Source: Chloroflexota bacterium
Lineage (GTDB): Bacteria > Chloroflexota > Dehalococcoidia > E44-bin15
Length of the DNA stretch: 37,373 nucleotides
NCBI GenBank assembly: GCA_034659515.1
Contig: JAYEHL010000184.1
Span: 1 to 37,373, forward strand
Direction: 5' to 3'
Under the pieces are notes generated by a model. That model made no database searches. It saw only the letters and a list, made by a program, of their open reading frames with translations, and had not been told where the DNA came from. This document shows, one piece after another, positions 1 through 37,373 of the stretch. The first letter of the stretch is position 1, and every line of letters begins with the position of its first letter. The position numbers were made by a program, and so were the translations under genes.

Positions 1-306
1 TGGCGGGTGCTGCCTATAGAGCCCGCTGAGTTCGAGGCAGGGAAGAACGTGGAGTATATATATGAGCCCTCACCGATAGGTGTGCTCGCCGGGTTGCTGC
101 CTCGCTTTGTCGAGATGAGCCTTTATCACGCCGTGTTGGAGGCTATTGCCAGCGAGCAGTCCGCGCGTATGGTGGCGATGCGTAATGCCACCGATAATGC
201 TCTTGAACTTATAGATGATCTGACGCTCACTTATAATAAGGTAAGGCAGGAGATGATCACCACGGAGCTTCTGGATATCGTCGGTGGTGCGGCAGCGTTA
301 GAGTAA
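1..306 (+). CDS. atpG: F1F0 ATP synthase subunit gamma, C-terminal part (5' end outside window)
   Basis: Frame 1 is open from nt 1. The C-terminal sequence ...[19 protein letters not shown]...[28 protein letters not shown] is the conserved gamma C-terminal helix. atpD and atpC lie downstream. Confidence 0.9.
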
Positions 307-319
307 TGAGAGGCTTTAA

Positions 320-571
320 GTGGTTAAGGGGGTCGATCCTAGTACAGAATTGATGGGTGTCTTCCGCTCGAATGTTGACCGGCACTTCAGCCTCGATGAG
401 TTAGCATGGGAGATGACGGTGAGGGGGTTGGAGCTAACGGAGGAAAGGTTAAAGAAAATACTGGAGACGTTGGAGGGTTGGAGGAGGATCGAGCGGGAGG
501 AGAACGGTGGGGAGGAGCGATATATTTTTTACGACACTACGGATTTTGGATGCCCGCGAAGGAAATGTTGA
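320..571 (+). CDS. hypothetical small protein, winged-helix-like, between atpG and atpD
   Basis: 83-codon ORF (GTG 320; alternative ATG 353) fills most of a 341-nt gap between atpG and atpD. The segment LDELAWEMTVRGLELTEERLKKILETLEGWRRIEREENGGEERYIFYD looks like the recognition helix plus beta-wing of a wHTH. No family was recognised. Confidence 0.4.
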   Translation: MVKGVDPSTELMGVFRSNVDRHFSLDELAWEMTVRGLELTEERLKKILETLEGWRRIEREENGGEERYIFYDTTDFGCPRRKC

Positions 572-629
572 ACAGAGCGGGGCGGGAGATATCTTTAGAT
601 ATATTTAATGAGATGTTTAAGTCTGCTGA

Positions 630-2042
<1,413 letters not shown>

Positions 2043-2074
2043 CAGGGGAATTTGATAGTAGGTGGTGATGACCT

Positions 2075-2512
2075 TTGGCTAAGCTAAAGTTTGAGATAGT
2101 TATCGCAGAGAGAGTGGTTTACTCCGAGGACGTCGATGTTGTGGTTGCTCCCGGTAGCGAGGGTGAACTCGGGATACTCCCAAGCCATTCTCCTCTCATC
2201 ACTTCTCTTCAACCTGGTGTGTTGACGGTTCGTCACGATGGCCAAGAGGTTGAAATATTCGTCAATGGCGGCTTCCTTGAAGTTAAGCAAGATAAGGTTA
2301 CTGTTTTAGCCGATGTGGCCGAGCGCGCCGAGGAGATAGATATCGCCCGCGCCGAGGAGGCGAAACGCCAGGCGGAGGAGAAACTGCGACAGCCTTCGAC
2401 TGAGATCGATATCGCTGCCGCTGAGGCTGCTTTGCACAGGTCGATGATGAGGTTAAAGGTGGCGGAGCGCCGCCGGAAGAAGCCCGGATCAGGGAGAAGT
2501 CAGCCCTCTTAG
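2075..2512 (+). CDS. atpC: F1F0 ATP synthase subunit epsilon
   Basis: TTG start. The N-terminal beta-sandwich (KFEIVIAERVVYSEDVDVVVAPGSEGELGILPSHSPLIT) and C-terminal helical hairpin (AEEIDIARAEEAKRQAEEKL) are typical of epsilon. It directly follows atpD. Confidence 0.9.
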   Translation: MAKLKFEIVIAERVVYSEDVDVVVAPGSEGELGILPSHSPLITSLQPGVLTVRHDGQEVEIFVNGGFLEVKQDKVTVLADVAERAEEIDIARAEEAKRQAEEKLRQPSTEIDIAAAEAALHRSMMRLKVAERRRKKPGSGRSQPS

Positions 2513-3130
2513 ATAATAAGTCATCGTCTCCAGGGCGAACATGGGATCCACCTTTCGTACGCGTACGTCCGGTGGCACTCGAGTGGCTATAGGATAATAG
2601 TTAAGTATCGCCTTAATTCCACATTTAACCAGGCTGTCCACCGCTTTCTGTACCTGGGATGGCGGCACGGCGACTACTCCGATTTTTATATCCTTGGTTT
2701 TTATGGTATCGGCCAATTCCGATATATCCTGTATAGTGACACCGCCAATCCTTTTCCCGATTATCCGGGTATCAATATCGAAGGCGGCCACTATTTTGAA
2801 GCTCTGAAGGGCGAGCTTGCCGTAGTCGAGGAGTGCTTTCCCGATCCTTCCCACTCCGATCAGGGCCATATTCCACTCCTGGTCCAGTCCGAGAATCTTT
2901 CTCAATTCTTCCATGAGCATACCGACGTTATAGCCCTTGCCCTGTTTGCCGAACTTTCCGAAGTAGCTGAGGTCCTTCCTGATCTGGGCCGGCGTCATTT
3001 GAAGTCTCGCCCCAAGTTCCTGTGAGCTCACCACCTCTGCGTTCTCATTACTGAGTATGGTTAGGATGGCAAGATACTGTGGAAGGCGGAATATTACAAT
3101 GTCGGGTATTTGAGACTGTGAATTTGACAT
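2489..3130 (-). CDS. rex: redox-sensing transcriptional repressor Rex
   Basis: N-terminal wHTH (RLPQYLAIL...VSSQELGARLQMTPAQIRKDLSYFG) plus a Rossmann motif (ALIGVGRIGKALLDY). Convergent with atpC, with a 24-nt overlap. Confidence 0.9.
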   Translation of the reverse strand: MSNSQSQIPDIVIFRLPQYLAILTILSNENAEVVSSQELGARLQMTPAQIRKDLSYFGKFGKQGKGYNVGMLMEELRKILGLDQEWNMALIGVGRIGKALLDYGKLALQSFKIVAAFDIDTRIIGKRIGGVTIQDISELADTIKTKDIKIGVVAVPPSQVQKAVDSLVKCGIKAILNYYPIATRVPPDVRVRKVDPMFALETMTYYLRGLTSP

Positions 3131-3194
3131 ATGAACTTTACCTCGGGATCGTCAGGTTATTTTATTTCAATCTTGGTAGCTACCGATTACTATT

Positions 3195-3689
3195 TTACAA
3201 TAGCCCCTTGATTATCTCTACTGTCATACAGCCTTTATCCAGTTCAATGGATTTAACTACATCATCAATCGCAGGTATCAGTATTACACTAGCTTCTGAC
3301 GATACTTCGTACACGTCGTTGCTGCCGGTAGGTATGATATCCGAGATTTTCCCCAGGAACCTGCCATCTGTGCTCCATACGTCAAGCCCTACCAGCTGAA
3401 ATCTGTAATACTCACCCTCGGGCAGTGGACGCAGTTCGGAGAACGGCACTTCGAGGAATCTTTTGCGGATACTCTCTGCCTCATCCACACTGTCGATAGA
3501 ATTAAGCTTGAGGATGACCATATTTCCACGCCATTTAGAAGACTCGACAGTCACGGCTTTGCCAGTTACATATACCGTTTCGCCATTCGCGAAGCGGTCG
3601 GGGAAGTCGGTCAGCACCTCTACCTTTACCTCGCCACGAATACCCCACGAGGCAGCGACCCGACCTATCGGGATGAACTGGGGATTCAT
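3195..3689 (-). CDS. rimM: 16S rRNA processing protein RimM
   Basis: IPIGRVAASWGIRGEVKVEVLTDFPDRF is the RimM N-terminal barrel, followed by a PRC-barrel C-terminus. Sits in the canonical rpsP-KH-rimM order. Confidence 0.88.
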   Translation of the reverse strand: MNPQFIPIGRVAASWGIRGEVKVEVLTDFPDRFANGETVYVTGKAVTVESSKWRGNMVILKLNSIDSVDEAESIRKRFLEVPFSELRPLPEGEYYRFQLVGLDVWSTDGRFLGKISDIIPTGSNDVYEVSSEASVILIPAIDDVVKSIELDKGCMTVEIIKGLL

Positions 3690-3708
3690 AGTGCTATAGC
3701 GGCGATTC

Positions 3709-3936
3709 TTAGATCACCACGAGTTCTACGCGGGTATCTTGCTTAACGGCTACTACTCGCAGCAGCGTTCGCATTGCCTGAACTACGCGGCCCTGCTTGC
3801 CGATCACACGGCCCATGTCGTCCGTATGCACCTGTAGCTTAAGAAGCACTCCTGTATCGCTTCTCTCCTCAGTCACCACGACGTCATCCGGGTTGTTCAC
3901 GATTGCTTTGACGATGAACTCAATAAGCTCTTTCAT
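3709..3936 (-). CDS. KH-domain RNA-binding protein (YlqC/UPF0109-like)
   Basis: 75 aa with the GxxG KH loop ([16 protein letters not shown]). 4-nt overlap with the rpsP stop. Confidence 0.85.
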
Positions 3937-4325
3937 GATTCTCCTTCGCTTGGTTTATCGATCCCTTCTTGAGGAAGGGTCGTGGGTTCACCTTCATCTG
4001 ATGTTTTGGATTCCGCCGTTGGTTCCTGGGCGGGTTTCTTGGCTGATTGCTTGATAGGCTTTTCCGCGAATTTTCTCTCGGGCATATCGACAATGCCGAG
4101 TTTGCCTAAGAGAACGCTCACCCTCTCAGTAGGTTTCGCGCCCTGGCTGAGCCACTTTCGCGCTTTCTCTCCATCTATCACGATTGTGGCTGGCTCGGTG
4201 CGCGGGTTGTAGTGACCGATGATCTCAATGAAATCACCGTCGCGCGGCGCCTTTGCATCAGCGACTACCACTCGGTAGCTTGGTTGTTTCTTTCTGCCTA
4301 CTCTAGTTAATCGAATCTTTACCAT
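3933..4325 (-). CDS. rpsP: 30S ribosomal protein S16 with acidic/lysine-rich C-terminal extension
   Basis: The real start is the internal ATG (CAT at 4323-4325) of the supplied ORF 3933..4772. [41 protein letters not shown] is canonical S16. The upstream 149 codons of that ORF are antisense to nfi. Confidence 0.93.
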
Positions 4326-4415
4326 GTCAGTGTACCTCTCGATGTTGCTATTATGGGTCACAAAGCGCCGCATGTCAATGGTGTGTTGCCAGTGGTTGTA
4401 GCAAAAGGATATAAT

Positions 4416-5090
4416 TTGCATGTGGAAACTCGTGACATTCATCGTTGGGATGTGAGTGTCTCCGAGGCGAAGGAGATTCAGCGCAGCCTCGCGGACAGGG
4501 TCGAGAGAGAGGGTAAGATCGGTATGCCCGAGCTCATCGCCGGTGTTGATATATCCGGCGCGGACAGGAGCGGCAAATCCCGCGGTGCGGTGGTCGTTCT
4601 TCGTCACCCTTCCATGGAGATGGTCGAGCGAAGCGTGGTGGAGATGGAGGTGGTGTTTCCCTATGTACCGGGGCTTCTGTCCTTCAGGGAGATGCCGTTG
4701 ATTCTCGCCGCCTGCGAGAGGATCAAATCGACACCGGATTTGTTCATCGCCGATGCTCAGGGGATAGCGCACCCGCGGAGGCTGGGGCTAGCATCGCACC
4801 TCGGGCTTGTTCTGGGGGTGCCCACCGTCGGGTGCGCCAAGTCGATACTCTGCGGAAGGCACGGCGATTTGGGTGATGAGCCCGACGATCGCTCGCCGCT
4901 TATCGATGGCGGGGAAACCGTCGGGGTGGCGCTGCGAACGAGGAGCGGCGTGAAGCCGGTATATGTTTCGGTGGGTCACAAGATTAATCTCAATGAGGCG
5001 TGTCGTTGGGTGCTGGCCTGTTGCAGGGGATATCGCTTGCCGGAACCGACGCGCCTGGCGCATAAGGCGGCGTCGGGTAAGTTGTCATAA
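4416..5090 (+). CDS. nfi: endonuclease V
   Basis: Motifs [35 protein letters not shown] and YRLPEPTR. I place the start at TTG 4416 because AAGGA (4405-4409) lies 6 nt upstream and it gives 224 aa, similar to E. coli Nfi. The track's ATG 4353 has no SD and lies 27 nt from the divergent rpsP start. Confidence 0.85.
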
Positions 5091-5163
5091 CATATTGAGC
5101 CGGTCGAGCGAAGCGTAGCGTATAGATGTTAGATCGTTAAGGATATTATCGAAAGGATAAGTG

Positions 5164-6267
<1,104 letters not shown>

Positions 6268-6268
<1 letters not shown>

Positions 6269-7497
6269 TGAGGCTCTTTTTAATTGCATTAGTACTGGCG
6301 CTGGTTTTATCGGTGGTTCCCTCTGCCATAGTTGTCGCTCAGGGGGATATAACCATACTTTCCAGCGATGCCAAAGCGCAGTTTCCTTACAGCATTACCT
6401 TCAGCATGGAGGCGATGTCGACGAGCGACATAGTCGATGTGGATATAGAGATACAGGCTGATCGGCGCAGTCTCGTTCCGCAGAGTTACCGTTCGGATAC
6501 AGATTTCGAGTCTGACCAAAATGTGGACGTCAGCTGGACATGGAATATGTTCGAGACCGGGGGTATTCCGCCGGGGACGGATATCGAGTATCGCTGGATA
6601 ATAGAGGACGCCTCAGGGGAATCGTTTGAGAGCGCCTCCTCTGTTGTCAAGTATGATGATTCGCGTTATGACTGGAACAGCCTATCCAGCGGTCAGATAA
6701 CGCTATACTGGTACGAGGGAAGCTCATCGTTTGCGCAGCAATTGATCGATGCCGCCGACGAAGCGTTGGACAGGCTGTCGGGCGAGTTCGGCGTTTCTCT
6801 GGAGCAGCCTATCACTTTTTATATATATGCCGACGCGTGGGATCTGCAGGGCTCCCTGGTTTACGCGGACGTATGGACAGGAGGAATGGCATTCCCCGCC
6901 TACGATACCATCATGCTCGGCATCAAGGTCGATAACCTCGACTGGGGCGTCAGGGCCGTAGCTCACGAGGTGGGGCATTTGGTGATTGGCCGGCTTGTGT
7001 TCGGGCCCTTTGGCTGGCTTCCCACCTGGCTTGATGAGGGGGTCGCGATGAACGCCGAGGGCGACCTTAATGATGATTTTCAGGATCGACTCGATGAGGC
7101 TATAGCCGACGATGCGTTGTTCTCGGTGCGTAGCATCTCCAGCGCATTTCCAGCCGATTCTAACGATGCCAGGCTGAGCTACGCGGAGAGCTACAGCGTT
7201 GTGCGGTTTCTCGTCGATAACTACGGCAGCGATGAGCTTCTTGAACTGCTTGATGTGTTCAAGCAGGGTAATACGGATGATGAAGCCCTTACGCAGGTCT
7301 ACGGCTTCGATAGCGACGGGCTGGATGAGGCTTGGCGCGCCAGCCTCGGTCTGGGGCCTCGTCCGCCGGTGACGCCTACATCGAAAGGTGATATATTTTC
7401 GTTGAGCGCCCCCTACATTGCGCTCATCGTTATAGAGGTGATCCTGGGGATTCTGGTTATCTTTCTAGCGATTTCCTTCATCCGTCGCTGGAGATGA
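6268..7497 (+). CDS. exported, C-terminally membrane-anchored zinc metallopeptidase (MA clan, Peptidase_MA_2-like)
   Basis: The real start is ATG 6268 (TAATG overlap with the prfB stop), not the track's 6112. Signal-peptide-like N-terminus (MRLFLIALVLALVLSVVPSAIVVAQG), HExxH (AVAHEVGHLV), downstream WLDEGVA as a candidate third ligand, and a C-terminal TM helix (YIALIVIEVILGILVIFLAISFI). Confidence 0.7.
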
Positions 7498-8121
7498 GGG
7501 TGTTGTTTGATCCTTGCGTGCCTTTACCCATACGTAGAACAGGCGGTGCACCGCAGTGAAGTTGGTTCCTATTGCCAGTACCCACAGCGTGTATAGCATT
7601 ACGGTTTCCTGCTTGTCGGGTATTGCGCTGAGTACCAAACCCAGTGACAGGATGCCTATACGCATGGTTCGCCTGAATATTCCTACCTCGGCATCCAGAT
7701 TGAGTCCCTCGGCCCGCGCTCTGACGTAGCTTACGAGCAGGGAGCCTACGATGGTGGCGAATATAAGCAGCGATTCGATCGAGGTGTCCGGTCGCCAGAC
7801 GTAATACCATAACAGTCCGAATAAGATCACGGCTTCGGAATAGCGGTCCAGTGTCGAGTCGAGTAGACCTCCGAACTTTGTCACTTTACCCATCGTCCGC
7901 GCCACCGCCCCGTCCAGCAAGTCGAAGATCCCCGCGACGAGGATAAGTATGCCACCGTAGATGAAGTGCCCCTGCGATATGAGCCAGGCCACTCCGAAGT
8001 TTATGAGGAAGCCGAATATGGTAAGGCTATTTGGGCTTACACCCGTTTTACCCACCAGCCATCCGACTGGCTCCGCAAGTCTGTGTGCTGTATCGCTGAG
8101 GATTTGAGCAGGTCGCCACAT
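7465..8121 (-). CDS. CDP-alcohol phosphatidyltransferase, phosphatidylinositol-phosphate-synthase-like
   Basis: Complete signature DG(x2)AR(x8)G(x3)D(x3)D in DGAVARTMGKVTKFGGLLDSTLD. Polytopic membrane protein. Last gene of the ino1-PHP-pimA-like string. Confidence 0.8.
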   Translation of the reverse strand: MWRPAQILSDTAHRLAEPVGWLVGKTGVSPNSLTIFGFLINFGVAWLISQGHFIYGGILILVAGIFDLLDGAVARTMGKVTKFGGLLDSTLDRYSEAVILFGLLWYYVWRPDTSIESLLIFATIVGSLLVSYVRARAEGLNLDAEVGIFRRTMRIGILSLGLVLSAIPDKQETVMLYTLWVLAIGTNFTAVHRLFYVWVKARKDQTTPSSPATDEGNR

Positions 8122-8185
8122 AATACTTATCTCCGTCGATTAGCAGTCCGGAACGAAACGAAATATACTTAGGTAATAAACAACG

Positions 8186-9298
8186 CTATGATTTATTATA
8201 CAGGCTAAAATAGTATTCGTTAACCATCTTTGCGACATTGGGCCAGCTATACCTCTCGGCCTTCCCGCGGCCGCGTGCGCCCATCTCGTGGCGTCTCGGC
8301 TCGTCGTTCAAGAGCTCTATAAGTGCTTTGGTGAGGGCGTTTACGTCCTTCGGGGGCACCATGAGTCCTTCCGCGTCATTGCTTATCAAGCTGGCGTATC
8401 CATCGATGGATGACGCCACTATCGGCTTGGAAGCTGCCATTGCTTCAAGCAATATTATCCCGAAGCTTTCGCCGCCGGTTGCCGGGGAGCAAAACACATC
8501 GGCCGATTGGTAGTATGACGGCAGGTCCTCATTTGGCACATAATCGGAGAAGATCACATCTTCCAGTCTCAGCTTTCTCGCCGCGGGCTCATATTTTTCC
8601 CGATTTCCCGGGCCGACAACGATAAGCCGCGATTTTGGCAACTCCTGTTTCACTCTCCGATAGGCCTTCAGTAGGTAATTCAGCCCTTTACGTTTCTCGG
8701 CGCGGCCCACGAACAGGATGTTCTTTTTGTCGTTAAGCAGGCTATCGATTGGTGGGCGCTCGGTGGAGAAACGTTCGAAATCTATCCCATTCGGTATGAC
8801 CTTATATTCGTCCGGGAAGTACCTGCTTATGAATCTCATTGCCGGTTCCGATACAGCTATCCTGCCGTCGAGCTTGTCGAACGAGCGTTTGAAAAACGGG
8901 CTGATAAGGTGATATGGCACCCTCGTCTTCTGAAAGGCGTGGAAGGTGCCGATGTTTATTGCGTTCGAGTGCTGGAGCACGGTCAGCGTCAGGGTAGAGT
9001 ACAGGGGCTCGTGCATGTGGACGATGTCGAACCTCTCCCTCTCCAGCACCTTCTTCACCGGAGATGACAGCATCGGCGATAATGTAATCCTGGCGATGGA
9101 ACCGGCCGATGGTATGGGAACCGGTTTACCTATAATGATAATATCTTTATTCTCGATGGAATCTTTACGACCGGAGCATGGGGCGATTATCTTGATCTCA
9201 TGACCCAGTCCGACGAGTTCTTTTTGGAGGAACGTAATGTGATTCGCCACGCCGCCGGGGTGAGCAAAGTCGTATGGACAAACGAGCGCCACCTTCAT
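8186..9298 (-). CDS. pimA: GT4 glycosyltransferase, PimA-like (phosphatidylinositol alpha-mannosyltransferase candidate)
   Basis: Appears collinear with mycobacterial PimA as I recall it: MKVALVCPYDFAHPGGVANHI..., FDIVHMHEP, GRIAVSEPA, PNGID, LFVGR..KRKG, GGESFGIILLEAMAA. The symbol is assigned by recalled similarity and context only. Confidence 0.75.
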   Translation of the reverse strand: MKVALVCPYDFAHPGGVANHITFLQKELVGLGHEIKIIAPCSGRKDSIENKDIIIIGKPVPIPSAGSIARITLSPMLSSPVKKVLERERFDIVHMHEPLYSTLTLTVLQHSNAINIGTFHAFQKTRVPYHLISPFFKRSFDKLDGRIAVSEPAMRFISRYFPDEYKVIPNGIDFERFSTERPPIDSLLNDKKNILFVGRAEKRKGLNYLLKAYRRVKQELPKSRLIVVGPGNREKYEPAARKLRLEDVIFSDYVPNEDLPSYYQSADVFCSPATGGESFGIILLEAMAASKPIVASSIDGYASLISNDAEGLMVPPKDVNALTKALIELLNDEPRRHEMGARGRGKAERYSWPNVAKMVNEYYFSLYNKS

Positions 9299-10065
9299 TT
9301 TTTTAACTGTCTCACGGCATTATTAAAAATGCCACGGACGAAAAAGCTCCTGCTCTTCCCTTGCTGTCTGAGGATTTGCATGATGCCGATTTCAAAGTAG
9401 CTCGGGATTCGACCTTTCATCGGCTTGGTAGTCTTTTCAAGGATACTTCTGCGCAGGTCTGCTGCCGTGCGGCCTCTGAATAGTGTCAGACCGCTGCCCA
9501 CCGATATCAGGAAGTGGGCATCACTGCCGCCAGTTTCCGCCAGCTTATATTTCTCGTTGATCTTTCTCGCCTTGCGGTTGGATATTGTGCCCATGATAGT
9601 GGCATTGTACGTCTCTATGCCGTCGAAATAGACTGCGGGGTTCTCGCTACTGGTAATTTTCTCGATATCCTTGCGGTTTATGCTCTCGCTGAATGGGCTC
9701 ATTGGATGCGGCGCGATACACAGGCCTCCCTGGGCGTGCACTGCGGATATGGTGTCCTCAAGGGATAACTTATTCGATATCGGACTCTCTACGAATAGCG
9801 CTAACAGGTGTCCGTCAAGGGTGTTGATCTCCATGCCGGTTACTACTTCGAATGGATAGTTGCGCTTGGCGGCGAGTTCCCTTGCTTCGTAGCTTCCTGA
9901 TAGCTCTGCGTGGTCGGTTATAGCAATTACATCAAGGTCGCCCATCTCCGCTACGTACGCCAGAATCTCTTCGACACTGGCCATTCCATCGCTTGCAGTG
10001 CTATGTATATGTATATCCGCCGCCCCATAGCCGTTCCTGTCACTTAAATCTTGTGGAGGGTGCAT
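9295..10065 (-). CDS. PHP-domain metal-dependent phosphoesterase
   Basis: DIHIHSTASDGMASVEEIL...VIAITDHAE and C-terminal GGSDAH are PHP metal-ligand motifs. The stop overlaps the pimA-like start by 4 nt. Confidence 0.8.
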   Translation of the reverse strand: MHPPQDLSDRNGYGAADIHIHSTASDGMASVEEILAYVAEMGDLDVIAITDHAELSGSYEARELAAKRNYPFEVVTGMEINTLDGHLLALFVESPISNKLSLEDTISAVHAQGGLCIAPHPMSPFSESINRKDIEKITSSENPAVYFDGIETYNATIMGTISNRKARKINEKYKLAETGGSDAHFLISVGSGLTLFRGRTAADLRRSILEKTTKPMKGRIPSYFEIGIMQILRQQGKSRSFFVRGIFNNAVRQLKK

Positions 10066-10131
10066 TCTATACTGCCTCTATTCCCTCCCCCTAATATAGT
10101 GGCGCAGAAGACGTTTCTCATATTAACGTAA

Positions 10132-11208
10132 TTATTGGTTGTCCCCGGAGATAAAATCTTCAGTAAACTTCCGAGCTTCGTCGTCCTTATATTGTACAGG
10201 GGGTGATTTCATAAAGTATGAGGAGGGTCTGATTAGCGGCCCGGAGACGCCGCGATCCATTGCTATCTTGCAGCATCTTATCGCATCTACTACAACTCCG
10301 GCCGAGTTAGGACTGTCCCATACCTCTAATTTCAGCTCTACATTGAGAGGTACGTCACCGAATGTACGCCCCTCCATTCGAATGTGGCAGAACTTCCTAT
10401 CATCAAGCCACGGAACGTAGTCGCTCGGTCCGACGTGTATGTCTTTCTCGGATACTTTGTAATCCAGCTGTGAAGTTACAGCGTTGGTCTTCGATATCTT
10501 CTTGGACTCAAGGCGCTCCCGCTCCAGCATGTTGAGGAAGTCGGTGTTACCACCGAAATTGAGCTGGTAGGTTCTCTCCAGTTTGACGCCTCGCTCCCTG
10601 AAAAGGTTGGTGAGGATGCGATGAACTATGGTGGCGCCGACCTGGCTCTTTACATCGTCGCCGATTATCGACAGGCCGCGTTCCTTGAATCGTTCCTGCC
10701 AGTATTTCTCTCGCGCGATGAATACGGGTATACAGTTCACCAGGCTGCAGTCGGCGGTGAGCACCTGCTCAATGTACCATTTGGTGGCCTCTTCACTGCC
10801 GACGGGAAGGTAGTTAATCACGACATCGGTCTTGGTCGACTTTAGTATCTCAACGATATTAGCCGTAGGGCCCGGTGCCTTGGTTATTATCTCGGAGAGG
10901 TATTTGCCTAGGCCGTCGTGCGTCATGCCGCGCTCCACCTTAACGCCGGTTCGCGGTACCTGACAGAATTTATGAGTATTATTCGGAGTGGTGAATATAG
11001 CTGTAGCCAGATCCTTGCCAACCTTGTTCTTATCGACATCGAAGGCGGCGACGAATTCGATGTCGCTTATGTGGTAGCCCCCCAGGTTGACGTGCATCAG
11101 CCCCGGGATTTGCTCGTCTTCTCTGGCGTTCTTATAATAGTAGACTCCCTGTACTAGGGAGGACGCACAATTCCCAACACCGATTATGGCTACGTTTATC
11201 TTGCCCAA
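10132..11208 (-). CDS. ino1: myo-inositol-1-phosphate synthase
   Basis: TTG start with AGGAG 6 nt upstream. The N-terminal NAD-binding motif [21 protein letters not shown], the length (358 aa) and the downstream motifs are typical of bacterial/archaeal MIPS. Confidence 0.92.
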
Positions 11209-11229
11209 ATCTGTCTCCTATCCTATAAT
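11201..11229 (+). promoter_or_regulatory. putative sigma70-type promoter for the divergent PHP gene (TTGCCC-17 nt-TATAAT)
   Basis: TTGCCC at 11201-11206 overlaps the ino1 start codon. A 17-nt spacer precedes a perfect TATAAT at 11224-11229. The GGAGG SD at 11243-11247 and ATG 11253 follow. Confidence 0.4.
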
Positions 11230-11252
11230 AGCACTTTAGCGTGGAGGTTATT

Positions 11253-11927
11253 ATGCTTTACGATTTTCATACCCACTCATCGCTTAGCGACGGATCGCTT
11301 TCCCCTATGGAATTGATATGGCGGTCTCTATCGAACGGTTACAAGGCGGTTGCGATCACTGACCATGCCGGCATTGGTTATCTCGATCGCATCATTCGGG
11401 AGGTCGCTGCGGACTGTGCCCTGGCCCGGCAGAAGTGGCCAATCCAGGCGATCCCGGGTGTCGAACTTACTTATGTACCTCCTGACGCTATTCATGAAGC
11501 CGCCAAGCGTGCCAAGGAACTTGGCGCTTGGCTGGTCGTTGTTCACGGCGAAACCATCGTCGAGCCTGTAGAGAAAGGCACCAACGAAGCGGCCCTTACC
11601 TGTCCCTACGTAGATATTTTAGCACATCCGGGCCTTATTACAAAAGAGGAGGCTCAATTAGCTGCCTCCAACGGTGTTTTTCTTGAAATCAGTGCCAGAA
11701 AGGGACACTCGCTAACTAACGGCCAAGTTGCCCGACTCGCACAAGAGAACGGTGCTAAACTTCTGCTCAACTCGGATGCTCACGATCCAGCGGATATACT
11801 GACTCCCGACTTAGCCAGCCGTATAATCTTGGGGGCCGGAATAGATCAAGCTGAATGCGATGAGATACTGACTAAGAATCCCCAAGACTTCATCGAGACG
11901 ATCCTCCAGAAAAACCTACCCAAATAG
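11253..11927 (+). CDS. PHP-family phosphoesterase (histidinol-phosphatase-like)
   Basis: ATG 11253 preceded by GGAGG. MLYDFHTHSSLSDGSLSP...AVAITDHAG...VVHGE...LAHPG...NSDAHDP supplies the PHP metal ligands. Confidence 0.8.
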   Translation: MLYDFHTHSSLSDGSLSPMELIWRSLSNGYKAVAITDHAGIGYLDRIIREVAADCALARQKWPIQAIPGVELTYVPPDAIHEAAKRAKELGAWLVVVHGETIVEPVEKGTNEAALTCPYVDILAHPGLITKEEAQLAASNGVFLEISARKGHSLTNGQVARLAQENGAKLLLNSDAHDPADILTPDLASRIILGAGIDQAECDEILTKNPQDFIETILQKNLPK

Positions 11928-11957
11928 AACAGCTATTAGGCCAGTAGCGAATACTGA

Positions 11958-12098
11958 TCAGGACTTCCCGATGCGGAATACCTTTGTACCGCACTTGGGG
12001 CAAACGCCCTTTGTCGCCGGCCTGCCGTTCTTCAGTGTCACTTTCTGGGCGTTTTTGATGTCTACCTTGGCCCTGCACTTGAAACAGTATGCCTGCAT
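11958..12098 (-). CDS. 46-aa zinc-ribbon protein (DUF5679-like)
   Basis: Hand translation of the - strand gives MQAYCFKCRAKVDIKNAQKVTLKNGRPATKGVCPKCGTKVFRIGKS, with a CxxC...CxxC pattern. GGAGG lies 7 nt upstream of the ATG (CAT 12096-12098). Below the ORF-track cutoff. The family name is from memory. Confidence 0.65.
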   Translation of the reverse strand: MQAYCFKCRAKVDIKNAQKVTLKNGRPATKGVCPKCGTKVFRIGKS

Positions 12099-12176
12099 TT
12101 ACTTCACCTCCTTTTAATCCTGTTGAACTATAAACCCAATCTATATAGGTGTCAAGCCTTTTTAAACTGCTTCATA

Positions 12177-13097
12177 CTACTTTATTTTAATATGGAATAC
12201 CTTGTCTGGCTGCCAGAGCCCTGTGTCCAAGTCTATACGGAGCAATGCTATCAATTCTCCCTCCGGAGAATAGGCACGGCAGCGGTTTGCATCACTGTCG
12301 ATGTGCAACTGTACAGGGCGTCCGTTCAGTACCGCCTGTTTGTGCTCACCGTCGATTATCGCTACGGCCCAGTCCTGTATAGCGAAGTCCATCGGATACA
12401 GCAATTCCTGCCAGTAGCCGTTACGGAAGGAGTCCTCAAGTTGTGGCAGCGTTAAGCTTTCTTCGATACTGAACGGGCCGTATGTCGTTCGTACCAGTGA
12501 CGAGATGTGGGCTCCGCAGGCTACCGATTGGCCGATATCGTGCGCCAGGGAGCGAATGTAGGTTCCCTTACCGCACTCCACCTCGATGATGAAACAAGGC
12601 GGTTGCCAGTCGAGCAGTTCTAATCGATGTACTTCTACCTCTCTCTCATCGATCTCGACCTCGATCCCTGCTCTGGCGAGTTCGTATAGACGCCTGCCCC
12701 GGCGTTTCAGCGCGCTGTATGCTGGGGGTTTCTGCATAATCCTGCCGGTGAGCGAGGGAATCAGCTCTTCGATTTGGACTCTGTTTATATGGTAAGGGTC
12801 GTACTCGTGAGTGATCGTTCCCTCTGCATCATATGTATCGGTTGATATGCCCAGTGTGATTTCGGCTATGTAGGTCTTTGGGAATTCCATTATGTAGGAA
12901 CTCATCCTCGTCGCCTGCCCGAGGCACACCGGCAGCACTCCGGTGGCCATGGGGTCTAACGTACCGGCGTGTCCTACCTGGCGTTGTCCACTGAGACGTC
13001 TGATAATTGCGACGATGTCTTGGGACGTTTTACAGGGGGGTTTATTGATATTGAGGATGCCGTTAATGGCTGTTTTCGCTTTCTCCGCTGCGGACAT
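12177..13097 (-). CDS. truB: tRNA pseudouridine(55) synthase
   Basis: Catalytic motif GHAGTLDPMATGVL and a PUA-like C-terminus. Follows rbfA. Confidence 0.92.
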   Translation of the reverse strand: MSAAEKAKTAINGILNINKPPCKTSQDIVAIIRRLSGQRQVGHAGTLDPMATGVLPVCLGQATRMSSYIMEFPKTYIAEITLGISTDTYDAEGTITHEYDPYHINRVQIEELIPSLTGRIMQKPPAYSALKRRGRRLYELARAGIEVEIDEREVEVHRLELLDWQPPCFIIEVECGKGTYIRSLAHDIGQSVACGAHISSLVRTTYGPFSIEESLTLPQLEDSFRNGYWQELLYPMDFAIQDWAVAIIDGEHKQAVLNGRPVQLHIDSDANRCRAYSPEGELIALLRIDLDTGLWQPDKVFHIKIK

Positions 13098-13425
13098 CTT
13101 CCATTACTCCGAGGATATGGGCGCCTTGCTCTATCGAGTCGTCTCTGTGAAAAACCAGTTGTGGCGTGTGTCTTAGCGATAATCGCCCCTTGAGCTCGCG
13201 ATACAGGAATCCTGATGCTGACTCCAGTCCGGCCATCGCGTTCTTCTTCTCTTCATCGCTGCCCATAACGCTGATGTATATCTTAGCGTGTCGCAAGTCG
13301 GGGCTGGTATCGACGCGGGTTACCGTCAGGAAACAGCTGAGTCTGGGGTCTTTGACGTTGCGGCGGATGAGGTCGCTCAGCTCCTCCTGTATCAGGTCGT
13401 TCAGGCGCAAGGTGCGTCTGCTCAT
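13063..13425 (-). CDS. rbfA: ribosome-binding factor A
   Basis: The real start is the internal ATG (CAT 13423-13425), two nt after the infB stop. MSRRTLRLNDLIQEELSDLIRRNVKDPRL...VTRVDTSPDLRHAKIYISV. Confidence 0.9.
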   Translation of the reverse strand: MSRRTLRLNDLIQEELSDLIRRNVKDPRLSCFLTVTRVDTSPDLRHAKIYISVMGSDEEKKNAMAGLESASGFLYRELKGRLSLRHTPQLVFHRDDSIEQGAHILGVMEDVRSGESENSH

Positions 13426-13427
13426 TA

Positions 13428-15284
13428 CTAAGCTGCTTCCTTTTTGTAGGATTCGATGGTGTCGCCCTCTTCGAAGTCGACGAATCCACTGATGCCTATA
13501 CCACACTCGAATCCGCTGGTAACCTCGCGGGCGTCGTCCTTGAACCTCTTGAGGCTGCTTATGTTGGACTGATGGATCACATTGCCATTACGCAGCACTC
13601 TTGCTGTTGCTCCACGTATTATCTTGCCGTCGGTGATGTAAGAACCCGCTACGATGCCGGCCCTTGTTTTGAACACGGCACGAACATCGGCGCGCCCCTC
13701 GACCACCTCTACGTAGGTAGGATCGAGCAGCCCTGTCATCACCTTCTCTATATCCTCCACGAGTTTATATATGATATCGTAGTAGCGGATATCTAGCCCC
13801 TCCCTGTCGGCGATCTGTACGGCCCCCGTCTCCGTGCGCGTGTTGAATCCCAGGATGATGCCGTTGGATGCCAATGCCAGCAGCACGTCGCTCTCGGTGA
13901 TACTGCCGCTGTCGGCGTGTAGTAAATTCACCTTGACCGCGTCCGTGTTGAGGCGTTCGAGGGATGTCTTTATCGGCTCCACGCTTCCCTGCACATCGGT
14001 CTTGAGGATGATGTTGAGATCCTTCATCTCGCCTTCGCTGATCTGGGAGAACAGGTTGCTGAGACTGACCTGCTTGGCGGCGTTCCTCTTGATGCGCTTC
14101 TGCTCCCGGCGATTTTCGGCGAGGGTGCGGGCCTCCTTCTCCGAATTGGTTACGGTGAGGATGTCTCCCGCATCGGGCACGCTGTCCGCTCCCAGTATCT
14201 CCACCGGGCTGGAGGGTTCGGCTTTGCGGAACTGCTTTCCCTTATCGCTGAATATCGCTTTCACCTTGCCCCATGTGTCGCCTACGACGAAGGACTCGCC
14301 GACCCTCAGGGTTCCCGTTTCGATCAGCACAGTGGTTACCGGCCCCTTGCTCTTGTCAATCTTGGCTTCGACGACGACGCCGATGGCGCGGCGGTCGGGG
14401 TTGGCCTTCAGGTCTTCGATCTCGGCGACGATGAGCAGGTTCTCCAGTAGATCGTCGATGCCCTCCTTGGCCTTGGCCGATACCGGTACGCAGATCACGT
14501 CCCCTCCCCACTCCTCGATGAGCACGCCGTGATCGGCTAGCTGCTGCTTGACGCGCTGCGGGTTGGCCTCCGGCTTGTCGATCTTGTTGATGGCTACGAC
14601 GATGGGAACGTCCGCGGCCTTGACGTGGGCGATCGCCTCAATGGTCTGCGGCATGACGCCGTCGTCCGCAGCGACCACCAGCACGGCGATGTCGGTTACC
14701 TGTGCGCCGCGGGCCCTCATGGCCGTGAAGGCTTCGTGGCCGGGCGTGTCTAGGAACGTGATCTTCTGGCCGTGTATCTCCACCTGGTATGCGCCTATAT
14801 GCTGCGTTATCTCGCCGGCCTCGGTCGCGGCCACGTTAGCCTGGCGTATGGCGTCCAACAGCTTGGTCTTGCCGTGATCGACATGTCCCATGATAGTGAC
14901 CACGGGCGGGCGCGGCTTCAGCAGGGCGAGATCGTCTTCAAGGAAGTGGCGGGACCTCTTGCGCTTGTATGAGGTGACGGCTGCCGTCCGCTTCTCCGCG
15001 ATCACCTCGTAGCCGAAGCTCGCTGCCAGACTGGCCGCCGTGTCGAAATCGATGACCTGGTTGACGTTGGCCATGATGCCGTTTCTCATCAGCTGCTTGA
15101 TCATATCGATCTGGTTTGCCTCAACGAGCTCGGCCAGCTGCTTCACAGTGATGGAGGCAGGCAGCTTTATAGCGGACTTTACAGCGGGCGCCTCCTCCCG
15201 TCCCTTGTGACGGGTGTCCTCACTTTGTGTACGTGTCCTGCCTCGTCTCCTGGGGCTTCTTCTGACGCCATGCGTTCTTGCCAT
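13428..15284 (-). CDS. infB: translation initiation factor IF-2 (short N-terminus)
   Basis: G-domain motifs [16 protein letters not shown] and NKIDK. 618 aa. Confidence 0.95.
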
Positions 15285-15293
15285 ATGTCTCCA

Positions 15294-15590
15294 CTATCCA
15301 GGCAGCGTTTCCCCGTATCGGGCCAGCTCTTGTCTGCCCTCTGCGCTTATTTTTGTCCGCAGGGATCGATCCAAGCGATCCTTTTTAAGGCCGCTCTCCC
15401 AGCAGGACCTCGATTTGCATAGATATACCCCGCGCCCCGCTCTCCTCCCCGTGGCGTCTATCACAACGCCGTCGCTATCCGTGCCTACGATACGGATAAG
15501 CTCCCCCTTGGGCCTCGCTCGGCGGCATCCCACACAGGTGCGCTCGGGGACGCGTTTCGGGCGCGAGCTCTGTTTACTAACATTCATCAC
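15294..15590 (-). CDS. ylxR: YlxR/RnpM family RNA-binding protein (DUF448)
   Basis: RTCVGCRRARPKGELIRIV...GRGVYLC. Canonical position between nusA and infB. Confidence 0.88.
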   Translation of the reverse strand: MMNVSKQSSRPKRVPERTCVGCRRARPKGELIRIVGTDSDGVVIDATGRRAGRGVYLCKSRSCWESGLKKDRLDRSLRTKISAEGRQELARYGETLPG

Positions 15591-15604
15591 ATTACATTTC
15601 AGGA

Positions 15605-17287
15605 TTAATCCGGGCCGGCTACCTCGTTAGCGGTCTCGATCGACCCCTTTTTATCCTTCGTTTTCCCCTTGACATTCTTTTTAACCTTCTTGGCGGGCTT
15701 GCTGGCCGCCTCTATCAAGATATCGTCCCTGAGGGCGATGTCGATTTCCTCTTCGGGCGGCAGCTCTCTTTCGATGGGAAGCGCCAGATCCAATTCAGCC
15801 TCATCGATGCGGATATCCGCCGCTCGCCGGACCTTCGGCTTGGGAGAAGCTTTCGCTGTCTCTTCCTCCTTCGCCTTACCCTTACCTTTCTTGCCCTTTT
15901 TAGCGGGCTTTGGCACGCGGCTGGGGAGTAGTATATCCTCGGCGAAGCGTATGACCGGCATATGCGGCTCCGTGGGCTGCGGTGCCTCTTTTACTTTTTC
16001 GTACGGGGAAGCGAATTCCTCCGGCGCGGGCACGGCGAGCTCTTCCTCGACCGGCTCTACCACGTCGATAATCTCCATCGCCTCATCCGGCGCGGCCTCC
16101 TCCGCCTCCGCGAACGTCTGTAACTCTTCGGCCTCTCCTGGCTCTTCGAACTCGACTTCCTCGAATGCCTCGGGAACCGCTATCTCCTCGGCAGTCTCCT
16201 CTATTTCGTCCGTTGCCGTTTTTTCCGTTGCTTGTTTCTCCGCCTCCGCTACAGATGTGCTCTTGATGTCTATCCGCCACCCTGTGAGCTTGGCCGCAAG
16301 CCTAGCGTTCTGTCCCTCCCTGCCGATGGCCAGCGATAGTTGGCGGTCGGGCACTACTACTACGGCGACATTTTCGTCAGTGTTTATAGCAACGTTTTCC
16401 ACCTGCGCCGGGCTGAGGGCATTGGCGATGAACAGTGCCGGGTCGGCATCCCACTCCACAACGTCTATCTTCTCTCCGCTGAGTTCATTGACGATATTCT
16501 GTATCCTAATTCCGCGTAGTCCCACGCACGAGCCTATGGGGTCTATGCCCTCCTGGCGTGCGGCTACGGCGACCTTGCTCCTCTGTCCCGCCTCCCTGGC
16601 GATGGACTTAAGCTCTATGGCGCCCTGGTGTATCTCCGGCACCTCGAGTTCAAGCAACCTTCTGAGGAGATTGTGGTGCGTACGGGATACGACGATTTGA
16701 GGGCCCTTGGCGGTGCGATGTACTCCCAGGATGTAGACCTTGACCCGCTGGCCGGAGCGGTAATGCTCCATGCGCACCTGCTCGGTGGAGGGAAGTATGC
16801 CCTCGGTCCTGCCGAGGTCGAGGGTGATCTGTCTGGGCTCGATGCGCTGCACTATGCCGGTAACGATCTCGTTCTCGCGGTCGGAGAATTCCTCGAATAC
16901 GATCTCCCGCTCCGCCTCGCGCAGGCGCTGCAGTACCACCTGTTTGGCCGTCTGCGCTGCTATACGCCCAGCGTTCTGTGGGGTGGCCTCCACCATTATC
17001 TCTTCGTTGAGCTGGGCGTACTTATTTATCCTGCGCGCATCCTCCAGCGATATCTCGCGGGTGGGGCTGGTAGCCTCTTCCACCACCAGCAGTCCGGCGA
17101 ACACGGAGACCTGTCCTGTCTCCGGGTTGAGTTTGGCGGAGACGCTCTGGTTGGGTGCGAAGTTGTTCTTTCGGAACGCCGATGCCAAAGCGCTCTCGAC
17201 TGCCTCGAGCACTACCTCTTTAGGCAGATTCTTCTCTGCAGCCAGCTGGGTGATGGCGAGCATGAATTCGCTCTTGGTCTTACCCAA
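15605..17287 (-). CDS. nusA: transcription termination/antitermination factor NusA with ~215-aa acidic/lysine-rich C-terminal tail
   Basis: TTG start (CAA 17285-17287) with AGGAGGG upstream. NTD, S1 and two KH domains ([19 protein letters not shown]; [23 protein letters not shown]). The tail begins around aa 345. Confidence 0.93.
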
Positions 17288-17301
17288 AGTACCCTCCTAA
17301 T

Positions 17302-17328
17302 GAAAAAAGTGGGAGAGAAAACCCACTT
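17302..17328 (-). terminator. hairpin plus T-tract between proS and nusA (intrinsic terminator or attenuator)
   Basis: The - strand reads AAGTGGG-TTTTCTCT-CCCACTT-TTTTCA: a 7-bp stem (17307-17313 / 17322-17328) followed by a T-run that ends 4 nt before the nusA SD. Confidence 0.45.
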
Positions 17329-17537
17329 CCTTCCAGCTCGTTATATTGAAGTTATTCGGGTCTGGTTCTAGTCGAGCTCAATAGCGAAGTTATTATAGCA
17401 TAAATTATGTGTAGCTGCAATAGCGTCGTTTTGGAATTCGTTGACGATGGTGTGGCATAGGCGATTCATCGCGGGAGTGTTGCTTCGATATTGCGCTTAT
17501 ATCGTGTCGATGAGTGTCCGGTTATACAGATTTCGCG

Positions 17538-19238
17538 CTATTTCGGGAGGAGTATGTCGCGCAATTTTTCGACAACGCCTTCGAGGGGCATGATCGTCGA
17601 TTCCTTCTCGTGCCGCAGCTTAACCTCGACGCTCGTGTTCTTGAGCGTTCTCGGGCTGACTACAACTCTTATGGGCATTCCCAGCAGGTCGGCGTCGTTG
17701 AGCTTGACGCCGGGTGACTCGACTCGATCATCGTACAGGACATCGATTCCGGCGGCGGAGAGATCGGCGTATAGTTTATCGGCGGTCTCAATAACATCCT
17801 CGTTGTCGGTCGACAGCGGACAGAGGTATGCCTGGTAGGGGGCTATCGGCGCGGGCCAGATAATGCCCTTCTCATCGTTGTTTTGCTCTATGGCGGCGGC
17901 CAGCAGCCTGCCGATGCCGATGCCGTAGCAGCCCATGATGACGGGGTGGGATGCGCCCTCGCGGTCGAGGAAGTTGGCCCCCATGCGCTCGCTGAAGAAG
18001 GTGCCCAGCTTGAACACGTGCCCCACTTCGATGCCCTTGACGGCATTCAGCGTTGCGCCGCATTTCGGGCAGCCCTCGCCCGCCCTGGCGGTGGCGATGT
18101 CGATCAACAGGTCGACCTCGAAGTCGCGCGGGTAGTTTACGTTCTTTACGTGTGCACCGGCCTTGTTGGCTCCGGCGACGAAGTTGGCTCCCATCGTTAT
18201 CGATTGATCGGCGACGCGTTTTATGCCCTGCAGCCCTATCGGCGAGGCGTATCCGGCCACCAGACCGGTGGCGGCGACCTCCTCCCCGGTGGCAAGACGC
18301 AGCTCGTGGCAGCCGATGGCGTTCTTCAACTTGACCTCGTTGACCTCTATGTCGCCGCGTATGGATACGTATATGACTGCGCCGTCGCAGGAGTATAACA
18401 CCGCCTTGAGTGTCTTGCCCGGCGGTACGGAGAGGAAGTTCGCCACCTCCTCGATGGTTTTCATCCCCGGCGTGGCTATCTCCTCCATCGGCAGCGGTTC
18501 ACTCGAGTCGTTCTTATGCTTGACGCTCTCCGCCCGCTCGACGTTGGCGGTGTAGTTGCAGGAAGGGCAGTTGATGATAACATCCTCGCCGCTGTCGGCG
18601 ACGACCATGAACTCGTGGGATTCCTTGCCGCCGATAGCGCCGCTGTCGGCCTCGGCGATGAGGAATTGCAGGCCGCAGCGCTCGTATATCCGTTTGTACG
18701 CTTCGATCACTTTGCTATAAGTCGAGTTGAGCGATTCGGCGTCGGCGTCGAAGCTGTACATGTCCTTCATGCCGAATTCGCGCACGCGCAGCAGTCCCCC
18801 TCTAGGGCGAGGCTCGTCGCGGAACTTGGTCTGTATCTGATACAGCATAAGCGGCAGGTCGCGGTAGCTTTGTACGTTGTGCCTCACCAAATCGGTGATG
18901 ATCTCCTCGTGCGTTGGGCCCAGCACCAGCGTGCGCTCGCGACGGTCGTTCAGCGTGAACATCGTCTTGCCGAAGGCGAGGTTGCGCTCGGTATCGACCC
19001 ACATCTCGTAGGGCTGGAGCACCGGCATTTGCAGCTCCTGCGCTCCGATGGCGTTAAGCTCATCGCGCATGATGTTCTCGATCTTTTGGATGGCTCGCAG
19101 GCACACCGGCATGTAGCTGTACACGCCCGATGCCAGCTGCTGGATCATGCCGGCCTTGAGCAGGAGCTGGTGGCTGATGTTCTCCGCCTCCGCCGGTGTT
19201 TGCCTGAGCGTCTTGCCGAATAACTGCGATACTTTCAT
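17538..19238 (-). CDS. proS: proline--tRNA ligase (bacterial type with INS editing domain)
   Basis: Class II motifs (RPRGGLLRVREFGMKDMYSF; GCYGIGIGRL), a central insertion domain and a C-terminal anticodon-binding domain. 566 aa. Confidence 0.95.
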   Translation of the reverse strand: MKVSQLFGKTLRQTPAEAENISHQLLLKAGMIQQLASGVYSYMPVCLRAIQKIENIMRDELNAIGAQELQMPVLQPYEMWVDTERNLAFGKTMFTLNDRRERTLVLGPTHEEIITDLVRHNVQSYRDLPLMLYQIQTKFRDEPRPRGGLLRVREFGMKDMYSFDADAESLNSTYSKVIEAYKRIYERCGLQFLIAEADSGAIGGKESHEFMVVADSGEDVIINCPSCNYTANVERAESVKHKNDSSEPLPMEEIATPGMKTIEEVANFLSVPPGKTLKAVLYSCDGAVIYVSIRGDIEVNEVKLKNAIGCHELRLATGEEVAATGLVAGYASPIGLQGIKRVADQSITMGANFVAGANKAGAHVKNVNYPRDFEVDLLIDIATARAGEGCPKCGATLNAVKGIEVGHVFKLGTFFSERMGANFLDREGASHPVIMGCYGIGIGRLLAAAIEQNNDEKGIIWPAPIAPYQAYLCPLSTDNEDVIETADKLYADLSAAGIDVLYDDRVESPGVKLNDADLLGMPIRVVVSPRTLKNTSVEVKLRHEKESTIMPLEGVVEKLRDILLPK

Positions 19239-19250
19239 TGTCCGGTCCTT

Positions 19251-19409
19251 CTACTTTTCGTCCGTGCCGATTTCCCGTTTTGCGGGCAGTGTCGTTGGAA
19301 TGTTGTAGATGATGATCGCGATCAGCACGACGAGCGCGCCGATGGGCAGCGCCGCCAGCGCTATTATTATTTTAATGAGGCTGAGCGGTAATTTAAACAG
19401 GGTTTTCAT
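19251..19409 (-). CDS. hypothetical 52-aa single-pass membrane peptide
   Basis: Hand translation gives MKTLFKLPLSLIKIIIALAALPIGALVVLIAIIIYNIPTTLPAKREIGTDEK. The stop lies 12 nt upstream of the proS ATG. No clear SD. Below the ORF-track cutoff. Confidence 0.35.
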   Translation of the reverse strand: MKTLFKLPLSLIKIIIALAALPIGALVVLIAIIIYNIPTTLPAKREIGTDEK

Positions 19410-19487
19410 CATAAGTCAACTGCTATTTAGATTATATACTATCTTATTATGTTTCTGATCAATGTTACAGAGATTATACACTTGTCT

Positions 19488-20321
19488 CTATGAAAAATAA
19501 CGTTTAGATATTCCAGTTTTTCTTTCGCCGAGGCTTAGCTCGGCAACTGCATCATCAATTGCTCTCAAAATCTTTATTATCGTATTACATAGGTATGTTA
19601 GCTCAGAAACATCTGCTTTCTTTGAAGATTCGTCCTTTGGTTTGTAGCCATGCCTGTACATTTCCATTTTGGCCATGCAACGGCCCAATGCGTGTTGGAA
19701 ATGATTAAAAATGCGAATGACTGGTCTCAAGTCATCCAATGTGCCTTGATGATATAACATTTCTCTTGACATATTTTGAGTAAATTGATCTATGCCAAAT
19801 ATCGAAGGGTAAAAAGAGAACACGTCGAATTTATCTATATCGATTAAATCTAATCTAAGCGCTTCATTTTTCAGAATGTTTAGAAATTCATCAAAGTTAT
19901 CGTGTGTCTTGCAGATTCTAAAAAAGAGGGCTTCTCGTGTAGGGTTTGGTTGCTTAAAGTAGTTCGCAAAATCAAGAGCGATGGCTTGTATTAAAAATGT
20001 GAGTTGAAATGACATTTCATCAAGGATTTCTTTTTGAATGTCTCTTCGGCGTTCTCTCTCCTTGCGGTCTCTTTCGCGCCTATAGCGGTCGACGAAGAAA
20101 TAGGCAATACCGAGGGTTAAAAACGCGCCAATAATGGATGCGACAAGGCTTTCTTTAAAAGTATTACTCAAATATACACTGGGTAGCACTAATAGTAATA
20201 TGGATGCGACGACAAATGAAATGAATAAAAGAACCCCTTTCTTATCTTTAGGAGTTTTATCTCCTGAGACCTTGCAAACTCTTTGAATAATGGTTTTTTT
20301 CTTTTGTGGTTTTTCTGCCAT
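19488..20321 (-). CDS. hypothetical protein: N-terminal 2-TM hairpin, R/E-rich linker, helical domain of unknown family
   Basis: ATG 20321 with AAGGTGG upstream. TM1 is LLFISFVVASILLLVLPSVYL and TM2 is LVASIIGAFLTLGIAYFFV, followed by RYRRERDRKERERRRD. The gene is strongly AT-rich compared with its neighbours. Confidence 0.6.
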   Translation of the reverse strand: MAEKPQKKKTIIQRVCKVSGDKTPKDKKGVLLFISFVVASILLLVLPSVYLSNTFKESLVASIIGAFLTLGIAYFFVDRYRRERDRKERERRRDIQKEILDEMSFQLTFLIQAIALDFANYFKQPNPTREALFFRICKTHDNFDEFLNILKNEALRLDLIDIDKFDVFSFYPSIFGIDQFTQNMSREMLYHQGTLDDLRPVIRIFNHFQHALGRCMAKMEMYRHGYKPKDESSKKADVSELTYLCNTIIKILRAIDDAVAELSLGERKTGISKRYFS

Positions 20322-20395
20322 CAGCCACCTTTATAGCTTTGCATAACTCTGGGCCGTCCGGTAAAGCCGGATGATGACGTTGGGTCAATTCGCTG

Positions 20396-20600
20396 TAATC
20401 CCCCTTAGTCCCCCTTTGAGAAAGGGGGATTTTAAGGTTCTCTTCGTAGGGGCGTCTGATCGGCCAACTAGCCTGAATAGGGTGAGACGAATCTCGCCTC
20501 TACATCTCAACGTCCCTTGCGGCTTCGGCGCTTCCCCCTCTTTGCCAAAGAGGGGGTTAGGGGGAGTTCGATAACCCGTCATCGCCCGGATTGATCGGGC
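20396..20600. repeat. mosaic hairpin repeat, composite copy A (module 1 at 20396-20439, module 2 at 20531-20570, module 3 at 20580-20600)
   Basis: Module 1 is TAATCCCCCTTAGTCCCCCTTTGaGAAAGGGGGA-TTTTAAGGTT. Module 2 is CTTCCCCCTCTTTGcCAAAGAGGGGGTTAGGGGGAGTTCG, an 11-bp perfect stem. Module 3 is CATCGCCCGgATTGATCGGGC. All three recur at 24019-24241. Confidence 0.85.
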
Positions 20601-20608
20601 GCTCCGGT

Positions 20609-21193
20609 TCATAACCGCTTGCGCTGCTTCACAACCTGCTGCCAGAACTCGTGCTCGGTATCGAGCATCCGTTCAATGTAACTGTCGTCTCGCGCTACGC
20701 TGATATGAACCTCCGGGAGGTTCGGCAGATAGCACCAGAACTCGATTACTTGCAGCTCGGTAACGGCCAGGATGTGCTGCAGCTGACCGAAGTAATACTT
20801 CGGCACTTTTTTAGTAGCCGAAGATTTGCGATACACGCTCTCCCCGCACTTGATCTCCACCACCGCGCTTCCGTCGGTCGCCAATCCGTCTACGCTGGCC
20901 CGCAGCCATTCATACTTTGTGCTTTGCAGGCAGGCGGCTGCCACACGAACGCCGAACTTGCTCTCGTAACGTTTTCGCGCCTCCGGCTCAAGCCTGGTGC
21001 CGCGAGCCATAGCGGCGTTGGGGCCGTACACTTTCCCCTCGCACTTCTCTTGCAGCAGATAGTTCGCGCTCTTCCAGGGGTTCTCGCCCATGATCGCAGG
21101 GGCGTCGGATGCGCCTATGCCCTGGCTGCGCCATTCGAGCCAGGCGGGCGTGCCTTGCCGGAGGTTTACGATTGTGTAAGGTGTGTTATTCAT
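20609..21193 (-). CDS. YqaJ-like viral-recombinase-type exonuclease (PD-(D/E)XK)
   Basis: GTPAWLEWRSQGIGASDAPAIMG, GTRLEPEARKRYE and SVDGL....VVEIKC match the YqaJ / lambda-exonuclease-like layout. 194 aa. Confidence 0.75.
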   Translation of the reverse strand: MNNTPYTIVNLRQGTPAWLEWRSQGIGASDAPAIMGENPWKSANYLLQEKCEGKVYGPNAAMARGTRLEPEARKRYESKFGVRVAAACLQSTKYEWLRASVDGLATDGSAVVEIKCGESVYRKSSATKKVPKYYFGQLQHILAVTELQVIEFWCYLPNLPEVHISVARDDSYIERMLDTEHEFWQQVVKQRKRL

Positions 21194-21220
21194 GTCGTTT
21201 TTCTAGCCTACCATAATCGC

Positions 21221-21272
21221 CATCGCCCGACGAATTGATCGGGCAATCCAGGGGGCGGCTTTCAAAGCCGCC
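21221..21272. repeat. hairpin repeat, module 3 plus ATCCAG-hairpin module
   Basis: CATCGCCCGACGAATTGATCGGGCAATCCAGGGGGCGGCTTTCAAAGCCGCC. It shares CATCGCCCGA..TTGATCGGGC(AATCCAG) with 20580-20600 and 24193-24241, and ends in a 9-bp hairpin GGCGGCTTT/AAAGCCGCC. Confidence 0.8.
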
Positions 21273-21299
21273 GCGGTTTTAAAACTCAGGTTCATCCTC

Positions 21300-23477
21300 T
21301 TATCCCTGTTCGCTCAGGACATGGTTGACCTCGTAATTCTTCGTTACGATAAAATTCGCTTCACTCTTCGATTTTTGGATAATACGATGTTCTATCTCCA
21401 ATACTTTCAGGATGAATTGAAAGTCTTGACCAGGGTCGCGGTTGAAGTTTCTTTCTTTTATTTCATTTATTCTGCTTTGGTAATCCGATTCCAAAAAGAT
21501 TTTCAAAGACGCATTTTTCAAAAGCATGCTATAGGTAAGATCGACAAAGACGATTTCCGTGGTCGTGAGGTCGACTGGCACATTTTCATACTTTTTCGAT
21601 TCTAATCGCCTGCAGTCGGAGGGAATAAAGACTTCCCGAGTTTCCTTTTTTATAGCGCGATCCAGAATCAAATCTAGTTGTTCTAGATTTATCTCTGAAG
21701 GCCCCAGGCATTGGCTAAGTTTGTTCTCACCGTAAGCTTTAAGTCGCTTCTTGTGGTTCTCTGCCGGTGTCAGCTTAAAAAATACATCTCCTGCTATCGT
21801 TGTCCCCCAAAAATTTTGCCTTCTCAACAGATACCGCAGATATTCCGCGATTTCGGTCTTACCCACCCCTGACTCGCCTCCGAGAGCAGCTATGACCCGC
21901 TCTTTTCTATATCGTGCCTTCTTGATTTCTTCAACGATGTACGGAAGCAGCTCCTCCGCCGCTTTTTTATGGCGTGGTTTTATGTGGGGGGGATCTCCTC
22001 GCCAGGTAAAAGTCGATCGATGGTAGGATCGGTGAATCCTTCTTCCAGAAATGGATTCCATTGTTCCGTGAGGAGATTTTCCTTGGCAAAGTAAATCTAC
22101 GATTTCTCCCTGTTTATGTCCTATAGCTTCCCAGTTAAATTCACTTCGGGCTAGCCTATAACCATCTGACGCCAGTTGATTCAGTCGTGTCTTACGGTTC
22201 AATATCATGATCAGCCTTTGCGCGGCGTTGTGAGGATCGTTCGGATCCACAACAATCGCCTCTTTCTCATCGGTGATCCATCTTGTAACGCCCGCGGCTT
22301 TTGAGACCATGACCGGTGCGCGAGCCGCCATTGCCTCCACCACACCCATGCCGAAAGGTTCCATCATTTGCATTCCGATGTAGAACAGACAGTGATGAAC
22401 GAGAACGGCTAAAATCTCCCAGGGTTGACTGGGCAGCCTTACCACCTCATTTTCCGATAATTCGTAATCTTTCATTACTGCAATAATATTGTTTTCGATA
22501 TTGATTTCTTCAAGCGGTGGCTTTTCTTGAGATCCTCCCACAAGAACAAGTTTAAGCCCTTTCATAAGCTGAGGAGCCAGCCGACATGCTTCGCCGAAGA
22601 CCTTCACGACTCCGGGAACATTCTTTGCCTCTGAGAAACGACCGAAATAAATAAAATATTTTCGGGGTGTCAGATTGTATCTATTCAATAAATCCGTTCG
22701 AGGATTTTTGTGTGCGTTAAAAAAATCATTTCCCGCGCCGGCAGGCATGACGAGATGCGGGAATTCACGTTTATAGTATTCTTTCAAAATAGCAGGTTCT
22801 TGCCATGAGTTCGCTATTTCAAAATTTGCTCCTTTGAGAGCCGCCATTTCAAAGCTTTCTCTTGTTCCAAAATTATACTCTTCGCCGAGCCATGTTTCAG
22901 GGTCGTAGGGGTCATATCCGAGAGATATCACTTTATTGATACCAAGCGAATGTGGAATTGCGATAGTTGGTATTTGAAGCCTTTCGCCTATTTCAAGAGC
23001 TATAGTCATACCGTCCGCATAGTGACCTACAACCGCATGTGCGCCAAAGAGAGCTGAAACGGCGACGGCCTTTTCCGCCAGCTCCGGAACAAGAGGGTAT
23101 ATCTCTTCCTTACGTACGAATTCATCGCTACCTGCAGGGATGCGTACAAGCCATAGGTTTTTTGCAAAGGATTCTACGATTGGGTATGGTTTGAACCATC
23201 TCGCTAAAATGATCACCTTTCTTCCCTGCGAGGCCCATGTTCTCGCTACTTCCAGCACATAATACGTTTGCCCCCCCGTATCAGGCACTCCGGCAGGCGG
23301 CGGGTTGTCCCAGTAACCATGCGTGGAGACCATCACGATGCGATTTGCACGTTTGGGAATTCTTTTTCTCAAGAAGGTAGGAATGCGGTATTTTTGAAAG
23401 GTATCATAATATTCTTGCAGGAGATTTGGTGCCAGGTCATATTTTAAAGCCTGATTTTTAAGTTTTTGATCGCTCAA
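21300..23477 (-). CDS. fusion protein: sucrose-phosphate-synthase-like GT4 glycosyltransferase (about aa 45-465) plus uridine-kinase/PRK-like P-loop domain (about aa 505-725)
   Basis: N-terminus: VSTHGYWDNPPPAGVPDTGGQTYYVLEVARTWA (the DTGGQ box of the SPS/SuSy clade) and EPFGMGVVEAMAA (GT-B C-lobe). C-terminus: Walker A GGESGVGKT (nt 21855-21881), GDVFFK, VFVDLTYSML and FLESDYQSRINEIKERN, collinear with Udk as I recall it. The TTG start at 23477 is uncertain; the next Met is aa 49. Confidence 0.8.
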   Translation of the reverse strand: MSDQKLKNQALKYDLAPNLLQEYYDTFQKYRIPTFLRKRIPKRANRIVMVSTHGYWDNPPPAGVPDTGGQTYYVLEVARTWASQGRKVIILARWFKPYPIVESFAKNLWLVRIPAGSDEFVRKEEIYPLVPELAEKAVAVSALFGAHAVVGHYADGMTIALEIGERLQIPTIAIPHSLGINKVISLGYDPYDPETWLGEEYNFGTRESFEMAALKGANFEIANSWQEPAILKEYYKREFPHLVMPAGAGNDFFNAHKNPRTDLLNRYNLTPRKYFIYFGRFSEAKNVPGVVKVFGEACRLAPQLMKGLKLVLVGGSQEKPPLEEINIENNIIAVMKDYELSENEVVRLPSQPWEILAVLVHHCLFYIGMQMMEPFGMGVVEAMAARAPVMVSKAAGVTRWITDEKEAIVVDPNDPHNAAQRLIMILNRKTRLNQLASDGYRLARSEFNWEAIGHKQGEIVDLLCQGKSPHGTMESISGRRIHRSYHRSTFTWRGDPPHIKPRHKKAAEELLPYIVEEIKKARYRKERVIAALGGESGVGKTEIAEYLRYLLRRQNFWGTTIAGDVFFKLTPAENHKKRLKAYGENKLSQCLGPSEINLEQLDLILDRAIKKETREVFIPSDCRRLESKKYENVPVDLTTTEIVFVDLTYSMLLKNASLKIFLESDYQSRINEIKERNFNRDPGQDFQFILKVLEIEHRIIQKSKSEANFIVTKNYEVNHVLSEQG

Positions 23478-23690
23478 AATATAAATTCCCCTGTCACTAT
23501 TTAACCTTGCAGCAACGCTATCCTAACACTCGAAATCAGCGGCTCTTGAAGTGGCAAAACCGCGTGGAAAATCCGCTGCGTTAAGTGGTTAGGAGCTTTT
23601 AAAAAATTACACTTCGCTGGTTTTTATTGTAACACTTTCATCGTGGCTGGGATAAGAACACCCCTAATCCTTCCGATACCGGAATGACCG

Positions 23691-23709
23691 GCAGGAGAAT
23701 TTCTCCTGC
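23691..23709 (-). terminator. perfect 9-bp hairpin 20 nt downstream of the Smr gene stop (no U-tract)
   Basis: GCAGGAGAA-t-TTCTCCTGC as read on the + strand. On the - strand it is followed by CGGTCATTCC, so it is not a canonical intrinsic terminator. Confidence 0.25.
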
Positions 23710-23728
23710 ACCGCTTTTCCAGCAGTCT

Positions 23729-23983
23729 CTAAAATCTGAAGTGAACGAAAATCCTTCCGAAATTCTTGTCGTCTTTCTCCAGCCGATGGTATTGTTTCTT
23801 TATCTCCGGCTTCATTAGAAATCGCAAAACATGCTTTTTCAATTGTCCGCTTCCCTTGCCGGGAATAATCTCCACTAAGGCGATCTTCTTTTCCACCGCC
23901 TCCGCGATAACCCTGTTTAGCTCCGCGTCGATGGCGAGACCCCTGTTATAGATATCGTGCAGGTCCAGTTTGATTTTTGCCAT
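23729..23983 (-). CDS. small Smr-domain protein
   Basis: 84 aa: KLDLHD...A...L...I.......ALVEIIPGKGSGQLKKHVLRFL follows the Smr pattern (LDLHG ... IIHGKGSG.L). Here HD replaces HG and IPGKG replaces IHGKG. AAGGA lies 8 nt upstream of the ATG. Confidence 0.65.
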   Translation of the reverse strand: MAKIKLDLHDIYNRGLAIDAELNRVIAEAVEKKIALVEIIPGKGSGQLKKHVLRFLMKPEIKKQYHRLEKDDKNFGRIFVHFRF

Positions 23984-24018
23984 TGAAGATTTCCTTAGGG
24001 TTCAACCCCCTGTGATCC

Positions 24019-24241
24019 TAATCCCCCTTAGTCCCCCTTTGCGAAAGGGGGAGTTTTAAGGTTAGGGGACACCCCTAAAACCCCGGTCCTTCCAATTCTG
24101 GAAGGACACCGCTGCTTCAACGCCCCCTGTCCTTCCGCGGAAGGACTTCCCCCTCTTTGTCAAAGAGGGGGTTAGGGGGAGTTCGTGTTCCTCATTGCCC
24201 GACTTGATCAGGCAATCCAGAGGGCGAATTGCAATTCGCTC
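24019..24241. repeat. mosaic hairpin repeat, composite copy B (module 1 at 24019-24063, module 2 at 24146-24185, module 3 plus ATCCAG-hairpin at 24193-24241)
   Basis: Same orientation as copy A. Module 1 differs by 1 substitution and 1 indel; module 2 matches at 39/40. The centre is unrelated and carries its own hairpins: GTCCTTCCA-attc-TGGAAGGAC (24086-24107) and the palindrome GTCCTTCCGCGGAAGGAC (24129-24146). Confidence 0.85.
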
Positions 24242-24244
24242 TTA

Positions 24245-24643
24245 CTAAAGCGAATCCAGGTGTATTTCCGGGTCTTCTTCTACTTCCGCGTACCACGGCT
24301 CGGGGTCTATGTCCTGAAGCGCGGTGGCGGCCGCTCGCCGCACCAGCGTGTCGTTGTCATCGAGCGCCTCGGTGAGCGCGGGGATCGCCGCCTCGACGAT
24401 ATCTTTGTGGCTGATCCCGATCTTGCCGATGGCGCCCGCGGCTGCGGAGCGCGTCATCGAATCCCAGTGCTTGAGCGCATCGATAAGGGCCGGGATCGCC
24501 CCGGCGGCGTCGGGGCCGAGTTTTGATAGTGCATTGGCGGCTGCGTAGCGTAGCGAGTTGTTCTTGCTTTTTAGCGCCCCGGTAAGGCCCTCGATGTTCC
24601 GGCTGGCGGCTAGTTCGCCGATATTCGTTTTGAGTTTGCTCAT
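24245..24643 (-). CDS. small HEAT-repeat (PBS-lyase-type) protein
   Basis: 132 aa with three or four repeats of the R..AA.ALG.IG...A...L...L.D type (LRYAAANALSKLGPDAAGAIPALIDAL; TRSAAAGAIGKIG; LVRRAAATALQDI). Confidence 0.7.
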   Translation of the reverse strand: MSKLKTNIGELAASRNIEGLTGALKSKNNSLRYAAANALSKLGPDAAGAIPALIDALKHWDSMTRSAAAGAIGKIGISHKDIVEAAIPALTEALDDNDTLVRRAAATALQDIDPEPWYAEVEEDPEIHLDSL

Positions 24644-24682
24644 GTTATTGCCGTTCTTTCAGTATGTGAGTATTCTCAGTCG

Positions 24683-24710
24683 ATCCAGAGGGCGAATCGC
24701 AATTCGCCCC
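24683..24710. repeat. ATCCAG-hairpin module, solo copy
   Basis: ATCCAGAGGGCGAATCGCAATTCGCCCC. Compare AATCCAGAGGGCGAATTGCAATTCGC at 24214-24239 and AATCCAGGGGGCGGC... at 21245. Lies between the HEAT gene start and the ispG stop. Confidence 0.75.
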
Positions 24711-24719
24711 TACCTCTAT

Positions 24720-25766
24720 TTAAAATTTCTCGACCTCCGCCATCAGCGCGTCGAGGAAATCGGGCTCGTCGACTATCCGCACCTGTTTACCGTTGCGGAA
24801 GAGAATGCCTTTTCCCTTTCCGCAGGCGATGCCTACATCGGCATGTTTCGCTTCTCCAGGACCGTTGACCACGCAGCCCATCACTGCTACTCTGAGCGGC
24901 TTTTCCACCCGCGCCATGCGTCTTTCCACAGCGTTTGCGAGGGATATAATATCGACCTCGACTCGTCCGCACGTGGGACAGCTCACCAGCGTCGGGCCGT
25001 GCCGGCTGAGATCGAGCGACTTCAGTATCTCGTATCCGGCGGTCACCTCCTCGCGGGGGTCGCCGGTCAGCGATACGCGTATCGTGTCGCCGATGCCCTC
25101 CCACAGCAGGATGCCGATGCCGACGGCGCTGCGGATAGCGCCGCGTTTGGGCGTGCCCGCCTCGGTGATGCCGATGTGGATGGGGTAGGGCATGCGCTTC
25201 GCCAGCAATCGATTGGCCTCGATGGTATCGAGCACGTCGAACGCCTTGAGCGAGACTTTAATCAGATCGAAGTCGAGGCTCTCCAGCAGGTCGATCTCGC
25301 CCATCGCGGCGTCCACCATGCGCTCGACGGTCGTCTTCGTCGCATCGCTTGCCGGTGGCAGGCTCCCCGCGTTGACGCCGATGCGTATCGGTATGTCGCG
25401 CTCCTTCGCTGCCAGCACGACGCGCTTGATATGGGCGGGGTCGGATATGTTCCCCGGGTTTAGCCGCAGCCCGTCGGCGCCAGCATCGATCGATTGGAGG
25501 GCGAGGCGATGGTCGAAATGTATATCGGCGATGAGGGGAATGTTTATCGCCTTCCTGATCGCCGACAGCGCATCGGCGGCCTCGGTATCGGGCACGGCTA
25601 CGCGCACCAGCTGGCAGCCGCATCGCTCGAGTTTTTTTATCTGCCGGATCGTCGCCTTCGAATCGCGTGTATCCGTCTTGGCCATCGACTGGACTATGAT
25701 CGGCGCGCCGCCACCGACGGTGACATCGCCGATGTGTATAGGTCGGGAGTTGCGGCGACGGATCAT
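24720..25766 (-). CDS. ispG: 4-hydroxy-3-methylbut-2-enyl diphosphate synthase (GcpE)
   Basis: The real start is the internal ATG 25766, an ATGA overlap with the rseP stop. MIRRRNSRPIHIGDVTVGGGAPIIVQSMAKTDT; cluster cysteines in SCPTCGR and GCVVNGPGE. Confidence 0.95.
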   Translation of the reverse strand: MIRRRNSRPIHIGDVTVGGGAPIIVQSMAKTDTRDSKATIRQIKKLERCGCQLVRVAVPDTEAADALSAIRKAINIPLIADIHFDHRLALQSIDAGADGLRLNPGNISDPAHIKRVVLAAKERDIPIRIGVNAGSLPPASDATKTTVERMVDAAMGEIDLLESLDFDLIKVSLKAFDVLDTIEANRLLAKRMPYPIHIGITEAGTPKRGAIRSAVGIGILLWEGIGDTIRVSLTGDPREEVTAGYEILKSLDLSRHGPTLVSCPTCGRVEVDIISLANAVERRMARVEKPLRVAVMGCVVNGPGEAKHADVGIACGKGKGILFRNGKQVRIVDEPDFLDALMAEVEKF

Positions 25767-27100
25767 CTCAGGAAACCTTCCCCGCTGATTAGTCGTGCAA
25801 TATCGTTGTAGCTTATAACTACGAAAAGCATCATCAGAAGCGCGAATCCGACGAGGTGCACCATTCCTTCCTTTTTCGCCGATATCCGCTTCCCTTTGCG
25901 GATACATTCGAGAACAACGAAGACGAGTCTTCCTCCGTCCAGTGCCGGGACCGGCAGCAGGTTCATTATGCCCAGGATTATGCTGATGAGCGCTGCGAAC
26001 TCGAACAGCGCCGTCGCGCCGCCTATAGCGGTCACTTCATTTGTGAGCTGGGCGATGCCTATGGGTCCGGCGATGGCGTCCTTGGCCGGTACATCGCCGG
26101 AGAACAGCATGCCGAATGAATCCTTTATGCCCACGTAAATCGAGCCGCATTCGGCAAAACCCTTGGGTATGGCTTCCCAGGGGGGATACGCGATTTTTGC
26201 ATATGTACCGGGGGCGGATATAATACCCAGCGCTCCCTGTCCTTGAGGTATCTCCTCTTTAGTTCTGGGAACGATAGTGACCTCTAATTGCGAGCCTTCC
26301 CGCGATATGAGGAGTGTGACCTCCTGCCCGGCCTTCGCTGCTGTAATTTCGTTCAATTCGCCGGGGGTATCCACCTGCTCGCCATCGACGGCAAGGATTA
26401 CATCGTTTACCTTTAGACTTGCATTGGCGGCCGGGGAGTCCTCGCTGACGTTGCCGATCATGAGGCCCATATTGTGCGCCACTATACCCAGCGGACTTTC
26501 TCCCTCCGGTATTTCACTCGCTGCGGGTACTACCGGAACATCGAATTGCGAGCCGTTGCGTGATACCAGCAACGTGATCTCCTGCCCGGCCTTCATGTCT
26601 ATGATTTTATTCAACTGGTCGGGGGTAAATACCTGCTCTCCGTCGACACTCACTATGATATCGTTTATTTCGAGTCCGGCTGCCGCGGCCGCTGATCCGT
26701 CGATCACATTCGTAATGCGGGGGGCGTCATCCACCGGACGGTCGAGCGGCAGCATGTAGGATAGCGGCAGGAGCCAGAGGGGGAACAGGAGCATAAATAC
26801 CGATCCGGCGCTGAGGACAATGAGCCTGACCTTGGGACTCTTGCTCGCCAGGCTGTCCGGCACGTCCGGGTCCTCCTCGCCAGCCATCTTGCAGAAGCCG
26901 CCCAGCGGTATCCAGTTGAGCGACCATATCGTGCCCCACTTCTCGAAATGAAGGTGGCGGATGCGCGGCGGCAGTCCGATGCCGAACTCCTCCACTTTTA
27001 TCTTGGCGAGCTTGGCCGTGATATAGTGTCCCGCCTCGTGTACAATGACAAGCACCGTGAGTATGGCGAGAAATATAACGATCGATATAAAGATACTCAT
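25763..27100 (-). CDS. rseP: RIP site-2 zinc metalloprotease RseP/RasP with two PDZ domains
   Basis: The real start is ATG 27100, an ATGA overlap with the dxr stop. HEAGHY in TM1, two tandem PDZ-like repeats (...LEINDIIVSVDGEQV... / ...LKVNDVILAVDGEQV...) and NLLPVPALDGG. Confidence 0.9.
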   Translation of the reverse strand: MSIFISIVIFLAILTVLVIVHEAGHYITAKLAKIKVEEFGIGLPPRIRHLHFEKWGTIWSLNWIPLGGFCKMAGEEDPDVPDSLASKSPKVRLIVLSAGSVFMLLFPLWLLPLSYMLPLDRPVDDAPRITNVIDGSAAAAAGLEINDIIVSVDGEQVFTPDQLNKIIDMKAGQEITLLVSRNGSQFDVPVVPAASEIPEGESPLGIVAHNMGLMIGNVSEDSPAANASLKVNDVILAVDGEQVDTPGELNEITAAKAGQEVTLLISREGSQLEVTIVPRTKEEIPQGQGALGIISAPGTYAKIAYPPWEAIPKGFAECGSIYVGIKDSFGMLFSGDVPAKDAIAGPIGIAQLTNEVTAIGGATALFEFAALISIILGIMNLLPVPALDGGRLVFVVLECIRKGKRISAKKEGMVHLVGFALLMMLFVVISYNDIARLISGEGFLR

Positions 27101-28242
27101 CTTGCAGCTCTCTCCCTGGCCCACGAATCGGCGGCTAGCACATCGTCCAGCGCCGGTTCGGCAATGCTCGAATGCTCGTCGATCACTGATGATATTATTC
27201 TCGGTATATCCATAAATCCTATTTGACCTTTGAGAAATCTGTCAACCGCTACCTCATCGGCGGCGGAGAGCACTGCCGGATAGGTGCCTCCCGCGCGGCT
27301 GGCCTCGAACGCCAGCCTGAGGCAGGGGAATTTATCCATATCCGGCGCTTCGAAGGTGAGGGCGCTGCCCGCCGAACCGTTCTCGATGTTGATGAAATCG
27401 AGGTGCGGCAGGCTATCGTTCTGTACGCGCTCCGGATAGAAAAGGGCGTACTGGATGGGAAAGCGCATGTCCGGTATGCTGAGCTGGGCCTTCACCGAAC
27501 CGTCGGCGAACTCCACCATCGAATGAATTATGCTTTGAGGATGTATCAGTACGTCTATCTTATCGATCGGCGTCTCGAACAGCCAGCTGAGCTCGATGGC
27601 CTCGAAGCCTTTGTTCATCAGCGTGGCCGAGTCGATTGTGACCTTGGGGCCCATGTTCCAGGTGGGATGCGCCAGCGCCTGCTGCGGCGTAACGGCTTCG
27701 ATCTCGTTCGTCGCCGACTTCCGAAAGGGACCGCCGGACGCGGTGAGGATCAGCCGCCGTATCGATTTATCCTCGCCCTGGAGGCACTGCCATATGGCGC
27801 TGGGCTCGCTGTCGATCGGCATGATCGTTACGCCATGCTTCCTCGCCTCGGCGGTTACGATCGCTCCAGCCGCCACCAGCGCCTCCTTGGTTGCGAGGGC
27901 GATGCTCTTCCCGGCCCGTATCGCCGCCAGCGTGGGCGCGAGCCCCGCCATACCGGAGATCGAAACGACCACCATATCGACATCGGGATGCGCCGCCATC
28001 TCTTCGGCGGTAACGATCTCGCAATCGAGGTCACCCGGTTTATCGCGGCCATCCGCCGAGTCGATCGCCGCCAGCTTCGGTCTGAACTCTTGGATCTGCT
28101 GGCGCAGCAGGTCGACATTTCTCCCGGCGGCTAAACCGGCTATATGCAGGCGCTCGGGGAAGGATCGAACTATGTCGAGGGTCTGGCGGCCGATAGAACC
28201 GGTGGAGCCGAGGACGGCCAGATGCTTTACATCACCACCCAT
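27097..28242 (-). CDS. dxr: 1-deoxy-D-xylulose 5-phosphate reductoisomerase
   Basis: The real start is ATG 28242, the 241st codon of the supplied ORF, overlapping the cdsA end by 16 nt. MGGDVKHLAVLGSTGSIGRQTLDIV; SEPSAIWQC and NKGFE motifs. Confidence 0.95.
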   Translation of the reverse strand: MGGDVKHLAVLGSTGSIGRQTLDIVRSFPERLHIAGLAAGRNVDLLRQQIQEFRPKLAAIDSADGRDKPGDLDCEIVTAEEMAAHPDVDMVVVSISGMAGLAPTLAAIRAGKSIALATKEALVAAGAIVTAEARKHGVTIMPIDSEPSAIWQCLQGEDKSIRRLILTASGGPFRKSATNEIEAVTPQQALAHPTWNMGPKVTIDSATLMNKGFEAIELSWLFETPIDKIDVLIHPQSIIHSMVEFADGSVKAQLSIPDMRFPIQYALFYPERVQNDSLPHLDFINIENGSAGSALTFEAPDMDKFPCLRLAFEASRAGGTYPAVLSAADEVAVDRFLKGQIGFMDIPRIISSVIDEHSSIAEPALDDVLAADSWARERAAR

Positions 28243-29021
28243 ATTACATAGTAGTATACAACAACCACAGTGAAGAGGATACTGTCCATGCGGTCGAGCA
28301 TGCCGCCGTGGCCCGGCACCATATGGCCCGAGTCCTTTACTCCGGCGTTGCGCTTCAACATGGATTCGGCCAGGTCGCCGAGCGGGCCGAAGATACCGAC
28401 TAACATGCCGAGGACGGCCGCTTGCCAGTACGGGATATCGATAGTAGGCAGTATCGTGGCGAGGATGAGGGCAGCCGCTACCGCGCCGATGAAGCCGCCG
28501 ACAGTTCCCTCCCATGTCTTGGACGGGCTGATCCTTGGAATCATGCGGTGCCGGCCCCATTTCGAACCGATGACGAATGCTGTAATATCGCAGGCAACGC
28601 AGGTGATTATCGCCAGCAGGGCCCAGTCCCTGCCGCCGTCGAGGGCGCGCAGGGGGATGAAATGGCTCAGCATCCAGCCGATGTAGAGCATTCCGGCGAG
28701 GAGCCACGCCCAGTTGGAGGCGGCGTTTTTGGTATCGGGTTGAAATATCGCCCAGATCAGCGGCAGCACGATCACAGCCGCGAGCAGCGTGGTGGTGTAT
28801 TTCATCTCGAAGTGGGCTACGAGGATGAACAGCAACACCCCGATGGTGCCGATGATCGCCAGGGGCTGTTTCTTGGATATGTCGATGATCTTGTAAAACT
28901 CGAAGGCGCCCAGGGCGGCTATTACGGCCAAGGCAATGGAGAAAACGAGGCCGCCGTACCAAGTCACGGCGAATACGATCGCCCCCAGAACAGATCCGCT
29001 GAGGAGCCGTTTAAGCATCAT
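28227..29021 (-). CDS. cdsA: phosphatidate cytidylyltransferase (CDP-diacylglycerol synthase)
   Basis: CDS signature SMLKRNAGVKDSGHMVPGHGGMLDRMDS. Polytopic membrane protein. Confidence 0.9.
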   Translation of the reverse strand: MMLKRLLSGSVLGAIVFAVTWYGGLVFSIALAVIAALGAFEFYKIIDISKKQPLAIIGTIGVLLFILVAHFEMKYTTTLLAAVIVLPLIWAIFQPDTKNAASNWAWLLAGMLYIGWMLSHFIPLRALDGGRDWALLAIITCVACDITAFVIGSKWGRHRMIPRISPSKTWEGTVGGFIGAVAAALILATILPTIDIPYWQAAVLGMLVGIFGPLGDLAESMLKRNAGVKDSGHMVPGHGGMLDRMDSILFTVVVVYYYVIWVVM

Positions 29022-29029
29022 AGCGCTTC

Positions 29030-29752
29030 TCAGGCCTTAGTTTTCTTTCTAAGCCCTCCGAACCGTCTCTCACGTTCGTTGAAGGCGGCGAGCGCTCGCC
29101 CGATCTCCTCCGGCCCGAAGTCGGGCCAGAGCGTCGGTGTGACGTAATATTCGCTGTAAGCGGCCTGCCATAGCATGAAGTTGCTGATGCGCATCTCTCC
29201 GCCGGTGCGTATTATCAGGTCGGGGTCGGGGAGATTGGCGGTGTAAAGATATTTCGACAACTGCTCATCGTTTACATCATCGGGGCTGACACCGTCCTCC
29301 ATCATCTGCTTTATCGCATCGATTATCTCGGAGCGTCCGCCGTAATTGAAGGCGACGCAGAGGGTTAGATTCGTGTTATTCTTTGTCAGTTCTATCGCTT
29401 CGCGAACTTTTTGCTGCAGGCCTTCCGAGACGCCGTTGCGCCTGCCGATATGAACGAGCTTGATTCCCTTCTCGTTCAGGCGCTGCGCCTCACGCTCTAT
29501 CTTTTCCTCGAGGAGGCGCATGAGTCCCTGTACCTCTGTCCGGGGTCGGCTCCAGTTCTCGGTGGAGAAGACGTAGAGGGTGACGTACTTCACGCCGCGG
29601 TCGGCCAGGCATTCGATAACCGGGTAGATGTTATCCGTTCCCGCCCTATGGCCGGCCAGTCGGGGCAGCTTGCGTTGTCTCGCCCACCGTCCGTTGCCGT
29701 CCATGATGATGGCGACGTGGTTGGGAACGCCGGCGATGTTGGAATCAGCCAC
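29030..29752 (-). CDS. uppS: isoprenyl transferase (undecaprenyl-diphosphate synthase family)
   Basis: GTG start sharing one nt with the frr stop (TAGTG). HVAIIMDGNGRWA and RTGGEMRISNFMLWQAAYSE. Confidence 0.93.
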   Translation of the reverse strand: MADSNIAGVPNHVAIIMDGNGRWARQRKLPRLAGHRAGTDNIYPVIECLADRGVKYVTLYVFSTENWSRPRTEVQGLMRLLEEKIEREAQRLNEKGIKLVHIGRRNGVSEGLQQKVREAIELTKNNTNLTLCVAFNYGGRSEIIDAIKQMMEDGVSPDDVNDEQLSKYLYTANLPDPDLIIRTGGEMRISNFMLWQAAYSEYYVTPTLWPDFGPEEIGRALAAFNERERRFGGLRKKTKA

Positions 29753-30309
29753 TAGACCTCCAGTAGCTCGGCCTCTTTATCCTTGGATATCCGGTCTACC
29801 TCGGCGATGAAGCTGTCGGTGATTTCCTGCAGCTTGGCCTGGGCGCGCTTCTGCTCGTCCTGGGAAATCTCCTTTTCCTTCTCGAGGTCGCGGAGCATCT
29901 CCATGGCATCCCTTCTGATATTCCTCAGGGCGACCTTGCCGTCCTCGGCGCGTTTGTTCACCGACTTAACCAGCTCCCTGCGGCGCTCCTCGGAGAGCGG
30001 CGGGATGGCGATCCTGATGATGTGGCCGTCGTTGGTGGGGTTAAAGCCGAGGTCCGATTTCTGGATGGCCTTGGTTATATCATCCATAGTCTTGTTGTCC
30101 CACGGCTGTATGATGAGGAGCCGGGCCTCGGGGACCGAGATCGTAGCTACCTGTTTCAGCGGTGTCGGCGTGCCGTAATAATCTATTTTGACGTTATCCA
30201 GGATGAGCGGCGTCGCTCTCCCGGTGCGTACGGTGGAGAGGTCTTTCTGCAAAGCTTCGATGCTCTTGCCCATGCGGGACTTCGCATCCGATAGTACCTC
30301 GTCTATCAT
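29752..30309 (-). CDS. frr: ribosome recycling factor
   Basis: 185 aa. LQKDLSTVRTGRATPLILDNVKIDYYG and IPPLSEERRRELVK. Confidence 0.95.
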   Translation of the reverse strand: MIDEVLSDAKSRMGKSIEALQKDLSTVRTGRATPLILDNVKIDYYGTPTPLKQVATISVPEARLLIIQPWDNKTMDDITKAIQKSDLGFNPTNDGHIIRIAIPPLSEERRRELVKSVNKRAEDGKVALRNIRRDAMEMLRDLEKEKEISQDEQKRAQAKLQEITDSFIAEVDRISKDKEAELLEV

Positions 30310-30312
30310 GTT

Positions 30313-31038
30313 TTACCTCTGACTGCTTACTATGGTACCGATGACATCGCCCTCTACTGCGTGCACGATGCTCTGGGGGGCGGCGACATCGAATACGATT
30401 ATAGGGAGGTTGTTTTCCATACAAAGGGACATGGCAGTAGCGTCGGTGACTTTCAAGTGTAGTTTGAGGGCATCGTCATGGCTGATGCTGTCGAAACGCT
30501 TGGCATCCGGGTTCTTCTGCGGATCGGCGTCGTATACGCCATCGACGCGGTACTTGGCCATCAGCAGCACCTCTGCCCCGATCTCGATGGCCCTCAGCGC
30601 GGCGGCTGTGTCCGTGGTGAAGTATGGATTACCGGTACCGCAGGCGAATATCACTACGCGCCCCTTCTCCATGTGCCTGAGCGCCCGGCGGCGGATGAAC
30701 GGCTCGCATATCGCTGCGACCGTAATGGCGCTCTGGATGCGGGTGAAAACGCCGGCCTTTTCCAGCGTGTCCTGCAGCGCCAGGGCGTTTAGAAGCGTTG
30801 CCAGCATTCCGGCATAGTCGGCATTGGTGCGCTCCATGCCCATTTCCTCCGCCGTTGTCCCGCGCCATATGTTCCCCCCCCCGACGACGATGGCTACCTC
30901 CGCTCCCATATCCAGCACTTGCCTTATTTGATGAGCGATCTCGGATAGAGTGGCAAAGTCGATACCAGAGCGTTCGTCCCCAGTCAGGGCTGCTCCGCTT
31001 AGTTTGAGGAGGACGCGCTTATACCGGGATTTTTTCAT
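30313..31038 (-). CDS. pyrH: UMP kinase
   Basis: [23 protein letters not shown] and [11 protein letters not shown]. Confidence 0.95.
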
Positions 31039-31047
31039 ATGTTAAAT

Positions 31048-31569
31048 TCACCCTTTCCCCAGTTCGAAGCGAGTGAATCTGTTTACCTTTATATTCTCAC
31101 CGGTTTTGGCGATTACTTCGGTGATAATATCTTGGATGCTCCTCTGAGGGTCTCGAATGAACGGCTGGCAAAGCAGGCACACCTCGGCAGGGTTTACCTC
31201 TTCGTTGAGATCATCGGGTATGTCGTCTGGCGACATGAAGCTAGGGTCGGTAGCGGCTATCTGCATGGCGATGTTGTGCGCCAGCGCTTTGAAGTCGTCG
31301 GTGCGCGCCACGAAATCGCTCTCGCAGTTAACCTCTACGAGAGCGCCGATCCGGCCTCCTGTATGGATGTAGACATCGACAAGGCCTTCTCTAACCTCTC
31401 GCTCGGACCTCTTCTCGGCCTTGGCGAATCCCCGCTCGCGGAGGATGTCCATGGCTTTCTCCATGTCGCCGGTGGTCTCCTGAAGGGCTCGTTTGCAATC
31501 CATTATTCCCGCCCCGGTAATACTGCGGATCTCTTTTATAGTTTCTGTTGTGATCTTAACTTCCGCCAT
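31048..31569 (-). CDS. tsf: elongation factor Ts, short form (173 aa)
   Basis: UBA-like N-terminus (IKEIRSITGAGIMDCKRALQETTGDMEKAMDILRERG) plus IGALVEVNCESDFVAR. Lacks most of the central and C-terminal module of ~280-aa EF-Ts proteins. Confidence 0.88.
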   Translation of the reverse strand: MAEVKITTETIKEIRSITGAGIMDCKRALQETTGDMEKAMDILRERGFAKAEKRSEREVREGLVDVYIHTGGRIGALVEVNCESDFVARTDDFKALAHNIAMQIAATDPSFMSPDDIPDDLNEEVNPAEVCLLCQPFIRDPQRSIQDIITEVIAKTGENIKVNRFTRFELGKG

Positions 31570-31574
31570 TATTG

Positions 31575-32591
31575 TTACGCCTCGTCCTTCGGCTCAGAAT
31601 TATTAACCTGGTCTTCCTTAACATCAACATCGGGGGCCGCTTGGCCCTCGTCTTTAGCTTCCGTTTTGGCTGGCTCCTCGATCACCTGCTCGCTCTCGGA
31701 TGTCGGTCCGGCGGCAACTATGGCCTCGGTTTCAGCCTCGGGCTCCTCGGTTGCCTCCTGGTTTGCCGCCGCCAGTTCACCCGGAGTTGTAAACTCTCCC
31801 TCGGGTGTGAAGCTTAATACTTCGTGTACCGCTTCTTCTTCGTATACCATGGCGGCAAGCTCACGGGCCTCGCGCCCCTCTGCGGCGGCGCTTGCTATGC
31901 AGCTGCATATCAGCCTTACCGCTCTAACCGCGTCGTCATTTGCCGGTATCGGATAGTCGATCTCATCGGGGTTGCAGTTGGTATCCACTACGGCCACTAT
32001 GGGTATGCCTTTACGTCTGGCCTCGGTGACCGCAATCCGCTCTTTGGCGGGATCGATGATGAAGACCGCTCCGGGGAACCTGGTCATCTCCTTGAAGCCG
32101 CCCATTTGCCTGTTGAGCCGCTCGATCTCCTTGGATAGTTTCAGCCCTTCCTTTTTAGGCAGAACGCCGAGCTGGCCTCTGACCTTCCGGTCCTCCAGCC
32201 GCACCAGATAGTCTATCCGCGACTGGATTGTATCGAAGTTAGTGAGCATTCCGCCGAGCCAGCGCTGGTTAACGTAGTGCATGCCGCAACGTTTGGCTTC
32301 CTCCTCGATTGACTCCTTCGCCTGTTTTTTCGTTCCCACGAAGACTATGTCTTCGCCTTTGGCGACAAGATCCTTGACGAAGTCACAGGCCTTGTGTAGC
32401 AGTGCAGACGTTTGCTCGAGATCGATTATGTGTATGCCGTTCCTGGCGGTGAATATATATCTCGCCATTCGCGGGTTCCAGCGACTGGTCTGATGACCAA
32501 AGTGAGCACCCGCCGCCAACAGCGACTTGATCGATACCTCTTCCGGTCCAGCTTTTACCTCGGGTTTTACCTCGATCCTTCCCTCTTCCAT
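31575..32591 (-). CDS. rpsB: 30S ribosomal protein S2 with ~90-aa acidic C-terminal extension
   Basis: LLAAGAHFGHQTSRWNPRM, HIIDLEQT and VDTNCNPDEIDYPIPANDDA. 338 aa. Confidence 0.93.
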   Translation of the reverse strand: MEEGRIEVKPEVKAGPEEVSIKSLLAAGAHFGHQTSRWNPRMARYIFTARNGIHIIDLEQTSALLHKACDFVKDLVAKGEDIVFVGTKKQAKESIEEEAKRCGMHYVNQRWLGGMLTNFDTIQSRIDYLVRLEDRKVRGQLGVLPKKEGLKLSKEIERLNRQMGGFKEMTRFPGAVFIIDPAKERIAVTEARRKGIPIVAVVDTNCNPDEIDYPIPANDDAVRAVRLICSCIASAAAEGREARELAAMVYEEEAVHEVLSFTPEGEFTTPGELAAANQEATEEPEAETEAIVAAGPTSESEQVIEEPAKTEAKDEGQAAPDVDVKEDQVNNSEPKDEA

Positions 32592-32636
32592 GGTCCCCCT
32601 TTATGTTGGTTCTGTATGCATAAAACAGCAGAGCAT

Positions 32637-32665
32637 AGTATATCATAGCGTAGGTGGCAAGGCAA
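32637..32665 (-). promoter_or_regulatory. putative rpsB promoter (TTGCCT-17 nt-TGaTATACT, extended -10)
   Basis: The - strand reads TTGCCT (32665-32660), a 17-nt spacer ending in TGA, then TATACT (32642-32637), about 45 nt upstream of the rpsB ATG. Confidence 0.45.
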
Positions 32666-32668
32666 TAT

Positions 32669-34002
32669 CGCGTATTCACTCACTTAAAATGTTACCGGAG
32701 ATGGTATGGTTCACTCAGATAAAAATGTTACTGAGGAGGGCCATGCCGAGCGATGAAAGAATGACAATAGACGAGAGACGTAAGTACCTGAAGCTGATAG
32801 CGCGGAGGTATGCCGCGGCTAAGCGGAGGGAGCGAAGCGAGTTACTGACAGAAATGTCAGTAGTGACGGGGTTACATCGTAAGAGCCTGATACGGCTGAT
32901 GGGCATGCCAAGTCTGGAGCGTGCACCGAAGAGTCCCAGGTTTAGGAGAAGGAAGTATGGGACATCCATAGAGGGTGTGGTCAGGATGATCTGGGAGAGT
33001 CTGGACTATGTGTGCGCCGAAAGGCTGACCCCGGTGCTCCTGGATACGGGTCGGCAGCTAGCGGAGTGGGAGGAGTTGGTACTGACGCCGGAGGTGGAAA
33101 GCGCTCTCTCTACTATCAGCCGTTCCACAGTACAGCGGCTACTGGAGCGCATTCAACAGGATACTCCGAAGCTGCCCCGGCGCAGGCCTCAGCCGCCTAA
33201 CCGGCTATTGCGGGAAGTGCCCATGGAGCGGTTGTCCTGGGACACCAGCGTCCCGGGCAGCTTTGAAGTCGACCTGGTCCATCACTGCGGGCCGATATCT
33301 GCGGGCGATTACATACATACCCTGCAACTGGTGGACATCGCTACAGGGTGGAGCGAACGGGTAGCGGTGCTGGGACGCAGTCAGGAAGCTATGGTGAGAG
33401 GCTTCATAAAGGTGCGGGAGAGATTGCCTTTCCCCATCAAGCATCTGCATCCTGACAATGGCAGTGAATTCTTCAATGACCACCTCATCCGCTACTTCGG
33501 CGAGAAGATCACAGGTCTGCGCCTGAGCCGCAGCCGTCCCTACCGGAAGAACGACAACCGGTTCGTGGAGCAGAAGAACAGCACCCTGGTACGGGCATAT
33601 CTCGGATATGAGCGGTTGGATAATGGCGCTCAGTGCGCTGCCCTCAATGCCCTTTACGACCAGCTCTGGGTATACTACAACATGTTTCAGCCCGTGATGC
33701 ACATGGTAGACAAGGAATTGGTAGATGACAAGCTCCGCCGGAAGCACGACAGGGCGAAGACGCCATACCAGCGTCTCCTGGCCTGCAAGGTACTTCTCCC
33801 TGAACAGGAAGCGAGACTAGCCATTCTCTACGCTAAGACAAACCCTCGCCAGTTACGTAGGCAAATCTATACGGCAGTTCAACAACTCTGGGCATACCCT
33901 CAGGCCGATACATCCACCAGAAAGGAGGCGGCATTATCCCGGTAACATCCCTAAATGAATGAACAACCTCTGTTCGGTAACAATATTGTATGAGTTGACG
34001 CG
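32669..34002 (+). mobile_element. single-ORF insertion sequence with nested inverted terminal/subterminal motifs (exact termini uncertain)
   Basis: Four copies of a motif ending TGTTACC, preceded about 7-10 nt upstream by CTCA/TTCA. Two lie on the left in forward orientation (32675-32698, 32710-32734). Two lie on the right inverted (33939-33963, 33975-33994). The outer pair extends to CGCGT (32669-32673) and ACGCG (33998-34002). The element encloses the rve-type transposase gene. No target-site duplication was found. Confidence 0.55.
32743..33945 (+). CDS. DDE transposase with integrase-core (rve) catalytic domain (IS481/ISNCY-like; family not resolved)
   Basis: ATG 32743 preceded by GAGGAGG (32733-32739). 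N-terminal HTH region (ERRKYLKLIARRY...VTGLHRKSLIRLM). Candidate DDE residues in FEVDLVHH, HPDNGSEFFN and RPYRKNDNRFVEQKNSTLVR. Confidence 0.85.
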   Translation: MPSDERMTIDERRKYLKLIARRYAAAKRRERSELLTEMSVVTGLHRKSLIRLMGMPSLERAPKSPRFRRRKYGTSIEGVVRMIWESLDYVCAERLTPVLLDTGRQLAEWEELVLTPEVESALSTISRSTVQRLLERIQQDTPKLPRRRPQPPNRLLREVPMERLSWDTSVPGSFEVDLVHHCGPISAGDYIHTLQLVDIATGWSERVAVLGRSQEAMVRGFIKVRERLPFPIKHLHPDNGSEFFNDHLIRYFGEKITGLRLSRSRPYRKNDNRFVEQKNSTLVRAYLGYERLDNGAQCAALNALYDQLWVYYNMFQPVMHMVDKELVDDKLRRKHDRAKTPYQRLLACKVLLPEQEARLAILYAKTNPRQLRRQIYTAVQQLWAYPQADTSTRKEAALSR

Positions 34003-34007
34003 GATCG

Positions 34008-34036
34008 TTGAAAAACAGGGAGGCTTGTGCTATATT
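34008..34036 (+). promoter_or_regulatory. putative tRNA-Ser promoter (TTGAAA-17 nt-TATATT)
   Basis: TTGAAA at 34008-34013, a 17-nt spacer, and TATATT at 34031-34036, which ends 11 nt before the mature tRNA 5' end. Confidence 0.55.
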
Positions 34037-34047
34037 TTTTCTATCGA

Positions 34048-34139
34048 GGAGGGATCGCATAGTGGTCTAGTGCGGCCGCCTGCTAAGCGGTTACCCTGAG
34101 TGATCGGGGTCGAGGGTTCGAATCCCTCTCCCTCCGCCA
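34048..34139 (+). tRNA. tRNA-Ser(GCU), class II with long variable arm, CCA encoded
   Basis: Hand fold. Acceptor GGAGGGA/TCCCTCC. Anticodon stem GCCGC/GCGGT with loop CU-GCU-AA. A 19-nt variable region (TACCCTGAGTGATCGGGGT). T arm GAGGG-TTCGAAT-CCCTC. Discriminator G, then CCA. Confidence 0.9.
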
Positions 34140-34175
34140 TTATCCTCAAGCCTAATCCCCTGATAGGAGCCCCGG

Positions 34176-35483
34176 ATGCATCGCTACTATATATGGACCA
34201 TCGGTTGTCAGATGAACAAGGCGGACTCCGAGAGCATAGCAGCTTTTCTGGAGGGTATGGGGTATTCATCGACATCGAAGATCGATGATGCCGACATCGT
34301 TTTGCTCAACAGCTGCGTGGTGCGCCAGAGCGCCGAAGACCGTGTCGCCAACAAGATCGATGCCTTACAGCGCCTCGATCGCTCGAAGGCGCTGGCGGTG
34401 ACCGGATGCCTCGTCGATCCCGATATCGATAGTTTGAGACGCCGCTTCCCGCGCGTGGACCTGTTCTTCGCGCCGCAGGACATATCGTCGCTATCCGCAT
34501 ACCTTGAAGATCGGAAGATGATCGAATCGGCTCCTTTCGCGCAGGCGTCCCGGCGAAAACCCGAGCCCAGCGCACTTGTTAACATAATGCATGGCTGCGA
34601 TAATTTCTGCGCCTATTGCATTGTCCCGTACCGCCGCGGAAGGGAGGAGAGCCGCCCCATGGCGGAGATCGTAGACGAGGTGCGGTCGGTGGTCGAGCGC
34701 GGCGCCAGGGAGGTCGTGCTGCTGGGGCAGAACGTCAATTCGTATGGTCGTGGGTTGCCCGGCGAGCCTGCGCTGGCCGACCTGTTGGAGGAGCTGAATC
34801 GTGTCGATGAGCTTTATCGAATACGCTTCCTAACGTCGCATCCAAAGGATATGAACGATGGCCTGATCGAAGCCATCGCCAGGCTGGACAAAGTCTGCGA
34901 GCACCTGAGTCTTCCTTTTCAGGCGGGGGACGACGACATCCTGAGATCGATGCGCCGCGGCTATACCTCGGAGAACTATCGCAGTTTGGTCGAGCGTATC
35001 CGCCGCGACATGCCGGACATTGCGCTCAGCACCGATGTCATCGTTGGTTTCCCCGGCGAGAGCGAGGCGCAGTTCTTGAAATCGTATCGTATGATCGAGG
35101 ACGTCCGTTTCGATACCGTTCACATAGCGTGCTACTCGCCGCGTTCCGGCACCACCGCCGCGCGTGAGCTTGTCGATGATGTTCCTTCCGATGAGAAGGT
35201 GAGGCGGCGCAAGGCTCTGGAGGATCTGCAGGAGATTATCGCCGCGGAGATAAACGCCGGGCTCATGGGGCAGGTGGTCGAAGTGCTGGTCGAAGGTCGA
35301 AAGAAGGGCAAGTGGTGGGGGCGAACACGCACCGATAAGCTGGTGTTCTTCGAGGACGGGAGCGATCGATTCGGATGGCTTATCGACGTGAAGATCGATA
35401 AAACAGGACCCTGGTCGCTGCAGGGGGAGATCGAGAACAAAGGTGATGGCCGCTCTCTGTTTGCGAGTCGAGTAAAAAAGTAA
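34176..35483 (+). CDS. miaB: tRNA (N6-isopentenyladenosine-37) methylthiotransferase, MiaB family
   Basis: AGGAG lies 6 nt upstream of the ATG. UPF0004 domain N-terminus (IWTIGCQMNKADSE), radical-SAM motif CDNFCAYC and a C-terminal TRAM domain. Confidence 0.9.
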   Translation: MHRYYIWTIGCQMNKADSESIAAFLEGMGYSSTSKIDDADIVLLNSCVVRQSAEDRVANKIDALQRLDRSKALAVTGCLVDPDIDSLRRRFPRVDLFFAPQDISSLSAYLEDRKMIESAPFAQASRRKPEPSALVNIMHGCDNFCAYCIVPYRRGREESRPMAEIVDEVRSVVERGAREVVLLGQNVNSYGRGLPGEPALADLLEELNRVDELYRIRFLTSHPKDMNDGLIEAIARLDKVCEHLSLPFQAGDDDILRSMRRGYTSENYRSLVERIRRDMPDIALSTDVIVGFPGESEAQFLKSYRMIEDVRFDTVHIACYSPRSGTTAARELVDDVPSDEKVRRRKALEDLQEIIAAEINAGLMGQVVEVLVEGRKKGKWWGRTRTDKLVFFEDGSDRFGWLIDVKIDKTGPWSLQGEIENKGDGRSLFASRVKK

Positions 35484-35527
35484 TAATATTAGAAGAGCAG
35501 TTTTACCTGCTTTTCAAGGATATCTAA

Positions 35528-36436
35528 ATGAATCCCACTGAGATTATCGAAAAGATAAATAAGCTTAAGGGATCGCTGAACGCGGTGATCGTGGCGCATA
35601 ACTACCAGCGCCCGGAGGTGCAGGACATCGCCGATTTCACCGGCGACTCTCTCGAACTTTCGCGCAAGTGCACGGAGGTGGACGCCGACGTCATCGTATT
35701 CGCCGGCGTACATTTTATGGCGGAGAGCGCCTGTATCCTCAACCCCGATCGCAAGGTGCTGCTGGCCGAGGAGAATGCCGGGTGCCCCATGGCGGATATG
35801 ATAACCCCGGACGACCTCCTCGAATGGAAGCGCAGGTATCCCGATGCCGCGGTGGTGTGCTACATCAACACGTCGGCGGCGATCAAGGCGCTGAGCGATA
35901 TATGCTGTACCTCGGCCAACGGCGTGCAGGTGGTACGGTCGCTGCCGCAGGACGAGATTATATTCGTGCCCGATGAGAACCTGGGGCGCTTCGTATCGCG
36001 CAGCACCGACAAGAGGATGATACTCTACCCCGGATTCTGTCCTACACATGTGCGGGTGATACCGCGCCACGTTGACCTCGCGCGGGAGCGTTATCCCGGC
36101 GGAGTGGTGCTGGTGCACCCCGAGTGCACGCCGGACGTGATCGATAAGGCGGACGCGGCTTTGAGCACGTCGCAGATGATACGTTACGCTAGGGAGAGCG
36201 AGGCAATGGTGTTCCTCATCGGTACAGAGGGCGGACTGCTTCATCGACTCCGCCTGGACAATCCGGGCAAAGAGTTTCACCTGCTCAGCGAGGGCCTGGT
36301 ATGTCCCGATATGAAGTTGACTACGCTTGAAAGTGTGGCACGGACGATGGAGGAGATGCGAAATCAGGTCACGGTCCCCGAAGATGTTCGGTTGAAGGCT
36401 AAGCTTACCCTCGACCGCATGTTGCAAGTAACCTAG
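35528..36436 (+). CDS. nadA: quinolinate synthase
   Basis: VAHNYQRPEVQDIADFTGDSLELS, cluster cysteines (CPMADM, CYINTS, CPDM). 302 aa. Confidence 0.93.
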   Translation: MNPTEIIEKINKLKGSLNAVIVAHNYQRPEVQDIADFTGDSLELSRKCTEVDADVIVFAGVHFMAESACILNPDRKVLLAEENAGCPMADMITPDDLLEWKRRYPDAAVVCYINTSAAIKALSDICCTSANGVQVVRSLPQDEIIFVPDENLGRFVSRSTDKRMILYPGFCPTHVRVIPRHVDLARERYPGGVVLVHPECTPDVIDKADAALSTSQMIRYARESEAMVFLIGTEGGLLHRLRLDNPGKEFHLLSEGLVCPDMKLTTLESVARTMEEMRNQVTVPEDVRLKAKLTLDRMLQVT

Positions 36437-36451
36437 AGAAGGCTTTGTGTG

Positions 36452-37373
36452 ATGAACGACTATGATTATATTATCGTCGGCAGCGGCATTGCCGGGCTGT
36501 ATACCGCGCTCCTAGCCAAAAGCCAGGGCAGTGTTCTGGTGCTGACCAAGGGCGGCATCGACGAGTGCAATACCAAGCATGCGCAGGGAGGCATCGCCGC
36601 CGCCATAGGTGTGGGCGATTCCCCCGATTTGCATTATAACGATACTATCGCCGCCGGCGCAGGTCTTTGTAACGAGGAGGCGGTTCGCATCCTCGTCGAA
36701 GAGGGGCCGGACCGGATCGCCGATCTCGTTAATTTCGGGGTGCACTTCGATACTGTTGATGGAGAGGTTGCTCTTACCAGGGAGGCGGCGCATACGGTGT
36801 CGCGCATTTTGCATTCCGGCGGGGATGCCACGGGCGAGAATATCGAGGTGGCGTTGAGCCGCATGGCGCGGCTGGCCAACGTGGTCATATTGGAATATTG
36901 CCTGGTTACCGAGGTGCTGGTGGAAGATGGCGTGGCGAAGGGCGTCAGGGCGCTTGATATTCGTACCGGCAAGGCGCAGAAATTCAACTCCCGTGCCGTC
37001 ATTCTGGCTACGGGCGGCGGCGGGCAGCTTTTCAATTTCACTACAAATCCCGATATAGCTACATGCGACGGTATCGCGTTGGCCTATAACGCCGGGGCCG
37101 AGATCGTCGATATGGAGTTCTTTCAGTTCCACCCCACGGCTTTACGTCTGTCCGGAGTTGAGCCCTTCCTTATATCCGAAGCCGTCAGGGGCGAGGGGGG
37201 TATATTACGCAATGTGGAGGGCAGGCGGTTCATGTTCGATTACGCTTCTGAAGGGGAGCTGGCGCCCCGGGATGTGGTGGCGCGCAGTATAGTTGCCGAG
37301 ATAAAGAAAACGGGTAGCGATCATGTCTGTCTGGATGTTACACATATAAACCCGCTCAAAGTAACCGCTCGTT
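36452..37373 (+). CDS. nadB: L-aspartate oxidase, N-terminal ~307 codons (3' end outside window)
   Basis: Not in the ORF track because it runs off the window. Hand translation from ATG 36452 gives MNDYDYIIVGSGIAGLYTAL... (FAD GxGxxG), HAQGGIAAA, FFQFHPT and ISEAVRGEGGILRN. Follows nadA. Confidence 0.9.
   Translation, partial: MNDYDYIIVGSGIAGLYTALLAKSQGSVLVLTKGGIDECNTKHAQGGIAAAIGVGDSPDLHYNDTIAAGAGLCNEEAVRILVEEGPDRIADLVNFGVHFDTVDGEVALTREAAHTVSRILHSGGDATGENIEVALSRMARLANVVILEYCLVTEVLVEDGVAKGVRALDIRTGKAQKFNSRAVILATGGGGQLFNFTTNPDIATCDGIALAYNAGAEIVDMEFFQFHPTALRLSGVEPFLISEAVRGEGGILRNVEGRRFMFDYASEGELAPRDVVARSIVAEIKKTGSDHVCLDVTHINPLKVTAR

Follow-up and report, generated by a model that had tools for sequence, protein, structure and literature searches.

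Our results indicate that the interval between ispG and proS on a Dehalococcoidia (Chloroflexota) contig, analyzed here as a stretch of 37,373 nt (the window), is likely a long-lived hotspot of horizontal transfer, or variable islet, of the class Dehalococcoidia. It would carry no mobile element of its own; turnover would proceed by homologous recombination through the flanks, following first capture by illegitimate recombination. Sequence comparison resolves at least three layers in the interval of the window genome. The first is a HEAT-repeat gene adjoining ispG, common to relatives down to ~70% ProS identity; the second comprises the genes for an Smr-domain protein, a YqaJ nuclease, and a 53-aa ORF, common to the clade with 76 to 78% ProS identity; and the third consists of two recent single-gene gains unique to the window genome, which encode a sucrose-phosphate-synthase (SPS)-like glycosyltransferase-kinase fusion (GT-kinase) and an orphan membrane protein (TM277). 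Both gains lie in spacers that separate resident genes, and both run in the same direction as those genes. The interval represents a well-documented, ordinary kind of bacterial genome feature.

Both housekeeping arrays that the initial annotation had placed on the - strand were confirmed, namely, rpsB, tsf, pyrH, frr, uppS, cdsA, dxr, rseP (M50/PDZ), and ispG (GcpE), and, after the ispG side, proS, nusA, ylxR/RnpM, infB, rbfA, and truB. The array described as Bacillus-like is present as such, but the arrangement is typical of Dehalococcoidia, and the likeness to Bacillus is an analogy only. The start codon of ispG is probably Met48 (25766), which gives a product of 348 aa, because the orthologues of relatives are 348 aa long and because of the Logan gene call. 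The sole tRNA in the window is a tRNA-Ser at 34048. All six ORFs reported between ispG and proS were found, although the small peptide is 53 rather than 52 aa long. The flanking and internal genes are as follows.

17538 to 19238, - strand, proS, core gene and downstream flank of the hotspot (Pfam tRNA-synt_2b, tRNA_edit, and HGTP_anticodon)
19251 to 19412, - strand, p53, 53-aa single-TM small ORF directly upstream of proS
19488 to 20321, - strand, TM277, 277-aa membrane-anchored all-helical protein
20609 to 21193, - strand, YqaJ/lambda-exonuclease-family nuclease (PF09588, 1.4e-30; TIGR03033, 2e-38; phrog_434, 2e-45)
21300 to 23477, - strand, GT-kinase, fusion of GT4 and uridine-kinase/PRK-like P-loop domains (Pfam and NCBIfam)
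23729 to 23983, - strand, Smr-domain protein, 84 aa (PF01713, 8e-14)
24245 to 24643, - strand, HEAT-repeat protein, 132 aa (HEAT_2, 3.5e-19), adjoining ispG
24720 to 25766, - strand, ispG (GcpE), core gene and upstream flank (PF04551, 2e-140)

The interval had been called mosaic in composition, on the basis of three hand counts of G+C (19/60, 24/60, and 38/60) that proved exact on recount. Mosaicism is evident from GC content, both in the interval relative to the remaining window (0.476 versus 0.558) and gene by gene (TM277, 0.37; GT-kinase, 0.45; YqaJ, 0.58; HEAT, 0.62), and from codon usage. GC3 is 0.36 in TM277 and 0.44 in the GT-kinase gene versus ~0.7 in core genes, and reaches 0.75 in HEAT and 0.70 in p53. 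The codon log-likelihood of TM277 is -0.24 versus +0.095 (sd, 0.065) for core genes, and TM277 and the GT-kinase gene are outliers in codon usage by 3.4 to 5 sd, whereas the resident genes are not. The composition of both new genes is foreign, that of HEAT, YqaJ, and p53 is native, and that of Smr is intermediate.

The interval varies across the class. Among related loci, 160 contain proS, and 113 Dehalococcoidia loci have ispG immediately upstream of it, counts that are not fully independent owing to overlap between the genome and metagenome collections; this conserved adjacency agrees with the earlier assumption that it is ancestral. Gap lengths vary between 8 and 4632 nt, with a median of 604 and the smallest at 8 to 32, and the 5481 nt of the window is the largest. 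Depending on lineage, the cargo of the gap includes DUF4389, pentapeptide/ion channel, HNH, PIN, MFS, ABC, DUF1028, and HEAT proteins, with 112 ORFs co-oriented and 20 opposite, and its GC content is below that of the flank in 99% of 84 gaps.

Alignment with relatives, which the initial annotation had proposed as a check, revealed an empty interval in some genomes and other cargo in others, with four of the six ORFs shared with sister genomes. These share a backbone, ispG-HEAT-Smr-YqaJ-p53-proS, with the window at 76 to 78% ProS identity; the order HEAT, Smr, YqaJ, and 53-aa ORF is kept in L085 and L087, where the cargo lies between YqaJ and p53, and in part in L001, L086, and L088. YqaJ orthologues (72 to 82% identical) occupy the equivalent position in L001 and L085 to L088, Smr orthologues (86 to 87%) are found in L001, L085, and L087, and a 52-aa homologue of p53, which had no match in family and profile searches, occurs at the equivalent position in the same three loci. 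HEAT orthologues always adjoin ispG; identity is 66 to 70% for those of L085 and L087 and 43% for those of L008 and L090. Judging from this distribution, these four genes are residents of the clade, and HEAT appears to be the oldest. The interval is therefore not a single ~5.5-kb insertion of six unrelated ORFs; only the segments that carry the GT-kinase gene and TM277 are genome-specific and foreign in composition.

~19410 to 20613, no strand, genome-specific segment 1, TM277 plus the R2 repeat, in place of ~90 nt of L001
~21245 to 23729, no strand, genome-specific segment 2, GT-kinase plus its 250-nt upstream region, in place of a ~112-nt spacer of L001

Homology with L001 ends at 20614 and restarts at 19409 around segment 1, and ends at 23730 and restarts at 21244 around segment 2. 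The Smr-YqaJ spacer is only 128 to 207 nt in L085, L087, and L001, and YqaJ lies ~255 nt from proS in L001, L086, and L088. The GT4 domain of the GT-kinase is SPS-like (nearest PDB entries, the SPS structures 6kih and 2r60), the best named homologues, at 71% aa identity, are from Thermodesulfobacteriota/Syntrophales, and elsewhere the homologues stand alone, in varied gene neighborhoods. The DNA is 81.5% identical to that of L083, a low-GC contig, over the CDS only, the flanks being unrelated. This points to horizontal acquisition of the GT-kinase gene from a lower-GC donor outside the Chloroflexota. TM277 matches only itself among 5.8 billion proteins and has two relatives (33 to 34%) among 1.84 billion representatives; its AF2 model (pLDDT, 76) gave no Foldseek match in the PDB below E = 0.2. 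TM277 thus appears to be a near-orphan that was recently acquired.

These data also bear on the idea that the clade ancestor possessed all six genes and the sisters lost two. The direct repeats R1 and R2, or other palindromic units, would make deletion mechanistically easy, and sister genomes do display gain or loss at these very spots. However, the GT-kinase gene and TM277 are strong compositional outliers among residents that are not, the former matches DNA on an unrelated low-GC contig at 81.5% and has its named relatives in another phylum, and all five sister loci lack both genes. We therefore regard differential loss as decidedly unlikely and favor two recent gains.

The spot between YqaJ and p53 contains TM277 in the window, a 365-aa ORF in L087, a 236-aa ORF plus a 301-aa PD-T7-5-like nuclease (1e-13) in L085, and no cargo in L001, L086, or L088; no sequence is common to the cargo ends of the window, L085, and L087. 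Over 11.9 kb, 99.4% of positions are identical between L001 and L085, yet this spot measures 38 nt in L001 and 1683 nt in L085, and 24 of their 83 differences fall in the 500 nt around it. Such clustering of SNPs at the junction indicates that the exchange took place by homologous recombination across the flanks; the signature comes from one strain pair of a sister species and not from the two insertions of the window itself, for whose species no near-identical strain was found (best ProS, 78%). Turnover among relatives may accordingly involve double homologous recombination via the conserved flanks and resident genes, and unrelated DNA may first have been captured by illegitimate or homology-facilitated illegitimate recombination in palindrome-rich spacers. 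No microhomology or target duplication was identified at the first-capture junctions.

The spacers contain the following repeats.

20396 to 20605, no strand, R2, composite palindromic element, REPIN/MITE-like, with ends that match R1, a unique middle, and mutually inverted ends
21231 to 21276, no strand, hairpin module of family D1/D4 between GT-kinase and YqaJ, a GC stem-loop plus a CTGGATTGCCCGATCAA...GGGCGA inverted repeat
23499 to 23586, no strand, single imperfect palindrome whose ends, RYYYAAC...GTTRRRY, resemble attC in pattern only
24019 to 24245, no strand, R1, composite palindromic element plus hairpin module in the HEAT-Smr spacer, a mosaic of at least four palindromic units
24676 to 24713, no strand, hairpin module directly after the ispG stop codon, 87% identical to 24208 to 24245

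R2 matches 24019 to 24218 over 45 nt at 96% and 70 nt at 86%, and its two ends match each other in inverted orientation (31 nt at 81%). The four related repeats, all but the single palindrome, have no further copy within 37 kb. Hairpins had been said to separate every gene block and to occur nowhere else in the 37 kb; the former goes too far, as the TM277-p53 and p53-proS spacers hold none, and the Smr-GT-kinase hairpins are not repeated within the window. Nor are the repeats private to the interval: other Dehalococcoidia have related G5/C5 palindromes in intergenic DNA elsewhere, an R1-related mosaic occupies the HEAT-Smr spacer of L087, different spacers of L085 and L001 contain R1 units, and the distal part of the 21231 to 21276 module is kept upstream of YqaJ in L001 and L085. 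The hairpin repeats are best described as REP/BIME-like mosaic palindromes, apparently common in the class and enriched in the interval, rather than attC sites. The palindromes (REP/BIME- or REPIN-like mosaic units) would mark permissive, recombination-prone noncoding DNA and not specific recombinase sites.

This raises the question of whether the interval is a site-specific cassette array (integron-like, CALIN, or another recombinase system), in which a recombinase encoded elsewhere in the genome would act on the hairpin modules at gene ends. Its units are single-gene, co-oriented, and hairpin-separated, similar hairpin-plus-CTGGAT modules follow the stop codons of ispG, HEAT, and GT-kinase, and three independent fillings of one ~40-nt spacer with different cargo in a small clade could reflect a targeted mechanism. 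We nevertheless consider such an array unlikely, given that the window contains no intI or any other recombinase, that the cargo ends have no common sequence, that palindromic units are shuffled among spacers and occur outside the interval in other genomes, and that L001 and L085 differ by a recombination tract of SNPs and not by a clean site-specific junction. The palindrome at 23499 to 23586 was judged a chance match, since it is the lone RYYYAAC...GTTRRRY pair of the interval (~0.5 expected); it lies upstream, not downstream, of a cassette.

The YqaJ match to the phage RecE-like exonuclease family phrog_434, the low GC content of the interval, and the Smr, HNH, and PIN nucleases in the gap of relatives are what a decayed prophage or integrative element might leave behind, with YqaJ as a leftover recombination gene and the integrase lost. 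However, the interval has no second phage-family match, annealase partner, att duplication, or tRNA; YqaJ is native in composition and has kept its position across a clade with ~22% ProS divergence; and cargo varies by genome, unlike decaying copies of one element, which makes this origin improbable. The absence of an integrase, tRNA, or att-like duplication at the borders, noted initially, was upheld: no integrase, transposase, or recombinase was found anywhere in the 37-kb window and no border duplication of the interval, which supports the view that it is not a classical integrative island. The idea of a recombination hotspot that accumulated cassettes was largely right and fits the layered structure well.

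A misjoining of low-GC pieces into the MAG contig at repeats is highly improbable. Independent Logan unitigs of the same run do break in or beside repeats (~24156, 24046, 20515 to 20544, and 19281 to 19308), and L001 likewise ends in a repeat, but unitig L082 covers Smr-GT-kinase-YqaJ unbroken at 100% identity, L165 covers R2-TM277-p53, adjacent unitigs follow the order of the window with overlaps of 28 to 30 nt (about k-1), the backbone order recurs in L085 and L087, and the longest exact stretch shared by R1 and R2 is 25 bases.

The interval most resembles the hotspots without mobile elements, with elevated recombination at flanking core genes, described by Oliveira et al. (2017, PMC5635113), as it is narrow, lies between two syntenic core genes, is rich in variable strain-specific genes, lacks an integrase or transposase, and in a sister species displays raised divergence flanking the polymorphic spot. 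Unlike those hotspots, it persists across a whole class and not just within a species, and has internal sub-spots between resident genes and many palindromic repeats; flank recombination is seen here for one strain pair only. As in the REP/BIME and REPIN elements of Proteobacteria, its short GC-rich imperfect palindromes are confined to extragenic DNA, form mosaics of several unit types that vary between orthologous spacers, and include 170- to 200-nt composite elements with inverted ends, but the sequences (G5/C5-run hairpins) are unrelated; the comparison draws on the locus sequences. No description of such elements in Dehalococcoidia was found in the literature searched. Like integron cassette arrays and CALINs, the interval comprises single genes of one orientation, an imperfect palindrome follows each, and, as in a CALIN, no integrase is nearby, but the palindromes here lack R''/R' boxes and do not occur one per cassette, junctions are not conserved, and inheritance of the resident genes is stable within the clade. 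With defence islands the interval shares low GC content, fast turnover, and richness in orphans, and in sister loci it includes a ParE/Phd pair as well as a PD-(D/E)xK nuclease that resembles PD-T7-5/PD-T7-1. The interval proteins of the window gave no significant PADLOC match save generic HEAT similarity, a native GT4 elsewhere in the window matches GT4-conflict more strongly than the GT-kinase does, and the GT-kinase looks metabolic (SPS-like).

Our results demonstrate that the stretch between ispG and proS (positions 19239-24719) is layered, with two foreign single-gene acquisitions set among resident genes. The initial annotation had taken it for a single mosaic accessory insertion of ~5.5 kb; the mosaic character stands, now with two foreign segments, and the idea of one block does not, since the resident genes occur in sister genomes. 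The window is a complete 37,373-nt contig of a metagenome-assembled genome, labelled Chloroflexota at NCBI; ProS places it in the Dehalococcoidia, with the closest relatives at 76-78% ProS identity. The gene order proposed from the sequence, with rpsB-tsf-pyrH-frr-uppS-cdsA-dxr-rseP-ispG and then proS-nusA-ylxR(RnpM)-infB-rbfA-truB on the minus strand, is borne out by annotation, as are the number and identities of the six ORFs in between: a HEAT protein, an Smr protein, a GT4-kinase fusion (GT-kinase), a YqaJ nuclease, a membrane protein (TM277) and a small ORF (p53). Three hand counts of G+C proved exact on recount, and GC content is indeed mosaic (TM277 0.37, YqaJ 0.58, GT-kinase 0.45, Smr 0.46, HEAT 0.62, flanks about 0.60). 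The features of the window are as follows.

19251-19412: p53, 53 aa
19488-20321: TM277, 277 aa
20396-20605: R2, composite palindromic element between YqaJ and TM277
21300-23477: GT-kinase
24019-24218: R1, composite palindromic element in the spacer between HEAT and Smr
24720-25907, minus strand: longest ispG ORF (395 aa), overlapping rseP by 145 nt; with Met48 (25766), the ispG start in orthologues and in the Logan gene call, the overlap is 4 nt
31575-32591, minus strand: rpsB, a long version of 338 aa that partially matches the "sunset domain" S2 variant; at 173 aa, tsf is short
15605-17287, minus strand: nusA, 560 aa, ending in a long C-terminal tail rich in acidic residues and lysine
7465-11208, minus strand: cluster of a CDP-alcohol phosphatidyltransferase, a GT4 glycosyltransferase, a PHP-domain protein and myo-inositol-1-phosphate synthase, which looks like an inositol-phosphate/phosphatidylinositol-glycolipid pathway
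32527-33945, plus strand: ORF of 472 aa, without a Pfam match at 1e-5
36512-37132, minus strand: ORF of 206 aa, likewise without a Pfam match at 1e-5

The resident genes are HEAT, Smr, YqaJ and p53. The order ispG-HEAT-Smr-YqaJ-[cargo]-p53-proS is found in two sister loci (L085 and L087, ProS 77-78%) and its YqaJ-p53-proS part in three others (L001, L086 and L088), with Smr also present in L001. HEAT adjoins ispG, without the other residents of the window, in two further Dehalococcoidia loci (L008 and L090, ProS 70%). Codon usage is native in HEAT (GC3 0.75) and p53 (GC3 0.70) and intermediate in Smr; YqaJ, judged by its overall GC of 0.58 and not by codon usage, is native as well. p53 is a single-TM ORF of 52-53 aa whose stop lies 9-12 nt before proS, and it is conserved in the clade (window, L001, L085-L088). 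Upstream of p53, the sister genomes conserve a CCATAGAAAT...TATAAT motif, which would be its putative promoter. The possibility that p53 is a truncated DUF4389, a family found upstream of proS in other lineages, was rejected, as no alignment was obtained.

Nucleotide homology to L001 breaks at two places. Around ~21245-23729, GT-kinase and a 250-nt leader stand in place of a 112-nt spacer, and around ~19410-20613, TM277 and R2 stand in place of about 90 nt. Both genes are compositional outliers, with a GC3 of 0.36 and a codon log-likelihood 5 sd below the core for TM277, and 0.44 and 3.4 sd below for GT-kinase. Differential loss from the sister genomes, in place of gain in the window, is highly improbable, and next to no credence can be given to an assembly chimera; at least one test speaks against either reading. 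Exact matches to the window's proteins in public assemblies come only from the same sample (SRR26901925), and no population variants of its strain were found there.

GT-kinase is one of >500 proteins in a family that shares its fusion of an SPS-like GT4 domain and a uridine-kinase/PRK-like P-loop domain, and the closest solved structures are sucrose-phosphate synthases (6kih and 2r60). Among the named members of this family, those closest to it (71% aa) come from Thermodesulfobacteriota, Syntrophales and Syntrophobacterales, and no second Chloroflexota-labelled match was present among the homologues found. The closest relative of all (78% aa, 81.5% nt) lies on a low-GC contig with unrelated neighbours, and DNA similarity to it ends at the CDS ends. 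Homologues elsewhere are stand-alone genes in varied housekeeping contexts. Judging from its domains, GT-kinase would be a self-contained enzyme of the sugar-phosphate or compatible-solute type, probably acquired across phyla. Its match to the GT4-conflict Pfam model was rejected as evidence for a role in conflict, being below threshold and weaker than that of the native GT4 (8186-9298). This native GT4, in the 7465-11208 cluster, scores 37 bits, so the model is not specific. As for TM277, no homologue was found in a word-indexed set of 5.8 billion proteins, and two relatives (33-34% identity) were found among 1.84 billion representatives. Its predicted structure has two TM helices and a helical bundle, with no significant fold match in the PDB.

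The variability of the interval extends across the class. Our survey took in 160 related loci, drawn from JGI metagenomes and GTDB species representatives; the two sets partly overlap, so that class-wide counts lack full independence. In 113 of the 160, the gene directly upstream of proS, on the same strand, is ispG; two core genes frame the interval in conserved synteny, and the adjacency on which the insertion reading depended is ancestral. The gap in these 113 loci measures between 8 nt and 4,632 nt (median 604), and the 5,481 nt of the window is the largest. Comparison of the interval across relatives, one of the checks proposed in the initial annotation, shows that the cargo differs by lineage.

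Cargo of the ispG-proS gap in related loci
DUF4389: 16 loci among the first 80
Pentapeptide-repeat/ion-channel protein: 13 loci
HNH endonucleases, free-standing: L021:9182-9802 and L011:6981-7784
PIN protein, free-standing: L012:9452-9970
MFS transporter: L011
ABC transporter genes and DUF1028: L048
HEAT protein: L008 and L090

Nucleases (HNH and PIN, with Smr and YqaJ in the window) seem over-represented among the gap residents. Gap ORFs are co-oriented with the flanks in 112 cases and opposite in 20, and GC is lower in the gap than in the flanks in 99% of the 84 gaps of at least 300 nt (mean drop, 8.3 points).

Within the clade, turnover is evident in the stretch from the YqaJ stop to about 65 nt upstream of p53, the content of which differs by genome, with three different cargos and three empty sites.

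Content of the spot between YqaJ and p53
Window: TM277
L085: two ORFs, GC 0.37-0.40
L087: an unrelated 365-aa ORF
L001, L086 and L088: about 40 nt with a GC palindrome

L085:8866-9771 encodes a low-GC protein of 301 aa that matches PD-T7-5 (1e-13) and PD-T7-1, which are PD-(D/E)xK nuclease defence genes (PMC10952713); the 236-aa ORF upstream of it has no family. Although 99.4% identical over 11.9 kb, L001 and L085 carry 38 nt and 1,683 nt, respectively, at this spot, a two-gene insertion difference of 1.68 kb (L001:1036-1455 versus L085:8060-10120). As many as 24 of their 83 differences (SNPs) lie within a 500-nt stretch around it, against an expectation of about 3. Such a cluster marks an imported recombination tract and is a clean natural case of one at a hotspot; the excess of flank recombination pertains to this one sister pair and not to the window's own lineage, for which no close strain was found. 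Variability across the class and strain-level polymorphism in a sister species are shown, and the initial reading of the interval as a recombination hotspot was largely right. In L087, alone among the sister genomes, a ParE-like toxin and a Phd/YefM antitoxin are additionally inserted as a pair between ispG and HEAT (L087:6187-6721).

No vehicle for these genes was detected in the window. Pfam and NCBIfam scans, covering every sizeable ORF of its 37 kb, revealed no integrase, as first noted, and no transposase, other recombinase or mobility protein. The sole tRNA is 9 kb from the interval, and a search for border duplications or flanking direct repeats of the interval found none. A classical integrative genomic island was rejected, as integrase, adjoining tRNA target and border duplication are all absent in the window. 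No sequence is common to the cargo ends of the three filled genomes, an observation that speaks against a site-specific mechanism. An integron- or CALIN-like cassette system is very unlikely: in a pattern test, not a covariance model, an attC-like RYYYAAC/GTTRRRY pair occurs only once in the interval, at chance level, and no intI or tyrosine recombinase that would accompany an attI array is present in the window. The match is a single 88-nt imperfect palindrome (23499-23586) upstream of GT-kinase with an inner CCTAAC...GTTAGG pair, and on this basis the hairpins were rejected as attC sites. A prophage remnant, to which YqaJ might belong, is very unlikely, as only YqaJ is convincing in PHROGs and neither an annealase partner nor further phage-family genes occur in the interval.

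All backbone spacers fold into dense GC-rich stem-loops, which are mosaics of several palindromic units.

GTCCTTCC...GGAAGGAC
C5TCTTTG.CAAAGAG5
TC5TTTC.CAAAG5ACTAAG5
GCAGGAGAA.TTCTCCTGC
TTGCCnGATCAA..GGCAA
G5ATA.AG5TTGA

Related repeats occupy four spacers of the interval and, as first observed, have no other copy in the window. These units reappear in spacers that are not orthologous, in the window as well as in L001, L085 and L087, and all copies in the clade are inside the interval (13-37 kb covered per genome). R1 and R2 have common ends (45 nt at 96% and 70 nt at 86%) and different middles, and the two ends are mutually inverted repeats (31 nt at 81%). Class-wide, related G5/C5 hairpins form 67 clusters outside the gap and 30 inside, a gap enrichment of 6.6-fold per kb and 2.5-fold per non-coding kb. 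Assemblies break in the repeats, and that even k=31 unitigs do so, though R1 and R2 share only 25 exact bases, hints at further copies elsewhere in the genome. A protein search with a spurious 75-aa ORF overlapping R2, used as a proxy for copy number, gave 0 candidates and was uninformative, and the R-element end had 0 matches in viral contigs. The hairpins were rejected as canonical intrinsic terminators, since they lack T-tails and a terminator scan was not enriched over shuffles; nor was a consensus promoter scan. No Rfam match at E <= 1 was found in 19000-25000. A literature search found no specific description of palindromic intergenic repeats in Dehalococcoides, and the mosaics appear to be new to the Dehalococcoidia literature.

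We infer that the two segments of the window entered by the same route as the cargo of the sister species. First capture may have occurred by illegitimate or homology-facilitated recombination in the palindrome-rich, permissive spacers, with later spread or loss by homologous recombination, for which ispG, proS and the resident genes would provide the homology. It is a long shot that the palindrome mosaics are themselves active and make up, together with the nucleases resident in the interval (Smr with its nickase domain, YqaJ as a 5'-3' exonuclease), a platform for gene capture without an integrase that Dehalococcoidia keep at this site. Hairpin spacers there would undergo nicking and resection, and single foreign genes would be taken up in transcribed orientation. 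If true, this platform would be a nursery for defence and orphan genes, analogous to integrons in function and different in mechanism.

Dehalococcoidia genomes are small and streamlined, and their known plasticity is mostly found in large segments surrounding the origin and at tmRNA/tRNA sites. The ispG-proS interval represents a second, finer mode: a class-wide pocket between two essential genes in which single genes are swapped without a mobile element, among them a candidate anti-phage nuclease, a toxin-antitoxin pair, an orphan membrane protein and a cross-phylum sugar-metabolism gene. It is useful for finding strain-specific adaptive and defence genes in uncultured Chloroflexota and is a convenient marker for strain-level population genomics. 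Of local interest are the persistence of the hotspot across the class, the undescribed palindromic mosaics, the orphan membrane protein and the cross-phylum glycosyltransferase-kinase.

The interval shares features with several known systems. The architecture of R1 and R2 resembles REP/BIME mosaics and REPIN- or MITE-like elements: the units are short imperfect palindromes arranged in mosaics, strictly extragenic, with all copies in spacers. No RAYT (IS200/IS605-like) transposase is present in the window. With respect to defence islands, PADLOC returned only weak generic HEAT and P-loop matches in the window, whereas the sister loci carry recognizable defence genes, namely, the PD-T7-5-like gene of L085 (1e-13) and the ParE/Phd pair of L087. 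The tract at the polymorphic spot of L001 and L085 matches the hotspot model of Oliveira et al. 2017 (PMC5635113), and the ispG-proS interval is probably a hotspot of horizontal gene transfer without a mobile element, a new example of a known genome organisation.

What the first reader, a model, noticed from the sequence alone, without database searches (positions are those of the whole stretch)
20396..24241. Two same-orientation copies of a modular (BIME-like) hairpin repeat bracket a 3.4 kb cargo of YqaJ nuclease, GT-kinase fusion and Smr protein
Seen: copy A (20396-20600) and copy B (24019-24241) share three ordered modules in direct orientation. Module 1 is TAATCCCCCTTAGTCCCCCTTTGnGAAAGGGGGA(G)TTTTAAGGTT, containing a CCCCCTTT/AAAGGGGG hairpin; the two copies differ by 1 substitution and 1 indel. 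Module 2 is CTTCCCCCTCTTTGyCAAAGAGGGGGTTAGGGGGAGTTCG, with an 11-bp perfect stem; the copies match at 39/40. Module 3 is CATyGCCCGA.TTGATCrGGC. Between modules 1 and 2 the two copies have unrelated centres of 91 and 82 nt. Copy B's centre has two further GTCCTTCC...GGAAGGAC hairpins. Solo or partial modules sit at 21221-21272 and 24683-24710, so each intergenic gap in the insertion holds at least one module. Inference: this is a REP/BIME- or MITE-like family. The 40-nt near-identical direct modules could mediate deletion or circular excision of the 3418-bp segment between them. Alternatively they act as transcript-stabilising or terminating hairpins, since most lie just 3' of - strand genes. 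The supplied ORFs across them (20371..20574, 20385..20612, 24185..24526) are translation artefacts of the repeats.
Basis: seen in the sequence. Interest (0 to 1): 0.6.

Follow-up and report, generated by a model that had tools for sequence, protein, structure and literature searches.

The report
Mosaic of REP-like hairpin repeats
Two ~170-base non-coding hairpin clusters in an uncultured Dehalococcoidia genome belong to widespread REP-type palindromic repeat families; they are not the ends of a 3.4-kb mobile cargo, although in a sister population such repeats mark the exact ends of a 909-base gene loss.

Summary
In detail: copies A (20397-20600) and B (24019-24241) share the three ordered modules as described.

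Each copy is a REPIN-like doublet. Module 1 and module 2 are imperfect inverted copies of one C5/G5 hairpin unit, and together they close a multi-hairpin domain. Each doublet sits in a BIME/NIME-like mosaic with CGTC-tagged REPs (module 3), GTAG-tagged REPs and lineage-specific hairpins.

The modules are dispersed. In the source metagenome they reach about 10x, 55x and 180x the genome's depth. The 19-mer core of module 1 occurs in more than 117 loci from about 20 phylum-level groups.

The 3.4-kb "cargo" is not a unit. YqaJ, Smr and the HEAT gene are syntenic residents between ispG and proS in relatives. Only the GT-kinase gene and a 277-aa ORF are lineage-specific additions.

Repeat-mediated gene loss is real in a relative. 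Two 99.4-99.7% identical contigs differ by a clean 909-bp HEAT+Smr indel bounded by a perfect 35-bp direct repeat of this family.

No deletion junction, transposase, integrase, target-site duplication or Rfam match was found. What copies the repeats remains unknown.

The parts
20397..20570 (.). Copy A: REPIN-like doublet. It comprises module 1 (20397-20439, hairpin 20409-20429), a 91-nt centre and module 2 (20531-20570, hairpin 20534-20556). The outer stem is AATCCCCC / GGGGGAGTT.
20446..20503 (.). Centre of copy A. It holds GTAG-tagged palindrome pieces: GTAGGGGCG... on the + strand at 20446, and GTAGAGGCGAGATTCGTCTCACC on the - strand ending at 20503.
   Evidence: sequence; fold; definition of GTAG REPs in PMC3733652
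20579..20605 (+). Module 3, copy 1: a CGTC-tagged REP (CGTC-ATCGCCCGG-ATTGA-TCGGGCGCT). It lies just 3' of the YqaJ stop.
   Evidence: family definition
20609..21193 (-). YqaJ-like nuclease gene. It is a resident of the locus, not cargo.
   Evidence: Pfam PF09588, E = 1.4e-30; 85% nt identity and the same position in L119/L120
21219..21276 (+). YqaJ leader mosaic: a CGTC-type REP (ATCGCCCGA..TCGGGCAAT-CCA) followed by the hairpin GGCGGCTTTCAAAGCCGCC (21254-21272). The REP part is conserved upstream of YqaJ in L119/L120.
21300..23477 (-). GT4 glycosyltransferase fused to a P-loop kinase. It is a lineage-specific, low-GC addition. The inserted block spans about 21277-23655.
23658..23728 (.). Truncated intergenic unit after Smr. 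It carries the hairpin GCAGGAGAATTTCTCCTGC (23691-23709) and ends in TAGGGGTG, where homology to relatives stops.
23729..23983 (-). Smr-domain gene, a resident of the locus.
   Evidence: Pfam PF01713; 81% nt identity to L119
24020..24185 (.). Copy B: REPIN-like doublet. It comprises module 1 (24020-24063, hairpin 24032-24052), a centre with hairpins at 24064-24085, 24086-24107 and 24129-24146, and module 2 (24146-24185, hairpin 24149-24171). It is homologous over its whole length to the intergenic units of L121.
24190..24222 (+). Module 3, copy B: a CGTC-type REP (CCTC-ATTGCCCGA-CTTGA-TCAGGCAAT-CCA). It is the most abundant module: depth about 2070 against a genome depth of 11.5.
24221..24244 (-). 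GTAG-type REP variant (- strand: GTAA-GAGCGAAT-TGCA-ATTCGCCCTC). It lies immediately 3' of the HEAT gene stop.
   Evidence: (D1, I15)
24245..24643 (-). HEAT-repeat gene. It is a resident of the locus and is present or absent among relatives.
24683..24713 (-). Solo GTAG-tagged REP (- strand: GTAG-GGGCGAAT-TGCG-ATTCGCCC-TCTGGAT). It lies 3' of ispG.
19488..20321 (-). 277-aa ORF with no family match, GC about 0.43. It is a lineage-specific addition outside the A-B bracket, and it is absent from relatives and from the cold-seep relative.
19251..19409 (-). 52-aa membrane-type ORF, conserved next to proS in relatives.

Best explanation
Copies A and B are two members of a dispersed, non-coding family of REPIN-like palindromic doublets.

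Structure. The unit is about 33 nt: AATCCCCC-nnnn-TCCCCCTTTG-loop-AAAGGGGGA. It is paired with an imperfect inverted copy of itself (module 2). Together the two close a domain into which other hairpins have been nested. These doublets, with CGTC-tagged REPs (module 3), GTAG-tagged REPs and lineage-specific hairpins, form a BIME/NIME-like mosaic. The mosaic fills the intergenic gaps of a variable stretch between ispG and proS in a Dehalococcoidia chromosome.

Shown here:
- The families are multi-copy, extragenic and found with unrelated flanks in many genomes.
- The genes between A and B are mostly old residents of the locus.
- In a sister population, two direct copies of such a repeat are the exact ends of a 909-bp loss of HEAT+Smr.

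Inferred:
- The hairpins spread as non-autonomous elements copied in trans through single-stranded hairpin intermediates, without target duplication, as proposed for REP/REPIN. The enzyme is not identified.
- Their main effect here is to offer 35-45-bp homology tracts for recombination or replication slippage. This makes the interval a cassette-like hotspot of gene gain and loss.
- On the polycistronic - strand mRNA they would fold into very stable domains that may protect 3' ends or separate cistrons.
For: Repeat identity and structure.

Doublet architecture:
- It is shared by 15 elements from 8 or more phylum-level groups and by both window copies.
- The loops of the two halves are complementary to each other, and 0/500 shuffles reach the covariation score.

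Multi-copy and dispersed:
- In run X1 the depths are about 625-680 (module 1), 105-135 (module 2) and about 2070 (module 3B), against a genome depth of 11.5.
- Depth is also high in X3, where this genome is absent. The flanks are diverse.
- The 19-mer has more than 117 genome loci. About 4 would be expected by chance (own calculation).
- The exact 28-mer of module 3B occurs in 4 unrelated JGI contigs.
- 112/127 instances are intergenic and show no orientation bias. They are more frequent between convergent genes than between divergent ones.
- Neighbouring genes are ordinary and diverse.
- No target-site duplication was found: 0/46 for lengths of 3 nt or more.

Family assignment: module 3 and the 24683 motif fit the published CGTC and GTAG REP definitions.

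Locus history:
- Synteny is ispG-[HEAT]-[Smr]-YqaJ-52aa-proS in L119-L123.
- More distant relatives hold other genes in the same interval.

Deletion at repeats: L119 and L120 are 99.4-99.7% identical. They differ by a 909-bp indel bounded by perfect 35-bp direct repeats, and L120 carries its own SNP in the surviving copy.
Against: - No enzyme that could copy the elements was found in the window, in 202 flanking ORFs or in about 1 Mb of loci (a weak test).
- The rest of this genome could not be searched.
- No A x B recombinant or circle was seen in the source run, but only assembled contigs were available.
- Module 1 has no conserved GTAG/CGTC tag. It is spread over about 20 phylum-level groups, unlike classical lineage-bound REPINs.
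- The deletion in L120 cannot distinguish homologous from site-specific recombination.
- No RNA data exist for any transcript-level role.
Confidence: 0.6

Rival explanations
1. Cis-acting RNA elements come first. The hairpin domains are selected as operon punctuation on the - strand transcript: 3'-end protection, RNase III-type processing sites, insulation of cistrons, or sequestered Shine-Dalgarno-like AAAGGGGGA/AAAGGAGG arms. Their repetition would be a by-product of this function.
For: - All copies lie between co-directional genes.
- RNA folds are very stable: -113 and -83 kcal/mol, z = -6.0 and -2.6.
- Some stems tolerate G-U pairs.
- Family members are more frequent in convergent than in divergent gaps.
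- The REP literature reports transcript-level roles.
Against: - No U-tract terminators at the modules.
- No orientation bias relative to flanking genes: 29 same versus 30 opposite.
- No Rfam family.
- A purely structural role does not need a 19-mer conserved to the base across phyla.
- No RNA-seq data are available.
Confidence: 0.15
2. Classical MITEs. A and B are about 170-nt non-autonomous transposons with about 40-nt terminal inverted repeats, mobilised by a DDE transposase encoded elsewhere.
For: - Imperfect terminal inverted repeats: module 1 against the reverse complement of module 2.
- Size of 80-170 nt, no coding capacity, many copies.
Against: - No target-site duplication at 46 closed elements or at A or B.
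- Single 33-nt units and tandem arrays occur on their own.
- No autonomous element with these ends was found in about 1 Mb of loci.
- Only 4 hits in 2.9 million viral contigs.
Confidence: 0.1
3. An integron-like cassette array. Each gene plus its downstream repeat would be a cassette exchanged by a site-specific recombinase acting on the folded repeat, in the manner of attC.
For: - One small gene per repeat unit, all in one orientation.
- The repeat ends in GGGGGTTGA/GTTAGGG close to the next start codon.
- Whole genes are present or absent between relatives, with one repeat copy left behind.
Against: - No complementary R'' (RYYYAAC) / R' (GTTRRRY) pair at the repeat ends (sequence).
- No integrase or attI in the 37-kb window or in the relatives' 21-kb loci.
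- The units are sequence-conserved, unlike attC sites.
- The GT-kinase block is not bounded by the repeats.
Confidence: 0.07
4. A local duplication or an assembly artefact. The two copies would arise from a local duplication or from a mis-join at metagenomic repeats.
For: - The window is a metagenome contig.
- Logan unitigs break exactly at the modules.
Against: - Gene order across both copies matches relatives.
- Depths of adjoining pieces agree, at 11.5-14.2.
- A and B share no exact 31-mer, and the modules (33-45 nt) are shorter than a read.
- The modules exist in many other genomes.
Confidence: 0.03

Closest known systems
REP sequences and BIMEs (bacterial interspersed mosaic elements) of Enterobacteria; GTAG- and CGTC-tagged REP superfamilies (Di Nocera et al. 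2013, PMC3733652)
   Same: - Short extragenic palindromes in high copy, combined in mosaics in intergenic gaps between co-directional or convergent genes.
- Module 3 has the CGTC/CCTC tag, a 9-bp stem starting with AT, a 5-nt loop and a CCA tail.
- The 24683 motif has the GTAG tag followed by an 8-bp stem.
   Different: - The host is Dehalococcoidia. CGTC REPs were reported from five other phyla.
- Modules 1 and 2 carry no conserved tag and have homopyrimidine/homopurine C5/G5 arms.
- The mosaic's linker motifs are unrelated to those of E. coli BIMEs.
REPIN-RAYT systems (Bertels and Rainey 2011, PMC3116915)
   Same: Two inverted copies of a hairpin unit are separated by a spacer and fold into one long hairpin. 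Copy number is high, there is no target duplication, and there is no coding capacity.
   Different: - No RAYT was found.
- The spacers here are 82-91 nt and filled with other hairpins.
- The unit's core is shared by about 20 phylum-level groups, whereas REPIN populations are described as lineage-bound and vertically inherited (abstracts seen).
Neisseria intergenic mosaic elements (NIMEs) with dRS3 repeats, and 'minimal mobile elements'
   Same: - dRS3 is a CGTC-1 REP clustered in large intergenic mosaics with other repeat families.
- Gene cassettes between conserved flanking genes differ among strains. This point rests on my own knowledge of the Neisseria literature.
   Different: - The stem sequences differ: ATTGCCCGA versus ATTCCC-N8-GGGAAT.
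- There is no evidence here for transformation-driven exchange or for phage integration at the repeats.
Integron gene cassettes with attC sites
   Same: Single promoterless-looking genes in one orientation, each followed by a folded imperfect inverted repeat. Genes are present or absent with one repeat copy left behind.
   Different: There are no R''/R' core sites and no integrase or attI. The repeats are conserved in sequence and dispersed genome-wide rather than confined to one array.

Membership tests
REP superfamily, CGTC-tagged (PMC3733652) | Terminal CGTC tag (also TGTC or CCTC), a stem of 8-9 bp beginning with AT, a loop of 4-5 nt, and an unpaired CCA tail | tested here: met
   Module 3 at 24190-24222 reads CCTC-ATTGCCCGA-CTTGA-TCAGGCAAT-CCA. 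The 20579 copy has CGTC. The 21219 copy has the CCA tail but an 8-nt loop.
REP superfamily, GTAG-tagged (PMC3733652) | Unpaired GTAG (or a degenerate form) at one end of a 6-13-bp stem-loop | tested here: met
   On the - strand, 24713-24683 reads GTAG-GGGCGAAT-TGCG-ATTCGCCC. There is a variant with GTAA at 24244-24221, and GTAG pieces lie inside centre A. Modules 1 and 2 do not carry this tag.
REP in general | High copy number, extragenic, unrelated flanks | tested here: met
   Depth is 10-180x that of the genome in X1, and is also high in X2 and X3. 112/127 instances are intergenic. The copy number within this one genome could not be measured.
REPIN-RAYT | Two REPs in inverted orientation with a spacer, forming a long hairpin | tested here: met
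   Module 1 and module 2 form such a pair. So do 15 compact doublets from other phyla, in which the loops are complementary between the halves.
REPIN-RAYT | A cognate single-copy Y1 (HUH) transposase (RAYT) in the same genome, usually flanked by the repeats | not testable with these tools
   None is present in the 37-kb window, among 202 ORFs flanking family members or in about 1 Mb of loci by phmmer with a recalled IS200 TnpA sequence (low sensitivity). The rest of the genome is not available.
REPIN-RAYT | A population confined to one lineage and inherited vertically | tested here: not met
   The module 1 core occurs in more than 117 loci from about 20 phylum-level groups. Orthologous copies are nonetheless kept among Cyclobacterium genomes.
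MITE | Terminal inverted repeats together with a target-site duplication | tested here: not met
   Terminal inverted repeats are present. No duplication of 3 nt or more was found at 46 closed elements or at A or B.
Integron attC / gene cassette | Complementary R'' (RYYYAAC) and R' (GTTRRRY) core sites at the ends of the folded site, with intI and attI nearby | tested here: not met
   GTTAGGG/GTTGAAT-like strings occur at the 3' end, but no complementary ..AAC partner occurs at the 5' end. No integrase is present in the window or in the relatives' loci.
Intrinsic terminator | A G+C-rich hairpin followed by a U tract on the transcribed strand | tested here: not met
   None of the 10 terminator-like sites between 19 and 25 kb falls on a module.
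Any curated RNA family (Rfam 15) | A covariance-model match | tested here: not met
   The only match in the window is a tRNA at 34048. Between 20.3 and 24.8 kb there are only chance-level hits with E above 1.

The most novel reading that the evidence does not exclude
The 33-nt C5/G5 hairpin unit (module 1) would be a pan-bacterial element. It is conserved to the base in about 20 phylum-level groups, including CPR bacteria with tiny genomes. On this reading it is recognised and copied by a still unknown, widely shared trans-acting factor. Its doublets would serve as integrase-free boundaries that let single genes be gained and lost inside otherwise rigid housekeeping operons.
Probability: 0.15. 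Interest if true: 0.75.

Novelty: new member of a known kind. Interest (0 to 1): 0.45.

Why it matters
REP-type repeats are best known from Proteobacteria. This locus shows GTAG- and CGTC-type REPs plus an undescribed untagged C5/G5 doublet family in an uncultured Dehalococcoidia.

It also gives a clean natural example of such repeats marking the ends of a gene loss, inside the highly conserved rpsB...ispG-proS-nusA-infB gene block.

The near-identity of the module 1 core across about 20 phylum-level groups is not expected from the view that REPIN populations are lineage-bound. If it holds, it points to an unidentified shared copying or binding factor.

Practically, these repeats break metagenome assemblies and generate spurious ORFs. 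A model of them would help annotation of MAGs.

Tried and rejected
- Rfam at gathering and E-value thresholds: nothing found.
- Literature string searches for the module 1 core: no paper. Strings of the dRS3 type returned only Neisseria papers.
- Plasmid BLAST of copy B: no match.
- Viral contigs: 4 hits only, so phage carriage was rejected as the main vehicle.
- Defence-system models (PADLOC) for the five genes: nothing meaningful.
- Pfam on the repeat-spanning ORFs: nothing.
- Promoter and terminator scan: the modules are not canonical sites.
- Transposase or integrase next to family members: none enriched. The local phmmer search with a recalled IS200 TnpA sequence found nothing, but it has low sensitivity.
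- Target-site duplication test: negative.
- RNA runs: none available.
- Deletion or circle junctions:
  - The X2 joint 20571->24194 carries 39 extra bases, so it is another family copy.
  - The 'goes back' joints come from one contig whose two ends both match the short reference.
  - Neither is an excision product.
- Exact look-up of IspG: not on record.
- The idea that 'TTAG' is a conserved REP-like tag was dropped. It was part of the search pattern, and it varies in tandem arrays.
Full report
**1.
Reading the sequence and the repeat finder confirm the modules:
- Module 1 lies at 20396-20439 and 24019-24063, with one substitution and one indel between the copies.
- Module 2 lies at 20531-20570 and 24146-24185, with 39/40 identity.
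- Module 3 (GCCCGA..TCGGGC) lies at 20580, 21221 and 24193.
- The motif ATCCAGRGGGCG followed by a hairpin lies at 21246, 24215 and 24683.

The module 2 palindrome has no match in 100 shuffles. Of the 11 perfect hairpins of at least 8 bp in the 37-kb window, 8 lie in the intergenic gaps between 20.4 and 24.7 kb.

Two points add to the description. First, the reverse complement of module 2 is an imperfect copy of module 1. Each copy is therefore an inverted doublet. Its outer stem (AATCCCCC / GGGGGAGTT) closes a multi-branched domain in the predicted folds of both strands (z = -8.3 and -4.9 as DNA). Second, the centres are not random filler, as shown in section 3.

**2. Where the window comes from, and what the genes are.**
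ProS homologues place the window in Dehalococcoidia. The DNA is 98% covered by a brine metagenome run (X1) and partly by a cold-seep run (X2).

All genes of interest are on the - strand: infB, nusA, proS (17538-19238), a 52-aa ORF (19251-19409), a 277-aa ORF with no family match (19488-20321), YqaJ (20609-21193), a GT4 glycosyltransferase fused to a P-loop kinase (21300-23477), Smr (23729-23983), a HEAT-repeat protein (24245-24643), ispG and rseP. GC falls to 0.43-0.50 between 19 and 24 kb, against about 0.57 elsewhere. No integrase or transposase is present anywhere in the window.

**3. The 3.4-kb segment is not one cargo.**
Contigs encoding ProS proteins 75-78% identical to this one carry the same long syntenic block: rpsB-tsf-pyrH-frr-uppS-cdsA-dxr-rseP-ispG ... 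proS-nusA-infB-rbfA-truB. Between ispG and proS they hold [HEAT]-[Smr]-YqaJ-52aa.

BLAST of the window against these loci gives 85% nt identity for YqaJ, 81% for Smr and 70-73% for HEAT, each at the same relative position. The window-specific DNA consists of two blocks:
- About 21277-23655, which holds the GT-kinase gene. Its upstream end lies inside a truncated intergenic unit (...TAGGGGTG|). Its downstream end lies just before the conserved YqaJ leader.
- About 19413-20613, which holds copy A plus the 277-aa ORF.

The GT-kinase protein has its best homologues (71%) in Thermodesulfobacteriota MAGs. A 78% homologue lies in an unrelated AT-rich context without these repeats. Horizontal acquisition is therefore likely.

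More distant relatives (72-74% ProS identity) hold quite different genes between ispG and proS: a 173-aa ORF; 109-aa and 292-aa ORFs plus an N6/N4 methyltransferase; a pentapeptide/ion-channel protein. The interval is thus a hotspot within a rigid housekeeping block.

**4. Copy B is an old, conserved intergenic unit.**
In relative L121, a unit of about 170 nt stands after ispG, after HEAT (partial) and after Smr. The unit reads:
AACTCCCCC-nnn-CCCCCTCTTTG..AAAGAGGGGGAAG / ..GGGGGCGTTC.. / hairpin / CGGGGTnnTAGGGGTGTCCCCTAAC / ..TCCCCCC..GGGGGAT.CAGGGGGTTGA.

It is colinear with the reverse complement of copy B over its whole length, so B's centre is lineage-specific but conserved. Its sub-hairpins occur only in the window and its relatives. 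They also occur at one other locus of a relative (L120, 220-360).

**5. Direct evidence that such repeats delimit gene loss.**
L119 and L120 encode the identical ProS protein, come from two different assemblies, and are 99.4% and 99.7% identical over 8.2 kb and 3.7 kb of flank. They differ by one clean 909-bp indel that removes HEAT and Smr.

L119 has the 35-mer GGAAGGACCATGATTGGGGGATAAAGGGGGTTGAC at 8147-8181 and again, perfectly, at 9056-9090. L120 has a single copy. That copy carries the left-hand hairpin loop of copy 1, the right-hand flank of copy 3, and a private SNP.

Because HEAT and Smr are present in more distant relatives, the L120 state is a deletion.

In the source run I found no A x B junction. 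Only assembled contigs, which drop rare variants, were available.

**6. The modules belong to dispersed families.**
Fine-scale depth in X1 (genome depth 11.5) is about 625-680 over module 1, 105-135 over module 2 and about 2070 over 24190-24222. Depth is also high in X3, where this genome is absent. Many contigs diverge exactly at 24020, 24052, 20397 and 20429. The basic unit is therefore the 33-mer AATCCCCCTTAGTCCCCCTTTGnGAAAGGGGGA.

A uniform model predicts about 4 chance hits in 1.2e12 positions (my calculation).

The record titles name the following groups: Dehalococcoidia and other Chloroflexota (the largest group), Omnitrophota, several CPR lineages, Calditrichota, Nitrospirota, Nitrospinota, Planctomycetota (Brocadia, Scalindua), Leptospiraceae, Bacteroidota isolates (Cyclobacterium, Marivirga), Chlorobiota, several Pseudomonadota, Desulfobacterota, Elusimicrobiota, Binatia, Trueperaceae, Riflebacteria, Zixibacteria, WOR-3, Schekmanbacteria and Scytonema.

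Other properties of these instances:
- In almost all hits the complementary arm AAAGGGGGA follows.
- 112 of 127 instances are intergenic by a crude gene call. They show no orientation bias (29 same versus 30 opposite) and are twice as frequent between convergent genes as between divergent ones.
- The 202 flanking ORFs are ordinary and diverse, with no enriched transposase or integrase.
- IMG/VR holds only 4 hits.
- There is no target-site duplication at 46 closed elements.

**7. Architecture of the family.**
Elements come in three forms:
- Single long hairpins of about 50 nt, with a perfect 20-22-bp stem in L002 and L030.
- Doublets of about 80 nt: the unit, a short spacer, and an inverted unit.
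- Tandem arrays.

An alignment of 15 doublets from different phyla with the two window copies (centres removed) shows the same layout. The pairing of half 1 with half 2 includes the loops, which are complementary to each other; 0 of 500 shuffles reach the observed covariation score. The three-way-junction reading is equally well paired, at 85%.

This is the REPIN layout: two inverted REPs that fold into one long hairpin. Copies A and B are such doublets, with 82-91 nt of other hairpins nested at the spacer.

**8. The other modules are known kinds.**
Di Nocera et al. (PMC3733652) define CGTC-tagged REPs by four features: a tag of CGTC, TGTC or CCTC; a stem of 8-9 bp beginning with AT; a loop of 4-5 nt; and a CCA tail. 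They note that Neisseria dRS3 repeats are CGTC-1 elements clustered in intergenic mosaics with other repeats.

Module 3 at 24190-24222 (CCTC-ATTGCCCGA-CTTGA-TCAGGCAAT-CCA) fits this definition exactly. Its 28-mer occurs in four JGI contigs with unrelated GC-rich and AT-rich flanks, next to sister hairpins of the same frame.

The - strand motif GTAG-GGGCGAAT-TGCG-ATTCGCCC at 24713-24683 fits the GTAG-tagged class.

**9. What it most likely does.**
Shown:
- The elements are non-coding, multi-copy and extragenic, with nested palindromes.
- They sit in a gene-content hotspot.
- A repeat-bounded deletion exists in a sister population.

Inferred:
- The hairpins spread in trans through single-stranded intermediates without target duplication, as proposed for REP/REPIN elements. 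The enzyme is unknown, and the rest of the genome could not be searched.
- Direct copies act as 35-45-bp homology tracts for deletion or duplication.
- On mRNA the domains (-83 to -113 kcal/mol) could stabilise or separate cistrons.

The modules are not canonical terminators, match no Rfam family and have no RNA data. Integron-like and MITE readings fail their defining tests: there are no R''/R' sites or integrase, and no target-site duplication.

**10. Verdict.**
The finding is real and the family assignment is essentially right. The 'cargo bracketed by repeats' reading is wrong for this segment, while the proposed recombination mechanism is borne out in a relative.

The unexplained part is the base-level conservation of the module 1 core across about 20 phylum-level groups, with no visible vehicle or enzyme. 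I could find no description of it in Rfam or in the searchable literature.

Noticed in passing
window 21300-23477 (- strand): A GT4 (sucrose-synthase-like) glycosyltransferase fused to a uridine-kinase/PRK-like P-loop kinase, GC 0.45-0.48. Its best homologues (71%) are in Thermodesulfobacteriota, and some sources call relatives mannosylfructose-phosphate synthase. It is probably a horizontally acquired compatible-solute gene in a brine organism.
   Followed up: partly
window 19488-20321 (- strand): A 277-aa ORF with no Pfam or PADLOC match, GC about 0.43. It is absent from relatives L119-L123 and from the cold-seep relative (depth 0 at 19505-20106). The Logan unitig breaks at 19281-19308 inside the 52-aa ORF, which suggests strain-level variation there.
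   Followed up: partly
L123 8530-8650: A truncated N-terminal remnant of the HEAT gene runs directly into the Smr start. This is a second, different deletion in the same hotspot.
   Followed up: no
L128, L130, L131 (between ispG and proS): More distant Dehalococcoidia hold unrelated genes in the same interval (a 173-aa ORF; an N6/N4 DNA methyltransferase with two small ORFs; a pentapeptide/ion-channel protein). These genes are tightly packed and lack the hairpin units.
   Followed up: partly
L013, L053, L060, L083, L106, L109, L114, L116 (Parcubacteria MAG VMEV01): In this small CPR genome, an almost invariant 80-nt doublet (CAACAAATCCCCC...GGGATTTGTTG) sits in many gaps between small housekeeping genes (msrB, DCC1-like, DsbD, HAD, HicB).
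   Followed up: partly
L029, L077, L113, L003/L005: Sister hairpins of the doublets read CCTCCTTT..AAAGGAGG. This is a perfect Shine-Dalgarno sequence paired with a copy of the 16S 3'-end sequence. The 3' halves (GGGAGGGTTGGGGAGGG) also have four G-tracts, giving G-quadruplex potential.
   Followed up: no
L009 2004-2586; L049 1730-1800 and 3075-3300: Tandem arrays. L009 (Calditrichaceae) has three units of about 280 bp, each carrying the hairpin. L049 (WOR-3) has 3-5 head-to-tail 33-35-nt units.
   Followed up: no
L121 807-1053: Nine tandem copies of an 18-nt unit inside the first called gene of this relative (363 aa, no Pfam hit).
   Followed up: no
window 34048-34136 (+ strand): A tRNA gene. 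It is the only Rfam match in the window.
   Followed up: no

Follow-up and report, generated by a model that had tools for sequence, protein, structure and literature searches.

A conserved fusion of an SPS-like GT4 glycosyltransferase and a PRK/UK-fold kinase in a Chloroflexota genome as a candidate two-step disaccharide-phosphate synthase

The fused gene, its setting and its conservation

The minus strand of the window (the whole 37,373-nucleotide stretch of Chloroflexota DNA analysed here) carries, at 21300..23477, one intact open reading frame of 725 aa. Pfam and NCBIfam searches together with its homologues identify the product as a bifunctional protein, an SPS-like GT4 glycosyltransferase (GT) followed by a PRK/UK-like kinase. 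Translation starts at a TTG codon at 23477, with a Shine-Dalgarno-like AGGGGA ~8 nt upstream, and the stop codon occupies 21300-21302. The N terminus, MSDQKLK, is the same in the closest homologue (P0002), and an NCBI protein from a Chloroflexota MAG (P0001) is identical to the 725-aa protein.

The gene had been assigned to a low-GC accessory island. GC content is indeed low over the GT–kinase gene and the smr gene (0.39–0.49) and over 19300-20400 (0.36–0.43), against 0.58–0.64 in the flanking proS and ispG, but the yqaJ-like gene inside the island is host-like (0.57–0.59), so the description fits only part of the segment. A repeat search and alignment of the copies revealed a ~200-bp intergenic repeat, with copy 1 (20396..20605, two GC-rich hairpins) and copy 2 (24019..24218) bracketing the yqaJ-like, GT–kinase and smr genes. 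The GT–kinase gene was probably acquired horizontally.

The protein divides into four parts, all on the minus strand. An N-terminal extension (aa 1–44, 23346..23477) forms two helices, residues 3–12 and 17–29 (pLDDT 83–96 in the full-length AF2 model), with a conserved L..EY..LF..HGIP pattern in the homologue alignment. It is followed by a GT4 GT-B domain (aa 45–465, 22083..23345), by a connector that includes the N-terminal helix of the kinase module (aa 466–525, 21903..22082), and by a P-loop kinase core of PRK/UK fold (aa 526–720, 21318..21902), delimited from AF2, Foldseek and hhalign. All motifs quoted in the original prediction are present in the translation, and four were re-translated from their coordinates. 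They are S51-THGYW ... D66-TGGQTYYVLEVA in the GT domain, PHSLGINK (aa 175–182), E373-PFGMGVVEAMA (from aa 373), RRIHRSYHRSTFTWRGDPPHIKPRHKK (aa 479–505), GGESGVGKT (aa 533–541), GDVFFK (aa 563–568), VFVDLTYSML (aa 643–652) and FLESDYQSRINEIKERN (aa 661–677).

More than 100 full-length homologues share 43–78% identity with the protein and align over 93–100% of its length, with both halves and the connector conserved, which excludes the possibility that an assembly artefact joined two genes. The fusion is rare, occurring in 44 of 185,579 GTDB species genomes, and to that extent the earlier description of it as unusual stands; however, it represents a well-conserved family and is one form of a much commoner two-gene kinase plus GT module. 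In the literature searched we found neither a paper on, nor a characterised enzyme with, an SPS-like GT4 fused to a PRK/UK kinase, in keeping with the expectation that none had been described. A Pfam search of the 725-aa protein detected no HAD/S6PP domain, bearing out the claim that a kinase occupies the place of an SPP-like phosphatase. No gene for an SPP-like phosphatase was found close to the fusion, whether in the window or at related loci, and a GlgE-like gene is likewise not conserved beside it at related loci.

Active-site residues of the two halves

The N-terminal domain falls in the SPS/SuSy/MshA branch of the GT4 GT-B glycosyltransferases. It matches Glycos_transf_1 (2.5e-18) and GT-B_Sucrose_synth (1.7e-10) in Pfam, sucr_P_syn_N (3.3e-32) in NCBIfam and, among PDB sequences, the SPS 6kih (6e-24). 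The full-length AF2 model (pLDDT 92, pTM 0.91) has as its best Foldseek matches 2r60, 3s29, 6kih, 4rbn, 3c48 and 6d9t (E 5e-23 to 5e-18); besides 2r60 and 6kih, the matched proteins include SUS1, MshA, BshA and GlgM.

The catalytic, NDP-binding and acceptor-phosphate positions of T. elongatus SPS (TeSPS) are all kept in this domain. Taking the roles of the TeSPS residues from PMC7264703, alignment to 6kih/2r60 places His158 at H176, Glu331 at E373, Glu339 at E381 and Arg249 at R280. H176 opens the segment H176-SLGINK182 (22932..22952), which supplies the catalytic His and the Ser and Lys of the SPS-type HSLG..K acceptor motif; H176, S177 and K182 are invariant both in the window-family alignment (34 homologues, on which invariance was scored throughout) and in a second alignment (A4). 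E373-PFGMGVV-E381 (22335..22361) is the GT4 E-x7-E motif, and the NDP-phosphate-binding GR....K corresponds to R280/K285; these residues, with H176 and E373/E381, are invariant in the family. The TeSPS ligands of the sucrose-6-phosphate (S6P) phosphate, Arg105 and Arg178, map to K123 (with R122 adjacent) and R206, and the mapped residues are likewise invariant. Because these 6-phosphate-binding positions coincide with invariant residues, the sequence indicates that the acceptor is likely to be phosphorylated. It may nevertheless differ from fructose-6-phosphate, since the SPS-domain equivalog TIGR02472 scores only 111.9 bits (cut-off 576) and the MshA model scores some partner GTs as high as the SPS model does; on the plant-type SPS model TIGR02468 the score is 49 bits (cut-off 1144).

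For the C-terminal domain, plain sequence similarity is weak, and structure and profile comparison agree on a PRK/UK-type fold, as originally predicted. In the Pfam search PF00485 (PRK) reached E=0.005 and 17.1 bits, below the gathering cut-off of 22; stand-alone relatives clear this threshold (31–53 bits), and PF00485 is precomputed for the homologues P0059, P0060, P0063 and P0065. Profile–profile alignment with hhalign against E. coli Udk gave 86.5% over 180 columns. The AF2 model of the isolated domain (pLDDT 87, pTM 0.85) matched UCK2 in Foldseek at E 8.7e-9, followed by UCK1, 3c8u, PRK, PanK and GLYK, and 45 of the 45 matches with E<=1e-3 are PRK/UK-superfamily proteins (UCK, FrcK-type, PRK, PanK, GLYK and related kinase-like domains). 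As modelled, the domain is thus a P-loop kinase fold of this superfamily. Domain searches, structure prediction and conserved homologues together support the reading of the gene as an intact fusion of the two domain types.

The phosphoryl-transfer machinery is retained. Walker A is G533-GESGVGKT541 (21855..21881), with G534, E535, S536, G537, G539 and K540 invariant. G563-DVFFK568 (21774..21791) aligns in hhalign with EDCYYK of Udk, making D564 the counterpart of the catalytic Asp; G563, D564, F566 and F567 are invariant. The lid segment R676-N-FN-R680-DPGQD685 (21423..21452) corresponds to RRIKRD of Udk, with N677, R680, D681, P682, Q684 and D685 invariant and R676 nearly so.

The parallel with Udk that had been drawn from these motifs holds for the fold and for phosphoryl transfer but not for nucleoside recognition. 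In both hhalign and MAFFT alignments the ribose-binding Asp of the Udk YDHP motif is replaced by invariant G592 (in G-P-x-E), and the RGR lid segment aligns with DPxQDF, its arginines being absent; the Udk base-recognition residues are absent too. The roles of the YDHP Asp, the Tyr/His base readers and the RGR lid are those described from UCK2 structures. With the udk equivalog TIGR00235 at E=0.0017 and 18 bits (cut-off 220), the uridine/cytidine kinase model NF004018 at 14.6 bits (cut-off 180), and with the nucleoside-binding residues missing, we rejected a uridine/cytidine kinase identity.

A role in nucleotide metabolism or regulation could take several forms: a nucleoside-recycling uridine/cytidine kinase, as had been suggested, an NDP-sugar kinase resembling Zeta toxin, or a domain that binds nucleotides without catalysis and regulates the GT. 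UCK1 and UCK2 are the best structural matches, source databases annotate homologues as 'uridine kinase', and UCK is feedback-inhibited by UTP and CTP. PF06414 (Zeta_toxin) gives a weak match in the P-loop region of some relatives and appears in some homologues' precomputed Pfam lists, and PezT (2p5t) matches at E=0.004, restricted to profile positions 32–95, again the P-loop region. PF06414 was not reported for the 725-aa protein in the Pfam search. On the other side, a PADLOC search returned no defence-system match, conservation across phyla is high and resembles that of a metabolic enzyme, and the invariant catalytic Asp and Walker A argue against a pseudo-kinase. Since, in addition, the Udk nucleoside-binding residues are lost and the hydrolases and phosphorylase that partner the kinase clade (below) use no nucleotide, we consider nucleoside recycling unlikely and a nucleotide-related role as a whole very unlikely.

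The segment between the domains had been described as a basic linker, which understates it. R487, W492, R493, G494, D495 and P497 are invariant in the 34 homologues (W492-RGD-x-P497, nt 21987-22004), and stand-alone kinase relatives start with the same M-x-G-D...I...H..A segment; for both reasons we assign the connector to the N terminus of the kinase module. Model residues 1–16 of the isolated kinase domain (protein aa 478–493) have pLDDT <50, and aa 471–500 have pLDDT 87–96 in the full-length model, in which the W-R-G-D-x-P connector is predicted to pack the two domains rigidly against each other.

The kinase clade, its partner enzymes and the proposed reaction

The kinase is one of a large, uncharacterised group of ~215-aa proteins, a clade for which a profile search recovered 665 representatives at E<=1e-3. 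Its signature, common to the window domain and its stand-alone or fused relatives but missing from E. coli Udk, comprises an N-terminal helix with x-G-D (x-G-D..I..H..A), GESGxGK[ST], D.[FY]F..P..N(H)..R, G..E[VI].L, R..R..R[ED] and LEIEH. Across ~20 loci, several of them mutually related, the clade is linked to sucrose-type enzymes. The ~215-aa kinases usually adjoin an SPS-like GT4 gene, and fusions exist in both orders: a stand-alone kinase lies directly beside a same-strand SPS-like GT4 in seven loci (L008, L009, L010, L058, L059, L061 and L073), and in L072 the GT4 gene is partial and 750 bp away, giving 8 loci, to which two reverse-order kinase–GT fusions (P0174 and P0247) are added. GH100-like hydrolases are linked at 2 loci and in 7 fusions, GH13_18 genes at 2 loci, a TreC-like GH13 in 1 fusion and a GalT-like gene at 1 locus. 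The GH100 invertase-like partners match Anabaena InvA at 1.6e-18 (profile), and one GH13_18 gene scores 469.6 bits on the sucrose-phosphorylase equivalog, above its cut-off of 334.4. In a neighbour-joining tree, kinases with different partners interleave, all far from Udk, and the window family forms a separate clade. With sugar enzymes as partners and the Udk nucleoside-binding residues missing, the kinase substrate is probably a sugar and not a nucleoside.

The protein represents, in fused form, a widespread but uncharacterised module of two genes, one for a P-loop sugar kinase and one for an SPS-like GT4. Conserved full-length fusions, the pTM of the full-length model, reverse fusions and stand-alone kinases that adjoin SPS-like GT4 genes all point to coupling of the halves. 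We propose that the C-terminal kinase would use ATP to phosphorylate a free small carbohydrate, most likely a hexose; our preferred candidate is fructose, which would give fructose-6-phosphate. The N-terminal SPS-like retaining GT4 would then move a hexose from an NDP-sugar onto the sugar phosphate made by the kinase, yielding a disaccharide phosphate resembling sucrose-6-phosphate. Given the rigid packing of the domains through the conserved connector, direct hand-over of the intermediate is conceivable. That the GT accepts what the kinase makes is our inference, as are the identities of the substrate, the donor and the product, and any channelling. The suggestion that the kinase makes the phosphorylated acceptor has gained comparative support from the retained TeSPS 6-phosphate residues and from kinase relatives that adjoin or are fused with SPS-like GT4s, and from sequence we give the two-step reading roughly an even chance. 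Fructose-6-phosphate and glucose-6-phosphate are abundant central metabolites, so a dedicated hexose kinase is not obviously needed, and a disaccharide phosphate would have no evident onward route, the protein lacking both a fused SPP-like phosphatase and a conserved gene for one in its vicinity.

One alternative changes the order or regiochemistry: the kinase could make a sugar-1-phosphate acceptor, or it could phosphorylate the disaccharide made by the GT, as a P-loop analogue of a maltokinase or disaccharide kinase. GlgM, which converts ADP-Glc and Glc-1-P to maltose-1-P, has the best target-normalised TM-score among the GT matches (0.82), and PRK phosphorylates C1 of a ketose. One clade kinase is fused to the TreC-like GH13, which acts on a phospho-disaccharide, another sits between TreS-like and GH13_18 genes, and a third lies beside the GalT-like hexose-1-P uridylyltransferase. 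However, the TeSPS ligands of the S6P 6-phosphate are kept at the same positions, no conserved GlgE-like gene accompanies the fusion, and sucrose phosphorylase already yields Glc-1-P, so that its kinase partner would most simply take the released fructose. On balance we think this arrangement unlikely.

A second alternative makes the kinase a D-glycerate kinase and the GT4 a producer of glycosyl-phosphoglycerate, a precursor of a glucosyl- or mannosyl-glycerate-type compatible solute, with the GH100-like and GH13_18 partners acting as glucosylglycerate hydrolases or phosphorylases. The PRK/UK superfamily includes D-glycerate 3-kinase, and GH13_18 and the (alpha/alpha)6 hydrolases include glucosylglycerate-specific enzymes, which also weighs against the two-step reading; GH13_18 contains glucosylglycerate phosphorylases annotated as sucrose phosphorylase. 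GT4 enzymes with acidic acceptors exist (BshA, malate), and one GH100-like fusion partner also matches an MGH1-like mannosylglycerate-hydrolase model at 2.6e-6. GLYK structures are in the Foldseek list (7xpc, E 2.5e-6, and 6ckg), but 7xpc ranks 33rd, behind UCK, 3c8u, PRK and PanK, and NCBIfam and PDB profile searches gave no sequence-level GLYK match for the kinase domain. The hydrolase partners match InvA/InvB/CINV1 at 1e-18 to 1e-13 and GgH/MgH structures only at 0.01–0.5, the best GT matches are SPS and SuSy, and to our knowledge the glucosyl-/mannosyl-3-phosphoglycerate synthases described are GT-A enzymes (GT81/GT55/GT78), not GT4. We judge the glycerate route distinctly unlikely.

Gene neighbourhoods raise the further possibility that the module serves a glycolipid or secondary-metabolite pathway instead of soluble disaccharide synthesis, with a phosphorylated lipid head-group or metabolite as the acceptor. 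Six myxobacterial loci share a conserved cluster in which the gene is accompanied by haem-oxygenase-like, glyoxalase, acyl-AMP ligase, KAS III-like and ACP-like genes, and in Vitiosangium a GT4–phosphoesterase fusion and a ceramidase-like gene occur as well. Yet this cluster is limited to one clade, the gene has only unrelated genes around it in Syntrophales, Bdellovibrionota, Actinomycetota and the Chloroflexota window, and the stand-alone kinase relatives partner soluble-sugar enzymes; such a role seems most improbable.

More broadly than the two-step reading, the C-terminal domain may represent a new family of P-loop (PRK/UK-fold) hexose kinases serving sucrose-type disaccharide metabolism and unrelated to hexokinase/ROK, PfkB and GHMP, a proposal that we put forward tentatively. 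If it is correct, SPS-like synthases, GH100 invertase-like hydrolases and GH13_18 phosphorylases would all have a member of this family as their fructose (or glucose) kinase. The window protein, for its part, would be a synthase able to make disaccharide phosphate from free hexose, ATP and NDP-hexose on its own. The sugar phosphate might be channelled between its rigidly coupled active sites, and it might release a new glycoside phosphate instead of sucrose-6-phosphate.

Comparison with known systems

With SPS (EC 2.4.1.14; T. elongatus Tll1590/6kih and H. orenii/2r60) and MfpsA, the GT half shares the GT4 GT-B fold and the DTGGQ, HSLG..K and E-x7-E motifs; with SPS it also shares the catalytic His/Glu, the NDP-phosphate Arg/Lys and both basic acceptor-phosphate residues, and many homologues are named 'mannosylfructose-phosphate synthase' by JGI. 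Identity to SPS is only 22–24%, however, and the score of 112 bits falls short of the 576-bit SPS-domain cut-off. Where many cyanobacterial and plant SPSs have an SPP-like phosphatase domain, the window protein has a C-terminal P-loop kinase; it has no nearby SPP gene and carries an extra two-helix N-terminal extension.

The kinase half has the fold of Udk/UCK2 and the wider PRK/UK superfamily (PRK, PanK, GLYK and FrcK-type 3c8u; Foldseek E 1e-8 to 1e-5, TM 0.5–0.68), including Walker A, a catalytic Asp that follows strand 2, a hydrophobic strand in the place of Walker B and the R..R lid. It differs in scoring under the Pfam PRK and NCBIfam udk cut-offs, in lacking the ribose/base-binding residues and RGR lid, and in carrying clade-specific signatures, and the genomic partners of its clade are sugar enzymes, not nucleotide salvage. 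FrcK-type 3c8u, the closest 'fructose transport system kinase' with a solved structure, is without a demonstrated substrate (PMC10433430).

The nearest relatives of the whole architecture are the two-gene module of a ~215-aa kinase and a ~410–425-aa SPS-like GT4 (L008–L010, L058, L059 and L061) and the reverse fusions P0174 and P0247. They comprise the same domain families at ~30% identity per half, conserve the active-site residues seen in the window protein and have no associated phosphatase. In the reverse fusions and most of the two-gene operons the kinase comes first, opposite to the window protein, whose family forms its separate clade in the kinase tree and carries an inserted segment, PSDCR...Y, in what is putatively the substrate region. 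A precedent for joining a disaccharide-handling enzyme to a sugar kinase, with a phospho-sugar passed on, is the TreS–Pep2 fusion (trehalose synthase–maltokinase, GlgE pathway), in which Pep2 has an aminoglycoside-phosphotransferase/protein-kinase-like fold, not a P-loop one, and is joined to a GH13 isomerase instead of a GT4.

Two domains of the 725-aa protein

The ORF at 21300–23477 (minus strand) encodes 725 aa from a TTG start codon, with a purine-rich AGGGGA about 8 nt 5' of it, and the N terminus (MSDQKLK...) matches that of the closest homologue. The protein is identical to the NCBI entry 'MAG: glycosyltransferase [Chloroflexota bacterium]', itself on a 37,373-bp contig. All motifs quoted in the original prediction were found in the protein, four of them by re-translation from coordinates. 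A search of 5.8 billion proteins recovered more than 100 full-length homologues (~700–750 aa, 43–78% identity); as these come independently from different assemblies and phyla, they rule out an assembly artefact or a split gene.

The assignment of the N-terminal half to sucrose-phosphate-synthase (SPS)-like GT4 enzymes was borne out by Pfam, NCBIfam, PDB sequence matches and Foldseek alike. A Pfam domain search, proposed as a check on the prediction, found Glycos_transf_1 (aa 271–439, 2.5e-18), together with a sucrose-synthase-type first GT-B domain (1.7e-10), and the PRK/uridine-kinase family below threshold (aa 530–603, E = 0.005, 17.1 bits versus 22). The best NCBIfam match was the SPS glycosyltransferase-domain model (3.3e-32), at 112 bits versus a 576-bit cut-off. 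Nearest by sequence among solved structures were Thermosynechococcus elongatus SPS (TeSPS, 6kih; 6e-24), H. orenii SPS (2r60), sucrose synthases and MshA. An alignment of 34 homologues yielded a full-length AlphaFold2 model (mean pLDDT 92, pTM 0.91), for which the top Foldseek matches were 2r60, Arabidopsis SUS1, 6kih, Nitrosomonas SuSy, MshA, BshA and GlgM.

Active-site residues were mapped by alignment to 6kih (SEQRES numbering = native + 3), with roles taken from the TeSPS co-crystal paper (PMC7264703). The catalytic His158 corresponds to H176; Glu331, which binds the glucose 3-OH, to E373; and Glu339, which binds the UDP ribose, to E381. The UDP phosphate ligands Arg249 and Arg253 correspond to R280 and A284 (with K285 next to it), and the ligands of the S6P 6-phosphate, Arg105 and Arg178, to K123 (preceded by R122) and R206. 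Because all of these except A284 are invariant in the alignment of 34 homologues, we predict from sequence that the glycosyltransferase half is active and takes a phosphorylated acceptor. Its mechanism is SPS-like, but it does not qualify as an SPS equivalog.

For the C-terminal half, the NCBIfam udk model spans the domain end to end (aa 525–713 versus 4–187 of 207) at only E = 0.0017. A kinase profile compared with the PDB by sequence alone matched only in the P-loop region, so a comparison of folds was required. An AlphaFold2 model of aa 478–725 (26-sequence alignment; pLDDT 87, pTM 0.85), the structural check proposed for this region, returned in Foldseek PRK/UK-superfamily proteins only, at 45 of 45 PDB matches with E ≤ 1e-3. 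These included human UCK2/UCK1 (8.7e-9, TM 0.56–0.68), the FrcK-type 'putative fructose transport system kinase' 3c8u (1e-7), phosphoribulokinases, pantothenate kinases and D-glycerate 3-kinases. FrcK, for which a role as fructose kinase is putative (PMC10433430), was dropped as a functional anchor for fructokinase activity.

The motif order claimed to parallel uridine kinase was recovered by profile–profile alignment with E. coli Udk (from NC_000913.3; 86.5% probability, 180 columns): GGESGVGKT pairs with AGASASGKS, GDVFFK with EDCYYK (the catalytic Asp), VDLTY with ILEG, and RN..RD with RRIKRD. The parallel fails at two specific sites. The Asp of the Udk YDHP motif, the ribose ligand in UCK2 structures, aligns with an invariant Gly (G592-P-x-E595), and DPxQDF stands in place of the RGR lid. 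The domain has the looks of a competent P-loop kinase with a PRK/UK fold, but failed every specific test of uridine kinase identity.

Distribution of the fusion and partners of the kinase

Full-length homologues occur in Thermodesulfobacteriota/Syntrophales, Kofleriaceae and other myxobacteria, Actinomycetota, Bdellovibrionota and alphaproteobacterial MAGs. When one genome per GTDB species was scanned, the fusion was present in 44 of 185,579 species, Vitiosangium sp. GDMCC 1.1324 being the only cultured isolate among them. Both domains are conserved across the 34 aligned homologues, and in the connector R487 and W492-R-G-D-x-P497 are invariant. When the domain was modelled alone, the start of the connector (model residues 1–16, protein aa 478–493) came out disordered (pLDDT <50); aa 471–500 were confidently placed in the full-length model (pLDDT 87–96), and the pTM of that model, 0.91, implies that the domains are fixed relative to each other.

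No neighbouring gene was shared across clades, either in the contexts of six homologues (P0038, P0112, P0048, P0086, P0014 and P0002) or by neighbour clustering at 44 genome loci. The only neighbours that recurred did so within one clade: Syntrophales had an MFS gene in convergent orientation, and myxobacteria a cluster with acyl-AMP ligase and KAS III genes. At six myxobacterial loci (L038, L042, L043, L045, L046 and L047, with L003 at 5836–18477; Kofleriaceae, Archangium, Vitiosangium), the fusion lies within a conserved cluster encoding haem-oxygenase-like, glyoxalase, acyl-AMP ligase and KAS III-like proteins and a small ACP-like ORF; in Vitiosangium the cluster further includes a ceramidase-like protein, a fusion of GT4 and phosphoesterase (716 aa) and two other GT4s. 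These genes may serve the synthesis of a glycolipid or natural product, and they suggest a rival, unlikely reading in which the fusion has a clade-specific glycolipid or secondary-metabolite role. In a Bdellovibrionota MAG (L005 / L041, 10106–16339), the orthologue P0086 is followed immediately by a convergent gene whose 2,077-aa product has just a weak match to Glycos_transf_1, and an SSF symporter gene lies upstream in that locus.

Among 1.84 billion cluster representatives, 665 matched a C-terminal-domain profile at E ≤ 1e-3. The top 150 were mostly stand-alone proteins of ~215 aa (1e-34 to 1e-20), which begin exactly at the x-G-D segment. At ~30% identity they have in common with the window domain GESGSGKS, DDYFK.PP.TN...R, VG..EV.L, EGTY, R..R..RE and LEIEH, signatures that E. 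coli Udk lacks. A rough NJ tree separated the whole clade from Udk by a long branch; kinases with different partners interleaved, and the family of the window protein formed its own subclade.

The clade also occurs in other fusions: in reverse order with a C-terminal SPS-like GT4 (P0174, P0247), with GH100-like hydrolases (seven representatives) and with a TreC-like GH13 (P0180). Outside this sugar-enzyme pattern, P0215 (686 aa) joins a serine beta-lactamase-fold domain (8.5e-47) to a clade kinase. Three further proteins (P0126, P0128 and P0133; 506–537 aa) carry the kinase at aa ~250–500, after a ~250-aa region that has no Pfam match and fits a glycosyltransferase profile over a ~50-residue stretch only; this region may be a partner domain that is truncated or of another kind.

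Stand-alone kinases have similar neighbours. The kinase gene lies directly upstream of, or overlaps, an SPS-like GT4 gene (411–425 aa) at L008, L009 and L010. In the metagenome scan, an SPS-like GT4 gene directly adjoins it on the same strand, in either order, at L058, L059, L061 and L073, and a partial one lies 750 bp upstream on the same strand at L072. GH100-like genes neighbour the kinase at L067 and L055. At L063 a TreS-like gene lies upstream and a GH13_18 gene directly downstream, the latter above the sucrose-phosphorylase equivalog cut-off (469.6 versus 334.4 bits); the start of a like gene lies downstream at L062. A GalT-like gene is upstream at L065, the neighbours at L064 and L066 are unrelated, and the remaining loci were too short to judge. 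At L056, a sodium:solute symporter gene (1–1017) ends 1 bp before a GH100-like–kinase fusion (1019–2884), which suggests a catabolic cassette that imports, hydrolyses and phosphorylates a glycoside.

The GH100-like domains matched the Anabaena alkaline invertases InvA/InvB and Arabidopsis CINV1 (1.6e-18, 2e-16 and 7e-13), and glucosyl- and mannosyl-glycerate hydrolases at 0.01–0.5 only. These values speak against a less likely rival, a glycerate or glycosyl-phosphoglycerate system, which has the structural matches to D-glycerate 3-kinases in its favour.

A low-GC island between proS and ispG

In the window the gene is flanked by proS (17538–19238) and ispG (24720–25907), within a conserved neighbourhood pyrH-frr-uppS-cdsA-dxr-rseP-ispG-proS whose other names are inferred from order and size. 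The ~5-kb insert, all on the minus strand, comprises in order genes for a HEAT-repeat protein (24245–24643, 132 aa, GC ~0.61), an Smr-domain protein (23729–23983, 84 aa), the fusion, a YqaJ-like viral-recombinase-domain protein (20609–21193, 1.4e-30) and a 277-aa protein (19488–20321) that has no Pfam or PADLOC match. The predicted AT-rich accessory insertion holds for the fusion and smr (GC 0.39–0.49 versus about 0.58–0.64 in the flanks) and for the 277-aa gene (0.36–0.43), and does not extend to the yqaJ-like gene, whose GC is host-like. Antisense ORFs of 91–195 aa on the plus strand over the fusion (21321–21605, 21751–22026) and the yqaJ-like gene (20651–21238) translate to low-complexity sequence; most likely they are spurious.

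Two copies of a ~200-bp direct repeat (20396–20605 and 24019–24218) bracket yqaJ, the fusion and smr. Each contains two GC-rich palindromes (hairpins), CCCCCTTTG.GAAAGGGGG and CCCCCTCTTTG.CAAAGAGGGGG, in copies 95–98% identical, and intergenic gaps of the island (21231–21276, 24676–24713) repeatedly hold a third type of hairpin, GGGCGAATTGCAATTCGCCC. In appearance the repeats resemble REP-like elements, terminators, or a footprint left by an insertion or duplication event. The sole tRNA gene of the window, tRNA-Ser (GCT) at 34048–34139 (plus strand), is far away, so the island has no tRNA association.

Horizontal acquisition of the fusion is likely, because the homologues most similar to it belong to Thermodesulfobacteriota, and P0002, the nearest at 78% identity, has unrelated neighbours and no synteny. 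Mis-binning is ruled out by the presence of island and core genes on a single contig; a chimeric assembly is a possible source. The low GC, the yqaJ-like neighbour and sub-threshold GT4-conflict and Zeta_toxin matches had raised anti-phage defence or a toxin, which we consider unlikely: PADLOC gave nothing significant, and conservation of the family is high, as in metabolic enzymes. A role in phage DNA hypermodification was also set aside, the preprint consulted (10.1101/2025.06.16.659550) having no relevance.

Proposed function and comparison with known enzymes

The SPS-like synthases, invertase-like hydrolases, sucrose-phosphorylase-like phosphorylases and TreC-like hydrolases that partner the kinase share one trait: each stands between a free hexose and a hexose phosphate. 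Nucleosides are handled by neither the hydrolases nor the phosphorylase, which speaks against the less likely rival that the C-terminal domain, with its UCK-like fold, is nucleotide-related or regulatory. The simplest model is that the clade consists of sugar kinases, and it may be a new family of these. The kinase of the window protein would provide the glycosyltransferase, whose phosphate site is conserved, with a phosphorylated acceptor; conversion of fructose to F6P would best fit the sucrose-type partners. We regard as evenly balanced the specific proposal that the kinase phosphorylates the hexose used as acceptor, and as somewhat more likely the broader one that its product, of whatever identity, is the acceptor. 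Two weak points of the hexose proposal are that F6P is already abundant in cells and that no phosphatase partner of the fusion was seen. Less likely rival chemistries are another regiochemistry or a disaccharide kinase, following GlgM/maltokinase-like logic.

An incomplete collection of 8 million full texts yielded no paper on an SPS-like glycosyltransferase as the fusion or pair partner of a PRK/UK-type kinase, nor anything relevant on invertase with uridine kinase, and names in public databases are unspecific ('glycosyltransferase', 'uridine kinase', 'mannosylfructose-phosphate synthase'). If the sugar-kinase model is true, thousands of 'uridine kinase' proteins beside 'glycosyltransferase', 'invertase-like' and 'sucrose phosphorylase' genes would have to be re-annotated, and metabolic models of how compatible solutes and sucrose turn over in bioreactors and anaerobic sediments would improve. 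One polypeptide that makes a disaccharide phosphate from free hexose, ATP and NDP-sugar would have potential use in biocatalysis, and the fusion makes the hypothesis directly testable on a single recombinant protein.

Under the same model, known sugar kinases would gain a new fold class, and sucrose-like disaccharide phosphates a kinase-coupled route, independent of a phosphatase, that spans Thermodesulfobacteriota, Myxococcota, Chloroflexota and further lineages, most of them uncultured. We classify the protein as a putative SPS-like disaccharide-phosphate synthase in which a kinase module replaces the phosphatase.
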